From an uncultured Bacilli bacterium (GTDB lineage Bacteria; Bacillota_I; Bacilli_A; RF39; UBA660), in contig CANQQP010000002.1 of the NCBI GenBank assembly GCA_947626055.1, positions 1 through 56,620 on the forward strand: a stretch of 56,620 bases of DNA. Direction: 5' to 3'. Shown piece after piece: positions 1 through 56,620 of this stretch; within the stretch, counting starts at the first letter, position 1, and each line of letters begins with the position of its first letter. The position numbers and the translations under genes were made by a program. The notes below the pieces were generated by a model. That model had not been told where the DNA came from. It did not search any database and saw nothing but the letters and a program-made list of their open reading frames with translations.

Positions 1-61
1 CCTAGAGATCTTGTGCATCCAGAAGAAGAGTAGCATATTTAAATTTTAATAGCAAAAGACA

Positions 62-105
62 AAAAAGGAATTTTTGCTTTTATTTTTATGTAAAAATTCC
101 TTTTT
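62..105. terminator. Perfect 14-bp inverted repeat, possible bidirectional terminator at the left edge
   Basis: AAAAAGGAATTTTT (62-75) and AAAAATTCCTTTTT (92-105) are exact reverse complements separated by a 16-nt loop, with A/T runs on both sides. The stem is AT-rich, so stability is modest. Confidence 0.35.
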
Positions 106-162
106 GTTTAAGCAATTTTTTAATTTTTGAATTAAATTAGGCTTCAAATTGGAAATTTTCGC

Positions 163-190
163 AAAATTAAAACATCGAATGACGATGTTT
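163..190 (-). terminator. Rho-independent terminator of the ABC exporter gene
   Basis: On the minus strand, AAACATCG-TCATT-CGATGTTT forms an 8-bp stem (170-190) followed by TAATTTT. It begins 8 nt after the stop codon at 199-201. Confidence 0.55.
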
Positions 191-198
191 AATGATTT

Positions 199-1923
199 TT
201 ATTTTATTATATCTGGCTGATATAGTTCTTTATATTTTTCATTTTTCATTAATTTTTTATGAGTACCACTAGCAATGATTTTTCCTTTATCCATTAAAAG
301 GATTTCATCGGCATCAATAATTGTGGATAATCTATGGGCAATTATAATTATTGTATGATCTTTGACTAAATCATCAATTGTCTTTTTAATATATTCTTGA
401 CTTTTATTATCCAAAGATGATGTTGCTTCATCAAATAAAATAATTTTAGCATTCTTTAATAAAGCTCTAGCAATAGAAATTCTTTGTTTTTGACCACCAC
501 TTAAATTTACCCCGTTTTCCCCAATTATACTGTCATATCCATTAGGTAAATCCATTATATAATTATCAATATAAGCTTTTTTACAAGCACTTCTTACTTC
601 CTTTAAAGTAACATCTTCTTTTACCATTCTAAAATTATCCATAATACTCATATTAAATAAGAAAGTATCTTGTCTTATAACACTTATATTTTCTCTTAAT
701 GATTCTTCCGTTATTTCTTCTATTGGAACGCCATCAATAGTTATACTTCCTTTAGTTGTTGTAAAATATCTTAAAAGTAGATTAAACATTGAAGTCTTAC
801 CACTACCACTGCTACCAACTATCGCTGTTTTAATATAAGGTTTTATAGAGAATGATAAATTATGCAATGTTGCTCTTTCATCATTATCATAAGTAAAATC
901 AACATTTTTAAATTCGATTTGACCTTTTACATTATTTAATGTTTGATCACCAAATTTCTCGGCTTTATACAATTTATCATTTAATATTTCATCTACACGT
1001 TCTAAAGCAACTGCCAATTTTTGATAGTCGCCAATAAATTGTGTATAACTTTGCACAGCCCAATTAACACGTGATAAATAATTGTAAATTATAACGATCA
1101 CACTAATAGTTATAGCCCCTCTATAAAATAAGAATGCACCCGTAAATAAAGTAATAAACTCACAGATTGCATATACAAGCCACTCAAAAGTATAATGGGT
1201 AACAGAAAGCATGCCGGCATCATAAGATGATTTAAATACTTTAGTAAATTTATCACTAGTTAGATTAATTACCCTATTTTTAATTCCTAAAGCTTTTACT
1301 TCTCTTATACCTGTTAAAACTTGGGTAGTATCTTTCATTAAATCATCATTTTCGACTTTAACTTTTTTATTAGCATCTTTCATTCTAGGCGAAAAATATT
1401 TAGACATAAAGAAAGTAACAATACCAAAAGCTATTATTTCTAAACCTAAAATAACACTTATTTTTATAAATACTAATACAACAATTATAGCAGAGATAAA
1501 ACGACTGATTAAGAAAATAAAATTGGAAAATAAACTAACGATTCGATCTGTATCTCCATGAATACGATTATTTAATTCCCCTACACTATGTTCCTCAAAC
1601 GCTACAGCTGGATAATTAATAACCTTCTTATATATATCTATTTGAATATTTTTTAACATCGACATTTCCAATTTATATTGTAAATAACTACTTAAAGCAT
1701 CTATGCCTACATCAATTAAAAACAAAACTAATTGTAATAGCATAAATAAAATAGCTTCAAAAAACTTACCAGCCACTAGATTCTCTAAAATTAATCCCCA
1801 TATAGCAGCAAATAGTAAAGTTTCAATATTAGCAATTAACAATACAATTCCTAATAATGCTAACTTTCCTTTATCTTTAGAATAATATTTTTTTAAAGAT
1901 TTCAATGATTTTAAAGCTCTCAT
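199..1923 (-). CDS. ABC transporter, fused permease/ATP-binding protein (type I exporter, MsbA/LmrA-like)
   Basis: 574 aa. A multi-TM N-terminal half is followed by an NBD with Walker A GSSGSGKTS, signature LSGGQKQR, Walker B ILFDEATSSLD and H-loop IIAHRLS. SD GAGGAG lies upstream of the ATG. Confidence 0.9.
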   Translation of the reverse strand: MRALKSLKSLKKYYSKDKGKLALLGIVLLIANIETLLFAAIWGLILENLVAGKFFEAILFMLLQLVLFLIDVGIDALSSYLQYKLEMSMLKNIQIDIYKKVINYPAVAFEEHSVGELNNRIHGDTDRIVSLFSNFIFLISRFISAIIVVLVFIKISVILGLEIIAFGIVTFFMSKYFSPRMKDANKKVKVENDDLMKDTTQVLTGIREVKALGIKNRVINLTSDKFTKVFKSSYDAGMLSVTHYTFEWLVYAICEFITLFTGAFLFYRGAITISVIVIIYNYLSRVNWAVQSYTQFIGDYQKLAVALERVDEILNDKLYKAEKFGDQTLNNVKGQIEFKNVDFTYDNDERATLHNLSFSIKPYIKTAIVGSSGSGKTSMFNLLLRYFTTTKGSITIDGVPIEEITEESLRENISVIRQDTFLFNMSIMDNFRMVKEDVTLKEVRSACKKAYIDNYIMDLPNGYDSIIGENGVNLSGGQKQRISIARALLKNAKIILFDEATSSLDNKSQEYIKKTIDDLVKDHTIIIIAHRLSTIIDADEILLMDKGKIIASGTHKKLMKNEKYKELYQPDIIK

Positions 1924-1928
1924 AATTA

Positions 1929-2234
1929 CTACTCCTCAGAATTTTTTTCGGGAATTCTTATTATTATTTCTCCATTTTTCGAATATAAGTATTTTTCGCG
2001 GGCATATCTAGCAACATAATCAGGATCTTGTAACTTAGTTACTTCCGATTTTAATGCTGTTTCTTTTTCTAAAAGTTCATCATACTGTGCTTTTAACTGA
2101 CGTGCCTCTTTTTTATTTTCTAAAATAGTTGTCCAATTGTTAAAAAAACTTACTCCTAATCCAACAATTAAACCAATTAAAAGAACAGTCATAATTGTTA
2201 AACGACGCTTAGCTTTTCGAGAAACTTTCTTCAT
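1929..2234 (-). CDS. divIC: Septum formation initiator (DivIC/FtsB family)
   Basis: 101 aa with a basic N-terminus, a single TM (LTIMTVLLIGLIVGLGVSF) and a coiled-coil region. It follows yabP-yabQ, as divIC does in B. subtilis. Confidence 0.75.
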   Translation of the reverse strand: MKKVSRKAKRRLTIMTVLLIGLIVGLGVSFFNNWTTILENKKEARQLKAQYDELLEKETALKSEVTKLQDPDYVARYAREKYLYSKNGEIIIRIPEKNSEE

Positions 2235-2263
2235 ATTTATTACCCACTTTATATTTGAATAAA

Positions 2264-2584
2264 TTATAACACCTTTTTTTCATGTTTTATATAGCTTTTC
2301 AAATATTTGACACTTTTTTTAACATATTTTTCTAGCCAGGTTGCAAATAAATATCCTAATAAAACCATAATTAAAAAGTAAATATGAAAAACACCTCGAT
2401 TAATTTTATAAAGTACTAAAATATAAAATAAAACTATATTTATAATATATAAAAAGGTTATTATGTATTGAAAAAACATTCTTTTATTAGTTATTAATTT
2501 TTTATTAAAATAATTAGTTATAAAGAAAAATATTCCAAAAAGAAAGGAAAATAAAAAAGAAAGAAGTTGTATCTTATAATCCAT
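2264..2584 (-). CDS. yabQ: Spore cortex biosynthesis protein YabQ
   Basis: 106-aa polytopic membrane protein. Its start overlaps the yabP stop (TAATG), and the yabP-yabQ-divIC order is conserved. Confidence 0.7.
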   Translation of the reverse strand: MDYKIQLLSFLFSFLFGIFFFITNYFNKKLITNKRMFFQYIITFLYIINIVLFYILVLYKINRGVFHIYFLIMVLLGYLFATWLEKYVKKSVKYLKSYIKHEKKVL

Positions 2585-2874
2585 TATTTAAACAACTTAG
2601 CTAAAAAGCTATCTTCCTTTGATTTTTTATTATCATCCATATATGTAAAACTATCTATTTTTCCTTTAATTGAAACATTACCATCATGGGTATCTAATTT
2701 GACAATTTCTAAGTCACTACCCTTTAACAAGATCATTCCCATAACACTTTCCATTAGAAATTCTTCATTATCAAAAGAATTAATTTTTTTTATGCCGGTA
2801 AGCATAATTTGTTTACGTTCGCTGATTTGTAATTGATGGGACACTGTTGAAATACTTTCTATAACTTTATCCAT
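2584..2874 (-). CDS. yabP: Sporulation protein YabP
   Basis: 96 aa with a YabP-like core (ILLKGSDLEIVKLDTHDGNVSIKGKIDSFTY). SD GGAGGA lies upstream, and the synteny with yabQ/divIC fits. Confidence 0.8.
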   Translation of the reverse strand: MDKVIESISTVSHQLQISERKQIMLTGIKKINSFDNEEFLMESVMGMILLKGSDLEIVKLDTHDGNVSIKGKIDSFTYMDDNKKSKEDSFLAKLFK

Positions 2875-2921
2875 ATATTTTCCTCCTAGAAAAATATATG
2901 CTACTTTTTTTTAGTTAGAAC

Positions 2922-3842
2922 TTATAATGTTAAATTTCCTTTTTTGGTTCTAATATACTCTTCTAAATCATCTATGTAAGGCATACCAGCTTGGGCGGAC
3001 TGGACAGTAACCTTCATAGCCGCAGCATATAGAGCTTTTTCCAAAGCTTCTTGTAAAGGCATACCGGAAGCTAAAAAGGCACATAAATTACCATTTAAGG
3101 TGTCACCTGCTCCAGTTGTATCCACTACTTTTGTCTCTACCGCCGGAATCCTTATTATTTCTTGACCATTGTAATACATTAATCCTTCTGATCCTAAAGT
3201 TACAATTAATTTATTAGGATATTTTAAAACACAAGATTCCACATCATCAGTGCCAAAAATAGTTTGACACTCGGTTTTATTACAAGTTATTAAATTGATT
3301 TTATCAATTAATTCGAAATTTTTTAAATCACTTATAGCTAACTTCTCGGGACGACAAGGAGTCAATACTAGAAATTTTTGATTAGCATGGCAAAATTGGA
3401 TTAAAGCTTCGGTTACTTCTTTAGGTACTTTTAGTTGGCTTACAATAATTTTGGAATTAAGCAGAACATCTTGATATTTATTTATCATATCTGGTGTAAA
3501 ACTATTTATAGCTCCTACATAACGTTTAATATCATAATCTTTAGTGTGCTCATTAACATAAATATTAGAATAATCATTACTTAAATTATCTATCATTTCC
3601 ACATTGGAAGTATCGACACCATAAGTTATTAAATTTTCTAAAATATTTTTCCCAATAGTATCTTTGCCAATGCGCGTGATTATGGTTGTTTTGGCTCCGG
3701 CCTTAGCAGCAGCAACGGCTTGATTTGAACCTTTTCCTCCTGGCGAAATAATATCTGGTATTTCATTATAACTGCCATCTTTATTTTGAAAAAAAGTTTG
3801 ATCTAAAGCACATCCGCCGAAAACACAAATATCGTATTTCAT
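2922..3842 (-). CDS. PfkB-family carbohydrate kinase (ribokinase-like)
   Basis: Carries PfkB signatures GGKGSNQAVAAAKAG and DTTGAGDTLNG. The ORF-track start at 3851 is a GTG inside the SD (AAAGGTGA), so the ATG at 3842 is preferred. Confidence 0.8.
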   Translation of the reverse strand: MKYDICVFGGCALDQTFFQNKDGSYNEIPDIISPGGKGSNQAVAAAKAGAKTTIITRIGKDTIGKNILENLITYGVDTSNVEMIDNLSNDYSNIYVNEHTKDYDIKRYVGAINSFTPDMINKYQDVLLNSKIIVSQLKVPKEVTEALIQFCHANQKFLVLTPCRPEKLAISDLKNFELIDKINLITCNKTECQTIFGTDDVESCVLKYPNKLIVTLGSEGLMYYNGQEIIRIPAVETKVVDTTGAGDTLNGNLCAFLASGMPLQEALEKALYAAAMKVTVQSAQAGMPYIDDLEEYIRTKKGNLTL

Positions 3843-3858
3843 CTTTATCACCTTTCAT

Positions 3859-3893
3859 ATTAAAAAACAGAAGTTTTTAATTATTCTTCTGTT
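3859..3893 (-). terminator. Rho-independent terminator after spoVG
   Basis: On the minus strand, AACAGAAG (3886-3893, overlapping the last spoVG codons), a 12-nt loop and CTTCTGTT (3866-3873) are followed by TTTTTTAA. Confidence 0.55.
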
Positions 3894-4147
3894 TCTGGTT
3901 TATTATATTCTTCTAGAATTGCATCTTCGAATAGTTTGCGTACATCATGATTGATTGGATGAGCTATATCCTTATATTCACCAGTAGCAGTTTTTCTACT
4001 AGGCATAGCTATAAATAGATGATCATCTTTTTCTATAATTCTTATATCATGAATAGCAAAAGAATTATCTATTACAACTGTGGCAATACCTTTCATTCGT
4101 GAATTTTCTTTCTCAGTCTTATGTACTCTTACTGATGTAATTTGCAT
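3881..4147 (-). CDS. spoVG: Septation/sporulation regulator SpoVG
   Basis: 88 aa. MQITSVRVHK...GIATVVIDNSFAIHDIRIIE...FIAMPSRKT..GEYKDIAHPIN is the conserved SpoVG core. SD AAGGAGAG lies upstream. Confidence 0.95.
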   Translation of the reverse strand: MQITSVRVHKTEKENSRMKGIATVVIDNSFAIHDIRIIEKDDHLFIAMPSRKTATGEYKDIAHPINHDVRKLFEDAILEEYNKPETEE

Positions 4148-4237
4148 AACAACTCTCCTTCTAAAGTATCTTTCAACTTAATATTAGTGTAAAGCATATT
4201 TGTAACAAAATCAATAGAAATTGTTAAATTTTAACAA

Positions 4238-4450
4238 TTATAAATATTCAATTTTTATTTCTTTAGTAGCAATATCTGCATAAGAAAAACTTTTATTTTC
4301 GCCATCAGTTAAAATGGTAAATATATTCGGATATATTCCGGAGATTATACCTACATAATGATTTGTTTTATTTCGCATTCCATAAACAGTTACCGCGACA
4401 GCTTGATTTAAGTTACTTTTAATCTCCGCTTTTATGTTATCTAGATTCAA
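4238..4450 (-). CDS. veg: Veg protein (biofilm formation stimulator)
   Basis: 70 aa with Veg-like motifs (IK..L...V.V..GMRNK....G.I...YPNIFTI....NKSFSYADI). The start is a TTG preceded by AGGGGGA. It follows yabG as in B. subtilis. Confidence 0.85.
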   Translation of the reverse strand: MNLDNIKAEIKSNLNQAVAVTVYGMRNKTNHYVGIISGIYPNIFTILTDGENKSFSYADIATKEIKIEYL

Positions 4451-4459
4451 AAAATCCCC

Positions 4460-5236
4460 CTATCTAGGATAACCCACGTACATTAAACCATTACATTTTA
4501 AACCTCCCATGCCATCTTTGCCATATTTGGTTTTTGATAATAATTCAACTAAATCTATTTCTTTATTTCTTTCTGTTAATGCTAAGGATACAGCGATGAT
4601 AGCTGGGTCTAAAGCATGAATATTCACTCTTTTAGGACTAGACGCAAAATTGGCCCCTGCTTTAATTAATTCTTCATAATTACTTTGACATGCTCCGGCG
4701 ATAATCACTAATTTTTCATGACTTTTTTCATATTTGCGGGCTACATTGATGGCATTCACAAAATTGGCACTATTTTTATAATTATTAATATCGTGGATAT
4801 CTCCTTTTTTTCTATAATATGCATCATGCCCACTTATTATGACTATATCCGGATTAATACTTGTTAATAAAGCTGGTAACTCTTTTGCTATGTCTTTTTC
4901 GGGAATACTTTTTCCCACTGCTAAAACACCAGCTTCTTTATAAAACTTTAAACATCGTTCTAAATACTCTGGATCGCCATCAACGTGCACAATCTTTGGG
5001 GGCAGGTAAAAAAAATCATTACGATCCATTAAAAATTCATCTTTAAATTTTTCCACAAAGTCATCATTTTCTTTTGGTTTATTAACTTTTATTAAATCAT
5101 CCTCTTTACTGTCAGCATAAAGACGAACATCTACACCCTTTAAATAGCAAATATTATTTTGAATATTTAACACTAAAAATACGGTATCATTATCATACGA
5201 TTTTCTTGTTACATAATCGCCCTTTTTTATTTCCAT
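4460..5236 (-). CDS. yabG: Sporulation-specific protease YabG
   Basis: 258 aa. It aligns by eye with B. subtilis YabG over its full length (ISGHDAYYRKKG...VIIAGACQSNYEELIKAGANFASSPKRVNIHALDP). Confidence 0.93.
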   Translation of the reverse strand: MEIKKGDYVTRKSYDNDTVFLVLNIQNNICYLKGVDVRLYADSKEDDLIKVNKPKENDDFVEKFKDEFLMDRNDFFYLPPKIVHVDGDPEYLERCLKFYKEAGVLAVGKSIPEKDIAKELPALLTSINPDIVIISGHDAYYRKKGDIHDINNYKNSANFVNAINVARKYEKSHEKLVIIAGACQSNYEELIKAGANFASSPKRVNIHALDPAIIAVSLALTERNKEIDLVELLSKTKYGKDGMGGLKCNGLMYVGYPR

Positions 5237-5338
5237 ATATTTCTCACCATAATATTATATGTGTAGTATTTTTATCTGCTAAAAATCATTTTAATAAATC
5301 AAACCTATCGATATTTTAAACCAGATTTTGAGAAAATT

Positions 5339-5360
5339 AAAAAAACTTTGTTTTCCAAAG
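5339..5360 (-). terminator. Weak candidate terminator downstream of the glycan island
   Basis: On the minus strand, CTTTG-GAAAA-CAAAG is followed by a T7 run. The stem is only 5 bp. Confidence 0.3.
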
Positions 5361-5411
5361 ATAAAAACAAATTAGTTTATTAAAAATATCTAGTATTACA
5401 ACTACTTCTTA

Positions 5412-5522
5412 CTAATAACTCTGCCTTCTGTTTAATATAACTAGATTTGTAACCCATTGTACTACATTGTTAGAACCTACAACAAGAATTTGCACAAGAA
5501 AAGCCACAACTGCACGTGTCAT
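5412..5522 (-). CDS. Candidate 36-aa hydrophobic small protein (below the ORF-track size cutoff)
   Basis: ATG at 5520-5522 through TAG at 5412-5414 translates to MTRAVVAFLVQILVVGSNNVVQWVTNLVILNRRQSY. The stretch is locally richer in G+C than the surrounding spacer. No Shine-Dalgarno is visible, so support is weak. Confidence 0.2.
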   Translation of the reverse strand: MTRAVVAFLVQILVVGSNNVVQWVTNLVILNRRQSY

Positions 5523-5548
5523 TTAAATAATTATTTAATTATGCTTAT

Positions 5549-6478
5549 TTAATCATTCTTATTAAAAATATCATTTGGCTTTAAAACAATGTTACTTTCA
5601 TATTCATTAATTATCAATGAACCATCTACTGTTCTAACAAGAGGTCTGCCATCAAAAACATCAATTATTTCTCCAGGGCAATACTTAGAAAAATCTAGCA
5701 TTTGATCAAAAGGAGCAACATTCCATATTAATACTTTTTCACCATTAACATAAGCAAATGCTCCTGGAAAAGGTTTAGTTACGGCTCTAACTAAATTATA
5801 TATTTCTTTTGTTTTTAATCTAAAATCAATTATTCCATCTTTAGCCTCCCTTTTTTTATACCATAAATTAAAATCTTTGGTTTCGGTTTTAATGATGATT
5901 TTATTATTTTTATAAGCTATAAGCAATTTTGTTAATAATTTTTTAGCACATAAAAGATTTTTAAATTGTAATGTACGAATTGTATCAAAATCATTTATTT
6001 CAAACATTAAATTATCAAAAACATTAGAACTATCTGCCATCTTATCATATTGAAATAAATTTATAATAAAGCGACTGTCGCCATTTATTAATGACCAATT
6101 CATAGGTGATCTACCACGTCCATATGGTAAATAGCCACAACTTCCATGAAACCCAAAAATTCCCCATTTAAAACTTTTTAAAATATATTCAGGAATAAGT
6201 CTTTGCCACCCCATTGAAATTCCTAATTCAAATTGATTACTTTTAAAAAAGGAGCGACTTTCATCATCTTGTAAAGTATAATCTTTTGCTTCGTAAATAT
6301 CTATATTATATTTTTGGGCTAAACTTTTTAAGCTCTTAAATCCTGATACGTCATTTTTTCTTAAAACTACCTCATCAATAGTAACAATTAAATTAATTTT
6401 TTCAAGATTATTTTCAATAAATTCAATAATTTCATATGTAGTGTCTTTTACTCCAAAAATAGTTATATTATATTTCAT
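5549..6478 (-). CDS. Formyltransferase-family protein (Fmt/ArnA-N-like, probable sugar N-formyltransferase)
   Basis: 309 aa. FGFHGSCGYLPYGRGRSPMNW aligns with ArnA FNLHGSLLPKYRGRAPLNW, and ADSS aligns with ADAG (the catalytic Asp). The catalytic Asn position is Gly here. SD AAGGAGA lies upstream. Confidence 0.7.
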   Translation of the reverse strand: MKYNITIFGVKDTTYEIIEFIENNLEKINLIVTIDEVVLRKNDVSGFKSLKSLAQKYNIDIYEAKDYTLQDDESRSFFKSNQFELGISMGWQRLIPEYILKSFKWGIFGFHGSCGYLPYGRGRSPMNWSLINGDSRFIINLFQYDKMADSSNVFDNLMFEINDFDTIRTLQFKNLLCAKKLLTKLLIAYKNNKIIIKTETKDFNLWYKKREAKDGIIDFRLKTKEIYNLVRAVTKPFPGAFAYVNGEKVLIWNVAPFDQMLDFSKYCPGEIIDVFDGRPLVRTVDGSLIINEYESNIVLKPNDIFNKND

Positions 6479-7208
6479 CTTTTATCTCCTTAAAATGCTT
6501 ACATTCGCTATCAAAAGTTTCTAATAATTCTTGACATTTTTCATGGTACAATGTTCGAAAATTATTTAAATTGTCATAGCCAGTTTCTGTCCAACTATAG
6601 GGATGAGTTAATATTTGGATTTTTTTATTTTTAAATAAAGTGTCTTTATCAGGAAATAATCCATAATTCCATTGATGTCTTGCATCAGACAAATATTTAA
6701 CCTCTGGTACTTGTGTTTCTATATCATCAACATAGGAAAAGAATTCATTTTGATAAGCATTTAATAATCCAGGTATCTTAATATTCTTACTTAAAACATT
6801 TGCCGTCGGACGATGAATGGAAAAAGTATCAACACAAAAGGAAAGTTTACAATTCATAATTTCTATTTCTTTTTCTATTGCCCTTTTAATTTCATCTACT
6901 TGTTCTAAACCATTTAGATGAAAATGAAGTCCCACTTCATGACCCATTTTCTTGATTTTCTCAATAGTTTCAAGATTCTTTTTAGATAATAGATTATATG
7001 AATTGTTGGAAACTTGAAAAAAATATATTGAATAAAAGTTATTTTCAGCTTCAAAACAGGCTAATTTGTAAGCACGTTCTACACTAAATTCAACGTCATG
7101 CCTCATTATTATATAATTATCTAGTTTTAATGCCTCATGAAAAGTAGCCTGTTTCCCACTTTCTTTAATAAGATTAATAATTTTTTGATATTGTTTATAA
7201 CTAAACAT
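6468..7208 (-). CDS. Polysaccharide deacetylase-fold protein (ArnD-like deformylase/deacetylase candidate)
   Basis: 246 aa. MRHDVEFS and GHEVGLHFH resemble the ArnD/CE4 motifs R-x-DVD and HEVGLH. Its 3' end overlaps the formyltransferase gene by 11 nt. Confidence 0.5.
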   Translation of the reverse strand: MFSYKQYQKIINLIKESGKQATFHEALKLDNYIIMRHDVEFSVERAYKLACFEAENNFYSIYFFQVSNNSYNLLSKKNLETIEKIKKMGHEVGLHFHLNGLEQVDEIKRAIEKEIEIMNCKLSFCVDTFSIHRPTANVLSKNIKIPGLLNAYQNEFFSYVDDIETQVPEVKYLSDARHQWNYGLFPDKDTLFKNKKIQILTHPYSWTETGYDNLNNFRTLYHEKCQELLETFDSECKHFKEIKDEI

Positions 7209-7257
7209 AATTTAACCCTTCTTTTCTAATACAATTTTACGTGTGTTAACTACTCTA

Positions 7258-7286
7258 ATATTAGAGTTGTTTTACTTATTTGTTTA
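7258..7286 (-). promoter_or_regulatory. Candidate internal promoter (TAAACA-N17-TAATAT) with a 16-bp perfect palindrome over the -10
   Basis: It lies in the 231-bp non-coding gap between the ABC ATPase gene and the deacetylase-like gene. The palindrome ACTCTAATATTAGAGT (7252-7267) covers the -10 hexamer, as an operator would. Confidence 0.3.
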
Positions 7287-7439
7287 CTCTTTTTTCATCA
7301 CTATCTTAGTGTATCAATTTATATTCCTCGCCGCAAGCAATTGACCTTTGTCCTGAATTTGATTCATTTCCTACGATTTTATTTTAGCATTATCACTTTT
7401 AATCGTTCACAACGAAAACCATTAATAAACATGCATTAA

Positions 7440-8177
7440 TTAACTCAGCTTCGTTAAACTTCTTGCATATTTACGATATTCATTTATTATATCGTGTGTG
7501 TTACCAATCTTTCTTATAGTTCCTTGATCTAACCATATCACCTTCTCACAAAGTTGTTCAATCATTGCTGTACTGTGTGAGACAATTAAAACCGTTCTTT
7601 TTTTATCATTAATTAACTCTAACATTTTATTATAACTTTTTTCCTGAAAATGAATGTCTCCTACTGATAAAACTTCATCAATTAATAAAATATCAGCATC
7701 TAAAATAGCCATTATAGAAAATGCTAATTTAGAATACATACCAGAAGAATATGTTTTAACAGGATTATAAATAAATTTACCTAGTTCCGAAAAATCAATA
7801 ATACTTTTTAATTTAGACTCAATTAATTTTTTTGAAAAACCTAATAACATTCCTGATAAAAAAATGTTTTCGTAACCAGATAATTCAGGGTCAAAGCCAG
7901 TTCCCAATGATAGTAAGTTAATAGTATTACCGTATAAATTTATTTTACCTTTATCAGGTTCAAAAATATTTGCAATTGTTTTTAATAAAGTAGATTTTCC
8001 ACTACCATTAGAACCAATTATACCTATAACCGTTCCTTTTTCTACATCAAAACTAACATTATGTAAAGCTGTAAATTTTTGCTTTTTGAATTTTTTTAAT
8101 ATACCTTTAGCTTCTTTTTCTTCTTTAATTGTATAATAATCTACTTCTATGTTTTTTACACTAATTGCTTTCATCAT
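7440..8177 (-). CDS. ABC-2 type polysaccharide/teichoic-acid exporter, ATP-binding subunit (Wzt/TagH-like, short form)
   Basis: 245 aa with Walker A GSNGSGKST, signature YSSGMYSKLAF, Walker B LLIDEVLSVGD and H-loop IVSHS. There is no C-terminal carbohydrate-binding extension. An ATGA overlap links it to the permease gene. Confidence 0.9.
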   Translation of the reverse strand: MMKAISVKNIEVDYYTIKEEKEAKGILKKFKKQKFTALHNVSFDVEKGTVIGIIGSNGSGKSTLLKTIANIFEPDKGKINLYGNTINLLSLGTGFDPELSGYENIFLSGMLLGFSKKLIESKLKSIIDFSELGKFIYNPVKTYSSGMYSKLAFSIMAILDADILLIDEVLSVGDIHFQEKSYNKMLELINDKKRTVLIVSHSTAMIEQLCEKVIWLDQGTIRKIGNTHDIINEYRKYARSLTKLS

Positions 8178-8956
8178 ATCACCTTTGAATAACTATTTTC
8201 GTATTTTTTTATTAATTTAAAACCTATAATATTAATAATAATACTTACTATTAACCAATTAAAAAGTAATAATAAATTAGGAGTAACATTATTAATCAGT
8301 ACATTTCTAGATTCATTAATTAAAGTGGCTATAGGATTAAATAATAAAAGCAATTTATTAAATGGCTGCGGTACTTTAGTACATATATTATAAAAAATAC
8401 CCGAAAAATAAAATACACATTTTAAGACAATATTAATAACATTATGTACATCTGTGTTATAAACCCCTAAATGCATTATTATTAAACTTATTCCAAACGT
8501 TAAAAGATATAAAACAATAAATATAGGTAAAAAATAAAGTATTTTAAAAGAAAAGGTTACTTTAAATAGTATCATAAAAACAAAAATAATTGCTAAAGAA
8601 ATTAAAAACTTAAACAGTATAACAAAAGTGTTAATAATTAATAAAATGTATTTTGGAATATATACTTTGTTAATAATATTACGATTACTTTTAATTAATT
8701 TAGAACTTGAGCTTATTGTACGATTAAAAAAATCCCATAATGTTAAACCAATAAATACAAAAATTGGAAAATTAGGTTCACCGCTTTTAAAGACAATAAT
8801 GACTACGAACATATAAATAAGCATCATAGCTAAAGGATTAATTACCCACCATAAGGAATTTAAATACGAGCCAGCTACTTCACTTTTTAATTTAGATTTA
8901 GTACTATACAATATATATGGAAAATTTTTTTTTATATTTTTAATTACAGTTTTCAT
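8174..8956 (-). CDS. ABC-2 type exporter permease (Wzm/TagG-like)
   Basis: 260-aa polytopic membrane protein, translationally coupled on both sides (TAATG upstream, ATGA downstream) and paired with the Wzt-like ATPase. Confidence 0.85.
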   Translation of the reverse strand: MKTVIKNIKKNFPYILYSTKSKLKSEVAGSYLNSLWWVINPLAMMLIYMFVVIIVFKSGEPNFPIFVFIGLTLWDFFNRTISSSSKLIKSNRNIINKVYIPKYILLIINTFVILFKFLISLAIIFVFMILFKVTFSFKILYFLPIFIVLYLLTFGISLIIMHLGVYNTDVHNVINIVLKCVFYFSGIFYNICTKVPQPFNKLLLLFNPIATLINESRNVLINNVTPNLLLLFNWLIVSIIINIIGFKLIKKYENSYSKVI

Positions 8957-9840
8957 TACTTATCAAATCTCTTTAACCAATTATGAAAATCATATCCATT
9001 AACAATCTTTTTAGCAATTTTTTTATAAGGAGAATTAACAAAATCAGCTAAACTATCTAAATTGTCTTTTCCCAATATAAATATATTTTGGGGATCATAA
9101 AAATCATAGTTGACTACATCAGCATTGGTTGTAATTAATTTTTTTTCAAAAAATATTGATTCCATTGTTCTTAAATCTAATCCCACTTGATGTCCTGCCA
9201 TTACACTTAGAATAGCTTTAGAACGGCCAACCGTTTCTAGATATTTTTCATAAGGTACATAATTTTTTTCTTTTAAAACCACATTAATATCAGTTTTTAA
9301 ACCCATTTTTTGAAATTTAGATTCTAAATCTTTAATCTTTTCTAATCTTCCTTTATCTCTCCCTATAAAAACAATATCATTATCAATTATTGATGTATCG
9401 ATTTTAAAATCTTTAGTATAAAATTGAGTATTAAAAGGAAGATTAAATGTTTTAGAATCATTACGATCAAAAGTCCATATTTCATCTAAATTATTATCTT
9501 TAAACGCCGCTTGGTAATTAGGCTGATCACTGTTCCAAGGTACAATAGCATTCCAAATAAACATAATGATACGAGCTTTAGGATTTTGCTCTTTAATATA
9601 TCTAGTAAATTGAGGATTAAAACTATTTTCTCCTAATATAAACATATCATAATCTTTAACATGTTTTTTCCAACTTCCCCAAAAAAACATACTTTTAGTA
9701 GCTTTTTTTCTTACCCATCTAAATAATTTATTTTTTTCATTTACTAAATAATAATCATGTAAATTAGCATTTTTTATTCTCTTTAAAAAATAAGCTTTAG
9801 TATTATCTTTTAAATAAATATAATTAAATTTCTTTTTCAT
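8956..9840 (-). CDS. Uncharacterised glycan-biosynthesis protein (possible glycosyl- or phosphotransferase)
   Basis: 294 aa with SD GGAGAAG. It is embedded in the glycan operon and coupled to the permease gene. I did not recognise a diagnostic motif. Confidence 0.4.
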   Translation of the reverse strand: MKKKFNYIYLKDNTKAYFLKRIKNANLHDYYLVNEKNKLFRWVRKKATKSMFFWGSWKKHVKDYDMFILGENSFNPQFTRYIKEQNPKARIIMFIWNAIVPWNSDQPNYQAAFKDNNLDEIWTFDRNDSKTFNLPFNTQFYTKDFKIDTSIIDNDIVFIGRDKGRLEKIKDLESKFQKMGLKTDINVVLKEKNYVPYEKYLETVGRSKAILSVMAGHQVGLDLRTMESIFFEKKLITTNADVVNYDFYDPQNIFILGKDNLDSLADFVNSPYKKIAKKIVNGYDFHNWLKRFDK

Positions 9841-9845
9841 ATTTT

Positions 9846-11525
9846 TTACTTCTCCTTACTTATTATATAAATAATTCCGTCTTCTAACAAGCCATACTTT
9901 TCTTCAATAGCTTTATTATTAACTTTAAACTCTTTTACCTTTAATCCATATTTTTCTATTCTATCAGCAAAATCTTTACCATACAATCTAACATGGTCCT
10001 CTTGACAAAACATATTCATTCTTTCTCTTGGATCAGTTATGCTGTTATCTTCAATTGTTTTTTCATTTGAAATACATACTGGTACAGTTAAAATTATCTT
10101 ACCATTAGGTTTTATTACTCTTTTTAATTCATTAAATGCTTTTTTCTCATCAACTATATGTTCTAATACATGATTACATATAATATAATCAAATTTATTA
10201 TCAGGAAAATCAATATTAGTAATATCAATTATCATGTCTCCATTTTTAGGATTAAGATCACCATTATAGTATTTTGTTTTTTTGCTAATTTTACTTCTAA
10301 ATTTTAAGTGATACTTAATTAATCTTTCCGGAGCAAAATGTAGAATTGTACAAGGTTTTTTTAACATATCAGTATATTTTTTGATGTAATAAAAAACTAA
10401 ACGATCTTTATCTTTTGCTCCACAAACTGGACATTGAAATCTTTCTCGATATCCAGCACCAATTATTTTATTATTAATAAAGATTTGATGATCTACCCCC
10501 CCCCCTTTCCATTTTTTGACTTTTGAAAAACATAAATTACACGTATGATTCCAACCAAAATTTTTAATTTTATTTCTCAATATTCTTAAAACCCAAAAAC
10601 GCTTTTTGCTTTTGAAATTATGATCATATATTCTAAACTTAGGATTATCATATAAATTATTGCCTAAAATACCAACATCAATAAATTTAAAATTATTCTT
10701 CCATAAAACATATGGTAGAGTTAATTGATCTCTTTCTGTTTCGCTTTTAATAAAATCTTGATACCAATCATTTAAGATAATTTTAGAATTTTTATTCTTT
10801 AAATCAATTGCTATAACACCAGCTTCAAATAATCCATAATTATAGGGAAAATTTTCCTCTTTAAATTCTTTAACTAATTGCTTAATATTTTTTTTATTAC
10901 CTTTGTTTAATTTAATGCATGCTTTAGCTTCTTCGTAAACATCATTTCTTTTAGAGTGGTCATGCATAGCTAAGCCAGTTTTATCATTTATATATCCAAA
11001 ACATTCCTCAATATTTGAAATAACTCTAACATTCCCATCTACATATAAAGCTAAATCATATTCTTTAAATAATTCATGCGGATGCATTTTAATATATCTA
11101 TTAATTAAAATCGGATTATTATTACATTTCTTTTTAATCTTTTCACTTATTTCTTTATATTGCCAACAACTTGTTTCTTTAATTATATTAGGATCATCCG
11201 AAAACACAAAATAATCAGTATTTTTAGTTCTTAAAAGAGGAGATCTCAATTTATCATATTTATTCATAATACAAGTATATACTACTTTATTACCCCGTTT
11301 TAAATTATAAGTATTCTTTAAAATTGTTGATATTTTATTTGCTTTATTAAATTTATTGTATATATAAGTTTTAAATGCAAAATATAATCTTTTGAATGCT
11401 AAATTTTTTACCAATATTTTAAACTTTCTTTTTCGGTTATTTTTTAGATAAATTTTTGAGTGTGTAAAATTTAAATATTCTTTATTTAATTCTTCAATAG
11501 CCTGTATATATTTTTTCTCATTCAT
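9846..11525 (-). CDS. DUF616-family putative glycosyltransferase fused to a zinc-ribbon and class I SAM methyltransferase
   Basis: The N-terminal ~330 aa are paralogous to the genes at 12220-13179 and 15503-16465 (NRYIKMHPHELF..LALYVDG...H..KR.D.YEEA.AC...RDQL). Then come CNLC...CPVC and an MT core (ICNHVLEHIVD, KPNGKIILTVP). The ORF-track start at 11534 is a GTG inside the SD AGGTGA, and the ATG at 11525 matches the paralog N-termini. Confidence 0.75.
   Translation of the reverse strand: MNEKKYIQAIEELNKEYLNFTHSKIYLKNNRKRKFKILVKNLAFKRLYFAFKTYIYNKFNKANKISTILKNTYNLKRGNKVVYTCIMNKYDKLRSPLLRTKNTDYFVFSDDPNIIKETSCWQYKEISEKIKKKCNNNPILINRYIKMHPHELFKEYDLALYVDGNVRVISNIEECFGYINDKTGLAMHDHSKRNDVYEEAKACIKLNKGNKKNIKQLVKEFKEENFPYNYGLFEAGVIAIDLKNKNSKIILNDWYQDFIKSETERDQLTLPYVLWKNNFKFIDVGILGNNLYDNPKFRIYDHNFKSKKRFWVLRILRNKIKNFGWNHTCNLCFSKVKKWKGGGVDHQIFINNKIIGAGYRERFQCPVCGAKDKDRLVFYYIKKYTDMLKKPCTILHFAPERLIKYHLKFRSKISKKTKYYNGDLNPKNGDMIIDITNIDFPDNKFDYIICNHVLEHIVDEKKAFNELKRVIKPNGKIILTVPVCISNEKTIEDNSITDPRERMNMFCQEDHVRLYGKDFADRIEKYGLKVKEFKVNNKAIEEKYGLLEDGIIYIISKEK
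10496..10505 (-). repeat. Poly-G tract (G10 on the coding strand) inside the GT-MT fusion gene
   Basis: C10 on the + strand encodes the GGG of KKWKGGGVDHQ. G9 creates an immediate TAG, and G11 gives a stop 7 codons later. Confidence 0.95.
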
Positions 11526-11530
11526 AATAA

Positions 11531-12226
11531 TCACCTTCTATTTGAAATTTTTTTATTTAAAATAATATAATTAGAAGTCAAACCTAATATTTTAATTTTT
11601 TTAAAACAGATAGCATCACTTAAATTTATTATATCTTTTTTACTTAGTAAATTTAAATTATTAATATTAGACCAAAAATCTTTTTTTAAAATTTTTAAAA
11701 TCTTTTGAAATAATTTCCAAGGCAACCAATGTAATAATGGAATAAAAGTATGCATTTCCAAAGGAAAGTAGCGATTTGGAGTAGTTATAAATATTTCTTT
11801 AGAAACTCTTAAACACTCTTCTAAAAAAAATTTTTGATCTTCTCTTGTTCCTACGTGTTCTAATACTGCAGAACAAAATAATTTATCAAATTGTTTATCT
11901 TTAAAAGGCAATGGTTGATGTGACTTAATTTTTACAAACGACTTTAATTTAAATTTTTTTATCATAAATTCACAATCTTCTATAGAAGCTATTGCTATTT
12001 TATATTTATATGGATACATTTTTTCAAAAAAGTTAGAATCTGCAAGACTTGTATCTGGTGTTACACCTAAATCCAAAATTTCATCTTTATTTGTTGGCTG
12101 ACAAATCTCAATAAATTTTTTAAACATTTTCTTTCTAACTTTTAAAGAAAAATATGTTTTGATTTTTAAAAAATGACTTTTATACCCAAAATAATCTATT
12201 GCTTCAGATTCTTTTTCTTTTAACAT
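11531..12226 (-). CDS. Class I SAM-dependent methyltransferase
   Basis: 231 aa with ILDLGVTPD (motif I-like), FDKLFCSAVLEHV and EIFITTPNR. It overlaps both neighbouring genes. Confidence 0.8.
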   Translation of the reverse strand: MLKEKESEAIDYFGYKSHFLKIKTYFSLKVRKKMFKKFIEICQPTNKDEILDLGVTPDTSLADSNFFEKMYPYKYKIAIASIEDCEFMIKKFKLKSFVKIKSHQPLPFKDKQFDKLFCSAVLEHVGTREDQKFFLEECLRVSKEIFITTPNRYFPLEMHTFIPLLHWLPWKLFQKILKILKKDFWSNINNLNLLSKKDIINLSDAICFKKIKILGLTSNYIILNKKISNRR

Positions 12227-13179
12227 TTATCTCTCCCCCGTTTTATTTTGTCATAGTGGTGAACATTTCTTCTAAATTTAGGATTGCTAGCCAAATTAAT
12301 ACCTAACACTCCCATATCCTCATAAGCATTATAATTCAATTTCCATAAAATATAAGTTAAAGACAGTTGGTCCCTACCTGTACCATTATCTATAAAGTGT
12401 CTCCACCAGCTATCCATTATTTTTTGAGTGTTTTGGTTTTTTAAATCAATTGCTATGACAGTAGCTTCAAATAATCCGCTATTATAAGGAAATTTCTCCT
12501 GTTTATATTTATTAATCAATTTTTTTATATTTTTAGCATTTCCCATAGATGCTTTTAAACAGGCCTCTGCTTCTTCATATATATTATTTCTTTTTGGATG
12601 CAAATGCATAGCAAGCCCTGTTTTATCATTTATTTTATAAAATAAACTTGATATATCTGACATAATTCGTACACTGCCATCAATATACAAGGCCAAATCG
12701 AAATCAGGAAATAATTCATGTGGATGCATTTTAATATATCTATTGATTAAAGTATAATTATTATTACATTTTTTCTTTATTATTTCTGGTATTTTTCGAT
12801 ATTCCCATAAATTAGTATCATTGGTGATATTCATATTATCTGAAAAAACAATATACGACGTATTTTCCGTATCTATCAAAGGACTATATAAAGTATCATA
12901 ATTATTTAAAATACATGTATAAACTACTCTTTTTCCCGTTTTCTTTTTATCTATTTCTTTGTAAGTTACTTCATAATTTTCTTTTATTCTTAAAATCCTA
13001 TGAGCTTTTAATTTTAAAGATTTTAGCTTGGTTTGTAAAGCTAATTTATAACGACCAGATTTAATTAATTTACGAATTAATATTCTATCTCTATATTTTT
13101 TATAATAAGGTGTATTATATAATTGTTTTATTTCTGTGTTTAAACTTTCAATAATATCAATATATTCTTCTTTTTTCAT
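12220..13179 (-). CDS. DUF616-family putative glycosyltransferase (paralog 2)
   Basis: 319 aa with the same conserved blocks as the other two paralogs, which also match plant/bacterial DUF616 proteins (R..K..PH.LFP, DG, H..R....EEA.A, RDQLS). SD AAGGGGA lies upstream. Confidence 0.75.
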   Translation of the reverse strand: MKKEEYIDIIESLNTEIKQLYNTPYYKKYRDRILIRKLIKSGRYKLALQTKLKSLKLKAHRILRIKENYEVTYKEIDKKKTGKRVVYTCILNNYDTLYSPLIDTENTSYIVFSDNMNITNDTNLWEYRKIPEIIKKKCNNNYTLINRYIKMHPHELFPDFDLALYIDGSVRIMSDISSLFYKINDKTGLAMHLHPKRNNIYEEAEACLKASMGNAKNIKKLINKYKQEKFPYNSGLFEATVIAIDLKNQNTQKIMDSWWRHFIDNGTGRDQLSLTYILWKLNYNAYEDMGVLGINLASNPKFRRNVHHYDKIKRGRDKC

Positions 13180-13199
13180 ATAATCCCCTTTTTTATTTT

Positions 13200-14171
13200 T
13201 TAATTATTTTTATACCATTTTAAAGTTTCTTCAAGACCTTTGGCAAAGTTATATTGTGGATTATAATTTAAATATTTCCTTGCCTTTGTTATATCTGCCT
13301 TACTACATTTAATATCTCCCCGGCGGGGGGATGCAAAAATGGGTTCTATATTTTTATTTAAATATTTACTGATTGAATTATAAATATCAATTAGTTGCGT
13401 TTCATCACCTAATGCAATATTAAAAACATTCCCCGCTATTTCATGTGAAGCCAAACAAGCTTTTAGATTTGCCTCAACTACATTCTGTACATAAGTAAAA
13501 TCACGACTTTGAGTCCCATCACCATTAATCGTTGGTCTTTCATTATTTATTAATTGTTTAATAAATTTAGGAATCACAGCAGCATAAGTACTATCAGGAT
13601 CCTGTCTTTTTCCAAATACATTAAAATAACGTAAACCATAGGTATCTAAGCCATAATGCATAGCATATTGTTTTGCCCATTGTTCATTATTCTTTTTTGT
13701 AACTGCATAGATAGACAAAGCTTCTCCCTCATATCCTTCTTTTTGGGGAAATACTTTACTATCACCATAAACTGAGGAACTAGAAGCATAAACAAATTTT
13801 TTAACATGGCAATGACGAGCAGCCTCCAACATGTTTACAGTACCTCCAATATTATTTTCACAGTAGAATTGTGGCATTTCCAATGAACGAGGTACGCTGC
13901 CCCAAGCAGCTTGATGCAATACATAATCTACAGATTCACAGGCTTTTAAACATGTTTCATAATCTTTAATGTCCCCTTTAATAAATTCATAATTTGGATT
14001 AGAAAGAAACATATCAACATTTTCTTGTTTTCCAGTTGACAAATCATCTAAACAACGCACTTTATAACCCATATCTAAAATAGCTTCACACAGATTTGAA
14101 CCTATAAAACCAGCACCCCCAGTCACTAAAAACAAAGAATCTTTAGAAAATTTTAAATCTTTTTCCTTCAT
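13200..14171 (-). CDS. NAD-dependent nucleotide-sugar epimerase (TviC/WbpP-like extended SDR)
   Basis: Carries VTGGAGFIGSNL, YASSSSVYG, YAVTKK and LRYFNVFGKRQDPDSTYAAVIPKF. The ATG at 14171 is preceded by GGAGG. The ORF-track extension to 14237 is read-through of the upstream gene's alternative frame. Confidence 0.8.
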   Translation of the reverse strand: MKEKDLKFSKDSLFLVTGGAGFIGSNLCEAILDMGYKVRCLDDLSTGKQENVDMFLSNPNYEFIKGDIKDYETCLKACESVDYVLHQAAWGSVPRSLEMPQFYCENNIGGTVNMLEAARHCHVKKFVYASSSSVYGDSKVFPQKEGYEGEALSIYAVTKKNNEQWAKQYAMHYGLDTYGLRYFNVFGKRQDPDSTYAAVIPKFIKQLINNERPTINGDGTQSRDFTYVQNVVEANLKACLASHEIAGNVFNIALGDETQLIDIYNSISKYLNKNIEPIFASPRRGDIKCSKADITKARKYLNYNPQYNFAKGLEETLKWYKNN

Positions 14172-15435
14172 TATAGCCTCCAATAAATATACCCCCCCCC
14201 TCTTCATATTTTGCTTTATTATATATCCCACAAACATCTAATAATATTTTTTGAGATGAATTGAAAAATTTATCCATATCTTTTATCTGCAATTTTTTAT
14301 ATTCATTATGAGCCACTGCCACTATTAAGGCATCAATATTTTTTAAATCTTTAATATTTGTTAATGTAACATCATAACTTCTTTTCACTTCATCAGGATT
14401 AGCTTTTGGGTCAGCGACCAATACTTTTATACCATATGATTTTAACTCTTTTTCTATATCAAAGACTTTACTATTACGTATATCATCACAATTTTCTTTA
14501 AATGTGCATCCTAAAATTGCTACTTTAGTCTCATTAATTTTCTTAGAACTCTTAGTTAATTTTTCGATACAAATATCAGTTATAAACTTACTCATTTTAT
14601 TATTTACTTTTCGACTAGTTAAAAGTAATGAGCTATTAATTCCTACTTTTTTAGCTTTAAAAATCAGATAATATGGATCAACACTGATGCAATGGCCTCC
14701 TACTAATCCAGGTTTAAAGTTTAAAAAATTCCATTTCGTACTGGCAGCAGCGAGAACTTCTTTTGTATCTATATTTAATTTATTAAATATAATGGAAATT
14801 TCATTCATAAATGCAATATTAATATCTCTTTGACAATTTTCAATCACTTTAGCAGCTTCAGCCACTTTTATACTAGGAGCTTTATATATATCAGCTAAAA
14901 TTGCTAAAGAATAAATTTTCGCTATTTCATTTGTTGTATTTCTATCGATACCCGCTACAACTTTTGTAATATTTTTAAATTGATGTTTTTTATCAGCAAC
15001 ATTTATGCGTTCTGGGGAATAACCAACCTTAAAGTCTTTACCACATTTCAAACCAGAAACATACTCCAATATGGGAATACAAATATCTTCGGTTACACCA
15101 GGATAAACCGTAGACTCATAAACAACGATACTTCCCTTTTGCAAATTTCGTCCTACAGTCTCAGTAGCTTGTTTTACTAGATTAAGGTTAGGCTCATTAT
15201 TTGTAAATATAGGAGTAGGCACAGCAATTATATAAAACATAGCTTCACGTAATTTATGAGGGTTAGTAGTAAATTCTAAACCTTTCTTGTTTTTTTTCAT
15301 CTTTTTTTCTGATATATCAAAGCCAATAACATTTACTTTTTTAGCAAAAGCTAAAGCAATAGGTAATCCTGTATAACCAAGACCCACCACTGCTAATTTT
15401 ATCTTTTTATTTATTAAATTTGAATATAACTGCAT
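14143..15435 (-). CDS. UDP-N-acetyl-hexosamine 6-dehydrogenase (TviB/WecC/Cap5O-like nucleotide-sugar dehydrogenase)
   Basis: 430 aa with N-terminal Rossmann motif AVVGLGYTGLP, a catalytic-Cys region GGHCISVDPYY and a C-terminal UDP-binding domain. The 3' end runs through a G9 tract and overlaps the epimerase start by 29 nt. Confidence 0.85.
   Translation of the reverse strand: MQLYSNLINKKIKLAVVGLGYTGLPIALAFAKKVNVIGFDISEKKMKKNKKGLEFTTNPHKLREAMFYIIAVPTPIFTNNEPNLNLVKQATETVGRNLQKGSIVVYESTVYPGVTEDICIPILEYVSGLKCGKDFKVGYSPERINVADKKHQFKNITKVVAGIDRNTTNEIAKIYSLAILADIYKAPSIKVAEAAKVIENCQRDINIAFMNEISIIFNKLNIDTKEVLAAASTKWNFLNFKPGLVGGHCISVDPYYLIFKAKKVGINSSLLLTSRKVNNKMSKFITDICIEKLTKSSKKINETKVAILGCTFKENCDDIRNSKVFDIEKELKSYGIKVLVADPKANPDEVKRSYDVTLTNIKDLKNIDALIVAVAHNEYKKLQIKDMDKFFNSSQKILLDVCGIYNKAKYEEGGGIFIGGYNEGKRFKIF
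14192..14200 (-). repeat. Poly-G tract (G9 on the coding strand) at the dehydrogenase/epimerase junction
   Basis: C9 on the + strand. G10 would end the dehydrogenase at a TAA overlapping the epimerase ATG (TAATG). G8 would fuse the two ORFs in frame. Confidence 0.95.
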
Positions 15436-15502
15436 ATATAACCTCTCCTATTACTAATTTTTATTAGTATATAATTTATAAAAAAATAAATCAAATTTAG
15501 TA

Positions 15503-16465
15503 TCATTTTTTATACCTAGTGATTTTGGTATTGTAATTATGAATATTTCGACGAAATTTATGGTTATCATTTAAATTGCTACCTAAAACACCCATATCAG
15601 AAGCTTTATAATTTAATTTCCATAAAATATAAGTTAAAGACAATTGATCTCTTCCTGTTTCACTTTCAATAAAATGTTGATACCAATAATTTAATATGTT
15701 TTTAGAATTTTTATTTTTTAAATCAATTGCTATAATACCAGCTTCAAATAATCCATAGTTATGTGGAAAACCCTCCTGCTTATATTTTTGAATTAATTTC
15801 TTAATATTTTTTTTATTTCCCAAAGATTGTCTTATACAAGCCTTTGCCTCTTCATAAATATCTTCTCTTTTGGGATGCAAATGCATAGCTAACCCCGTTT
15901 TATCATTAATTTTTGTAAATAAAGATGAAATATCCGAAATAACTCTCATACTTCCATCTACATATAAAGCTAAATCATATTCTTTAAATAATTCATGCGG
16001 ATGCATTTTAATATATCTATTAATTAAAATTGGATTATTATTACATTTCTTTTTTATATACAAAGGTATTGCCTTATATTTCCAACACTTTAAATTTTTA
16101 GTAATATCTTTATTATCTGAAAAAACTATATAACTAGTATTTTCTGTTTCTAAAAGGGGAGTGTATAGTGAGTCGTAATTATTCAAAATACATGTATATA
16201 AAACCTTTTTACCTGCTATTTTTTTATTGGTTTCGTTGTAAGTTGTTTCAGAAATTCTTTTATTTTCTTTTTTAATTAAAAACCTATTTAATTTAGTTTT
16301 TAAATAATTCAATTTTGTTCTAAACGCTAATTTATAACGCCCTGTTTTTATTAGTTTCCGAATTAGAATTTTATCTCTATGTTTTTTATAATAGGGCAAG
16401 CTATATAACTGTTTTAAATCTTGGTTTAACTCTTCTATCGCCTTGATATACTCTTCTTTGTCCAT
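15503..16465 (-). CDS. DUF616-family putative glycosyltransferase (paralog 3)
   Basis: 320 aa. Its N-terminus is nearly superimposable on paralog 2 (M.KEEYI..IE.LN...KQLY..PYYKK.RD.ILIRKLIK.GRYKLA). It shares a ~100-nt near-identical tract with paralog 1. Confidence 0.75.
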   Translation of the reverse strand: MDKEEYIKAIEELNQDLKQLYSLPYYKKHRDKILIRKLIKTGRYKLAFRTKLNYLKTKLNRFLIKKENKRISETTYNETNKKIAGKKVLYTCILNNYDSLYTPLLETENTSYIVFSDNKDITKNLKCWKYKAIPLYIKKKCNNNPILINRYIKMHPHELFKEYDLALYVDGSMRVISDISSLFTKINDKTGLAMHLHPKREDIYEEAKACIRQSLGNKKNIKKLIQKYKQEGFPHNYGLFEAGIIAIDLKNKNSKNILNYWYQHFIESETGRDQLSLTYILWKLNYKASDMGVLGSNLNDNHKFRRNIHNYNTKITRYKK

Positions 16466-16473
16466 ATATACAC

Positions 16474-19083
16474 CTATTTCTTTTCTAAAATATATATGTT
16501 GTATCCTAAGATCTTAAATAATCTCTTTTTATTTTTAATATTCTTGATATTAGCAATTTTAAATTCTAAAGCTAATTTTATATTATTTAAAAATTTATTT
16601 TTGATTAATATAATATCTCCAGCCTTAGATCTTAAACAACAATATTTTAATTCCATATTAAGTTCTTTAAAGAAACTAACCGCTTCATTAAAAGTTTGTT
16701 CCATAAAATGGAAACCTTTGGCTTTATTTCCAGTAGCTATTTTTAACCTAGATATGTCACTAGGACCTACATAAGAATTAGGAATTATTAAAATAGCTAA
16801 TCCTCCTTTTTTTATCTTATCCACCATTCTTTTGCATGTCTTCTCATATTCATCATCCACAATATGTTCTAAAACATTATCAGCGTAAAATATATCAATA
16901 GAATTATTTTTTATTTTTCCTAAAGCATCATAAAGATTTTTTTCGACTAAGCATATATTATTGGCCTTTTTAGCTATCTTTTTAGCAGTAGGAGATAAAA
17001 ATACATCACACCCTTGAATCGTTAATTCCTTCCTATTAATATTTTCTAAAGCATAGCCTTTGCCTACGCCAGCCTCATAAAATAATAAATTACTTTGCTT
17101 TTGCAGTTTCTTCTTTATTAATTGATTTAACAATTCCACCGTACTATCTTTAACACCATTTCCAATTGACGAATTTTCCATTTTTTTATTTTTACAATCG
17201 GCGATTTGAAAAACTTTTTGATATGACTTTTTCGTATAATCATAACGTTCTTTCGAAAAAGGGGGAAGCTTTTTGATATTTTTAGCAAAATACGTTTCTT
17301 CTTGATAATTCAAATTATCTAATTGAGCAATTGTCATTTTCGTTAAATTAACTTCTTTATTGTTTTTAGTAGTATAAATTTGATCAAGTTCTTTAACTTC
17401 TTTAATTTCTTTAATTACGTTATTATTCTTCCGCGTCCAGCTATATATAATTTTCAAACCAAAAATAATTGCTAAAAAACTAAGCATTGATTGAATAGGA
17501 TAGACAGGGGATAAATATTGGCATTTTTCTATTGCACTTTCATATTCGGTAGCTGCTACATAACCAACTACCACTATTCTAGCTAGGTATATACATAATA
17601 ACCCGCTCAATAAATATGCCTCTTTATAATATTTAAATTTAGTTTTAGGAATTAAAAACATTATTATTATAAAAATATAAAAAGCTAAAGAAATTACAAA
17701 TATAATAAAGTTACCTTTTTGAAAAATCAACAGAATAGATTTCATTAACTTCATGTTAACTGAATTTAATTCTTGCTTCGTATAACCAATTTTATTATAG
17801 GTAAGAGTACCATAAAATTTAGTATATTCATTTATGAAATTTTTATATTCTTCTTTTACATCTGGAATTCTTACATTAACATTCTCATAATTTAATTGGG
17901 TTGTAAAAGCTTTGGGAATATCCTTAATTAACTCTTCTTTTAAATCATCTTGAAAAGGAGCTACTAAACTACTTCTTTTTGACAAACATTCAATCTTATT
18001 GCTATCACATAAAGAATTAATTTCCGAAGCTAAGCGTTCATAATATTGTTTGGTGCTTGTAGCATCAGTACAGTATCCTTGCATACATACTGCCTCTCTT
18101 ACCGCCCAGTATAAAAAGCCTTCCTGAAAATCACGATATCTTTTGCCATTCTTATAAATGTCATGACGATACTTTGCGCTATCAGATCCTTCCAAGAATC
18201 CTTGCAATTCTTTAAAACTAGGGTTTAATTCGTATAATCTGGCGCGATCGTAACTATTTAAGGGCACACGTTTTAAATAATTAGTAGGTTTAATTCGCGT
18301 CAGAGCGCCATATGCGTCTTTAAATTCTTTAGAAGTAAAGTCATTTGTTACAAACCGATCATAACATATATAATTTAATGTACTTATAGTGATTGTATAT
18401 CCTAATAAAATAAAGGTAGGAATTCCAATCAAACAAAGGATCCTTTTAACTTTATTAAGACAGGTCTTATCAAAAATAATATATAAAATTGTCACTAAAA
18501 AAGCTAATATGATATAAGGTATAATCCATAAAGTTTCCTCGCGCGTGTACCATATTGAGGCTATAGTTACCCCCAGGATTGTTTGATAAAATATTAACTT
18601 TTTCAAACTACTTTTATAATGAAAAAACATTTCAAATGTTAAAGATACTAATAGCAAAATAAAAGAAATATATATCCCATCACGATAAACATAGGATACA
18701 GCATCCGAATAAGATATAGGATTAAATAATAAAATTATATAGACTAAAAGCAGAAACACTTTATTTTTATAAATATGTTTTAACATTTTAATAAAAGCTA
18801 AACAAGCAACAAAATATAGTAATTGTGTAGCAAATAAATAGCTTATATGCAATTTATAATTAAAAGCTATAAAAATAATACCGATGATGCCTTTACTTAA
18901 AGTAATATCATTATAATTTCCTAACCAATGCCCTTTTGCTAAGCTATATGCACGACTGGCAAACATACCATCATCGTGTGCAGTATGTTTAATCATCAAA
19001 GGCTGAATATGAACCATCCAACATTTTAAAATAAATAAAACTACAAATAAGATTTCTAGCCAATGCTTCTTAATAAATTTCAT
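16474..19083 (-). CDS. GT-C-like polytopic membrane glycosyltransferase (ArnT/PMT-like) fused to a C-terminal class I SAM methyltransferase
   Basis: 869 aa. It has ~8 N-terminal TM segments with an early loop HDDGMFASRAYSLAKGHW, a ~200-aa soluble loop and further TM segments. These are followed by YEAGVGKGY (motif I), FYADNVLEHIVDDE and GGLAILIIPN. Confidence 0.6.
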   Translation of the reverse strand: MKFIKKHWLEILFVVLFILKCWMVHIQPLMIKHTAHDDGMFASRAYSLAKGHWLGNYNDITLSKGIIGIIFIAFNYKLHISYLFATQLLYFVACLAFIKMLKHIYKNKVFLLLVYIILLFNPISYSDAVSYVYRDGIYISFILLLVSLTFEMFFHYKSSLKKLIFYQTILGVTIASIWYTREETLWIIPYIILAFLVTILYIIFDKTCLNKVKRILCLIGIPTFILLGYTITISTLNYICYDRFVTNDFTSKEFKDAYGALTRIKPTNYLKRVPLNSYDRARLYELNPSFKELQGFLEGSDSAKYRHDIYKNGKRYRDFQEGFLYWAVREAVCMQGYCTDATSTKQYYERLASEINSLCDSNKIECLSKRSSLVAPFQDDLKEELIKDIPKAFTTQLNYENVNVRIPDVKEEYKNFINEYTKFYGTLTYNKIGYTKQELNSVNMKLMKSILLIFQKGNFIIFVISLAFYIFIIIMFLIPKTKFKYYKEAYLLSGLLCIYLARIVVVGYVAATEYESAIEKCQYLSPVYPIQSMLSFLAIIFGLKIIYSWTRKNNNVIKEIKEVKELDQIYTTKNNKEVNLTKMTIAQLDNLNYQEETYFAKNIKKLPPFSKERYDYTKKSYQKVFQIADCKNKKMENSSIGNGVKDSTVELLNQLIKKKLQKQSNLLFYEAGVGKGYALENINRKELTIQGCDVFLSPTAKKIAKKANNICLVEKNLYDALGKIKNNSIDIFYADNVLEHIVDDEYEKTCKRMVDKIKKGGLAILIIPNSYVGPSDISRLKIATGNKAKGFHFMEQTFNEAVSFFKELNMELKYCCLRSKAGDIILIKNKFLNNIKLALEFKIANIKNIKNKKRLFKILGYNIYILEKK

Positions 19084-19084
19084 A

Positions 19085-19768
19085 CTACTTACCTAACTCT
19101 CTAAAAATTACTTTCATATGCCTTATTCCATCTCTTATTGTATTTAAGTGTGATTTTTTTCCTCTTTTATCCTTAAAAAAATCTATGGGGATTTCTTCTA
19201 TTTTTAAGTTGGCTTTTTTTATTTTGATGAGCATTTCACTAGCAAATTCCATACCATTAGAATTAAATGTGACTTTGGAAATACTGCCTTTATTTAAACC
19301 TCTTAATCCACAATTAAAATCATTAACATTAATTTTATAAAATTTTCTTCCTAAAAAGGAAATTAAAGGTGTACCGATATATTTATGAGAAAAAGGCATA
19401 GCTCCTTTTTCCATTTGCCCTAAAAATCGATTCCCAATAACTAAATCATTCCCCTTTTTTAATTCTTGATAAAATGAATTAATATATTTAAAAGAATAAC
19501 TTGAATCACAATCACCAAATATTATGTATTTTCCTTTAGCACTTTTTATACCTGTTTTTAGAGCTGCTCCATAGCCTCTTTGTTTTTCTTTAACCACTCT
19601 AACGTTGAATTTATGAGCAATTTCAAGGGAATTATCGTTACTACCATTGTCAATTACTAAAATTTCTGATTTAACTTTAAGCTTATTTAATTCATCCTTT
19701 ATCTCTTGAATAACATTCGCTAAGGTTTTTTCTTCATTTAAACATGGTAATAAAATCGTTAATTCCAT
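19085..19768 (-). CDS. GT2-family polyprenyl-phosphate glycosyltransferase (ArnC/GtrB/DPM1-like)
   Basis: Carries LLPCLNEE, VIDNGSNDNS, GYGAALKTG and FGDCDSSY (DXD-type). The ATG at 19768 is preceded by GGGAGGA, and the ORF-track start at 19780 is a TTG inside that SD region. Confidence 0.85.
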   Translation of the reverse strand: MELTILLPCLNEEKTLANVIQEIKDELNKLKVKSEILVIDNGSNDNSLEIAHKFNVRVVKEKQRGYGAALKTGIKSAKGKYIIFGDCDSSYSFKYINSFYQELKKGNDLVIGNRFLGQMEKGAMPFSHKYIGTPLISFLGRKFYKINVNDFNCGLRGLNKGSISKVTFNSNGMEFASEMLIKIKKANLKIEEIPIDFFKDKRGKKSHLNTIRDGIRHMKVIFRELGK

Positions 19769-19781
19769 AGTTCCTCCCAAT

Positions 19782-20546
19782 TTATTTTATATTTGGATTA
19801 TATTTCTTATTTTTTTCTCTAACAGTCTGCAATAAAGAAACATCAATACCTTTTTTTTCTGCTTGATTTATAATACTTGCTAAATCTTTCGGTAAACACG
19901 ATTTGCCATAGCCTCTGTTATCCGGGTAAACAAAAGTATGATCTTTATTTATACGTGGATCTAAAGTCCATACTTCTCTTAACTTACTATAGCTAATACC
20001 CATTGCTTGAGCAATATCATAAAATTCATTACAAAAAATAACTTTCATAGCATAATAAGCGTTTTCCATATATTTAGCAAGCTCTGCCGTGGATGAATCT
20101 ATAATACAAATATCAATGCTAGCGTTGTAAACTGTTTGATATACCTTAATAGCTTTTTCAACTGCTTCATCTTCTCCGCCTAAAGTGATCCACTTTCTTT
20201 CCCTTAAATCTTTAAAAGGGTGATCAACCGTTTCACCATAATATTCAGGTTGAAACACAATACTTGATTTATGATTAGCATTCTGCTTTTGGGTATATCC
20301 AACTGGTACTGTAGAGCGAATAATAATTAATTCTGTTTTAAGCCAAGCTAAAACTTCATCAACTGCACTAACATCACAGGATCCATCTTCCTTTTGAGGA
20401 GTAGGAACACAAACAAAAGCAACATCACACTTATTGATTTCTTCCTTACTTCCTATTTCCTTATATTTATCATACACAAAGGCATCTTGAAATAATTCTT
20501 TCATAGCCATACCAACATGACCATAGCCTACAATTCCTACTTTCAT
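19782..20546 (-). CDS. UDP-glucose/GDP-mannose dehydrogenase-like protein, short form lacking the C-terminal nucleotide-sugar-binding domain
   Basis: Carries the Rossmann motif VGIVGYGHVG and a catalytic-Cys motif GYGKSCLPKD (compare GFGGSCFPKD), but ends ~30 aa after it. The ATG at 20546 is preceded by GGAGG. Confidence 0.65.
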   Translation of the reverse strand: MKVGIVGYGHVGMAMKELFQDAFVYDKYKEIGSKEEINKCDVAFVCVPTPQKEDGSCDVSAVDEVLAWLKTELIIIRSTVPVGYTQKQNANHKSSIVFQPEYYGETVDHPFKDLRERKWITLGGEDEAVEKAIKVYQTVYNASIDICIIDSSTAELAKYMENAYYAMKVIFCNEFYDIAQAMGISYSKLREVWTLDPRINKDHTFVYPDNRGYGKSCLPKDLASIINQAEKKGIDVSLLQTVREKNKKYNPNIK

Positions 20547-20600
20547 AAAATCCTCCGATTCCCTACTAATCAAGTATAACACGAAAAAACTACTTTTTGG

Positions 20601-21722
20601 CTAATTATCTTTATTTTTTCGACAAATGTTAAAAACCTCTTTTTCCCATAATGAGCAAATTTTACTCGGTTCATATTGCCTACTGGACAAAAAAGCATTT
20701 TTCGATATTTTATTACTTAAATTTTCATTATCTAACAATTCTAGCATAGCTTTAGCTAGTTTATTACTATTTTTTATTGGCACTAATAGCCCATTGTCCT
20801 CATTTTTTATTAAATACTTAGGTCCCCCACATGGGCAATTGGTCGAAACACAAGGTATCCCTAAAGCCATCGCTTCCATTAAAGCATTAGGCATTCCTTC
20901 ATAATCACTAGCTAAAACAAACATCCTCGTTTTATAAATTGCTGTTTTAATATCATCTACTTCACCCTTAAATATAACTTTATTTTCTAAATTTAAATGT
21001 TTAACATAACTTTTAAGTTCTTTTTCTAATGGACCATTTCCATAAATTAAAAGTTTTAAATGTGGATACTTTACTAAAACTTTAAGAAAAGCTTCAATTA
21101 ACAATTTCTGATTCTTCTGAGTCACTAGTCGACCAACAGTGACAATATGTTCTAATCTTTTACCACTATAAGGTTTAGATATTAAAAATTTATAATCTAA
21201 AGGATTAGGAATAACTGTTAATTTTTCTTTTTTGAAAATTTTCGCAAAATACAAGTAAGCTTCATCAGTCTGTAACACTACTTTATCGGCTTTTTGATAC
21301 AAGTGTTTCATTACTATATTAATTATTTTATTTTTATATTCCGTATTAGGGTCATTTCTTACTGATATAATAGTCGGAATTTTATTTAATTGTCCATTAA
21401 ATTTTTTGAGTAACATTAATTTTAAGGAAGGCTCCGGCAAAAAACTAATAATTATATCCGGATTAATTTTTTTTATTTTCATCTGCATTTTTATTAATTT
21501 TATAAGCGATATTTTGGCTAAAATTTTCTGAAAATTTGATATTTTGCTTACTTTGGTCACACTAAATAAACTTACACTTTCATTTATTTCATATCTTATA
21601 TCTTTTTGGCGTAACATTAAAATAGCTACTTCATTTTTATTCGAAAAATGATTAGTCAAAATTGAAATAACTCTTTGAGCTCCTCCTTTTTCTAAATCTA
21701 GACAATTAAATAATATTTTCAT
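20601..21722 (-). CDS. GT4-family glycosyltransferase
   Basis: 373 aa with GT-B/GT4 C-terminal motifs (VGRLVTQKN, SDYEGMPNALMEAMALGIPCVSTN). SD AAGGAG lies upstream. Confidence 0.85.
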   Translation of the reverse strand: MKILFNCLDLEKGGAQRVISILTNHFSNKNEVAILMLRQKDIRYEINESVSLFSVTKVSKISNFQKILAKISLIKLIKMQMKIKKINPDIIISFLPEPSLKLMLLKKFNGQLNKIPTIISVRNDPNTEYKNKIINIVMKHLYQKADKVVLQTDEAYLYFAKIFKKEKLTVIPNPLDYKFLISKPYSGKRLEHIVTVGRLVTQKNQKLLIEAFLKVLVKYPHLKLLIYGNGPLEKELKSYVKHLNLENKVIFKGEVDDIKTAIYKTRMFVLASDYEGMPNALMEAMALGIPCVSTNCPCGGPKYLIKNEDNGLLVPIKNSNKLAKAMLELLDNENLSNKISKNAFLSSRQYEPSKICSLWEKEVFNICRKNKDN

Positions 21723-21738
21723 GATGACTCCTTACCAT

Positions 21739-22839
21739 TTATTTTATATTCAAAATTTCTAACATTTTTTTGTTTATCATATTAATATCAAATTTTTGGA
21801 CACACATTTTATAACTTTCATCACCCATCTGTTGTAAATTTGTCTCTTTTATCATTAGTTCCATTTTAGCAACTAAATCTTGAATATCTCGAGCTTTAAC
21901 AAAATACCCATTCACACCATCTTTAACGGTATTTTTACACCCTGGAGTATTAGTAGTTATCATAGGGCGTCCCATTGCCGCAGCTTCAAGTAAAGTTTTG
22001 GGAGTTCCCTCACGATAATAAGTAGGTAAAACAAAGATAGTATGTTTACTGATAAAATCCGCAACTTTATTAGTTTCAGGAATATAGTTTACTATGCTTT
22101 TATCCATTACTTTTAAAAATTTTTTATAATCTTTTTTATAACACTCATCAAAAGCGCCAATAAAAGTAAAAGAACTATCGGGATATTTATTTTTAATAAT
22201 TTTGGCAGCTTCAAGATACTCTGTTATCCCTTTTTCTTCAACAATACGTGAAACCATGATAAAAGATTTGTTTTTAGGTAATTTATTTTTTTTAAAAATG
22301 CGCAAATCTACCCCTGGTCCATCAATCAAAGCTATTTTGTCTTTTTCTATTAGCTGGTTTTGAACAAAATCGTTAATATCATCTTGATTTTGAAATATAA
22401 CTCTTTGATTATATTTAAATGCTTGTTTATATGCTTTATTACAAATATTTCTAATAATCTTCATTTTTAAATTATTAACTGAATATACTTGTCCCAAACC
22501 ACATACTAAAGAATATATTTCTTTAATACCAGCTAAATGAGCAGCAATTGAACCAAAAATAACAGGTTTAATAGTATAAGAAAAAACTTTATCTGGCTTT
22601 ATCGATTTTAAAATTTTTCTTAATCTCCAAAAATATAAAAAATTATTTACCGGAGATATTGAAGTTCTATTTAATTGCAAAGTTATTATTTTTATTCCCA
22701 TTTTTTTTAAACTATCTTCACATTTATTATCTGAAACAATAGCAATAACTTGATGTCCTCTGGCCATTATATCTGAAATTAATTGTCCATGAAAATTCAA
22801 AAGTGAAGAAGTTTTAGAAGCAATAACTACTACTTTCAT
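21739..22839 (-). CDS. GT4-family glycosyltransferase
   Basis: 366 aa with VSRIVEEKG and PTYYREGTPKTLLEAAAMGRPMITTN. An ATGA overlap links it to the upstream gene. Confidence 0.85.
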   Translation of the reverse strand: MKVVVIASKTSSLLNFHGQLISDIMARGHQVIAIVSDNKCEDSLKKMGIKIITLQLNRTSISPVNNFLYFWRLRKILKSIKPDKVFSYTIKPVIFGSIAAHLAGIKEIYSLVCGLGQVYSVNNLKMKIIRNICNKAYKQAFKYNQRVIFQNQDDINDFVQNQLIEKDKIALIDGPGVDLRIFKKNKLPKNKSFIMVSRIVEEKGITEYLEAAKIIKNKYPDSSFTFIGAFDECYKKDYKKFLKVMDKSIVNYIPETNKVADFISKHTIFVLPTYYREGTPKTLLEAAAMGRPMITTNTPGCKNTVKDGVNGYFVKARDIQDLVAKMELMIKETNLQQMGDESYKMCVQKFDINMINKKMLEILNIK

Positions 22840-24107
22840 TCTTTTGCTCCTTTCGGTTTACTAGTTATAAATCCCATCAAAATGTACAAAATTGGAGCTA
22901 CCTGAATAACACTTATATTAACAAATGCTTGAATTAAATATGCGTTTATTCCATATATTAAACCAGTATTGTGAGCATTTTTCTCTTTCTTTTTTATATA
23001 GTTATAAATAACATAACCTATAAAAATTAAATAAACTATTAAAGCAGTCACACCTTCAGTTAATAACATTTGCAGATATTCATTATGAGCTTTGTCAAAG
23101 CACTCTTTTGGTGAACACAAATAAGTCCCATTATTTATACTACTAAAATTATCAATACCAATCCCCGTTTTATAATATTTAGGAACCGTTTTTAAACTTT
23201 CTTTCCATATATAAATACGATAATTTCCTGAAGAGTCATTTAAGCCATCCTCAAAAATAGAAGCTATTTCTTCTATATTTTTTCGAAATATATCATTTAT
23301 ATTTGAATTATTTACATGCTTTAACCCTAAAAATAACGCAGTAATTATAATTAAAATACACCCAATTATAATCCCCACTTTTTTATAATTAGTTTTATTA
23401 ATTTTCGTTAAACCAGAAATAATTAAAACGATGATTGATGTTAGAATACACCCCAAAGTATTACCTATAAATAATCCATAACCAAATATTAAGAATAAAA
23501 TCAAATATAAAATTTTATGATTTTGAGAATTAATCAGCATTGACCATATGTACATAAATAAAAGTAAGATAAAGGTTGAATAAAAATTAGGATTACCAAA
23601 TGTTCCACTGGCAAATCTATATGTTGCACTAAAATTATTACTACGATCATAACCAAATATATTTTTTATTTGCAAAAATTGAATTGTACCAATTAAAATT
23701 TGTAATATACCAAAGCCAATAAGAACGTACATCAATTGCTGTTGATGTTTTTTATCTATAGTAGATGCCACTAAGAAAAAACTATAATAACTAAATAAAG
23801 TTCTTAATCCTTCGTATCTTCCCATCGTTCCATTTAAAGCAATACTTTTGTCATAGGCAAAAAAATACGAAATAATTCCTAATATTAATAAAATAATAAT
23901 AAAAATATCTTTTAAGTGCAATTTATCATTATGATATACCTTATAAAATATATAGAAGTTAAAAGCGATAATACCAAATATAAATATTATTTTGGAAAAT
24001 TCTAAATAATGAATATATTCCATAGAAATCAAAGCTGTACCAACATTCATGGTTATAATTAAAATAAGTAAAAAAATAAAGGCACTTTTATTTAATATAT
24101 TACGCAT
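22836..24107 (-). CDS. O-antigen ligase/polymerase-like membrane protein (Wzy_C domain; WaaL/WsaB-like)
   Basis: It has ~10-12 TM segments and an external loop ending in the FDKAHNEYLQMLLTEGV motif typical of Wzy_C proteins. The ATG at 24107 is preferred over the TTG at 24122. Confidence 0.7.
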   Translation of the reverse strand: MRNILNKSAFIFLLILIITMNVGTALISMEYIHYLEFSKIIFIFGIIAFNFYIFYKVYHNDKLHLKDIFIIILLILGIISYFFAYDKSIALNGTMGRYEGLRTLFSYYSFFLVASTIDKKHQQQLMYVLIGFGILQILIGTIQFLQIKNIFGYDRSNNFSATYRFASGTFGNPNFYSTFILLLFMYIWSMLINSQNHKILYLILFLIFGYGLFIGNTLGCILTSIIVLIISGLTKINKTNYKKVGIIIGCILIIITALFLGLKHVNNSNINDIFRKNIEEIASIFEDGLNDSSGNYRIYIWKESLKTVPKYYKTGIGIDNFSSINNGTYLCSPKECFDKAHNEYLQMLLTEGVTALIVYLIFIGYVIYNYIKKKEKNAHNTGLIYGINAYLIQAFVNISVIQVAPILYILMGFITSKPKGAKE

Positions 24108-24173
24108 AATTAATCCTACCAATCTAATTTAATTATGACAAAAAAAGTTAAATATGACAATCCTTAAATGTTA

Positions 24174-24971
24174 TTATAAATTATTAGAAATGGCAACAAA
24201 AACTTCAATTGGAATTTCTTCAGCTCTATTAGTTAAAGACAAATTATAGTTGCTTAAAATATCGCCAATTTTATTTAAATCATAGTTTCCCAAATTGTTT
24301 TTTAAATTTTTCCTTTTTTGACGAAAAGCGTCTTTAACTATATCAAAAAATTTCTCTTCATTTAAAACCCTAAATTTATTTTTTCTTTTCTGAAATTTTA
24401 CTACAGCACTATCCACATTAGGTACTGGATTAAAGCACGCTCTAGGTACATCAAAAGTTTTTTCAATTTCATAAAAGTAATTCAAATAAATCGTTAAAGA
24501 TCCATAATTTTTAGAACCTGGTTTCGCGCAAAAGCGCTCGGCTACTTCCTTTTGTACCATTAAAAGCATTGCCTTAACATTTAAGTTAGAATCAATGATT
24601 TTTTTTATAATCGGCGTTGTAATATAATATGGTAAATTAGCAATTATATATAAATTTTCATATTTATAATCTTTAATATCTTCTTTAATATCAACTTGTA
24701 AAATATCGTTATAAATTATATTAGTTTTACTTTCTCTAATTTTTTCTAAATATGGTTTAGTTCTTTCGTCAATTTCATAACAAATTAAATTAACTTTTTT
24801 GTCTTGTATTTTTTTAGTTAAAGCTCCTTGTCCCGGGCCTATTTCTATTACTAGATCACTTTCTTTTAAGTCAATTGCATTTACTATATTGTTAAGAATT
24901 GTTTCATCTTTCAAAAAATTTTGTCCTAGGCTTTTTTTATGTTTAAAATTATCCACATCGATCACCAACAA
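24174..24971 (-). CDS. rsmA: 16S rRNA (adenine1518/1519-N6)-dimethyltransferase RsmA/KsgA
   Basis: Carries KKSLGQNFL, EIGPGQGALT and NLPYYITTPI. The exact start is uncertain because several TTG/GTG codons lie at the 5' end. Confidence 0.9.
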   Translation of the reverse strand: MLVIDVDNFKHKKSLGQNFLKDETILNNIVNAIDLKESDLVIEIGPGQGALTKKIQDKKVNLICYEIDERTKPYLEKIRESKTNIIYNDILQVDIKEDIKDYKYENLYIIANLPYYITTPIIKKIIDSNLNVKAMLLMVQKEVAERFCAKPGSKNYGSLTIYLNYFYEIEKTFDVPRACFNPVPNVDSAVVKFQKRKNKFRVLNEEKFFDIVKDAFRQKRKNLKNNLGNYDLNKIGDILSNYNLSLTNRAEEIPIEVFVAISNNL

Positions 24972-25043
24972 TATTATAAAACATAATTAATCAATTTTCT
25001 TTAGCAATTTATTTAAAATTTTCTTTGAATTATAACAAGCACT

Positions 25044-25067
25044 AAAAAAAGCTACATTTCTGTAACT
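25044..25067 (-). terminator. Rho-independent terminator of htpG
   Basis: On the minus strand, AGUUAC-AGAAAU-GUAGCU (6 bp including one G-U pair) is followed by U7, immediately after the stop at 25068-25070. Confidence 0.5.
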
Positions 25068-26933
25068 TTATTTGGCAATCATTTCACAAATTAAATTTGT
25101 AATTTCGGTAGGATTTTCAATAGGCAATCCTTCTATTAACCTTGCCTGTGCATATAAAACTTTACTATAATCCTTTAATTGTTCTTTATCTTTCTTATAT
25201 AAATCTTGAATCTTTTTGGCTATAGGATGGTTTTCATTTATTTCTAATATCTTTTCCGCATTAATATTCTCTTGAGTTGGCATAGCATTCATTACTTTTT
25301 CCATTTCTACCGATATTTCGCCAACTGATGTTAAACATACAGGATGATTCTTTAATTTATTAGTAAACTTTACTTCTTTTACGGCAATAGTATCCTTAAT
25401 TAAATCTAACATTTCCTTAGATTTTTCATTTAATTTCTTCAAAGCTTCTTTTTCTTCTTCGCTATCTAAATCTATATTATCAGAACAAACATTTTTAAAG
25501 TCTTTATCTTCATATTTCATTAAAGTTTTTAAAACAAATTCATCGACATAATCGGTACAATATAATACTTCTTTACCTTTGGCTACCACGGCTTCAACTT
25601 GCGGTAACATAGCAATTTGCTCCGTCGTATTTCCGCAAGCATAATATATATCTTTATAATCTTTATTCCGTTTTACATAGTCGGCTAAAGTAATTAATTT
25701 TTCTTCTTTTGATGAATAAAACATTAATAAATCTTGCAATTTATCTTTATTCATTCCGAAATCATTATAAACTCCCACTTTTATTTGCATTCCAAATGCT
25801 TCCCAAAATTTTAAATAATCGACTTCTTTTTTAGCCTGCATTTCCAGTAACTCTGATTTAATGCGTTTTTCAATATTTGTAGCAATCGTTTTTAAGACAC
25901 GATTTTGTTGCAAAGTTTCTCGCGAAATATTTAATGATAAATCTGGAGAGTCTACAACCCCTTTAACAAAGCTGAAATAATCAGGTACTAAATCCGCACA
26001 TTTTTCCATAATTAACACGCCATTAGAGTATAATTGTAATCCCTTTTCATAATCTTTTGAATAATAATCGTAGGCAGCATGTGAAGGAATATAAATTAAT
26101 GAATTATATTCAATTGTTCCTTCGGCAGCTGTATGAATTTGGGTAAGAGGTTTTTCATAATCAAAAAATTTATCAGAATAGAAAGTATCATAGTCTTCTT
26201 GTTTAATATCTTTTTTATTTCTTTTCCACAAAGGTACTAAACTATTAATAACTTCAATTTCTTTATATTCTTCAAATTCGTTTTCTTGACCTTCTTTTTC
26301 TTTAGTTTTAGTAACTTCCATCTTAATAGGATATGTAATGTAATCAGAATATTTTTTAATTAGACTTTTGATATTATATTCTTCTAAATATTTATCATAT
26401 TCTTTATCATCATCTTTAATTGTTAAAACAATATCCGTTCCATAATTTTCTTTGGAACATTTTTTTATACTATATCCATCAATCCCAGATGATACCCAGC
26501 TATAAGCCTCTTCACTACCAAACGCTTTTGAAATAACTTCAACTTTGGATGCTACCATAAAAGCCGAGTAAAATCCGACTCCAAATTGGCCAATTATATC
26601 AATATTTTCTTTTTTCTTATTATCATTTTTAAAATCAAAAGAACCACTTTTGGCAATTGTTCCCAAATTGGTTTCGAGTTCCTCTTTGGTCATACCAATA
26701 CCATTATCAGATATTGTTAAAGTTCTATTTTCTTTATCAATATCGATGAAAATGGCAAAGTCATCTTTTTTCACCTTAATTTTTCGATCTGTTAATGATT
26801 TATAATGTAATTTATCTATCGCATCAGATGCATTGGAAATAACTTCCCTTAAAAATATTTCTTTATTAGTATAGATCGAATTAATCATTAACTCCATTAG
26901 TCTTTTTGATTCAGCTTTAAATTCTTTTTTCAT
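25068..26933 (-). CDS. htpG: Molecular chaperone HtpG (Hsp90)
   Basis: 621 aa with FLRELISNASDAIDKL-type N-terminus (FLREVISNASDAIDKL), GQFGVGFYSAFMVA and NISRETLQQNR. SD AGGAGGA lies upstream. Confidence 0.97.
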   Translation of the reverse strand: MKKEFKAESKRLMELMINSIYTNKEIFLREVISNASDAIDKLHYKSLTDRKIKVKKDDFAIFIDIDKENRTLTISDNGIGMTKEELETNLGTIAKSGSFDFKNDNKKKENIDIIGQFGVGFYSAFMVASKVEVISKAFGSEEAYSWVSSGIDGYSIKKCSKENYGTDIVLTIKDDDKEYDKYLEEYNIKSLIKKYSDYITYPIKMEVTKTKEKEGQENEFEEYKEIEVINSLVPLWKRNKKDIKQEDYDTFYSDKFFDYEKPLTQIHTAAEGTIEYNSLIYIPSHAAYDYYSKDYEKGLQLYSNGVLIMEKCADLVPDYFSFVKGVVDSPDLSLNISRETLQQNRVLKTIATNIEKRIKSELLEMQAKKEVDYLKFWEAFGMQIKVGVYNDFGMNKDKLQDLLMFYSSKEEKLITLADYVKRNKDYKDIYYACGNTTEQIAMLPQVEAVVAKGKEVLYCTDYVDEFVLKTLMKYEDKDFKNVCSDNIDLDSEEEKEALKKLNEKSKEMLDLIKDTIAVKEVKFTNKLKNHPVCLTSVGEISVEMEKVMNAMPTQENINAEKILEINENHPIAKKIQDLYKKDKEQLKDYSKVLYAQARLIEGLPIENPTEITNLICEMIAK

Positions 26934-26942
26934 ATAATCCTC

Positions 26943-26969
26943 CTAGCACTCATTTAATGCATTTGCTAA
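26943..26969 (-). promoter_or_regulatory. Second, degenerate CIRCE-like element in the htpG leader
   Basis: CTAGCACTC-N9-ATTTGCTAA versus the consensus TTAGCACTC-N9-GAGTGCTAA (1 + 3 mismatches). It lies between the predicted -10 and the SD and overlaps the SD. Confidence 0.35.
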
Positions 26970-26973
26970 TTAA

Positions 26974-27003
26974 ATTATAATACTAAAAATTAGCACTTGT
27001 CAA
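26974..27003 (-). promoter_or_regulatory. SigA-type promoter of htpG (TTGACA-N18-TATAAT)
   Basis: Minus-strand TTGACA (26998-27003) and TATAAT (26974-26979) are both perfect hexamers with an 18-nt spacer. Confidence 0.6.
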
Positions 27004-27017
27004 TAATAGAGTGCTAA
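26990..27017 (-). promoter_or_regulatory. CIRCE-like HrcA operator overlapping the htpG -35
   Basis: Minus strand reads TTAGCACTC-tattattgac-AAGTGCTAA. The left half is perfect, the right half has one mismatch, and the spacer is 10 rather than 9. It could also act as a terminator hairpin for the upstream operon. Confidence 0.55.
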
Positions 27018-27021
27018 TTTT

Positions 27022-28110
27022 TTAATCTTTACTCGCTATTTTAAATTCAATAAAGCTATTTTCTGATTTTGGTGACAAAAATACCCCATATACTTTTACT
27101 ATGTACGGACTATTTTTAGCCATACCTTCTTCTACAACTAAATCTTTAGAATCAATAATTGTATATCCTTTATAAGTATTATTTTTATCTTCTAACACAT
27201 ATTCTATTCGACGTTTTTCTTTTTTATTAGGAAACTCTTCTAGTAGTTTATGATTATTAACTATTTTAAGAGTTATATCTTCCGTAATATCTTTTTTGCC
27301 TTCATCGATATTTATCCAAAAGCTATGCAAGTAAGTATCATCTTTAGTTAAAGCAAAAATGTCTTCTTCAATATCATACTTCACATCTATATTATTTTGT
27401 ACTAAATTTTCCTCATGCAGTAACCGTTTTAATAAATCGATATTTTTTTTCGGCGCGCCGATATCTATATTGTTTTTTAAAAAGATATTAATGGCATCGG
27501 GTAAAGTCATTTTAAAAGAATGATTATTGATAGTTTGCCGAATAAAATTAAGTTCACTTTTAGCATTATTACTTTCTTCATACTCTAAACTAAACATATA
27601 TAAAGCATATGCTACTTCAAAAATTTCTTGTTCAATATAGTAATACCCTAAAGCTCGATAGTATTTAGCTACATCTCGAGCTGTAATTATTAAAGGATAA
27701 ACTTTTTTAGTCGTAGCATATAATTTAGGCCAATCCTTTTGGAGCTTATATGTTTCACACTCTTCAAAAATTAAATCCGTATTCATAGGATTATAACTTA
27801 GTCCCTTTTCCACATAAGCTAAAGCCTTTTTATATTCTGTTTTTTCATTAGCTATATAAGCAAGCCACTGATAAGCAACGTCTATTTTATAACTAACCCA
27901 AGCCACATTTTTAGCCGGTTTATGCAATTGGGTATAAAGGTAAAATTCAGCAACATTATTAAAACAAAGACTAATTTCGTCCTTTGATTTTTTTATTAAT
28001 GGTTGCACTTGCTGAATATATTCTTTTAATATGTTTTCAGCTTCGTCAAACTTCTTATTATTTATTAAGTCACTGGCTTTTATTAAATTATTATTAATTT
28101 CCTGAATCAT
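27022..28110 (-). CDS. Hypothetical protein with TPR-like helical-repeat N-terminal half
   Basis: 362 aa with SD AGGAGA. It has repeated Y/A/L-rich helical pairs (KKALAYVEKGLSYNP, AKYYRALGYYYIEQE). The C-terminal half was not recognised. Confidence 0.45.
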   Translation of the reverse strand: MIQEINNNLIKASDLINNKKFDEAENILKEYIQQVQPLIKKSKDEISLCFNNVAEFYLYTQLHKPAKNVAWVSYKIDVAYQWLAYIANEKTEYKKALAYVEKGLSYNPMNTDLIFEECETYKLQKDWPKLYATTKKVYPLIITARDVAKYYRALGYYYIEQEIFEVAYALYMFSLEYEESNNAKSELNFIRQTINNHSFKMTLPDAINIFLKNNIDIGAPKKNIDLLKRLLHEENLVQNNIDVKYDIEEDIFALTKDDTYLHSFWINIDEGKKDITEDITLKIVNNHKLLEEFPNKKEKRRIEYVLEDKNNTYKGYTIIDSKDLVVEEGMAKNSPYIVKVYGVFLSPKSENSFIEFKIASKD

Positions 28111-28149
28111 AACTATCTCCTAGGTTTTATTATATTTGAATTAAAACTA

Positions 28150-29112
28150 CTACTTTATATCATTAGAAACAATTTGTTGATAAAATGGTATTATCTCTTT
28201 TAGAAAAAATATTTCATAATTATTATATAACGAATATTTTTGAAACAATAAGTTCACTAAATCTTGAAAGTAAAATATATTTAATTTCTTTTGTTTATTT
28301 ATATATATCTGCAGCTTCTCTAATTCCAAATCATCTACAGCCAAATAACATTCATTGCTCCTAACAATAACTTCTTCAAATAAGCCAAAAGGTGTGTGAT
28401 ATTGATATAATTTATCATTATATACTAGGTCTTCATGTTTATTAACAAAATTTAATTGATTTGAATATCTATCGATTATTTTTTTTACAAAGGGATGCGA
28501 GAATTCATGAAAAATAAAACTAATTTTTTCTTTTTTTAAAATACAATTTAATTTTTCCATTGGAAATTTAATGGTACAAAATAAATTGTTTTTGTACCTT
28601 GTTCCAAAATTTCCTGATATAAAACTAACATTGAAATTAAGAGTGTTTTCATAATTATTATAAAAATCGCATATTGTATTTAGATTAAACTTGTCATAAT
28701 ACTCACATATTTTACCTAAATTCTTTAAATAAAAATTCTGGTATTTTGCATATAAATATGGCATATTTAAAGTATTAAAAAAGTTTTCCATTAAATCAAT
28801 TGCTATTTTTAAAGTTCCTATATCTTTGTTACATTCTTTAGCCAAATATTGTAAATCATATTCATTATCATTTACAGAATTCATTATTTCCGCTAATGCA
28901 GAAAAGTATAAATGATTTTTTAAGTATTCTATGAATTTATTTACTTCCTTGTTTGTTAAATCAATTTCTTGAGCTAGCATATTAAAATAGTCTGTATCTT
29001 TATAAAGCCATTCCGCCTTGGGGATACCAATTGCTTGTAAAACAGAAACTAACTCGAATTTTAAATTTATAATATAGTTAATTTTACCTTTAATGCTATA
29101 AATATAATTCAT
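28150..29112 (-). CDS. Hypothetical protein with HExxH motif (putative zinc-metallopeptidase-like, DUF4932-like)
   Basis: 320 aa. FIFHEFSHPFV contains HEFSH. It sits 32-39 nt from both neighbours in the same operon. Confidence 0.4.
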   Translation of the reverse strand: MNYIYSIKGKINYIINLKFELVSVLQAIGIPKAEWLYKDTDYFNMLAQEIDLTNKEVNKFIEYLKNHLYFSALAEIMNSVNDNEYDLQYLAKECNKDIGTLKIAIDLMENFFNTLNMPYLYAKYQNFYLKNLGKICEYYDKFNLNTICDFYNNYENTLNFNVSFISGNFGTRYKNNLFCTIKFPMEKLNCILKKEKISFIFHEFSHPFVKKIIDRYSNQLNFVNKHEDLVYNDKLYQYHTPFGLFEEVIVRSNECYLAVDDLELEKLQIYINKQKKLNIFYFQDLVNLLFQKYSLYNNYEIFFLKEIIPFYQQIVSNDIK

Positions 29113-29144
29113 TAATAAATCCTTTCCCTGTATTTAGAAATTTC

Positions 29145-29807
29145 TTATCTTCTCGAACTACGCGTATTTTGTTCATTATAAAGATTTCCACTAAAAGGAT
29201 ATGGAGTTTTATGAGGATAGACATTTGCATAAGCCTGCATGTGTGCATCATATGTTTTACGTTGCTCGTCAATTTTCTTTAATTGATCATATGAAAACTT
29301 TCTTCTATCCTGTGCATATTGAACCCATCTTAAAGCTTTTGCACTATAAAAATAATCTATTTGCTCATCGGCATATTGTAGACCATTAGGATTATAAATA
29401 GGTGTATAATTAGGATTGTTAATAAAAGTGTTATTTTGACCGACATATACTCCCCTAATTAAATGAGGAGTTAACATAGTAACTGTTTTTGAATCATTAT
29501 AAATTGTTTTATCAGTTTGTTTAAAAATAGGTATCGGACAGTCAACCGTCCCATCACGATGATAATATGTAGCTATATATTTTTTAGGAATTTTAATAAT
29601 AAAACAAGTGTTATCATCTCCACAATAACTTTTGGCAGCTTCTTCAAGAGTCATAGAGTTCATAACATCTTCAGACACTGGCCACAACGTAGAGCCCATA
29701 GAATATCCATGCCAACTTTTTAATCCCTCATTAAAAATATTTTCAATATCCTTATAATCAGTTACAGGGGATTTATGAAAATAATATAAATAATCATAAT
29801 TTTTCAT
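29145..29807 (-). CDS. Hypothetical protein, no recognised domain
   Basis: 220 aa with SD AGAGGT and no signal peptide or TM. It is rich in aromatic residues and has a basic C-terminal tail. Confidence 0.4.
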   Translation of the reverse strand: MKNYDYLYYFHKSPVTDYKDIENIFNEGLKSWHGYSMGSTLWPVSEDVMNSMTLEEAAKSYCGDDNTCFIIKIPKKYIATYYHRDGTVDCPIPIFKQTDKTIYNDSKTVTMLTPHLIRGVYVGQNNTFINNPNYTPIYNPNGLQYADEQIDYFYSAKALRWVQYAQDRRKFSYDQLKKIDEQRKTYDAHMQAYANVYPHKTPYPFSGNLYNEQNTRSSRR

Positions 29808-29829
29808 TTAAATCTAACCTCTTTCTTAT

Positions 29830-31779
29830 TTAAACTAAGCTTATGCCTAATATTATCCCGCCTATTACAATGGCACACACTATTATTATTGGCAAGAAAA
29901 TATTAATAAACCCATTCATTGTTCGTTTGTATGTTAAACTAGTTTTATTTGATAAAGATTGTTGTTTCTGCATTAATAAGTTTTTCTTTATATTAAGTAG
30001 ATTTTGTTTTTTAGATCGATAATCTTTAGCATCTTTCAACTGATATTTTTTATTGCCTGTTTCCTTTTCCCTTTTTTCTTGTTTAAAAAGCTTTTCTTTT
30101 TGTTGATGTTTATAATCGTTATACTCATTAACAATAGGTGCCAAAAAATTTTTTTCATCATTAAAGTTAACAGAAATATTGTTGTTTTGCCATTCTTTTA
30201 AATGTTTATCTATTATTTCATCAGCTTTCGCTTTAATATTACCGACAGCAAAAACTTTATCTGGCGCATAATATTTAACTGTTGCTAGCATCTGTTGATA
30301 CTTATTATTGGCATTTTGCATATTATCGTTGTTTTTAAGGCCCCATAAATACATATTCATAGAGTCTAAAATACCACTCATTTGTTTCTTTTCTGAATGA
30401 TCATAATCTACTTTAATCAAATGATTATTTTCTAAATATTTAAAATATTCTGAAGCAAGCATTGTAACTTCTTCGACTGGTCTTACACTATTTTTACTAA
30501 CCCACTCCCCGTTTGGAGCCGAGGTAACAGTTTCTTTATAAGGTTGAAACTCTTCTTTAGGTAATCGATAAAGAGTTATTAATTTATTATTTATTGCTGT
30601 ATCAATAGCATTGGGAAAAACTTCTGTTAACTCATGTTTAGAACCACTTCTATCAATTAGAAGTGACAAACGAAATGCTGCCATCATACTACACTTTATA
30701 GGATCAACATCACCATAAACATAACTACCTGCTTGGGTGCTTTCTTTGGGTTCCAATTTTTCTATAGCTGGTGTTAATGAAGCATGATAAATATAATCCT
30801 GCTTACCACTCGTATAATTTTCTAGCCAATTATTTAATTTATCATAATCATTAAAAATATTTTGACCTGTTTCTCTTTCTTTATCTCGTATTTGTGCTTT
30901 TTGATATTCTAAAAGCAAGTCATCAGTAAGTGGCAATATCTCTTTAGCAGCATCTGTTCTTAAATAATTAATATCACAATTTCCAATAGGTGGCGGATAG
31001 TTAAGTCTGTTTCGATCTAAAGCATCGGCATCTTTTAAAATGTTGCATAAAAGCTGAGCTTCTTCTTGTTCTTCTAAATTAAGACTTGTATTTTGAAAAT
31101 CAAGTTTATTATTTTCTTCACTATGATTACCAATAATTAAAGAAAGTTGCTCTAAAGTTACATTATCAATTTTACCTTGCATTTTATTCTTAAATTCCAA
31201 CATTCCCACTTTACCATGCTCTTTATTAGAAGCACCAATAGTTTTGCCAATGTCATGATATAACGCCGCCATGAGCAATTTATTTTCATTAACATTTAAA
31301 CCTTGCTTTTGCATTTTATTTGCAATTAACTGAGCATAAAGCATTACTCTTTCAACATGTTTTAAATCATGTTGAAAATCAGGAGTATTAGTATATAAGT
31401 TTTCAGTAATTGCCCGTTTAGATAATTCTTTTAAGTTAGTTATTTGTTTTGGTGATAGTCCTAGAGAATTTAAGTATTCTTGATTCATAAGCGGAATAAA
31501 ACTTTTTTCATTTTGCTTAGATACAGATTCTTTTTGCCAAAGAGTGACATAATCTTTTATTTCATTTAACTTAGCCTGAAGTTCAACATTTTGAATTTTC
31601 GCTAGTTGAACAGATATTTCTGATATTGCTTGATTTATATCTAATGTATTAAAATGATTAATTAAATTATTAATTTCATTAGCATTCGTAATGCCCATAG
31701 CAATCGCAGTCTCTTTGACTATATCATTAATATTAGAATGAACATCACTATAGCCATATTTGTCATTCATAATGATCAT
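29830..31779 (-). CDS. HD-domain phosphohydrolase with unknown central domain, K/Q-rich linker and C-terminal transmembrane anchor
   Basis: 649 aa. The HD motifs are HDLKHVERV...ALYHDIGK...LKDADALDR. The C-terminus FINIFLPIIIVCAIVIGGIILGISLV forms a single TM. The start may be the ATG at 31779 or the one at 31770. Confidence 0.65.
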   Translation of the reverse strand: MIIMNDKYGYSDVHSNINDIVKETAIAMGITNANEINNLINHFNTLDINQAISEISVQLAKIQNVELQAKLNEIKDYVTLWQKESVSKQNEKSFIPLMNQEYLNSLGLSPKQITNLKELSKRAITENLYTNTPDFQHDLKHVERVMLYAQLIANKMQKQGLNVNENKLLMAALYHDIGKTIGASNKEHGKVGMLEFKNKMQGKIDNVTLEQLSLIIGNHSEENNKLDFQNTSLNLEEQEEAQLLCNILKDADALDRNRLNYPPPIGNCDINYLRTDAAKEILPLTDDLLLEYQKAQIRDKERETGQNIFNDYDKLNNWLENYTSGKQDYIYHASLTPAIEKLEPKESTQAGSYVYGDVDPIKCSMMAAFRLSLLIDRSGSKHELTEVFPNAIDTAINNKLITLYRLPKEEFQPYKETVTSAPNGEWVSKNSVRPVEEVTMLASEYFKYLENNHLIKVDYDHSEKKQMSGILDSMNMYLWGLKNNDNMQNANNKYQQMLATVKYYAPDKVFAVGNIKAKADEIIDKHLKEWQNNNISVNFNDEKNFLAPIVNEYNDYKHQQKEKLFKQEKREKETGNKKYQLKDAKDYRSKKQNLLNIKKNLLMQKQQSLSNKTSLTYKRTMNGFINIFLPIIIVCAIVIGGIILGISLV

Positions 31780-31835
31780 AATTCCTTTCTATTCATTTAA
31801 GAACTACCAAAAATTAGACTATTTTCTCTAATTCT

Positions 31836-31863
31836 ATCATACTCTACTTTTCGTTTATTTCAA
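31836..31863 (-). promoter_or_regulatory. SigA-type promoter of the HD-protein operon (TTGAAA-N16-TATGAT)
   Basis: Minus-strand TTGAAA (31858-31863) and TATGAT (31836-31841) lie ~55 nt upstream of the ATG. Confidence 0.45.
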
Positions 31864-31873
31864 AATAAATTTT

Positions 31874-33073
31874 TTATTTTATATCATCTGTTCCCAATAA
31901 AAATTCTAAAGCATTTATTTGTTTAATTCCTTCATAATTTGTTTTATCATAATCTAAATTTATAATATATTTTGGATAATTATCTTTAACAGCTTGTAAA
32001 GCTTCTAATTCTTTTTTTAAAGTTTTTTCATCTCGAAGAGATAAAGCCACTTGAATATATTTAATACCATCTTCATTTTTTACAACAAAATCTATTTCTT
32101 TATTTTCGTATTTCCCAACATATATTTCGTAACCTCTTCTTTTTAATTCCAAAAAGATGACGTTTTCCAATATACTTTCTAAATTATTAGTATTACCTAA
32201 TATAAAGTTTCTCAACCCTAAATCATTAACATAGTATTTATCTAATGTTTTTAAATATTTTTTTTCTTTAATATCATAACGAGATACTTTATAAATAATA
32301 AAGCTATTAATTAAATAGTTTAAATAATTATCAATGGTATTAACAGTACACTTACGATTACTAGTATTTAATACATTATTGATTTTATTAGTTGAAGTAA
32401 GATTTCCAATATTATCAAAAATAAATTTGACTAAGCTTTCTAACACCATGACATCTTTGATATTATTTTTACCTACAACATCTTTTAATAAGACGGTATT
32501 ATAAATTCCATCTAAATAATTTCTTATTAAACTTGGATCGTCATCTAGATTAATTAAATAAGGAAAACCCCCAATTTCAATATACTTTTGATATGCTTTT
32601 AATTCATTAGCATAATTAAAAGCCGTCATAAACTCTTTAAATGATAATGGTAACATATGAATTTGCATATATCTTCCCGTTAAAAAAGTGGCAAGTTCAC
32701 TCGAAAGTAAATATGAATTTGAGCCCGTTATGTATATATCCACATTATCTTTAATATAAAATCCATCCACTAATTTTTCAAAATTTTCTAAAACTTGAAT
32801 TTCATCTAAAAATATATAATTCATTTTATTCTTAGCTATTTTTTTATCTAAATAATTATATAATTCCAACCAATCTTTATATTGTAAATATTCGGGATCT
32901 TCAAAATTTATATTTATGATTTGCTCTTTTTTCACATTGTTTTTTAGTAAATATTCCTGAAAAATTTTAAAAAGAGTAGACTTACCACATCTCCTTATAC
33001 CTGTAATTACCTTAATTATTTTTTTCTCTTTTAATTTTAGCAAAAAATCGAGAGGTTCTTTTCTTTCTAGCAT
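31874..33073 (-). CDS. AAA+ ATPase with C-terminal PD-(D/E)xK-like domain (COG1373 / DUF4143 family)
   Basis: Carries Walker A GIRRCGKST, Walker B IFLDEIQ and C-terminal ENKEIDFVVK. The ATG at 33073 is preceded by GGAGG. The ORF-track ATG at 33088 would lie at or upstream of the predicted transcription start. Confidence 0.8.
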   Translation of the reverse strand: MLERKEPLDFLLKLKEKKIIKVITGIRRCGKSTLFKIFQEYLLKNNVKKEQIININFEDPEYLQYKDWLELYNYLDKKIAKNKMNYIFLDEIQVLENFEKLVDGFYIKDNVDIYITGSNSYLLSSELATFLTGRYMQIHMLPLSFKEFMTAFNYANELKAYQKYIEIGGFPYLINLDDDPSLIRNYLDGIYNTVLLKDVVGKNNIKDVMVLESLVKFIFDNIGNLTSTNKINNVLNTSNRKCTVNTIDNYLNYLINSFIIYKVSRYDIKEKKYLKTLDKYYVNDLGLRNFILGNTNNLESILENVIFLELKRRGYEIYVGKYENKEIDFVVKNEDGIKYIQVALSLRDEKTLKKELEALQAVKDNYPKYIINLDYDKTNYEGIKQINALEFLLGTDDIK

Positions 33074-33092
33074 ATTTCCTACCTCCATTAGT

Positions 33093-33121
33093 ATTATACA
33101 CTTTAATCTGACACTTGTAAA
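33093..33121 (-). promoter_or_regulatory. SigA-type promoter of the AAA+ ATPase gene (TTTACA-N17-TATAAT)
   Basis: Minus-strand TTTACA (33116-33121) and a perfect TATAAT (33093-33098) are separated by a 17-nt spacer. Confidence 0.55.
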
Positions 33122-33281
33122 GTTTTTTTAGTATACTGAAAAAACTTTTAAATTTTCACGTTTTTTTAACTCAAATAAAAATAAATTGCCACGAGATTTT
33201 GTGGACTTATAATCAAATGTCATACCATTTTCTCTACTTAAATAGTCTATTACTCAAGTAAAAAAGGCTTTTATTCGCCTC

Positions 33282-33749
33282 TTATTTTACATTTATATCT
33301 AATTTAATAGAAAATTCCTTTTTGATTAGATTAAATATTATTTCTTTCTCTTCTTTTGTAAAAATATCTTTCTGTTTATTCAATTTATCATTATTCCATT
33401 TGTAAAAATTATACCCAAAATGTTTATCTATAAAAGTCTTATTAAAAATCTTAATAGTATTTTTATATCTTGGAATAAAATGAAAATGCACGTGTGCAGG
33501 TTCATTATCACGATAAGCATTATTCATAAGGCAACAAAAATTAAACATAGTAGTGTTAAATAACTTCTTCATTACTCTTTCTAATTCTTTTTCTAGCCTT
33601 CCTAATTCTTGCCATTCTTGAGATGTTAGATCACTTAATTGCTGTTTGGGATTACTAATTATACAATATCCTAAAAAATGTTGTTTCCAATCGCAAAATA
33701 CGATATCCCAGTTTTCTCCACGATATATATATTTATTATATTTTCTCAT
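33282..33749 (-). CDS. HIT-family nucleotide hydrolase/transferase
   Basis: 155 aa with the histidine triad HVHFHFIPR. It overlaps the 3' end of pflA by 14 nt. Confidence 0.85.
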   Translation of the reverse strand: MRKYNKYIYRGENWDIVFCDWKQHFLGYCIISNPKQQLSDLTSQEWQELGRLEKELERVMKKLFNTTMFNFCCLMNNAYRDNEPAHVHFHFIPRYKNTIKIFNKTFIDKHFGYNFYKWNNDKLNKQKDIFTKEEKEIIFNLIKKEFSIKLDINVK

Positions 33750-34437
33750 AAATATTTTCCAATTCTTTTAATTTATCTAAATCCATTGGCGGCACTTTGT
33801 CCAATGGATATTTTAAGTTAAGTTCTTTATATTTATCTATTCCATATAAATGATAAGGAAGTAGTTCCACTTTTAAAACATTAGGTATTTTAGAAATATA
33901 TTCTTTTAAGGACAGAATATATTCTTTATTATCATTTAAACCCGGCACAATAACACTTCTTATCCAAAAATCTTTATTTAATTTTTTAGCTGCAGTTAAA
34001 AATTTAGTAAATTCATCCATATTTGAGCTGGTTATTTGTTGATAACTTTTTCCCTCTGTCGCTTTAACATCTAAAATAACTAAATCAACATATTTAAGTA
34101 TTTCTTCATAATCACCCGCCCCGACTCCCGCCGTATCAAGAGCTGTATGCAAATTACTGGCTTTGCACTTCTTCAAGATATCAATTAAGAAATCTTTTTG
34201 GATTAAAGGCTCGCCCCCACTGAAAGTTACGCCACCCTTAATATAATAATTTTTATATCTTAATATTTTATTTAGAAGTTCATCTGTTGTTATCATCTGG
34301 CCTTTGCCCATTTGCCTAGTTTCCGGATTATGACAATATAAGCACCTTAATTTACAACCTTGCATAAATACAACATATCGTAATCCTGGACCATCTACTA
34401 AACCCATTGGTTCAACGCTTGAAATATAACCTTGCAT
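33736..34437 (-). CDS. pflA: Pyruvate formate-lyase activating enzyme (radical SAM)
   Basis: Carries DGPGLRYVVFMQGCKLRCLYCHNPE (CxxxCxxC) and GGVTFSGGEP. It is coupled to pflB. Confidence 0.95.
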   Translation of the reverse strand: MQGYISSVEPMGLVDGPGLRYVVFMQGCKLRCLYCHNPETRQMGKGQMITTDELLNKILRYKNYYIKGGVTFSGGEPLIQKDFLIDILKKCKASNLHTALDTAGVGAGDYEEILKYVDLVILDVKATEGKSYQQITSSNMDEFTKFLTAAKKLNKDFWIRSVIVPGLNDNKEYILSLKEYISKIPNVLKVELLPYHLYGIDKYKELNLKYPLDKVPPMDLDKLKELENIYEKI

Positions 34438-36668
34438 TAGATACTTCCATGGAAAGTTCGACTAATAACTTCCAATTGATGAGCTCTTGATAGACGAATA
34501 AACCTTACCGCATAGCCAGACACTCTAATAGTTAAATTAGGATATTTATCGGGGTTTTCCATCGCATCTTCTAAAGTCTCGCGATTTAAAACGTTAACAT
34601 TTAAATGATGAGCTCCTTGTTTAAAGTATCCATCCATAATATTTACTAAGTTTTCTTTTCTTTCTTCCTCTGTATGTCCCAAGCTATTAGGAATAATAGA
34701 GAAAGTATTTGATATTCCGTCTTCACAAACATCAGTGTAAGGTATTTTTGCTACCGAATTTAATGAAGCTAAAGCTCCACTAGCATCTCTTCCATGCATT
34801 GGGTTAGCTCCGGGCGCAAAAGGTTCTCCAGCTTTTCGACCATCGGGAGTAGATCCCGTCTTCTTACCATACACAACATTCGAAGTAATAGTTAAAATTG
34901 ATAAAGTATGTTTAGCATTTTTATAAAGTTTATATTGCGCGAGCTTATTAAAGAAACGTTTAGCTAGATCCTTACCAATATCATCTACACGATCATCGTC
35001 ATTTCCATATTTGGGAAACTCACCTTCTATTTCAAAATCAATCGCAATGCCCTCTTCATTACGAATTGGTTTAACTTTCGCATATTTAATAGCTGATAAA
35101 GAATCAATTGCTACGGAAAAGCCTGCTATTCCAAAGGCCATTAATTTTTCAGGGTCAGTATCGTGTAAAGCCATTTGTCCTGCTTCATAAGCATATTTAT
35201 CATGCATAAAGTGAATGATGTTCATCGCATCAACATATATTTTTGCAACTTTATCAAGCATTTTATCATAAACCTTCATTACTTTGTCATAATCTAAATA
35301 TTCATCGGTCATTTTTTCAAAGCCTTCAATAACTTGGTCGCCTTTAACTTCGTCAACTCCACCATTTATGGCATAAAGCAAAGCTTTAGCTAAGTTACAA
35401 CGTGCTCCGAAAAATTGCATTTGTTTACCAACTGTCATCGCGGAAACACAACAAGCAATTGCATAATCATAACCATGAATAGGACGCATTAACTCATCAT
35501 TTTCATATTGAATAGCATCTGTGTTAATAGACATTTTAGCACAATACTTTTTAAAATTCTCAGGAAGTTTATCACTCCATAGTACAGTCATATTAGGTTC
35601 GGGGGAACTTTCCAGATTAGTTAAAGTATGTAAATATCTAAAAGAATTTTTAGTAACTAATGAATTTTTTTCATCAAGCATTCCGCCAATGCTTTCCGTA
35701 ACCCACGTAGGATCGCCAGCAAAAAGTTCATTATATTCTGGTGTTCTTAAATGACGGGCCATACGTAACTTAATAATAAAATTATCAATTATTTCTTGAG
35801 CATCTTCTTCAGTTAATAGACCTTCTTTTAAATCTCTTTCAATATAAATATCTAAAAATGTAGATGTTCGGCCTAAACTCATAGCTGCTCCATTATTTTC
35901 TTTAATAGCAGCTAAGTAGCCAAAATATAACCACTGGGTTGCTTCTTGAGCATTAGTAGCTGGTTTGGAAATATCAAAACCATAACTTTGAGCCATATCT
36001 TTGATATCTTGCAAAGCTTTTATTTGCATACTTACTTCTTCTCGTAAACGAATAATATATTCTGTTAGTTCTTCTTTTTCTAAAGCGAGTAAATCTTTTT
36101 GTTTTTCTTCCACTAAAAAGTCAATTCCATATAAAGCAATACGTCGATAATCACCAATAATGCGGCCTCGACCATAGGCATCTGGAAGACCCGTTAAAAG
36201 ACCACAATGACGAGCTTTTCTAATGTCGGTTGTATATGCATCAAACACGCCATCATTATGCGTTTTACGATATTTATTAAAATATTTATCGATATCTTTA
36301 TTAAGTTCATAACCATAGGCAGCTAAAGCTGATTTGACCATACGCATACCACCAAAAGGATTGACAATCCTCTTTAGTAATCCATCGGTTTGCAAGCCTA
36401 CTATAACATCATCTTCGGGACAAATATATCCTGGCTTGAAATTATTTATTCCTGACACTTCGTTTACTTCAACATCATAAATACCTTTATCAAGTTCCAC
36501 TTTTAAAGCTTCATCACAAACTTTCCAAACTGCTTGTGTTTTCTTTGTAGGAGCTGCTAAAAAATTTTCATCTCCTGTGTATTCAGTATAATTTTCTTTT
36601 ATAAAATCAGCAATATCAATATTTTTTTTCCAATTTTCTCCTTTAAAATTATGCCAAGCTTTTTCCAT
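34437..36668 (-). CDS. pflB: Formate C-acetyltransferase (pyruvate formate-lyase)
   Basis: Carries the glycyl-radical C-terminus RVSGYAVRF and the active-site pair ACCVSAM. The ATG at 36668 ([10 protein letters not shown]) is preferred over 36683, but neither has a strong SD. Confidence 0.97.
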
Positions 36669-36729
36669 TAATACCACTACCATTTCTATATTTATTATAT
36701 AAACTTTTTTTTATAAGAACAATATTATA

Positions 36730-36747
36730 TTTTGAAATTAGACACAA
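36730..36747 (-). promoter_or_regulatory. Rex-like operator upstream of pflB
   Basis: Minus strand TTGTGTCTAATTTCAAAA versus Rex consensus TTGTGAAWWWWTTCACAA (15/18 compatible positions). It overlaps a possible -35 (TTTCAA). Confidence 0.35.
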
Positions 36748-36748
36748 A

Positions 36749-36770
36749 AAAAATCCTCAATAGGATTTTT
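36749..36770 (-). terminator. Rho-independent terminator after the DPBB/3D-domain gene
   Basis: On the minus strand, AAAAATCCT-ATTG-AGGATTTTT is followed by TTTG. It overlaps the stop codon at 36769-36771. Confidence 0.6.
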
Positions 36771-37365
36771 AATAACCATCTCTTAAGACATCGTATGTTA
36801 TGGGTGTATTACCCACATATTTTCGGGCGGCAGCATCACTAGGCATCAATAAATCTAATTTATGTCCTGTCATACCTCGATCTAATACAATCGCAATAAT
36901 TGGTTCATCAGATATTTTGCTTGCATTTATAGAAACAATTGAGCCGCACTTCAAATTCTTAGATGCAGCAACAATCCGAACTTTTCCATAAGAGACATCA
37001 TCATAAGTTATATTTCCTTTAGATAAATCAATACTCGGATCACAAGCTAAACGTCCTGAGCATTTTGGACAATTATACACATACCCGGTTAGTTTACTTG
37101 TATAACTTTCTATTGGGTTTTCTTCTTCAATTATATTCTCTGTTGTAATTTGTTCATTAAGTGCTTGCACAAAACTACGTTCTTCTTCGCTTGCCTGCGC
37201 TATATCTAAAATCGCTAAAGATTTTACATCTACCTGTTTATTTAAATTACTATTTTGAGCATTTAAAATTACATTATTTGTTTGACTTTCTAATATCATT
37301 ACCAACAAAAATATAACAACTATTTTTACTACGATGTTAACTTTTCTGATTAGGCAATGTGTCAT
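36769..37365 (-). CDS. Membrane-anchored RlpA-like/3D double-psi beta-barrel domain protein (lytic-transglycosylase-like; occupies the yabE position)
   Basis: It has an N-terminal TM (VVKIVVIFLLVMIL). The C-terminal VRIVAAS..LKCGSIVSI...IAIVLDRGMTGHKLDLLMPSDAAARKYVG resembles the RlpA/3D DPBB core. The ATG at 37365 is preceded by AGGAGG, so the ORF-track start at 37419 is rejected. Confidence 0.6.
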   Translation of the reverse strand: MTHCLIRKVNIVVKIVVIFLLVMILESQTNNVILNAQNSNLNKQVDVKSLAILDIAQASEEERSFVQALNEQITTENIIEEENPIESYTSKLTGYVYNCPKCSGRLACDPSIDLSKGNITYDDVSYGKVRIVAASKNLKCGSIVSINASKISDEPIIAIVLDRGMTGHKLDLLMPSDAAARKYVGNTPITYDVLRDGY

Positions 37366-37408
37366 ATAACAACCTCCTGTTACAATAAAAATTTTATCAT
37401 ATACTACA

Positions 37409-38158
37409 TTAAATGTCAAAAATATGCCTAATATTCGCGTTGGTAATTTTTTCTACTTGACTTACAGGTACATCATAGATATTAGCTACAAATTCCGCAA
37501 TATTTTTGATATACTTTGGTTCGTTTTTTTGACCCCGAAAAGGTGCAGGAGTAAGATAGGGACTATCTGTTTCTAAAACCAAATCATCAAGCGTTAATTT
37601 TTTTAAAGTCTCTTTTAAATTACAGTTTTTAAAGGTTACTACCCCATTAATACCTAATTTATATCCTAATTTTAAATATTCTTTGGCCGTTTCGATACTG
37701 CCATTAAAACAATGAATAACCCCTTTAACCTTAAATTTTTTAATAGATTTTAATATATCATCAGTTGCCTGTCGGTTATGAATAATAACGGGTATATTAT
37801 ATTTCTCCGCCATTTTTAGTTGTTGTTCAAATAAAGCGATTTGCTGTTCTTTATTTTCATTAGAATAATGATAGTCAAGGCCTATTTCCCCGATCGCAAT
37901 AACTTGGGGATTACTTAAATTGTTTTCTATTAAATTTAAATCTTCTTCTTTATAAGTATCAGCAAATTCAGGATGAATACCCAATGCTCCATACATGTTA
38001 TCATATTCTTTAAGCATTTCTAATAATTCTAAAATACTACTTTTATCAGTCGCATTATTAATAATGCGCCCAACATTATTCTCACGCGCATTTTGTAAGA
38101 CTTGGTCAATATTCTCATAATCACTAAAAAAAATATGGCAATGCGTATCTGTTAACAT
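37409..38158 (-). CDS. tatD: TatD-family metal-dependent DNase/hydrolase
   Basis: Carries DTHCH at the N-terminus, GEIGLDY, VIIHNR, GVIHCF and ETDSPYL. Confidence 0.9.
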   Translation of the reverse strand: MLTDTHCHIFFSDYENIDQVLQNARENNVGRIINNATDKSSILELLEMLKEYDNMYGALGIHPEFADTYKEEDLNLIENNLSNPQVIAIGEIGLDYHYSNENKEQQIALFEQQLKMAEKYNIPVIIHNRQATDDILKSIKKFKVKGVIHCFNGSIETAKEYLKLGYKLGINGVVTFKNCNLKETLKKLTLDDLVLETDSPYLTPAPFRGQKNEPKYIKNIAEFVANIYDVPVSQVEKITNANIRHIFDI

Positions 38159-38185
38159 AAAATCACCATATTTATTTTAGCAAAT

Positions 38186-38722
38186 TTAAGAATCAATATC
38201 TACTTGTTCACAAATTAAAAAATTTACTATCTTGGCCACCATTTGGGCTTTATCACCCAAATCTTCTGAAGAATGAATGATAACTAAGCCAATACAATCA
38301 GCACTACTAATTAAAGGAAATATTAAAAAATAATTTTCTAACATCGTGTCTTGAGTAATTTTAATAGTTTTCTCATTTCGATCATTTAATGAGCTTCTAG
38401 TATCTATTAAATCTATTAGTTTTTCACTTATTGCTTCGCCTTTCAAATTAAGAAAGTCTTCTTTTCCATAACTAGCAATTATTTTTTCTCTATCGGTAAT
38501 AGCGATGTTGTAACTTGTAATCTCATTAATCATCTTACTAATTTTATCGCTAAACGACAGCATATCATCTAATTTAGAATATTTTTTTAATATAATTGCA
38601 TCCAAATCTATAAAAATTTCCATATTCTCGCCATCTCTAATTTTTAAGTTGCGACGAATTTCTTTGGGAATAACAATACGTCCTAATTCATCAATTCTTC
38701 TTATTACTCCTGTTGATTTCAA
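38186..38722 (-). CDS. spoVT: Stage V sporulation transcription factor SpoVT (AbrB-type N-domain + GAF-like C-domain)
   Basis: KSTGVIRRIDELGRIVIPKEIRRNLKIRDGENMEIF matches the SpoVT N-terminus. A TTG start at 38722, 7 nt after GGAGG, gives 178 aa, the same length as B. subtilis SpoVT. The ORF-track GTG at 38737 lies in the SD. Confidence 0.9.
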   Translation of the reverse strand: MKSTGVIRRIDELGRIVIPKEIRRNLKIRDGENMEIFIDLDAIILKKYSKLDDMLSFSDKISKMINEITSYNIAITDREKIIASYGKEDFLNLKGEAISEKLIDLIDTRSSLNDRNEKTIKITQDTMLENYFLIFPLISSADCIGLVIIHSSEDLGDKAQMVAKIVNFLICEQVDIDS

Positions 38723-38804
38723 AACAAAAGCCTCCACTTCTATTTATATTGTGGAGAAAATTCGACAAATAATACTAGTATTTAATGCTTTTACTAAAAT
38801 TTCG

Positions 38805-39461
38805 TTACTCTTTATCTATACCATATATACAGTTATTATAAATAAAGTTTTCTATTTCTTGTTTTTCATTAGTATTATAAAAATTAGTTAACAATTTATT
38901 AAATTCATTAATCTTATCTTCGTTAATACTAATTATTCCACACCCATTTTCAATCATTATTTTATTTGCAATCAACATGCTAGTTCTTTTATTTCCATCC
39001 CAAAATATTTGTTCTCTCATTAAATAAAGCATTAGATCAATAGCTTTTTTGGTATTATGAGACTCCTCTAAATAAGTAGATATCTCTTTTTTTACGTTTG
39101 CCTCTTTGGGAAGTTCAGGCACATAATCTACTCCTTTTATGCCTACTTTGCCGGTTCTAAGTTTACCCCATTCTAATGATTCATTTCTCGAAACATAGGA
39201 ATTAACTTTACAAATATACTCTAGGTTAATTTCGTTATCAATAGTTTCTAAGATAAAATTCCAAGCATCTCGTAAATTTAAAATACAATTGATTTCATCT
39301 AGCTTCATAGTCGGCACATTTACACCATCTAAAAGTGTTTTAGTATCGGGAAAAGTTGTATTAATGCCTTCCAATTTAGCACTGTTATAAATATTTGCCA
39401 CTAATTCTTTTTTAGCCAAGAAAATATTTTCTTCTCTATTTAAACTATATTTATCCAACAT
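38805..39461 (-). CDS. Fic/Doc-fold protein with Doc-type but His-less active-site motif
   Basis: 218 aa. EQIFWDGNKRTSMLIANKIMIENG aligns with P1 Doc HIFNDANKRTALNSALLFLRRNG, with Gln at the catalytic His position. SD GGGAGGA lies upstream. Confidence 0.7.
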   Translation of the reverse strand: MLDKYSLNREENIFLAKKELVANIYNSAKLEGINTTFPDTKTLLDGVNVPTMKLDEINCILNLRDAWNFILETIDNEINLEYICKVNSYVSRNESLEWGKLRTGKVGIKGVDYVPELPKEANVKKEISTYLEESHNTKKAIDLMLYLMREQIFWDGNKRTSMLIANKIMIENGCGIISINEDKINEFNKLLTNFYNTNEKQEIENFIYNNCIYGIDKE

Positions 39462-39525
39462 TTTAATTCCTCCCTAATTATGACTATATTATAAGCAAAA
39501 TTTTCTTTTAATACAACTAACAAAC

Positions 39526-42500
39526 TTACACACTAACTTCATTGCGAATGTATTCTAGTAAATTGATTAAATAATAAATAAAGTGTTTTTTCAGTCCTTT
39601 AATAGGTAATTTTACATAGATTTTTTTGGCCACATATCTTAACGAAAATTTGGGATTAATATTATAAACAGTTAAAAATAATTTATCCCCAGCTAATTTG
39701 TTGGAAACGTCTTCAGGAATTTCAATTTCTATCTCTTTAGCATTTTGCACAACTTTTACGACTTTTAAGCTTAAAGCTAGTTTTTCAAACCATTCTTCAT
39801 ACATATATATTTCCATAGTCTCTGGTATTTTTCCAAAGCGATCTTCTAGTTCAGCTTTTACTTCTTTTAATTTACTTAGACTATCAATTTCGTTAATTTT
39901 TTTATGAATTTCAATTTTAATTTCTTCATCAGATACATAGTGATCACTAATATGGGTATCTACTTCAATTAAAGCCTTAGCATTTTCTGGCTCTTCTGGT
40001 TTTGCCTCTCCGTTTAAGCTAGCAATTTCTTCTTCAATCATTTTCATAAACAAGTCTATTCCCACCGTGTCGACAAAACCCGCTTGTTCACTACCTAAAA
40101 TATCGCCAGCTCCTCGAATTGCTAAATCGCGCATGGCTATTTTATAACCACTACCTAACTCGGTAAATTCTTTAATAGCTTGCAATCTTTTCACTGCATC
40201 ATCATTTAAAACTTTGCCTTTATTATACATAAAATAAGCATAGGCAATTTTATCACTTCGCCCTACACGACCTCTTATTTGATAAAGTTGGGCTAAGCCA
40301 AAACGGTCAGCATCAATAATAATCAAAGTATTTGCATTAGGAATATCAATACCAGTTTCAATAATTGTCGTACAAACTAATACATCAAATTCATAATTGA
40401 TAAAGCTATCCATTATATCTTCCAATTGTTCTTTTTTCATTTGGCCATGGGCATAATTTATTCGTGCTTCGGGGACTAATTGTTTAATTTTCTCTACTTG
40501 ACTTTCAATATTTTCCACGCGATTATAGAGCATAAATACTTGGCCACCCCGTGATAATTCTTTATAAATAGCATCTTGAATTAAAACGTCTTCTTCGGCT
40601 ACTACATAAGTTTGAATGGGATAACGATTAACTGGCGGCGTATCGATAATTGATAAATCACGCAGACCTGACAAAGCCAATTTTAAAGTTCTAGGAATCG
40701 GAGTTGCCGATAATGTTAGGACATTAACATCTTTTTTTAAAGTTTTAATCTTTTCTTTATGAGTAACGCCAAAGCGTTGTTCTTCATCGACTACTAATAA
40801 ACCTAATTTTTTACAGACTACATCATCACTTAATAATCTATGTGTTCCAAAAACTAAATCAATAGTTCCATCTTGCAAAGCATTTAGTATTCTTGCTTGT
40901 TCTTTTTTAGGCGTAAAACGATTTAATAACCCAATATTTATTCCAAAATTTTTAAATCTTTCTAAAGCCGTATTATATTGTTGCTTTGATAAAATTGTTG
41001 TTGGACATAAATACAGAACTTGGTAACCATTTAGAATTGTCTTAAACATTCCGCGCAAAGCTACTTCGGTTTTTCCATAACCCACATCTCCACATAAAAG
41101 CCGATCCATAGGATTTTCACTGCGCAAATCATCGTTGACATTATGAATAGCTTTTAATTGATCCTTTGTTTCTTCATAGGTAAACTCCGAAGCAAATATA
41201 CTTTCTTCGGGAAAATCATAATACTTATCTTTTTTTATTTTTTTTCTTTCCGCATATAAGTGCATTAATTCTGCCGAAATATCTTTTACTTTCCTTTTTA
41301 AGGTTTGCTTTGTTTTTTGCCATGCCACCGAATTTAGTTTATTTATTTTAGGATGAGCATCTTCTTTATTAGCATATTTATATATCGTATTTATTTTTTC
41401 CACAGGAATATAAATTTTATCATTATCTTTATAATTTATTTGCAAGTAATCTTTTTGAATACCGTTTTTATTTAAAGTTACTACGCCATTATAAATCCCT
41501 ATGCCATGGGCAGCATGCACAACATAGTCCCCTTTTTTGATATCATTAAAACTATTTATTTTACTTCCTAGTTTATAAGTATTTTTATAATTTATCTTTT
41601 TGCGCGAAATATTCTCAATATCAAATTCACTAATGACAATATAATCAAGTATTCTAAATCCTTTATTTATTTTTTTCTTAATGACACTAATAGTTCCTGG
41701 TTTTGCTTCAGCTATATTTTGGATTGTTTTTATATTTTCTTCTAGTAATTCATTAATTTTCCAAATTTGTTCTTTACGGCTTAAAAAGAAAATGACCTTT
41801 TTATTTTGGCTTTTAATTCCCAAAACAAAATCTTTTAATTTGGCAAAGTCACTATTAAAATTAGTTATATCTTGAGTTTCATAGTTATAAGTTTTTATTT
41901 TTGCTATCTTATTATTAAAAGTGCTTATATAGTTTATTTGTTCAGGGTTAATTTCGTTTAATTCATACATGTATTTATAATTAGCTTCAACATTTGTAGA
42001 CAGTTTATATTCAAACATATCTTTTTCTAATTTTTCATAGCCCGCTTTAATTTGATCCATATTATAAAAGATAACTAAAGGGCTTTTTAAGTAGTTATAT
42101 AAAGAAGAGTTACTCTTGGTTTTTATTTCGGCAAAAGGTCTTAAATTGATTTCTGTTTTTTTAGCAATGGAAATTTGCGTTTCTTCATTAAAATAGCGGA
42201 TTGATTCTATCTCATCACCAAACATTTCGATTCGAAAGGGATGTTCTTCTTCTAACAAAAATACATCAATAATATAGCCTCTTACTGCATACTCCCCTGT
42301 TGTTGTAACGAGAGAATCTTTTTTGTATCCTAAGTCGGCTAAAGTTGAAATAATTTCTTCCCTTTTTATTTTATCTCCAACTTTAATTTTGGAAAGATAC
42401 TTTTTAGTCTCATCCTGATTTGGTAAAAATTTTAAATAACCCATTAAGTTTGTAATTACAATTTTTTTCTTCCCAGACGCAATTTTTTCTAAAGTTTCCA

Positions 42501-42762
42501 ATCTTTTTACCTTTAAATCAGGTGATACAGCTAATGCCACTGAAGTTAAAAAATCGTCCATAGGAAAAAGAAAAACATCTTCTGTATAAGTGGAAAGGCT
42601 ATTATAAAACTGATTAGCTTCATATAAACTATTAGTCACTACTAAAATATTTTCTTGGCTTTTGGAAAACTTTGCTAACACGTAAAAAACATTTAACTCA
42701 AAAGTTAAACCCGTTATATTTATATTATCTTCTAAGTTTATAATGTTTTCTAGAAAGTTCAT
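39526..42762 (-). CDS. mfd: Transcription-repair coupling factor Mfd
   Basis: 1078 aa with the CarD-like motif GDYVVHAAHGIG and helicase motifs GDVGYGKTEVA, VVDEEQRFG, LSATPIPRT and QIRGRVGR. An ATGA overlap links it to pth. Confidence 0.97.
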   Translation of the reverse strand: MNFLENIINLEDNINITGLTFELNVFYVLAKFSKSQENILVVTNSLYEANQFYNSLSTYTEDVFLFPMDDFLTSVALAVSPDLKVKRLETLEKIASGKKKIVITNLMGYLKFLPNQDETKKYLSKIKVGDKIKREEIISTLADLGYKKDSLVTTTGEYAVRGYIIDVFLLEEEHPFRIEMFGDEIESIRYFNEETQISIAKKTEINLRPFAEIKTKSNSSLYNYLKSPLVIFYNMDQIKAGYEKLEKDMFEYKLSTNVEANYKYMYELNEINPEQINYISTFNNKIAKIKTYNYETQDITNFNSDFAKLKDFVLGIKSQNKKVIFFLSRKEQIWKINELLEENIKTIQNIAEAKPGTISVIKKKINKGFRILDYIVISEFDIENISRKKINYKNTYKLGSKINSFNDIKKGDYVVHAAHGIGIYNGVVTLNKNGIQKDYLQINYKDNDKIYIPVEKINTIYKYANKEDAHPKINKLNSVAWQKTKQTLKRKVKDISAELMHLYAERKKIKKDKYYDFPEESIFASEFTYEETKDQLKAIHNVNDDLRSENPMDRLLCGDVGYGKTEVALRGMFKTILNGYQVLYLCPTTILSKQQYNTALERFKNFGINIGLLNRFTPKKEQARILNALQDGTIDLVFGTHRLLSDDVVCKKLGLLVVDEEQRFGVTHKEKIKTLKKDVNVLTLSATPIPRTLKLALSGLRDLSIIDTPPVNRYPIQTYVVAEEDVLIQDAIYKELSRGGQVFMLYNRVENIESQVEKIKQLVPEARINYAHGQMKKEQLEDIMDSFINYEFDVLVCTTIIETGIDIPNANTLIIIDADRFGLAQLYQIRGRVGRSDKIAYAYFMYNKGKVLNDDAVKRLQAIKEFTELGSGYKIAMRDLAIRGAGDILGSEQAGFVDTVGIDLFMKMIEEEIASLNGEAKPEEPENAKALIEVDTHISDHYVSDEEIKIEIHKKINEIDSLSKLKEVKAELEDRFGKIPETMEIYMYEEWFEKLALSLKVVKVVQNAKEIEIEIPEDVSNKLAGDKLFLTVYNINPKFSLRYVAKKIYVKLPIKGLKKHFIYYLINLLEYIRNEVSV

Positions 42763-43319
42763 ATATTGCCTCGTTTATTATATTTACTCATTAAATCAAT
42801 AAAAGACATTTGCGAAAAATCTTCAATTATATTATGAGTATCTTCTAAGATTTTATTTAAACTATCTATTTCATTTTTGGAAAATTTTCCTAAAACATAA
42901 TCCTTAGTATCTAAATTTTTATTATTGGATATGCCAATTTTTAATCTTTTAAAGTTTTGAGTACCTAAATGACTGATGATAGATTTTATACCATTATGGC
43001 CCCCCGCACTACTATCTTGTTTTAATCTAATTGTTCCTACCGGTAAATCTAAGTCATCATGAATTATCAAAATATCAGCAATATCAATGTTATAATAATC
43101 TATATAACTTCTAACAGCTTGTCCTGATAAGTTCATAAAAGTTAAAGGTTTTAAGAAAAGATATTTTTCCCCATTTATATTTGTTTCATAATAAAACGCA
43201 TTATTTTTACTCTTCCATTTTACTTTGCCTAAATACGTATCTAAAACCATGAATCCAATATTATGCCTGGTATTTTCATATTCTTGTCCTGGATTCCCTA
43301 GACCGACAATTAATTTCAC
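42759..43319 (-). CDS. pth: Peptidyl-tRNA hydrolase
   Basis: Carries KLIVGLGNPG..Y..TRHNIGF and GGHNGIKSI. The GTG start at 43319 is preceded by AGGTGA. The ORF-track start at 43328 is the GTG within that SD. Confidence 0.95.
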   Translation of the reverse strand: MKLIVGLGNPGQEYENTRHNIGFMVLDTYLGKVKWKSKNNAFYYETNINGEKYLFLKPLTFMNLSGQAVRSYIDYYNIDIADILIIHDDLDLPVGTIRLKQDSSAGGHNGIKSIISHLGTQNFKRLKIGISNNKNLDTKDYVLGKFSKNEIDSLNKILEDTHNIIEDFSQMSFIDLMSKYNKRGNI

Positions 43320-43345
43320 AACTCTCACCTTTTTTCTTTCAACCC

Positions 43346-44188
43346 TTATTTTTTGTGTTGATGATATTCTTTATAAATTATTGATTTTGCTATATTTCGT
43401 TCTTTTGCCACCTTTTTAATAGCTTCTTTTTCATCTATTCCATCATCCAAATATAATTTTATGTGTTCTATTATATCAATATTTTGATAGTTTATCTTTT
43501 TTTGATTTCCCTCAACTATTAAAACTATTTCGCCTTTGAGTTCTTCAACTTCTTCGATAATATCTTTTATCGGTCCTCGATAAAATTCTTCATGAATTTT
43601 TGATAATTCTCTAACTAAAGCAATTTGACGATTACCTAAAATCTGATAAATATTTTGCAAGGTAGTTTTAATTCTATGAGGCGATTCATAAAAAATTAAT
43701 GTATAGGGAAAATATTTTAAACTATTTAATTCTTGACACTGTTTACTTGATTTTGCATTTAAGAAACCATAAAACAAAAATTTTGACGGTGAAATTCCTG
43801 AGGCAATTAAAGCAGGGACAAAAGCGGTTGCTCCTGGTAAAGCTACCACTGCTAAATCATTTTTAATTACTTCTTCCACTACTTTAAAGCCTGGATCGCT
43901 AATAATAGGAGTGCCTTGGTCAGTCACCAAACCAATTTTTTTCCCTTCCTGAAGATACTGAACTACTTTGAATTTTACTTCATCTTCATTATATTCATGA
44001 CAACTTAATAACTTAGTTTTAATGTTGTATTTTTTTAAAAGACTGCCTGTAACTCTGGTATCTTCACATAAAAGAATATCTACTTTTTTCAGTAAATTCA
44101 AACTTCTAATCGTAATATCATCTAAATTGCCAATCGGTGTAGGAATTAAATATAAATTTTCTTCTTGAGTATAACTTCTTTTTTTCAT
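43346..44188 (-). CDS. rsmI: 16S rRNA (cytidine1402-2'-O)-methyltransferase RsmI
   Basis: Carries LYLIPTPIGNLDDIT, CEDTR, SDPGF and YESPHR. Confidence 0.9.
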   Translation of the reverse strand: MKKRSYTQEENLYLIPTPIGNLDDITIRSLNLLKKVDILLCEDTRVTGSLLKKYNIKTKLLSCHEYNEDEVKFKVVQYLQEGKKIGLVTDQGTPIISDPGFKVVEEVIKNDLAVVALPGATAFVPALIASGISPSKFLFYGFLNAKSSKQCQELNSLKYFPYTLIFYESPHRIKTTLQNIYQILGNRQIALVRELSKIHEEFYRGPIKDIIEEVEELKGEIVLIVEGNQKKINYQNIDIIEHIKLYLDDGIDEKEAIKKVAKERNIAKSIIYKEYHQHKK

Positions 44189-44203
44189 AAGTCTTCACCC
44201 TAT

Positions 44204-44599
44204 TTATATTTTTTCTAAGATTAATTTATTACCATCTACATTTATGGTTAAAAGAGGATTTTCTAAATCTTTATTTTCCTGAAACCCTTTTAAAGAAGCA
44301 GCTACTATCTCAGTTGGTATAACGAACTTATAAACTTCTTTTACTTTTTCTAAGCTTTCTAGCAAATAACATTTCATTGTACCATCATCAATAACAGAAA
44401 AACCAAAATTTTCATTATTGCCATTTGTTTTTTTAATAATATAGTTGTTTTTATAATATGTTAATAAGTTGTTCATATAATTAATAAAGTCACTTACATC
44501 ATTAGCATATAAATAAAGTTTATCATTAGCAATATAATTGTATAGCAAAGCCAAGGATATTATACAGTTTTCATCAATTTCTACTTTAGAATTTAGCAT
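44204..44599 (-). CDS. Hypothetical protein
   Basis: 131 aa with a strong SD (GGGAGGG). It is tightly packed between the yabB-like gene and rsmI. No motif was recognised. Confidence 0.4.
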   Translation of the reverse strand: MLNSKVEIDENCIISLALLYNYIANDKLYLYANDVSDFINYMNNLLTYYKNNYIIKKTNGNNENFGFSVIDDGTMKCYLLESLEKVKEVYKFVIPTEIVAASLKGFQENKDLENPLLTINVDGNKLILEKI

Positions 44600-44645
44600 C
44601 TACAACCCTCCCAATTGGCTCTATTCTATCACACAATTATTTAGT

Positions 44646-45347
44646 TTAAAATAAATTTTTAAAAGTTTTAAGTTCATTTGTATATATGGCTGGTAAAATT
44701 TTTAAACCTTTATTGGCATTTTTAATACAATGCACCAAAATTAAACTGGCATTTTTGTTATTAGATGTATAAATAGGTACTACTTCTTTTATAGTTAAAT
44801 GTTGAGAACTTAAAATGTTTGTTATTTCTTCTAATCTTTCCGCTCGATGAATTAAATAAAAATCGCCATTATTCTTTAGTAGTTTACCACTAATCGTAAT
44901 TAATTCTGCTAATGTAATAGTAATTTCGTGACGAGCTATAGCTTTTATTTTTTCTTCATTAATGATTGAAGAAGATTGATGTTTAAAATAAGGAGGATTG
45001 CAAGAAATAATATCTATACTTTCATAATCAAAATAATTCAATAAATTTTTAACGTTATCATTTATAAGCATAATTTGATCTTCTTTATGATTACAAATTA
45101 TAGATTTTAAAGCTAAATTATATATTTCTTTTTGTAATTCTATTCCGGTGATTTTATTATTATATTTAGTTGTTAAAACTAAAGGAACAGCAGCATTTCC
45201 TGTACATAAATCCAAAATTTTCTGCTTGTCATTATGAGGTTTAATAAATTCTGCTAATAGTAAGGAATCTAAAGAAAATTTAAAGCCTTCTTCTAATTGA
45301 AATATTTTCATTCCATAATCGTATAAATCATTTTGGACAGTTTTCAC
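44646..45347 (-). CDS. tRNA (adenine-N6)-methyltransferase (YabB/YfiC/TrmN6-like)
   Basis: Carries LDLCTGNAAVPL (motif I) and the N6-MTase motif CNPPYF. The probable GTG start overlaps the yaaT 3' end. Confidence 0.8.
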   Translation of the reverse strand: MKTVQNDLYDYGMKIFQLEEGFKFSLDSLLLAEFIKPHNDKQKILDLCTGNAAVPLVLTTKYNNKITGIELQKEIYNLALKSIICNHKEDQIMLINDNVKNLLNYFDYESIDIISCNPPYFKHQSSSIINEEKIKAIARHEITITLAELITISGKLLKNNGDFYLIHRAERLEEITNILSSQHLTIKEVVPIYTSNNKNASLILVHCIKNANKGLKILPAIYTNELKTFKNLF

Positions 45348-46116
45348 AATTCACCTTTATTTCATAACGCGTTCCATTGATGTCAACTTTATACATCCGA
45401 TTTAATATATCGACACTAGTAACTTTACCTTCTCCATAGTCAGTTTTGACAATATCGCCTACTTGAGGCATACCTTTTTGACATCTAGTATACTCTTCAT
45501 CTTCATAAGTTAGACAGCAAAGTAATCTACCACACTGTCCATTTATCTTAGAAGGATTAATAGCTATATTTTGGTTTTTAACCATGTTAATAGAAATATT
45601 GCCGACATGATCTAAAAAGTTTTTACAACATAAGCAACGCCCACATTGACCAATTCCTCCAATAGCCTTTGCCTTGTCTCTAATTCCTACCTGACGAAGT
45701 TCAATACGAGTTTTGTAAATGTTTGCTAATGACTTGGCTAATTGCCGAAAATCAATTCTTTCATCCGCCGTAAAATGAAATAATAATTGTTTTCTTTCAA
45801 AGTTAAAAGAAGCATCTATGAAATTCATACTTAAATCTAGCTCATTAGCTATTCTTTTCGCATCATTTAATGCCCTGGCTGCATCAGCTTGATTTTTCTT
45901 GTTTCTTTTTTTGTCATCTTCGGTAGCTTTTCTTATAATATCTTTTATATTCATTAAATTTAATTCTTCTTGAATTTTTTTTTCAACCCAACCAAATTGT
46001 TCTCCATTTTCAGTTTCTACTATAACTTCTTGTTTAGGTTCCAAGTCGTCTTTATCATAATTAAAATAATAAATTTTTCCCTTTTCTTTGAAAACTATTC
46101 CATAGGTTTGCATCAT
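45328..46116 (-). CDS. yaaT: PSP1-domain protein YaaT/RicT (stage 0 sporulation protein)
   Basis: The PSP1 core has Cys-rich CGRCLCC / CGRLLCCLTYE motifs. It follows holB as in B. subtilis. Confidence 0.9.
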   Translation of the reverse strand: MMQTYGIVFKEKGKIYYFNYDKDDLEPKQEVIVETENGEQFGWVEKKIQEELNLMNIKDIIRKATEDDKKRNKKNQADAARALNDAKRIANELDLSMNFIDASFNFERKQLLFHFTADERIDFRQLAKSLANIYKTRIELRQVGIRDKAKAIGGIGQCGRCLCCKNFLDHVGNISINMVKNQNIAINPSKINGQCGRLLCCLTYEDEEYTRCQKGMPQVGDIVKTDYGEGKVTSVDILNRMYKVDINGTRYEIKVNCENCPK

Positions 46117-46967
46117 AACTCCTCCATTTCTAAAGCAAAGTTATCCAGTAATAATTCTATATTAACATTAAATGAACTACTTTCCAAGACGTTAAAAATA
46201 GCTTTCTGGATTTTTAATAGCTTAGCAAATGGAATATTTTTCAGAATTTCTAAATCATTTTGATTTGTTTTATTAATTACTTCACTTATCTGCCAATATA
46301 AGTAGTTAAAAAAATTAATAATTCGCTCTCTTTCCATGAAGACACTTAATATGCACTTTTTATTTAGATAAATACCATTTTCCGTTTTATTGATTAATTT
46401 AAACAAATACTCTTTAGCAGTAGTTGTAAACTCTTTTAACTGCTGATCCGTAAGATTTAAAATTTCAGTTATGTCTTCATTGTCATAAGGATTATAAATT
46501 ATTTGGCAACGACTTTTGATTGTTTCTAACATTGCCTCTTTATTAGTTGTTACAAAAAATCCTAAAATATTGTTTTCTGGTTCTTCTAAAAATTTTAACA
46601 TTGTATTAGCAGCCGCCCCATTTAACTTCTCCGCATTGTTTATAATATAAATATTATTGGAAATATATAAGGGCTTTGTTTTAAATTGTTCTTTTAATTC
46701 TAATATTTGATTTTTTTTAATTTGTTGTCCATCAGGATATATTTTTTTTATATTGGGAATTACGTCGTTTTCAATTTGATAACATAAGTTGCAATCTTGA
46801 CAAGCATCTTGATATTTATTTAAACAACTTATCTCTTTAATAAACTCTACAATATCTTTATTGCATTTGTTTATATCATTTGTTACAAGCAAAAAAGCAT
46901 GGGAAAGTTTATTCTCATGATATTTTGTTACTAATTCATTTATTTTTTTACTAATTATCACAACCAT
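46113..46967 (-). CDS. holB: DNA polymerase III delta' subunit
   Basis: 284 aa with LSHAFLL, the zinc-module-like sequence C..C..C and LKFLEEP. The synteny is recR-bofA-holB-yaaT. The exact start (ATG at 46967 or GTG two codons downstream) is uncertain. Confidence 0.85.
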   Translation of the reverse strand: MVVIISKKINELVTKYHENKLSHAFLLVTNDINKCNKDIVEFIKEISCLNKYQDACQDCNLCYQIENDVIPNIKKIYPDGQQIKKNQILELKEQFKTKPLYISNNIYIINNAEKLNGAAANTMLKFLEEPENNILGFFVTTNKEAMLETIKSRCQIIYNPYDNEDITEILNLTDQQLKEFTTTAKEYLFKLINKTENGIYLNKKCILSVFMERERIINFFNYLYWQISEVINKTNQNDLEILKNIPFAKLLKIQKAIFNVLESSSFNVNIELLLDNFALEMEEL

Positions 46968-46972
46968 TACCT

Positions 46973-47161
46973 CTACTTTGTTATAAAAAACATTAAAACC
47001 AAAGAAAATAAACCTGGAAAACCTAAAGTAGAAACAACGCCTACATTGATTAAATTAATAGGAATAAAAATGTTTGCTGCCGACAAAATTAAATTTAATC
47101 CATAAATTACTAATATTGATGTACAAATTTTTCTAATTATAGTTACTATTTTTTTTATCAT
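46973..47161 (-). CDS. bofA: Pro-sigmaK processing inhibitor BofA
   Basis: 62 aa. NIFIPINLINVGVVSTLGFPGLFSLVLMFFI aligns with B. subtilis BofA GIHVPINLVTTAISGFLGIPGIAALVVIKQFI. It lies downstream of recR as in Bacillus. Confidence 0.85.
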   Translation of the reverse strand: MIKKIVTIIRKICTSILVIYGLNLILSAANIFIPINLINVGVVSTLGFPGLFSLVLMFFITK

Positions 47162-47209
47162 AATTTTCTCCCTGTTAAAAATTATGATAAAAAGATTTAT
47201 TTTATTACT

Positions 47210-47830
47210 TTATTTCCCAGGAAATAAATTTTCTGATATAACTTTGCGATCTTTTAGGGCTTTATCTAACGATAAAGGGTCTAAATAATCAATTTCTGCT
47301 CCCATCGGAATACCATATGGTAAACGAGAAATCTTAATTTGTTTATCTTTTAATAATTTTTGAATAAACATTGTTGTTGCTTCTCCTTCAACACTAGCTT
47401 TTAGAGCCACTATAATTTCACATTCTCCCAACTCATCAACTCGCTTAATTAAACTGGCAATGTTAATGTCTTCAGGTCCAATTCCATCGATAGGAGAAAT
47501 TAACCCATTTAGCACATGATATGTGCCATTATAATTTCCCGATTTTTCAAAAGCAAACACACTTTTAAAATCTTCTAATATGCAAATTAATTTTTTATCT
47601 CTTTCCGAATCAGCACATATATCACAAATATCATTAGTAGCTAAGTGCCCACATATCTGACAGGGATGTAAATTTTTCTTTATAGCTAATAAACTATTGG
47701 CAAAATTTATTACATCCTCTTCTGGTAGCTTTAATATTGCTAACACTTGTCTTTCGGCACTTTTTTCACCAATACCAGGTATCTTTTTAAAATTTTCAAT
47801 GGCTTCACTTAAATCTGCTGGATATATCAT
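47210..47830 (-). CDS. recR: Recombination protein RecR
   Basis: Carries the HhH motif PGIGEKSAER, the Cys4 zinc finger C..C.....C..C and a Toprim region. Confidence 0.97.
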   Translation of the reverse strand: MIYPADLSEAIENFKKIPGIGEKSAERQVLAILKLPEEDVINFANSLLAIKKNLHPCQICGHLATNDICDICADSERDKKLICILEDFKSVFAFEKSGNYNGTYHVLNGLISPIDGIGPEDINIASLIKRVDELGECEIIVALKASVEGEATTMFIQKLLKDKQIKISRLPYGIPMGAEIDYLDPLSLDKALKDRKVISENLFPGK

Positions 47831-48129
47831 TAGAATAACCCATTAAGAGGACCAGCAGCGGCTCCCATTTTTTCATTTACTTCTTTATCAACTTTAGCAA
47901 GAGCATCTTTTATTGCTATACTTATCATATCTTCTAAAATTTCCAAATCATCAGCTTCATATTTTTGTTCTTTATCTATTTTAATCGAAACTAATTCTTT
48001 TTTTCCATTAAAAACTACTTCTACTAACTCGGATTTTCCTACAAACGTTTGATTATTTATTTCTTCCTTTTTTTTCATTAAATCCTTTTGCATTTTTTGA
48101 GCTTGGGCCATAAGACTTTGCATATTCAT
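47830..48129 (-). CDS. ybaB: Nucleoid-associated protein YbaB/EbfC
   Basis: Starts MNMQSLMAQAQKMQKDL. The ATG at 48129 is preceded by AGGTGA, and the ORF-track GTG at 48138 lies in the SD. The dnaX-ybaB-recR order is conserved. Confidence 0.92.
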   Translation of the reverse strand: MNMQSLMAQAQKMQKDLMKKKEEINNQTFVGKSELVEVVFNGKKELVSIKIDKEQKYEADDLEILEDMISIAIKDALAKVDKEVNEKMGAAAGPLNGLF

Positions 48130-48138
48130 TTTTCTCAC

Positions 48139-49746
48139 CTATTCCTTTACTATTTCAATCTTATCTTCTGAAAAAATATTATTTGCTAAATTTTCTAATT
48201 CGTCTTTTTCTAGAGATTCTAATATAATTTCTTCTTTTATATCATATTTTATTTGTTTTTTGATATCTTCGATATATTTAGCTTTTATATTTCTCCATTC
48301 TTCTTTAGAGACGGCAATTATTTTCCATTTTAATTGCAATTGGTTACCTATAAATTTTTCAATTATTGCGGTTTGATTATTTATTAATCCTGCCGAACTG
48401 TCTGTTAATGTTTCTATTATAACATATCCCTCTGACGCTGCAACGATATCTGTATCACAAACATTTAAATATATATTATTATCCACTAGTTTTACTTTTT
48501 CTAAAAAACTTTGCCAATTAAGTTTGGCGGTATTTAAAATTTGCTTACTAGCTTCTGCCAAACAATTATTAACTCTTATTTTTTTAAATTTCTCTATCAA
48601 ATCTTTCTGTTTTTCGGCTTTTATCTTTATTTCCCGATTATTTTGTTGGCTTATTTCTGTTTTTTTATTATTTCCCAGGAAATATTCAGCTTCTTTTTCA
48701 TTGTTTTTTTCCATATTAGCATTCATATAACTTAAGACTATCATTTCCACAATAATATATGGGTCAATACTAATCGATTTATTAGCTAATAAATTAGTTA
48801 ATTCCAATATTAAATTTTTTATTTTTTCAAATGTTAATCTTTTTTCTTTTACAGCATTCAATTTAATATTAATAGCTAATTCTTTTAATTCATTAATCAG
48901 TTTATTAATAAATACTTTGCTATCAATACCAGAATTCTTAAATTCTTGCAGCATTTCTATTGTTACTTTTATATCATTACTTTCTACTATATCTATAAAT
49001 TTCTTAATTTTTATATTGGAAATTGTGCCAAAAGTATTTATTACTGTTTCAATTGTTATCTCATCGGTGGCCAAAGATGCAATTTGATCTAAAATACTTA
49101 AAGCATCCCGCAATCCTCCTTCAGCCAAATAGGCAACTTCTGTAATTGCTTCAGGAGTAATTTTTATTTTTTCTTGTGAACAAACGTACGTTAATCTATT
49201 ACATATATCTTCTACAGAAATTCTAGAAAAATCAAAACGTTGAGTTCGAGATAATATAGTAATAGGAACGTTTTGAATGTCCGTAGTTGCTAAAATAAAA
49301 ACTACATGAGCAGGTGGTTCTTCTAATGTTAATAATAAAGCATTAAAAGCACTTTGTGATAACATATGTACTTCATCAATAATATAAACTTTATATTTAG
49401 AATTACTTGGTAATAACTTAATATTATTTATTAATTCTCTTATTTCATCTACCCCATTATTGGATGCGGCATCAATTTCAATTATATCTGGATTATCATT
49501 AAAAGTTTTGCACGAATTACAGTTTAAACAAGGATTGCCTTGTTGATTATTCTCACAATTAATACTTCGAGCAAAAATTTTTGCCAGCGAAGTTTTTCCT
49601 GTTCCTCTTGGTCCTGTGAATATGTATGCATGAGATATTTTATTTTGTACTATAGCATTTTTTAAAGTATTTACTACTGTTTTTTGACCTGTTACATCAT
49701 CAAAAGATAGTGGTCTATATTTACGATAAAGTACTTTATAATCCAT
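48139..49746 (-). CDS. dnaX: DNA polymerase III gamma/tau subunit
   Basis: Carries YRKYRP, GPRGTGKTS, the zinc module C..C..C, IIDEVHMLS and SRTQRF. The ATG at 49746 is preceded by AGGTGA. Confidence 0.95.
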   Translation of the reverse strand: MDYKVLYRKYRPLSFDDVTGQKTVVNTLKNAIVQNKISHAYIFTGPRGTGKTSLAKIFARSINCENNQQGNPCLNCNSCKTFNDNPDIIEIDAASNNGVDEIRELINNIKLLPSNSKYKVYIIDEVHMLSQSAFNALLLTLEEPPAHVVFILATTDIQNVPITILSRTQRFDFSRISVEDICNRLTYVCSQEKIKITPEAITEVAYLAEGGLRDALSILDQIASLATDEITIETVINTFGTISNIKIKKFIDIVESNDIKVTIEMLQEFKNSGIDSKVFINKLINELKELAINIKLNAVKEKRLTFEKIKNLILELTNLLANKSISIDPYIIVEMIVLSYMNANMEKNNEKEAEYFLGNNKKTEISQQNNREIKIKAEKQKDLIEKFKKIRVNNCLAEASKQILNTAKLNWQSFLEKVKLVDNNIYLNVCDTDIVAASEGYVIIETLTDSSAGLINNQTAIIEKFIGNQLQLKWKIIAVSKEEWRNIKAKYIEDIKKQIKYDIKEEIILESLEKDELENLANNIFSEDKIEIVKE

Positions 49747-49796
49747 GTTGTCATCACCTGTTTCCACACTTATAATTATAGCATACTTACAGTCGT

Positions 49797-50216
49797 TTAT
49801 CTTCTATTTTCAAAGAATTTTTTCAATTTATTTTTATATTCTTCTTTTATTTTTTTCATCCCAGGAATCTCTATAAAATTACTTTTAGAGTAAGTTTTTT
49901 TATTTTCTAATCTTTCAATCAAATAATAAGTTTCTAGGATATGGGCTTCTCTTATAATTATTTCACACATTTCACAAGGTTTAAGTGTTACGTAAAGCTG
50001 GCAATCATTTAAATTCCATCTTTTTAATTTTTTATTTGCTTTTTTAATACATAATATTTCGGCATGGCCCAAAACATTGTGGGTCACATTTTTATTGTTC
50101 ACACACTTACTAATAATTTTATCTTTTTGTACCAATATAGCTGCAATTGGTAGTTCTTCTTTTTTTTGATTTTTTAATGCAAGTTCTAAGCACATTTGCA
50201 TATATTTTTCATTCAT
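49797..50216 (-). CDS. tadA: tRNA-specific adenosine deaminase TadA
   Basis: Carries HAEILCI and PCEMC zinc ligands. The ATG at 50216 is preceded by AGGAG. The ORF-track extension to 50312 runs through the SRP RNA gene and is rejected. Confidence 0.9.
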   Translation of the reverse strand: MNEKYMQMCLELALKNQKKEELPIAAILVQKDKIISKCVNNKNVTHNVLGHAEILCIKKANKKLKRWNLNDCQLYVTLKPCEMCEIIIREAHILETYYLIERLENKKTYSKSNFIEIPGMKKIKEEYKNKLKKFFENRR

Positions 50217-50239
50217 AAAATATACTCCTAAACAAAAAA

Positions 50240-50310
50240 GTGCACACAAATAGGGATTGATGTGGCTGCTATCTTCCGATCCTGACCAATTTACAATATA
50301 TTTGTTGCAC
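50240..50310 (-). ncRNA. ffs: Signal recognition particle RNA, minimal (4.5S-like) form
   Basis: Minus strand reads GUGCAACAAAUAUAUUGUAAAUUGGUCAGGAUCGGAAGAUAGCAGCCACAUCAAUCCCUAUUUGUGUGCAC. It contains the domain IV core GGUCAGG-nn-CGGAAG-nn-AGCAGCC with a GGAA tetraloop. A 12-bp closing stem (GUGCA/UGCAC + ACAAAUA/UAUUUGU, one bulged G) is followed by UUUUUUG. Confidence 0.8.
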
Positions 50311-50358
50311 AAAAGTATATTAACAAATTTAAAATTAATTCACAACTTTTTTATACAA

Positions 50359-50374
50359 TGTTTCACGTGAAACA
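50359..50374. promoter_or_regulatory. parS: parS site (ParB/Spo0J centromere-like site), intergenic copy
   Basis: TGTTTCACGTGAAACA is a perfect match to the Firmicute parS consensus TGTTNCACGTGAAACA. It sits within a 24-bp perfect palindrome (50355-50378), 2 nt after the gyrA stop. Confidence 0.85.
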
Positions 50375-50379
50375 TTGTT

Positions 50380-52842
50380 TTATTTATCGCTTTGAGTTTC
50401 TGATGTTTCACGTGAAACATCATCGTCTTCTTCGTTTTTATCTACCAAACTTATTGTAGCTACTGTTTGATTGTCTTTTAAATTTATTAATCTTATTCCT
50501 TGAGTTACACGACCTAAAGTAGATATTTGGTCTAAAGGCATACGCATAATTATACCGCTATTTGTTACAATCATTAAATCTTTGTTTTCTTCTACTAACT
50601 TAAATGAAGCAATAGTACCATTTTTATCAGTGATATTTAAGGCTTTTACTCCTTTACTTCCTCGCTTAGTTTGACGATATTCAGAAATCTTTGTTTTCTT
50701 ACCATAGCCTTTTTCAGTAACAATTAATACTTCTTTATCATCGGAAGCAATTTCAGCTCCTATACATCTACCACCATTTAAATTAATTCCTCTTACACCA
50801 CTAGCAGTACGGCCCATAACTCTTACTTCAGATTCATTAAATTTAACCATTCTACCTAAATTAGACCCTAATAAGATTGAGGCACTACCATTGGTCTTTT
50901 TAACTGATATCAATTCATCAGTATCTTTTAAGTTAATACAAATCTTACCAGTATTTCTAATTTTTGAGAATTCTTCTAGCTTAGTTTTCTTTACTAATCC
51001 GTTTTTGGTTACAAACAATAAATAACTTACATCTTCATTAGAATTTATCGTAATAACTGAATTTATCATCTCATCTTTCTCTATTTGCAATAGATTAATT
51101 ATTGGTAGTCCTTTAGATTGACGACTAAATTCTGGTATTTCATAACCTTTTAAACGATATACTTTACCTTTATTAGTAAAGAATAAAATATAATCATGTG
51201 TTGATAAGTTAATCAAGTGTTCAACGAAATCTTCATCATTGGTTGATATTCCTTTTACACCCACTCCACCACGATTTTGAGAGCGGAAAATGTCGACTGG
51301 TGTTCGTTTAATATAACCTTTGCTAGTTAAAGCAACCATAATATTTTCTTCAGGAATTAAGGATTCGTCCTCAATAAATTCAATAGCCGTCATATCAATA
51401 TCAGTTCGTCTATCATCAGCATATTTATTTTTAATTTCAATTAATTCTTCTTTAATTATATCTAATACTCTTTGCTCACTAGCTAAAATAGCTCGATAAT
51501 CAGCAATACTTGTTAATAAGTCTGCTAATTCTTTTTCGATTTTGTCACGTTCTAATCCAGTTAAACGACGCAAACGCATTTCTAGGATGGCATCCGCTTG
51601 GATATCATCTAAACCAAAGCGAGAAATTAATTGTTCTTTCGCTTCCACGTCTGTTTTGGAACCTCTAATTATCTTAATAACTTCATCCAAGTTATCCAAA
51701 GCAATCTTTAATCCCTCTAAAATATGAACTCTAGCTTCTGCTTTTTCCAAATCAAATTTTGTACGACGAATTATAATTTCTTTTTGATAATCAATATATT
51801 TAGAAATAATTTCTTTTAAAGATAATACTTTTGGTCTTTTTTGATCTAGCATTAATAAATTAATTCCATAAGATGTTTGTAATTGCGTATGTTTATATAA
51901 GTTATTTAATACAACATTAGCATTGGCATCTTTACGCAGATAAATGACAACACGAACAGGATTTTCCAAATTTGATTCTTCGTGAATATCTGTAATTCCG
52001 TCAATTATTTTATCTCTTACTAATTGGCCAATACGTGACTGAAATTCCGCTTTATTTACTTGATAAGGAAGCTCGTTTACTATTATTCGCGTTTTATTAC
52101 CACTTTCATCAATTTCGACTTTTCCGCGAATAGTTATACTTCCCCGACCTGTTTCATAAGCTTTCTTAATACCGCTATTACCAAGTATTACAGCTCCTGT
52201 TGGAAAATCTGGTCCTTTTATATATTCCATCAAACCATCAGTATCAATATCCGGATTATCAATATAAGCTACACAACCATCTATAACTTCTCCTAAATTA
52301 TGAGGAGGAATATTAGTAGCCATACCAACAGCTATACCCATCGTACCATTAACTAAAATATTAGGAAATCTACTCGGTAATATTTCTGGTTCTTCTTCGG
52401 TTTCATCGAAGTTAGGTGCGAAGTCAACAGTATTCTTATTAATATCTCTAACCATTTCCAAAGATAGTTTTGAAAGACGAGCTTCGGTATAACGATAAGC
52501 CGCTGCCCCATCACCATCTAAGTTACCAAAGTTTCCATGGCCATCAACAAGCATATGTCTAAAACTAAAGTTTTGAGCCATTCTTACCATTGCATCATAA
52601 ATAGAAGAGTCTCCATGAGGATGGTATTTTCCCATTACATCTCCGACAATTCTGGCACTTTTACGATGAGGTTTATCTGGAGTATAACCGGCTTCATACA
52701 TAGAATATAAAATTCGACGATGAACAGGTTTTAAACCATCACGCAAATCTGGTAAAGCACGAGCCACGATAACACTCATGGAATAATTTAGAAAACAGAT
52801 TTTTACCTCTTTTTCAATATCATTTTCTATTATCTTATCCAT
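50380..52842 (-). CDS. gyrA: DNA gyrase subunit A
   Basis: 820 aa with [24 protein letters not shown], the catalytic-Tyr region [12 protein letters not shown]-terminal beta-pinwheel repeats and an acidic tail. Confidence 0.98.
50404..50419. promoter_or_regulatory. parS: parS site embedded in the gyrA 3' coding region
   Basis: A second perfect TGTTTCACGTGAAACA (20-bp palindrome, 50402-50421) encodes DVSRET in the acidic GyrA tail. It is centred 45 bp from the first site. Confidence 0.85.
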
Positions 52843-52854
52843 TCTTAAAACCTC

Positions 52855-54768
52855 CTAAACGTCTAAGTTTTCGACAAACTGACCATTTTCTTCAATATAA
52901 GTTTTTCTAGGTAATACATTTTCACCCATTAAGTCTGTAAATACCTGATCAGCAGCAATCGCATCTTCTACTGTTATTCTTTTTAAAACACGGTTTTCAA
53001 TATGCATTGTTGTTTCTCTTAGGTCGATAGCATCCATTTCTCCTAGACCTTTAAAACGATTTACCGTAACTTTTGCATTAGCAGGTAATGTTGCACGATA
53101 CTCCGCTAATTCTTCATCTGTTAAAACATACTTAATATTTTTACCATAAACTACTTTATATAGTGGTGGTTGAGCAGCATAAACATAGCCACCTTCCACA
53201 ATTGGTCTAAAGAAACGATAAAATAAAGTTAAAAGTAATATTCGAATATGCTCTCCATCGACATCGGCATCGGTCATAATGACAATTTTATGATATCTTA
53301 ATTTAGAAATATCGAAATCAGCACCAATCCCTGTTCCAAAAGCCGTAATTATTGTTCTTATTTCTTCATTATTTAAAGCCTTATCTAAACGAGCCTTTTC
53401 GACATTTAATATTTTTCCTCTTAAAGGTAAAATAGCTTGGGTTTTTGGCATACGTGCATCTTTCGCCGAACCTCCTGCCGAATCCCCTTCGACAATAAAG
53501 ATTTCAGACTCTGTAGCATCTCTACTTGTACAATCAGATAATTTACCAATTGTATTAAAAGCATCCATAGGTGTTTTACGTCTAGTGATTTCACGGGCCT
53601 TTTTGGCAGCTAATCTTGCACGCGAAGCAACAGTTGCTTTATCAATAATTATCTTAGCCTCTTCCGGATTTTCCATTAAAAATCTTTCAAATCCTTCACT
53701 AAATATATCATCTGCTATTTTACGGACTTCTGCACTACCCAATTTTCCTTTTGTTTGACCTTCAAATTGGGGATCTGGATGTTTACAAGAAATAATCATT
53801 GTTAAGCCTTCACGAACATCATCGCCAGTTAAGCTCTCATCATTTTCTTTTAACAATTTAGCTTTCTTGGCATAATTATTGATAATCCTCGTTAAAGCTC
53901 TTTTAACGCCATCTTCATGAGTTCCGCCATCTCCAGTATTGATATTATTAACAAAGGAGAAAATTGAAGAATTGTAAGAATCATTATATTGCATTGCTAC
54001 TTCAATAATAATATCATCTTCTTTTCCTTCAATATAAACGATGTCATCATGAATTGGTTCTTTATTTTTATTTAACATTTTGACATACTCGATTATTCCC
54101 CCATTATAAAGGAAAGCTGATTGCTTATTTTCTTCTCTTTCATCGATTAATTTAATCTGTAAGCCCTTATTCAAAAAAGCAATTTGTTGTAATCTATTAG
54201 CTAATATATTAAAGTCAAACACAGTAGTTTCTTGAAAGATGGCAGGATCTGGTTTAAATATAACAGTTGTTCCTGTCCGATCCTGCGCACATTTATCAAT
54301 AACTTTTAAAGGTTCTACTGGTTTTCCTCCATGTTCAAATCTTTGATAATGAACTTCCCCATCACGATAAACATAAACTTCAAGCCACTCTGATAAAGCA
54401 TTAACAACACTGGCTCCTACACCATGTAATCCACCACTAACTTTGTAGCCACCGCCACCAAATTTACCGCCCGCATGTAAGACAGTAAAAATCGTCTCAA
54501 CTGTGGATAAACCTGTTTTTTTATTAATTCCGGTAGGCATTCCTCGCCCGTCGTCTTTAACAGTTATTGTATTACCTTTGCCAATGATTACTTCAATATC
54601 ATCACAAAATCCCGCTAAAGATTCATCAACCGAATTATCAACAATTTCCCAAACTAAATGATGTAAACCCACAACACTAGTTGTACCGATATACATTCCC
54701 GGACGTTTACGAACAGCTTCCAATCCTTCTAATACTTGTATGTTCTCATCATTATATTCATTTTTCAT
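52855..54768 (-). CDS. gyrB: DNA gyrase subunit B
   Basis: 637 aa with [41 protein letters not shown] and [10 protein letters not shown]. Confidence 0.98.
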
Positions 54769-55864
54769 AAGTAACCTCCTCTATTTGTTCATCTTTAATA
54801 GTAAAAATTTTAATATCTTGTAAATATTTTTCATTGATATTATCCAGTTCCGTAGTTGTAATAAATGTTTGTACTTTTCCATTTAATAACTTTAGAATAT
54901 TATTAGCTTTTTCATTATCTAACTCACTAAACAAATCATCTAAAATTAGAATTGGATATTCTTTTCTCTTTTTATAAAAAATTGGAATCTCAGCTAATTT
55001 AAAAGCAATTATGGCATTTTTTTGTTGTCCTTCCGAACCATACTCCTTTAAATTATGATCATTTAATTTAAAAACAATATCATCATGATGAATTCCTAAA
55101 TGAGTCTGACCAAAGAGTATATCTTTATCCAAACTTTTAGTATATAATTCTTCTAGTCCTTTTTTTGTAACTCCCTCATAATCTGTTTCATAATAAATTT
55201 CTAAGCCTTTTAAATTAGCTATTTTAAAAAATAAATCAGCTATATTATCATTAATTTTCTTAATATATTCTTTTCTTTTTTCATATATTTCGAAACCAAT
55301 GTCAATTAATTTATTTGTTAAAACAGCCAAATATTCTTTCGAAATATTATTACTACTATTAAACATTGTTTTAAGATAAGCATTTCTTTGTTTAATTAAT
55401 TTATTGTAGTCTTGCAGATATTTTAAGTAAACATTATCTAGCTGTGATATTTCAATATTGAGCATTTTTCTGCGTATACTTGGTGTATCTTTAATAATTT
55501 TTAAATCATTAGGACTAAATAAAATTACATTTATTTTTGATATATAATCACTCAACCTGGAAATGTCAGTTCGATTTATTTTTACCTTTTTTCCTTCTTT
55601 TGTTAATAATAATTCATATTCTTTGGTGTTTATTTCATCTTTTATTTGAGCAGCAATTTTTAAATTTTCTTGATTTTTTTTAATTAGAATAGAATCATTA
55701 TTTGTTCGAAACGATTTAGTTAAAGCCAAGACATAAATCGCTTCAACTAAATTTGTTTTTCCCATCCCATTTTTACCAATAATTAAATTAAGATGGTCAT
55801 TAAATTGTAAATTTGCTCTTTCATAGTTACGAAAATTGATAAGTTTTAAATCTTTAATCTGCAT
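54758..55864 (-). CDS. recF: DNA replication and repair protein RecF
   Basis: Carries Walker [10 protein letters not shown], the signature-like sequence GSEGQQKN and Walker B ILILDD. It overlaps gyrB by 11 nt. Confidence 0.95.
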
Positions 55865-55890
55865 ATTGGCCTCTTTTGTGTTTATATATT

Positions 55891-55925
55891 AAAATAACAG
55901 GTATTTGTGTACTCCTATACCTATT
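55891..55925 (-). terminator. Candidate terminator after the comK-like gene
   Basis: On the minus strand, AATAGGTAT-(12-nt loop)-ATACCTGTT forms a 9-bp stem with one G-U pair, followed by ATTTT. It lies 60 nt downstream of the stop. Confidence 0.4.
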
Positions 55926-55985
55926 AATAATTATATCATAAAATAAGCCTAATTTAAATTATTTTTAGAAAAAATACCGAACTTT

Positions 55986-56429
55986 TTAACTTTGTTTCCT
56001 TTTTCGCAAAATAGACTCTAATCTTGTTGCTCTTAATACTTGATTATTTATTATTTCATAAGAAATATCTATAAAAATTTCGGCATGATTATTAAATATA
56101 AGTTTCATTTTATTATCTTTCTTTTCATACTTTTCTAAATTATTTAAGGAAATCCATGAACAGGTATTTAAACGAGGAGACGCGGTAGGAAAAAAGATAA
56201 TCTCCTTACTCTCCTCAATAATAATTGGTGCTTTGTGCGTTATACCTGTTAAAAAGGTTGTTCCTAATTTTCTTCCTTCTAGAGTACTACCAAAATATTT
56301 ACAACTTTCTTCTATAATGGAATGCACAGTTTTATTAACAATAAAAATATTCTTTTTTTCATAAACTTGACTTTTATTAGCTCGTGGAATTATTGCTAAA
56401 GTATTTTCATTTATCTCATAATCATTCAT
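55986..56429 (-). CDS. comK: ComK-family competence transcription factor
   Basis: 147 aa. SCKYFGSTLEGRKLGTTFLTGITHKAPIIIEESKEIIFFPTASPRLNTCSWIS aligns closely with B. subtilis ComK SCRFFGSSYAGRKAGTYEVTKISHKPPIMVDPSNQIFLFPTLSSTRPQCGWIS. SD GAGGGGG lies upstream. Confidence 0.85.
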   Translation of the reverse strand: MNDYEINENTLAIIPRANKSQVYEKKNIFIVNKTVHSIIEESCKYFGSTLEGRKLGTTFLTGITHKAPIIIEESKEIIFFPTASPRLNTCSWISLNNLEKYEKKDNKMKLIFNNHAEIFIDISYEIINNQVLRATRLESILRKRKQS

Positions 56430-56546
56430 AATATGCCCCCTCGTGATAAAAGATGTTTCTCTTATATCACAAAGAGTTGTCGATAAATGTAGAAAAAAAT
56501 ATCAAAAGATAAATTTTTAATATAATATCTTCAAAAATTTTTTTTA

Positions 56547-56575
56547 AAAATCCACCCCTAAAAGAGGTGGATTTT
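56547..56575. terminator. Strong hairpin terminator (bidirectional-capable) at the right edge
   Basis: AAAATCCACC-(9-nt loop)-GGTGGATTTT, with T runs following the stem on both strands. It probably terminates a minus-strand gene whose last codons lie in 56577-56620. Confidence 0.65.
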
Positions 56576-56620
56576 CTCAATGGCCTATAAGGCCTGTTAC
56601 TGGCTGCCACCATTTGGTGG

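What the first reader, a model, noticed from the sequence alone, without database searches (positions are those of the whole stretch)
10490..10510. G10 tract exactly at the GT/methyltransferase domain junction: candidate slipped-strand phase switch that uncouples capping from glycosyl transfer
Scanning by eye, I found no G or C run longer than 6 elsewhere in this AT-rich window, apart from the two tracts in the island. This one is C10 on the + strand (10496-10505), that is G10 on the coding strand. It encodes the GGG of KKWKGGGVDHQ, between the CNLC and CPVC pairs of the zinc ribbon that opens the methyltransferase module of the DUF616::MT fusion.

I translated the alternative lengths. G9 produces an immediate TAG, and G11 produces a stop 7 codons later. 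Both OFF states leave a ~340-aa stand-alone DUF616 protein, about the size of the unfused paralogs (319 and 320 aa), and delete only the MT module. If the MT is a chain-terminating cap enzyme, tract length would toggle glycan capping or chain length rather than abolish synthesis.

Poly-G contingency loci in surface-glycan genes are classic in Campylobacter, Neisseria and Haemophilus. To my knowledge they are not an established feature of endospore-forming Firmicutes.
Basis: partly seen in the sequence, partly recalled or inferred. Interest (0 to 1): 0.75.

Follow-up and report, generated by a model that had tools for sequence, protein, structure and literature searches.

The report
Candidate poly-G switch in glycan gene
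A run of ten G's, highly improbable in this AT-rich gut bacterium, sits inside a fused sugar-transferase/methyltransferase gene so that gaining or losing one G would remove only the methyltransferase half. This looks like the on/off "contingency" switches known from Campylobacter, but no sequence data were available to show that it actually switches.

Summary
C10 lies at window 10496-10505, which is G10 on the coding strand. The only other G/C run of 7 or more in 56.6 kb (27% GC) is a G9 at 14192-14200 in the same glycan island. Chance does not explain the pair: no synonymous-codon resample out of 3000 gave two such runs.

Two corrections:
- The tract is about 30 residues inside the methyltransferase module, within its zinc ribbon, not exactly at the domain junction.
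- The "chain-terminating cap" reading is not supported. Wzt has no cap-binding domain, there is no similarity to WbdD, and the island holds two other methyltransferase-domain proteins.

New evidence:
- The second tract, as assembled, is one base out of the frame that restores the conserved YIYWRL* end of a TviB-like dehydrogenase. That is a footprint of slippage, or a length miscall.
- Orthologues in related species (63-82% identity) have no tracts.
- Unrelated Lachnospiraceae homologues carry a conserved G9 in the same zinc ribbon.

No read-level or between-strain length data could be obtained, so switching is unshown. Verdict: a credible candidate slipped-strand phase-variable glycan-modification locus, and a new member of a known kind.

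The parts
10496..10505 (-). Tract 1: G10 on the coding strand (GGG GGG GGG G), encoding G344-G346 and the first base of V347 of the fusion protein
10493..10495 (-). TAG read in frame immediately after the tract when it is G9 or G12 (OFF state, 346-aa or 347-aa product)
9846..11534 (-). 562-aa fusion gene: TOD1/MUCI70 (DUF616) glycosyltransferase-like module, linker helix, Cys4 zinc ribbon and class I SAM methyltransferase. The fusion is conserved in 7 relatives at 52-69% identity.
10584..11534 (-). DUF616 module (about aa 1-317). It is left intact by every out-of-frame tract length, and the 319-aa paralogue aligns to aa 4-312.
10422..10541 (-). Zinc ribbon C332-x2-C335 ... C368-x2-C371, with four invariant Cys across 14 fused and stand-alone homologues. 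Tract 1 lies inside it.
9846..10421 (-). Class I SAM-dependent methyltransferase core (Methyltransf_11/23/31), lost in OFF states
14192..14200 (-). Tract 2: G9, six codons before the conserved end of the TviB-like dehydrogenase and 12 nt upstream of the SD of the TviC-like epimerase. As assembled it is one base out of the conserved frame.
14143..15435 (-). TviB-like UDP-GlcNAc 6-dehydrogenase. G9 gives 430 aa with the tail GIFIGGYNEGKRFKIF*. G7 or G10 gives 420 or 421 aa ending YIYWRL*. G8 or G11 fuses it to the epimerase (744 or 745 aa).
13200..14171 (-). TviC-like UDP-GlcNAcA 4-epimerase (323 aa from ATG 14171). Its SD is the TGGAGG that also encodes the W-R of the conserved dehydrogenase end.
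7440..8956 (-). Wzt (245 aa, ABC_tran only, no Wzt_C domain) and Wzm (ABC-2 permease): an ABC-transporter-dependent glycan export pair
11531..13179 (-). 231-aa stand-alone methyltransferase and 319-aa DUF616 paralogue. The MT gene is absent from the syntenic loci of relatives L001 and L003.
15503..24122 (-). Rest of the glycan island: DUF616 paralogue (320 aa), 869-aa protein with an MT domain, GT2, a truncated nucleotide-sugar dehydrogenase-like ORF, two GT4, and a Wzy_C/O-antigen-ligase-like protein. The island lies between ksgA (24174-24971) and yabG (4460-5236).

Best explanation
Tract 1 is a lineage-specific hypermutable homopolymer, that is, a slipped-strand 'contingency' switch. It lies inside the coding sequence of a fused DUF616 (GT116-like uronic-acid transferase) and zinc-ribbon methyltransferase (MT) gene, in an ABC-transporter-dependent surface-glycan island of an uncultured, sporulation-gene-bearing gut Bacilli MAG.

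At G10 (or G7 or G13) the full bifunctional enzyme is made. A +/-1 slippage during replication stops translation at or just after the tract. That leaves a complete DUF616 module with a roughly 30-residue stub and no functional MT: the ribbon is cut between its two Cys pairs, and there is no SD-preceded restart.

The likely phenotype is heritable, reversible presence or absence of a methyl decoration on the glycan while the backbone is still made. Together with tract 2 (G9), which changes the C-terminus of the TviB-like dehydrogenase or fuses it to the TviC-like epimerase, this would generate combinatorial glycan variants within a clone. The likely selective agents are phage or host antibody.

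Shown: the tract, its improbability, the in-silico consequences of each length, the intact conserved MT in the ON frame, and the out-of-frame state of tract 2.

Inferred: that lengths actually vary at high frequency, that the tracts are maintained by selection, and what the MT methylates.
For: 1. Rarity. These are the only two G/C runs of 7 or more in 56.6 kb at 27% GC. Shuffles expect 0.03. No synonymous-codon resample out of 3000 gave two runs of 9 or more, and GGG is 10.8% of Gly codons.

2. Placement. Both tracts are on the coding strand, 3.7 kb apart, in one glycan island.

3. Length effects. Each +/-1 length gives a stop within 0-7 codons. The DUF616 module is whole in the truncated product.

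4. The MT module is not decaying. It keeps all 46 columns that are invariant across 14 homologues and folds confidently (pLDDT 92.7).

5. Orthologues. Those in L001-L004 encode the same positions as GCT GGG GGA, CCC GGA GGA, AGT GGA GGA and AGC GGA GGA, with no G/C run of 7 or more in 12-22 kb. The tract therefore needed several G-ward changes in an AT-biased genome.

6. Tract 2. The DNA downstream of it (TATATTTATTGGAGGCT) matches L003. The conserved Y-x-[YF]-W-R-L* end, present in L003, L004, L005 and L007, is out of frame at G9 and restored at G7 or G10. This is a footprint of a non-triplet length change.

7. Assembly quality. 24 A/T runs of 8-9 inside ORFs cause no frameshift, so the assembly is not generally indel-prone.

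8. Independent recurrence. Stand-alone homologues of the MT in Lachnospiraceae carry G9 in the same zinc ribbon. It is kept in three contigs whose proteins differ by 8%. Another Lachnospiraceae glycan locus has G9 in one MT-like ORF and G9 upstream of a second ORF that I did not annotate.

9. Precedents. Poly-G tracts in glycan and flagellar-modification genes, C-terminal switching and fuse/split switching are known in Helicobacter canadensis (PMC2823697). Homopolymer switches are known in spore formers (PMC9941203). From established knowledge, mononucleotide G/C runs of 9-10 are intrinsically slippage-prone.
Against: - No length polymorphism was observed. The species is represented by this one contig plus four 1.2-1.7 kb contigs at about 2x coverage that miss both tracts.
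- Predicted OFF-state products are absent from the 15-billion-protein collection.
- Flank scans of JGI metagenomes and GTDB genomes found nothing.
- The closest relatives, with the same locus architecture, lack both tracts.
- The tract is mid-gene rather than at the 5' end.
- The mismatch-repair status of the organism is unknown.
- Tract 2's G9 could be a homopolymer miscall.
- Firmicutes as a group avoid SSRs (PMC3315296).
Confidence: 0.55

Rival explanations
1. The switch is real but acts. The MT is the chain-terminating cap enzyme of an ABC-transporter-dependent pathway (WbdD or WsaE style), so tract length toggles capping and therefore chain length and export.
For: Wzm/Wzt, a Wzy_C-type protein and a GT::MT fusion occur together. 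The same component classes occur in the Geobacillus stearothermophilus S-layer glycan cluster, where the MT domain of the GT-fused WsaE makes the 2-O-methyl cap (PMC2943079).
Against: Wzt is 245 aa with only ABC_tran and no Wzt_C carbohydrate-binding module. From established knowledge of the O8/O9a, O12 and related systems, that module is what recognises a cap. The MT module has only generic class I SAM-MT similarity by fold and by sequence, and WbdD is not hit at E<=1. The island holds two other MT-domain proteins, 231 aa and 869 aa, which are equally good cap candidates. A non-stoichiometric methyl decoration, or methyl-esterification of a uronic acid, is at least as likely.
Confidence: 0.15
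2. The tract is an incidental mutational product, for example a slippage-driven expansion of a GGGGG seed like the one in L001. It is not maintained by selection. It is hypermutable, but it is only a mildly deleterious frameshift hotspot that will decay.
For: L001 has GGGGG at the homologous site. No relative has the tract. There is only one genome of the species. The Gly-Gly motif is conserved at protein level, so Gly codons are expected there.
Against: Two such tracts in one island are far beyond the codon-usage expectation (0 of 3000 resamples). Several G-ward substitutions would have to fix in a 27% GC genome. A homologous tract in Lachnospiraceae persists through 8% protein divergence with synonymous changes around it, which is not expected for a decaying accident.
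Confidence: 0.2
3. The tracts exist but their assembled lengths are unreliable, and the population is homogeneous. Tract 2 is really G10 and in frame, so there is no biological heterogeneity and no evidence of slippage.
For: The window is a short-read metagenome-assembled contig (relatives and sister contigs carry SPAdes-style NODE names). From general knowledge, long G runs are the homopolymers most prone to Illumina length errors. L049, at about 2x coverage, has an A5-to-A4 indel that splits a GT gene.
Against: 24 A/T runs of 8-9 inside ORFs are all in frame. Tract 1 is in frame, with conserved protein on both sides. Dark-cycle poly-G artefacts sit at read or contig ends, not inside conserved coding sequence. 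This rival removes the slippage footprint at tract 2, but it does not explain why the tracts exist.
Confidence: 0.15
4. The tract acts at the RNA level. Transcriptional slippage or ribosomal frameshifting on G10 yields a fixed mixture of full-length and truncated protein from one allele, rather than a heritable switch.
For: From general knowledge, RNA polymerase slippage on runs of 9 or more is documented in bacteria. Both products would be plausible proteins.
Against: The documented cases are mostly A/T runs. Nothing in the flanks resembles a frameshift stimulator, although no structure search was made. It does not account for tract 2 being out of frame in the DNA.
Confidence: 0.07

Closest known systems
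Poly-G contingency loci in capsule, LOS and flagellar-glycan modification genes of Campylobacter and Helicobacter (for example the H. canadensis phasome, PMC2823697; PhasomeIt survey of Campylobacter, PMC6321876)
   Same: A G/C homopolymer of 9 or more lies inside the ORF of a glycan-modifying enzyme, methyltransferases included, in an AT-rich genome. Several tracts cluster in one glycan locus, and +/-1 gives a premature stop. [quoted passage not shown]
   Different: The host is a Gram-positive-type gut Bacilli with sporulation genes, not an epsilonproteobacterium. Only two tracts are seen in 56 kb. Length variation is not demonstrated. The OFF state removes one domain of a fusion protein rather than the whole protein.
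Homopolymer phase switches in endospore formers: Bacillus subtilis swrA and Paenibacillus glucanolyticus flgG (PMC9941203)
   Same: Slipped-strand change in a coding mononucleotide run gives a reversible frameshift in a spore-forming Firmicute.
   Different: Those are A7-A8 runs near the 5' end of motility genes, and they are proven experimentally. Here the runs are G9 and G10, mid-gene or at the 3' end, in glycan genes, and unproven.
WsaE of Geobacillus stearothermophilus NRS 2004/3a and WbdD of E. coli O8/O9a (terminating methyltransferases in ABC-transporter-dependent glycan assembly; PMC2943079)
   Same: A methyltransferase is physically coupled to glycosyltransferase function in a Wzm/Wzt-dependent locus. 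In WsaE the MT is fused to GT domains, in a spore former.
   Different: No detectable specific homology. Wzt lacks the cap-binding domain. The GT partner is a TOD1/MUCI70 (DUF616) domain, not a rhamnosyl- or mannosyltransferase. Neither WsaE nor WbdD is known to be phase variable.
TOD1/MUCI70 (Pfam PF04765; plant MUCI70 = RGGAT1, a rhamnogalacturonan galacturonosyltransferase, PMC10576798)
   Same: The N-terminal module and two paralogues pass the Pfam gathering threshold. The island makes a uronic-acid donor through the TviB/TviC-like enzymes, which fits a uronic-acid transferase.
   Different: These are bacterial and soluble-looking, about 320 aa, with an N-terminal helical extension. Activity is untested.

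Membership tests
SSR-mediated (slipped-strand) translational phase variation / contingency locus | Uninterrupted mononucleotide run long enough to be hypermutable (G/C of about 7-8 or more) inside an ORF | tested here: met
   G10 at 10496-10505 and G9 at 14192-14200
SSR-mediated (slipped-strand) translational phase variation / contingency locus | Non-triplet length changes switch between a full-length and a truncated or altered product | tested here: met
   In silico: 562 aa against 346, 352 or 353 aa for tract 1; 421, 430 or 744 aa for tract 2
SSR-mediated (slipped-strand) translational phase variation / contingency locus | Tract over-represented relative to base and codon composition | tested here: met
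   Shuffles expect 0.03. Two runs of 9 or more arose in 0 of 3000 codon resamples.
SSR-mediated (slipped-strand) translational phase variation / contingency locus | Tract length differs within or between populations of the same strain or species | tested here: inconclusive
   No other sequence covers either tract. The only indirect sign is that tract 2 is assembled out of the conserved frame.
SSR-mediated (slipped-strand) translational phase variation / contingency locus | Measured high-frequency, reversible switching with a phenotype | not testable with these tools
   Needs cultures, read pile-ups or reporter fusions
SSR-mediated (slipped-strand) translational phase variation / contingency locus | The gene acts on a surface-exposed structure | tested here: met
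   The island encodes Wzm/Wzt, GT2, GT4, DUF616 GT-like, Wzy_C and TviB/TviC-like proteins
Chain-terminating cap methyltransferase of ABC-transporter-dependent glycans (WbdD / WsaE type) | Wzm/Wzt exporter in the locus | tested here: met
   ORFs 7440-8177 and 8174-8956
Chain-terminating cap methyltransferase of ABC-transporter-dependent glycans (WbdD / WsaE type) | Wzt carries a C-terminal carbohydrate-binding module that recognises the capped terminus | tested here: not met
   Wzt is 245 aa, with Pfam hits only to ABC_tran and P-loop families and no Wzt_C
Chain-terminating cap methyltransferase of ABC-transporter-dependent glycans (WbdD / WsaE type) | Specific sequence or structural relationship of the MT to WbdD or WsaE | tested here: not met
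   phmmer against the PDB at E<=1 and the Foldseek top 50 return only generic class I SAM-MTs; WbdD is absent. No WsaE sequence was at hand, so WsaE was not compared directly.
Chain-terminating cap methyltransferase of ABC-transporter-dependent glycans (WbdD / WsaE type) | Methyl group at the non-reducing terminus that controls chain length | not testable with these tools
   Needs glycan chemistry
C-terminal phase variation / phase-variable gene fusion (Snyder et al. 2010, H. canadensis) | Homopolymer near the 3' end, so that frames differ only in the C-terminal tail or read through into the next gene | tested here: met
   Tract 2: tails YIYWRL* or GIFIGGYNEGKRFKIF*, or a 744-aa dehydrogenase-epimerase fusion. 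The precedent was read.
TOD1/MUCI70 (DUF616, PF04765) glycosyltransferase-like family | Pfam gathering threshold passed | tested here: met
   37.6, 52.6 and 45.2 bits against a cut-off of 21.4 for the fusion and the two paralogues
Class I SAM-dependent methyltransferases | Methyltransf_11/23/31 match above threshold and a Rossmann-like fold | tested here: met
   48.3 bits against 21.2. Foldseek probability is 1.00 to many class I MTs.

The most novel reading that the evidence does not exclude
Poly-G contingency tracts are a recurrent, so far unrecognised feature of surface-glycan methyltransferase genes in spore-forming gut Firmicutes. They would have arisen independently in a Bacilli lineage (this window) and in Lachnospiraceae (L011, L051, L052, L040), preferentially inside the Gly-rich zinc ribbon of one MT family. 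In fused enzymes they would work as 'domain uncouplers' that switch off a decoration without stopping glycan synthesis. That would give commensal Gram-positives a Campylobacter-like phasome for evading phage and IgA.
Probability: 0.3. Interest if true: 0.7.

Novelty: new member of a known kind. Interest (0 to 1): 0.5.

Why it matters
If the tracts do switch, an uncultured gut Firmicute varies its surface-glycan decoration stochastically. It would do so by the slipped-strand mechanism that is textbook for Campylobacter, Neisseria and Haemophilus, but that I did not find described for glycan genes of spore-forming Gram-positives.

That would bear on how commensals cope with phage and secretory IgA. 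It would also flag homopolymer 'frameshifts' in MAG annotations of glycan loci as possible biology rather than error. Finally, it would offer a natural example in which a phase switch removes one catalytic module of a fusion enzyme and keeps the other.

The question is directly testable from existing reads.

Tried and rejected
1. Other copies of the species, sought to compare tract lengths.
- The 90% clusters of the island proteins are singletons.
- Exact look-ups of neighbouring proteins found four contigs at about 2x coverage (L047-L050, 99.9-100% identical). They cover 8706-10415 and 11057-12318 only, and so miss both tracts.

2. Exact look-ups of predicted alternative-length products. All were absent.
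- Tract 1: the G8, G9 and G11 products.
- The possible downstream MT ORFs created in OFF states.
- Tract 2: the G7 and G10 products. The G8 and G11 dehydrogenase-epimerase fusions were not looked up.
- The G8 and G10 products of the Lachnospiraceae homologue.

3. Flank-pattern DNA scans with a variable gap. JGI metagenomes gave 0 hits for both tracts, and GTDB species genomes gave 0 hits for tract 1.

4. Scoring the G9 and G10 versions of the dehydrogenase against the NCBIfam TviB model. The scores were identical, because the model match ends at residue 401, before the tract. This cannot tell which tail is functional.

5. Fold and sequence searches to identify the MT's substrate class gave only generic class I SAM-MTs.

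6. Literature searches for poly-G phase variation in Clostridia or Firmicutes glycan genes returned nothing on point. Two apparent C. difficile hits were 'poly-gamma-glutamate' and 'poly-guanylated cDNA'.

7. Explanations considered and rejected.
- The tract is a 2-colour-chemistry poly-G artefact. Rejected because it lies inside conserved, in-frame coding sequence.
- The island was recently imported from a poly-G-rich donor. Rejected because GC content and synteny match relatives that lack the tracts.
Full report
**1. The observation**

The coding (-) strand of ORF 9846..11534 reads ...AAA TGG AAA GGG GGG GGG GTA GAT CAT.... The run is C10 on the + strand at 10496-10505. A census of the window (56,620 nt, 27.4% GC) finds only one other G/C run of 7 or more, a C9 at 14192-14200, plus two runs of 6.

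Dinucleotide-preserving shuffles expect 0.03 matches to G9, and none of 100 shuffles reached the observed count.

A stricter null keeps every protein sequence and redraws synonymous codons from the window's own usage, in which GGG is 10.8% of Gly codons. It gave at least one run of 9 or more in 34 of 3000 resamples, and two or more in none. This null is conservative, because it keeps the GGG tripeptides, and the window has only four of those in 17,764 codons.

- G9 gives an immediate TAG (346 aa).
- G8 and G11 give a stop 7 codons later (352 and 353 aa).
- G7, G10 and G13 are in frame.

**2. The gene and its surroundings**

The 562-aa protein has a TOD1/MUCI70 (DUF616) glycosyltransferase-like domain (residues 74-280) and a class I SAM methyltransferase (MT) domain. 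Seven relatives at 52-69% identity have the same fusion, so the fusion is ancestral to the group.

Four Cys (C332, C335, C368, C371) are invariant across fused and stand-alone homologues. The tract's glycines sit between the two pairs.

An AlphaFold model built on 47 sequences is confident (mean pLDDT 92.7). Its only confidence dip is at model residues 301-310, followed by a helix and then the beta-hairpins of the ribbon. The 319-aa paralogue aligns to fusion residues 4-312. The junction is therefore about 30 residues upstream of the tract, and the tract lies inside the first element of the MT module.

Truncation leaves a whole DUF616 module and half a zinc ribbon. In the G9 state two ATGs just upstream of the tract open a 221-aa or 228-aa MT ORF. 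It lacks the first Cys pair and has no Shine-Dalgarno sequence, so OFF most likely means no MT activity.

The island runs from about 5.5 to 24.1 kb, between yabG and ksgA. It encodes:
- Wzm and Wzt;
- a WaaS/CpsH-type GT;
- three DUF616 proteins;
- three MT-domain proteins;
- GT2 and two GT4;
- a Wzy_C protein;
- a formyltransferase;
- a TviB-like dehydrogenase and a TviC-like epimerase.

Plant MUCI70 is a galacturonosyltransferase (PMC10576798). That fits a locus that makes UDP-GalNAcA. This link is an inference.

The window also carries gyrA, mfd, spoVT, yabG, divIC and comK. This places it near the replication origin of a Bacilli-type genome with sporulation genes. Its relatives are rabbit-gut and other gut MAGs labelled 'uncultured Bacilli'.

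**3. Orthologues**

In L001-L004 (63-69% identical proteins, same locus architecture) the homologous codons are GCT GGG GGA, CCC GGA GGA, AGT GGA GGA and AGC GGA GGA. Those loci (12-22 kb each) contain no G/C run of 7 or more. The tract is therefore derived in this lineage, and it needed several G-ward changes in an AT-rich genome.

I do not accept it as one. These are different species, and contingency tracts are typically lineage-specific.

**4. The second tract**

The G9 at 14192-14200 lies six codons before the end of the TviB-like dehydrogenase. Orthologues in L003 and L004 (80-82% identity), L007 and L005 all end Y-x-[YF]-W-R-L*. In L003, L004 and L007 the TGGAGG that encodes W-R doubles as the epimerase's Shine-Dalgarno sequence.

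In the window the DNA after the tract (TATATTTATTGGAGGCT) matches L003, but at G9 it is read out of frame. The three frames give:
- G9: a tail of GIFIGGYNEGKRFKIF*, which runs over the epimerase start.
- G7 or G10: the conserved YIYWRL* end is restored.
- G8 or G11: the two enzymes are fused (744 or 745 aa).

The in-frame G10 version is also one residue longer than the orthologues. So this tract has undergone expansion and at least one non-triplet change, unless its length is miscalled.

Against a generally indel-prone assembly, 24 A/T runs of 8-9 lie inside ORFs and none breaks a frame.

C-terminal switching and a phase-variable choice between separate and fused proteins have been described for poly-G tracts in Helicobacter canadensis (PMC2823697).

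**5. Search for length polymorphism**

The species is essentially unsampled. The island proteins are singletons at 90% identity. Four contigs at about 2x coverage from three other ENA assemblies are 99.9-100% identical but stop short of both tracts.

Predicted alternative-length products are not in the protein collection. Flank scans of JGI metagenomes and GTDB genomes found nothing. Switching is therefore unshown.

**6. Independent recurrence**

While scanning the fetched loci I found a G9 inside a stand-alone homologue of the MT (43% identity) in Lachnospiraceae UBA7205. It encodes the conserved I-[IVT]-G-G-G-[YV]-R motif, again between the two Cys pairs.

Two Logan contigs whose protein is 92% identical keep the same G9, despite synonymous and non-synonymous changes around it. 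Another Lachnospiraceae glycan locus (L040) has G9 in codons 43-46 of an MT-like ORF. It has a second G9 about 85 nt upstream of a 315-aa ORF that I did not annotate.

All observed lengths are in frame, but the look-ups can only retrieve in-frame products, so this says nothing about OFF states. The recurrence, and the persistence through divergence, argue against a mere accident.

**7. What the switch would do**

The capping hypothesis has a real precedent. WsaE of G. stearothermophilus is a GT-fused methyltransferase that makes the terminating 2-O-methyl cap in a Wzm/Wzt pathway (PMC2943079). Here, however:
- Wzt is 245 aa with no carbohydrate-binding domain.
- The MT shows only generic class I similarity, with WbdD absent at E<=1.
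- Two other MT-domain proteins are present in the island.

I therefore favour a variable methyl decoration of the glycan. Its position is unknown, and methyl-esterification of the uronic acid is one possibility. Capping is a minority alternative.

**8. Literature context**

Firmicutes as a group avoid SSRs (PMC3315296). Homopolymer switches are proven in spore formers, but as poly-A runs in motility genes (PMC9941203). My searches found no report of poly-G switches in glycan genes of such organisms. That is an absence in the searched library, not proof that none exists.

**9. Verdict**

The interpretation as a slipped-strand switch that removes the MT module is the best explanation (confidence about 0.55), but it rests on sequence logic and indirect evidence. 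The 'exactly at the junction' and 'cap' parts are not supported. It is a new member of a known kind of system, in an unusual host, and it is testable from existing reads.

Noticed in passing
window 14192-14200 (with 14143-15435 and 13200-14171): A second poly-G tract (G9) lies at the 3' end of a TviB-like dehydrogenase. It is assembled one base out of the frame that restores the conserved YIYWRL* end. G8 or G11 would fuse the dehydrogenase to the TviC-like epimerase.
   Followed up: yes
L011:10097-10105; L051:3382-3390; L052:622-630: Stand-alone Lachnospiraceae homologues of the MT module carry a G9 encoding the conserved GGG of I-T-G-G-G-Y-R inside the same zinc ribbon. The tract is kept in contigs whose proteins are only 92% identical.
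   Followed up: partly
L040:16417-16425 and L040:12911-12919: Another Lachnospiraceae glycan locus has G9 in codons 43-46 of a 311-aa MT-like ORF. It has a second G9 about 85 nt upstream of a 315-aa ORF that was not annotated.
   Followed up: no
window 8925-8933: An A9 run on the coding strand lies at codon 8 of wzm (the ABC-2 permease), a typical position for an ON/OFF homopolymer. It has the same length in the two other-sample contigs that cover it (L049, L050).
   Followed up: partly
L049:1121 (window ~9294): In one contig at about 2x coverage from another sample, an A5-to-A4 deletion splits the 294-aa WaaS/CpsH-type glycosyltransferase into 188 and 108 aa. At that depth it could be a sequencing error.
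   Followed up: partly
window 19782-20582: A 266-aa nucleotide-sugar dehydrogenase-like ORF lacks the C-terminal UDP-binding domain. The same truncated form (266-267 aa) is kept in L001 and L003, so it is a conserved short form rather than a fresh frameshift.
   Followed up: partly
window 11531-12226: The stand-alone 231-aa methyltransferase just upstream of the fusion gene is absent from the otherwise syntenic loci of L001 and L003. L001 also lacks the TviB/TviC/DUF616 block.
   Followed up: partly
window 31874-33088: An AAA_14/DUF4143 ATPase gives a very strong match to the PADLOC candidate defence family PDC-S01 (E 3e-153). Downstream of it (27022-31779) lie an HD-domain protein and three ORFs with no family match. 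The Fic protein at 38805-39461 weakly matches PDC-S04.
   Followed up: no
L005:4458-7640: A relative encodes a 745-aa protein (P0022) with dehydrogenase and DUF616 domains. In the fetched locus, however, the dehydrogenase reading frame ends in a stop codon (about L005:5727) roughly 1 kb before the DUF616 match begins (about 6735). The fusion therefore needs checking.
   Followed up: no
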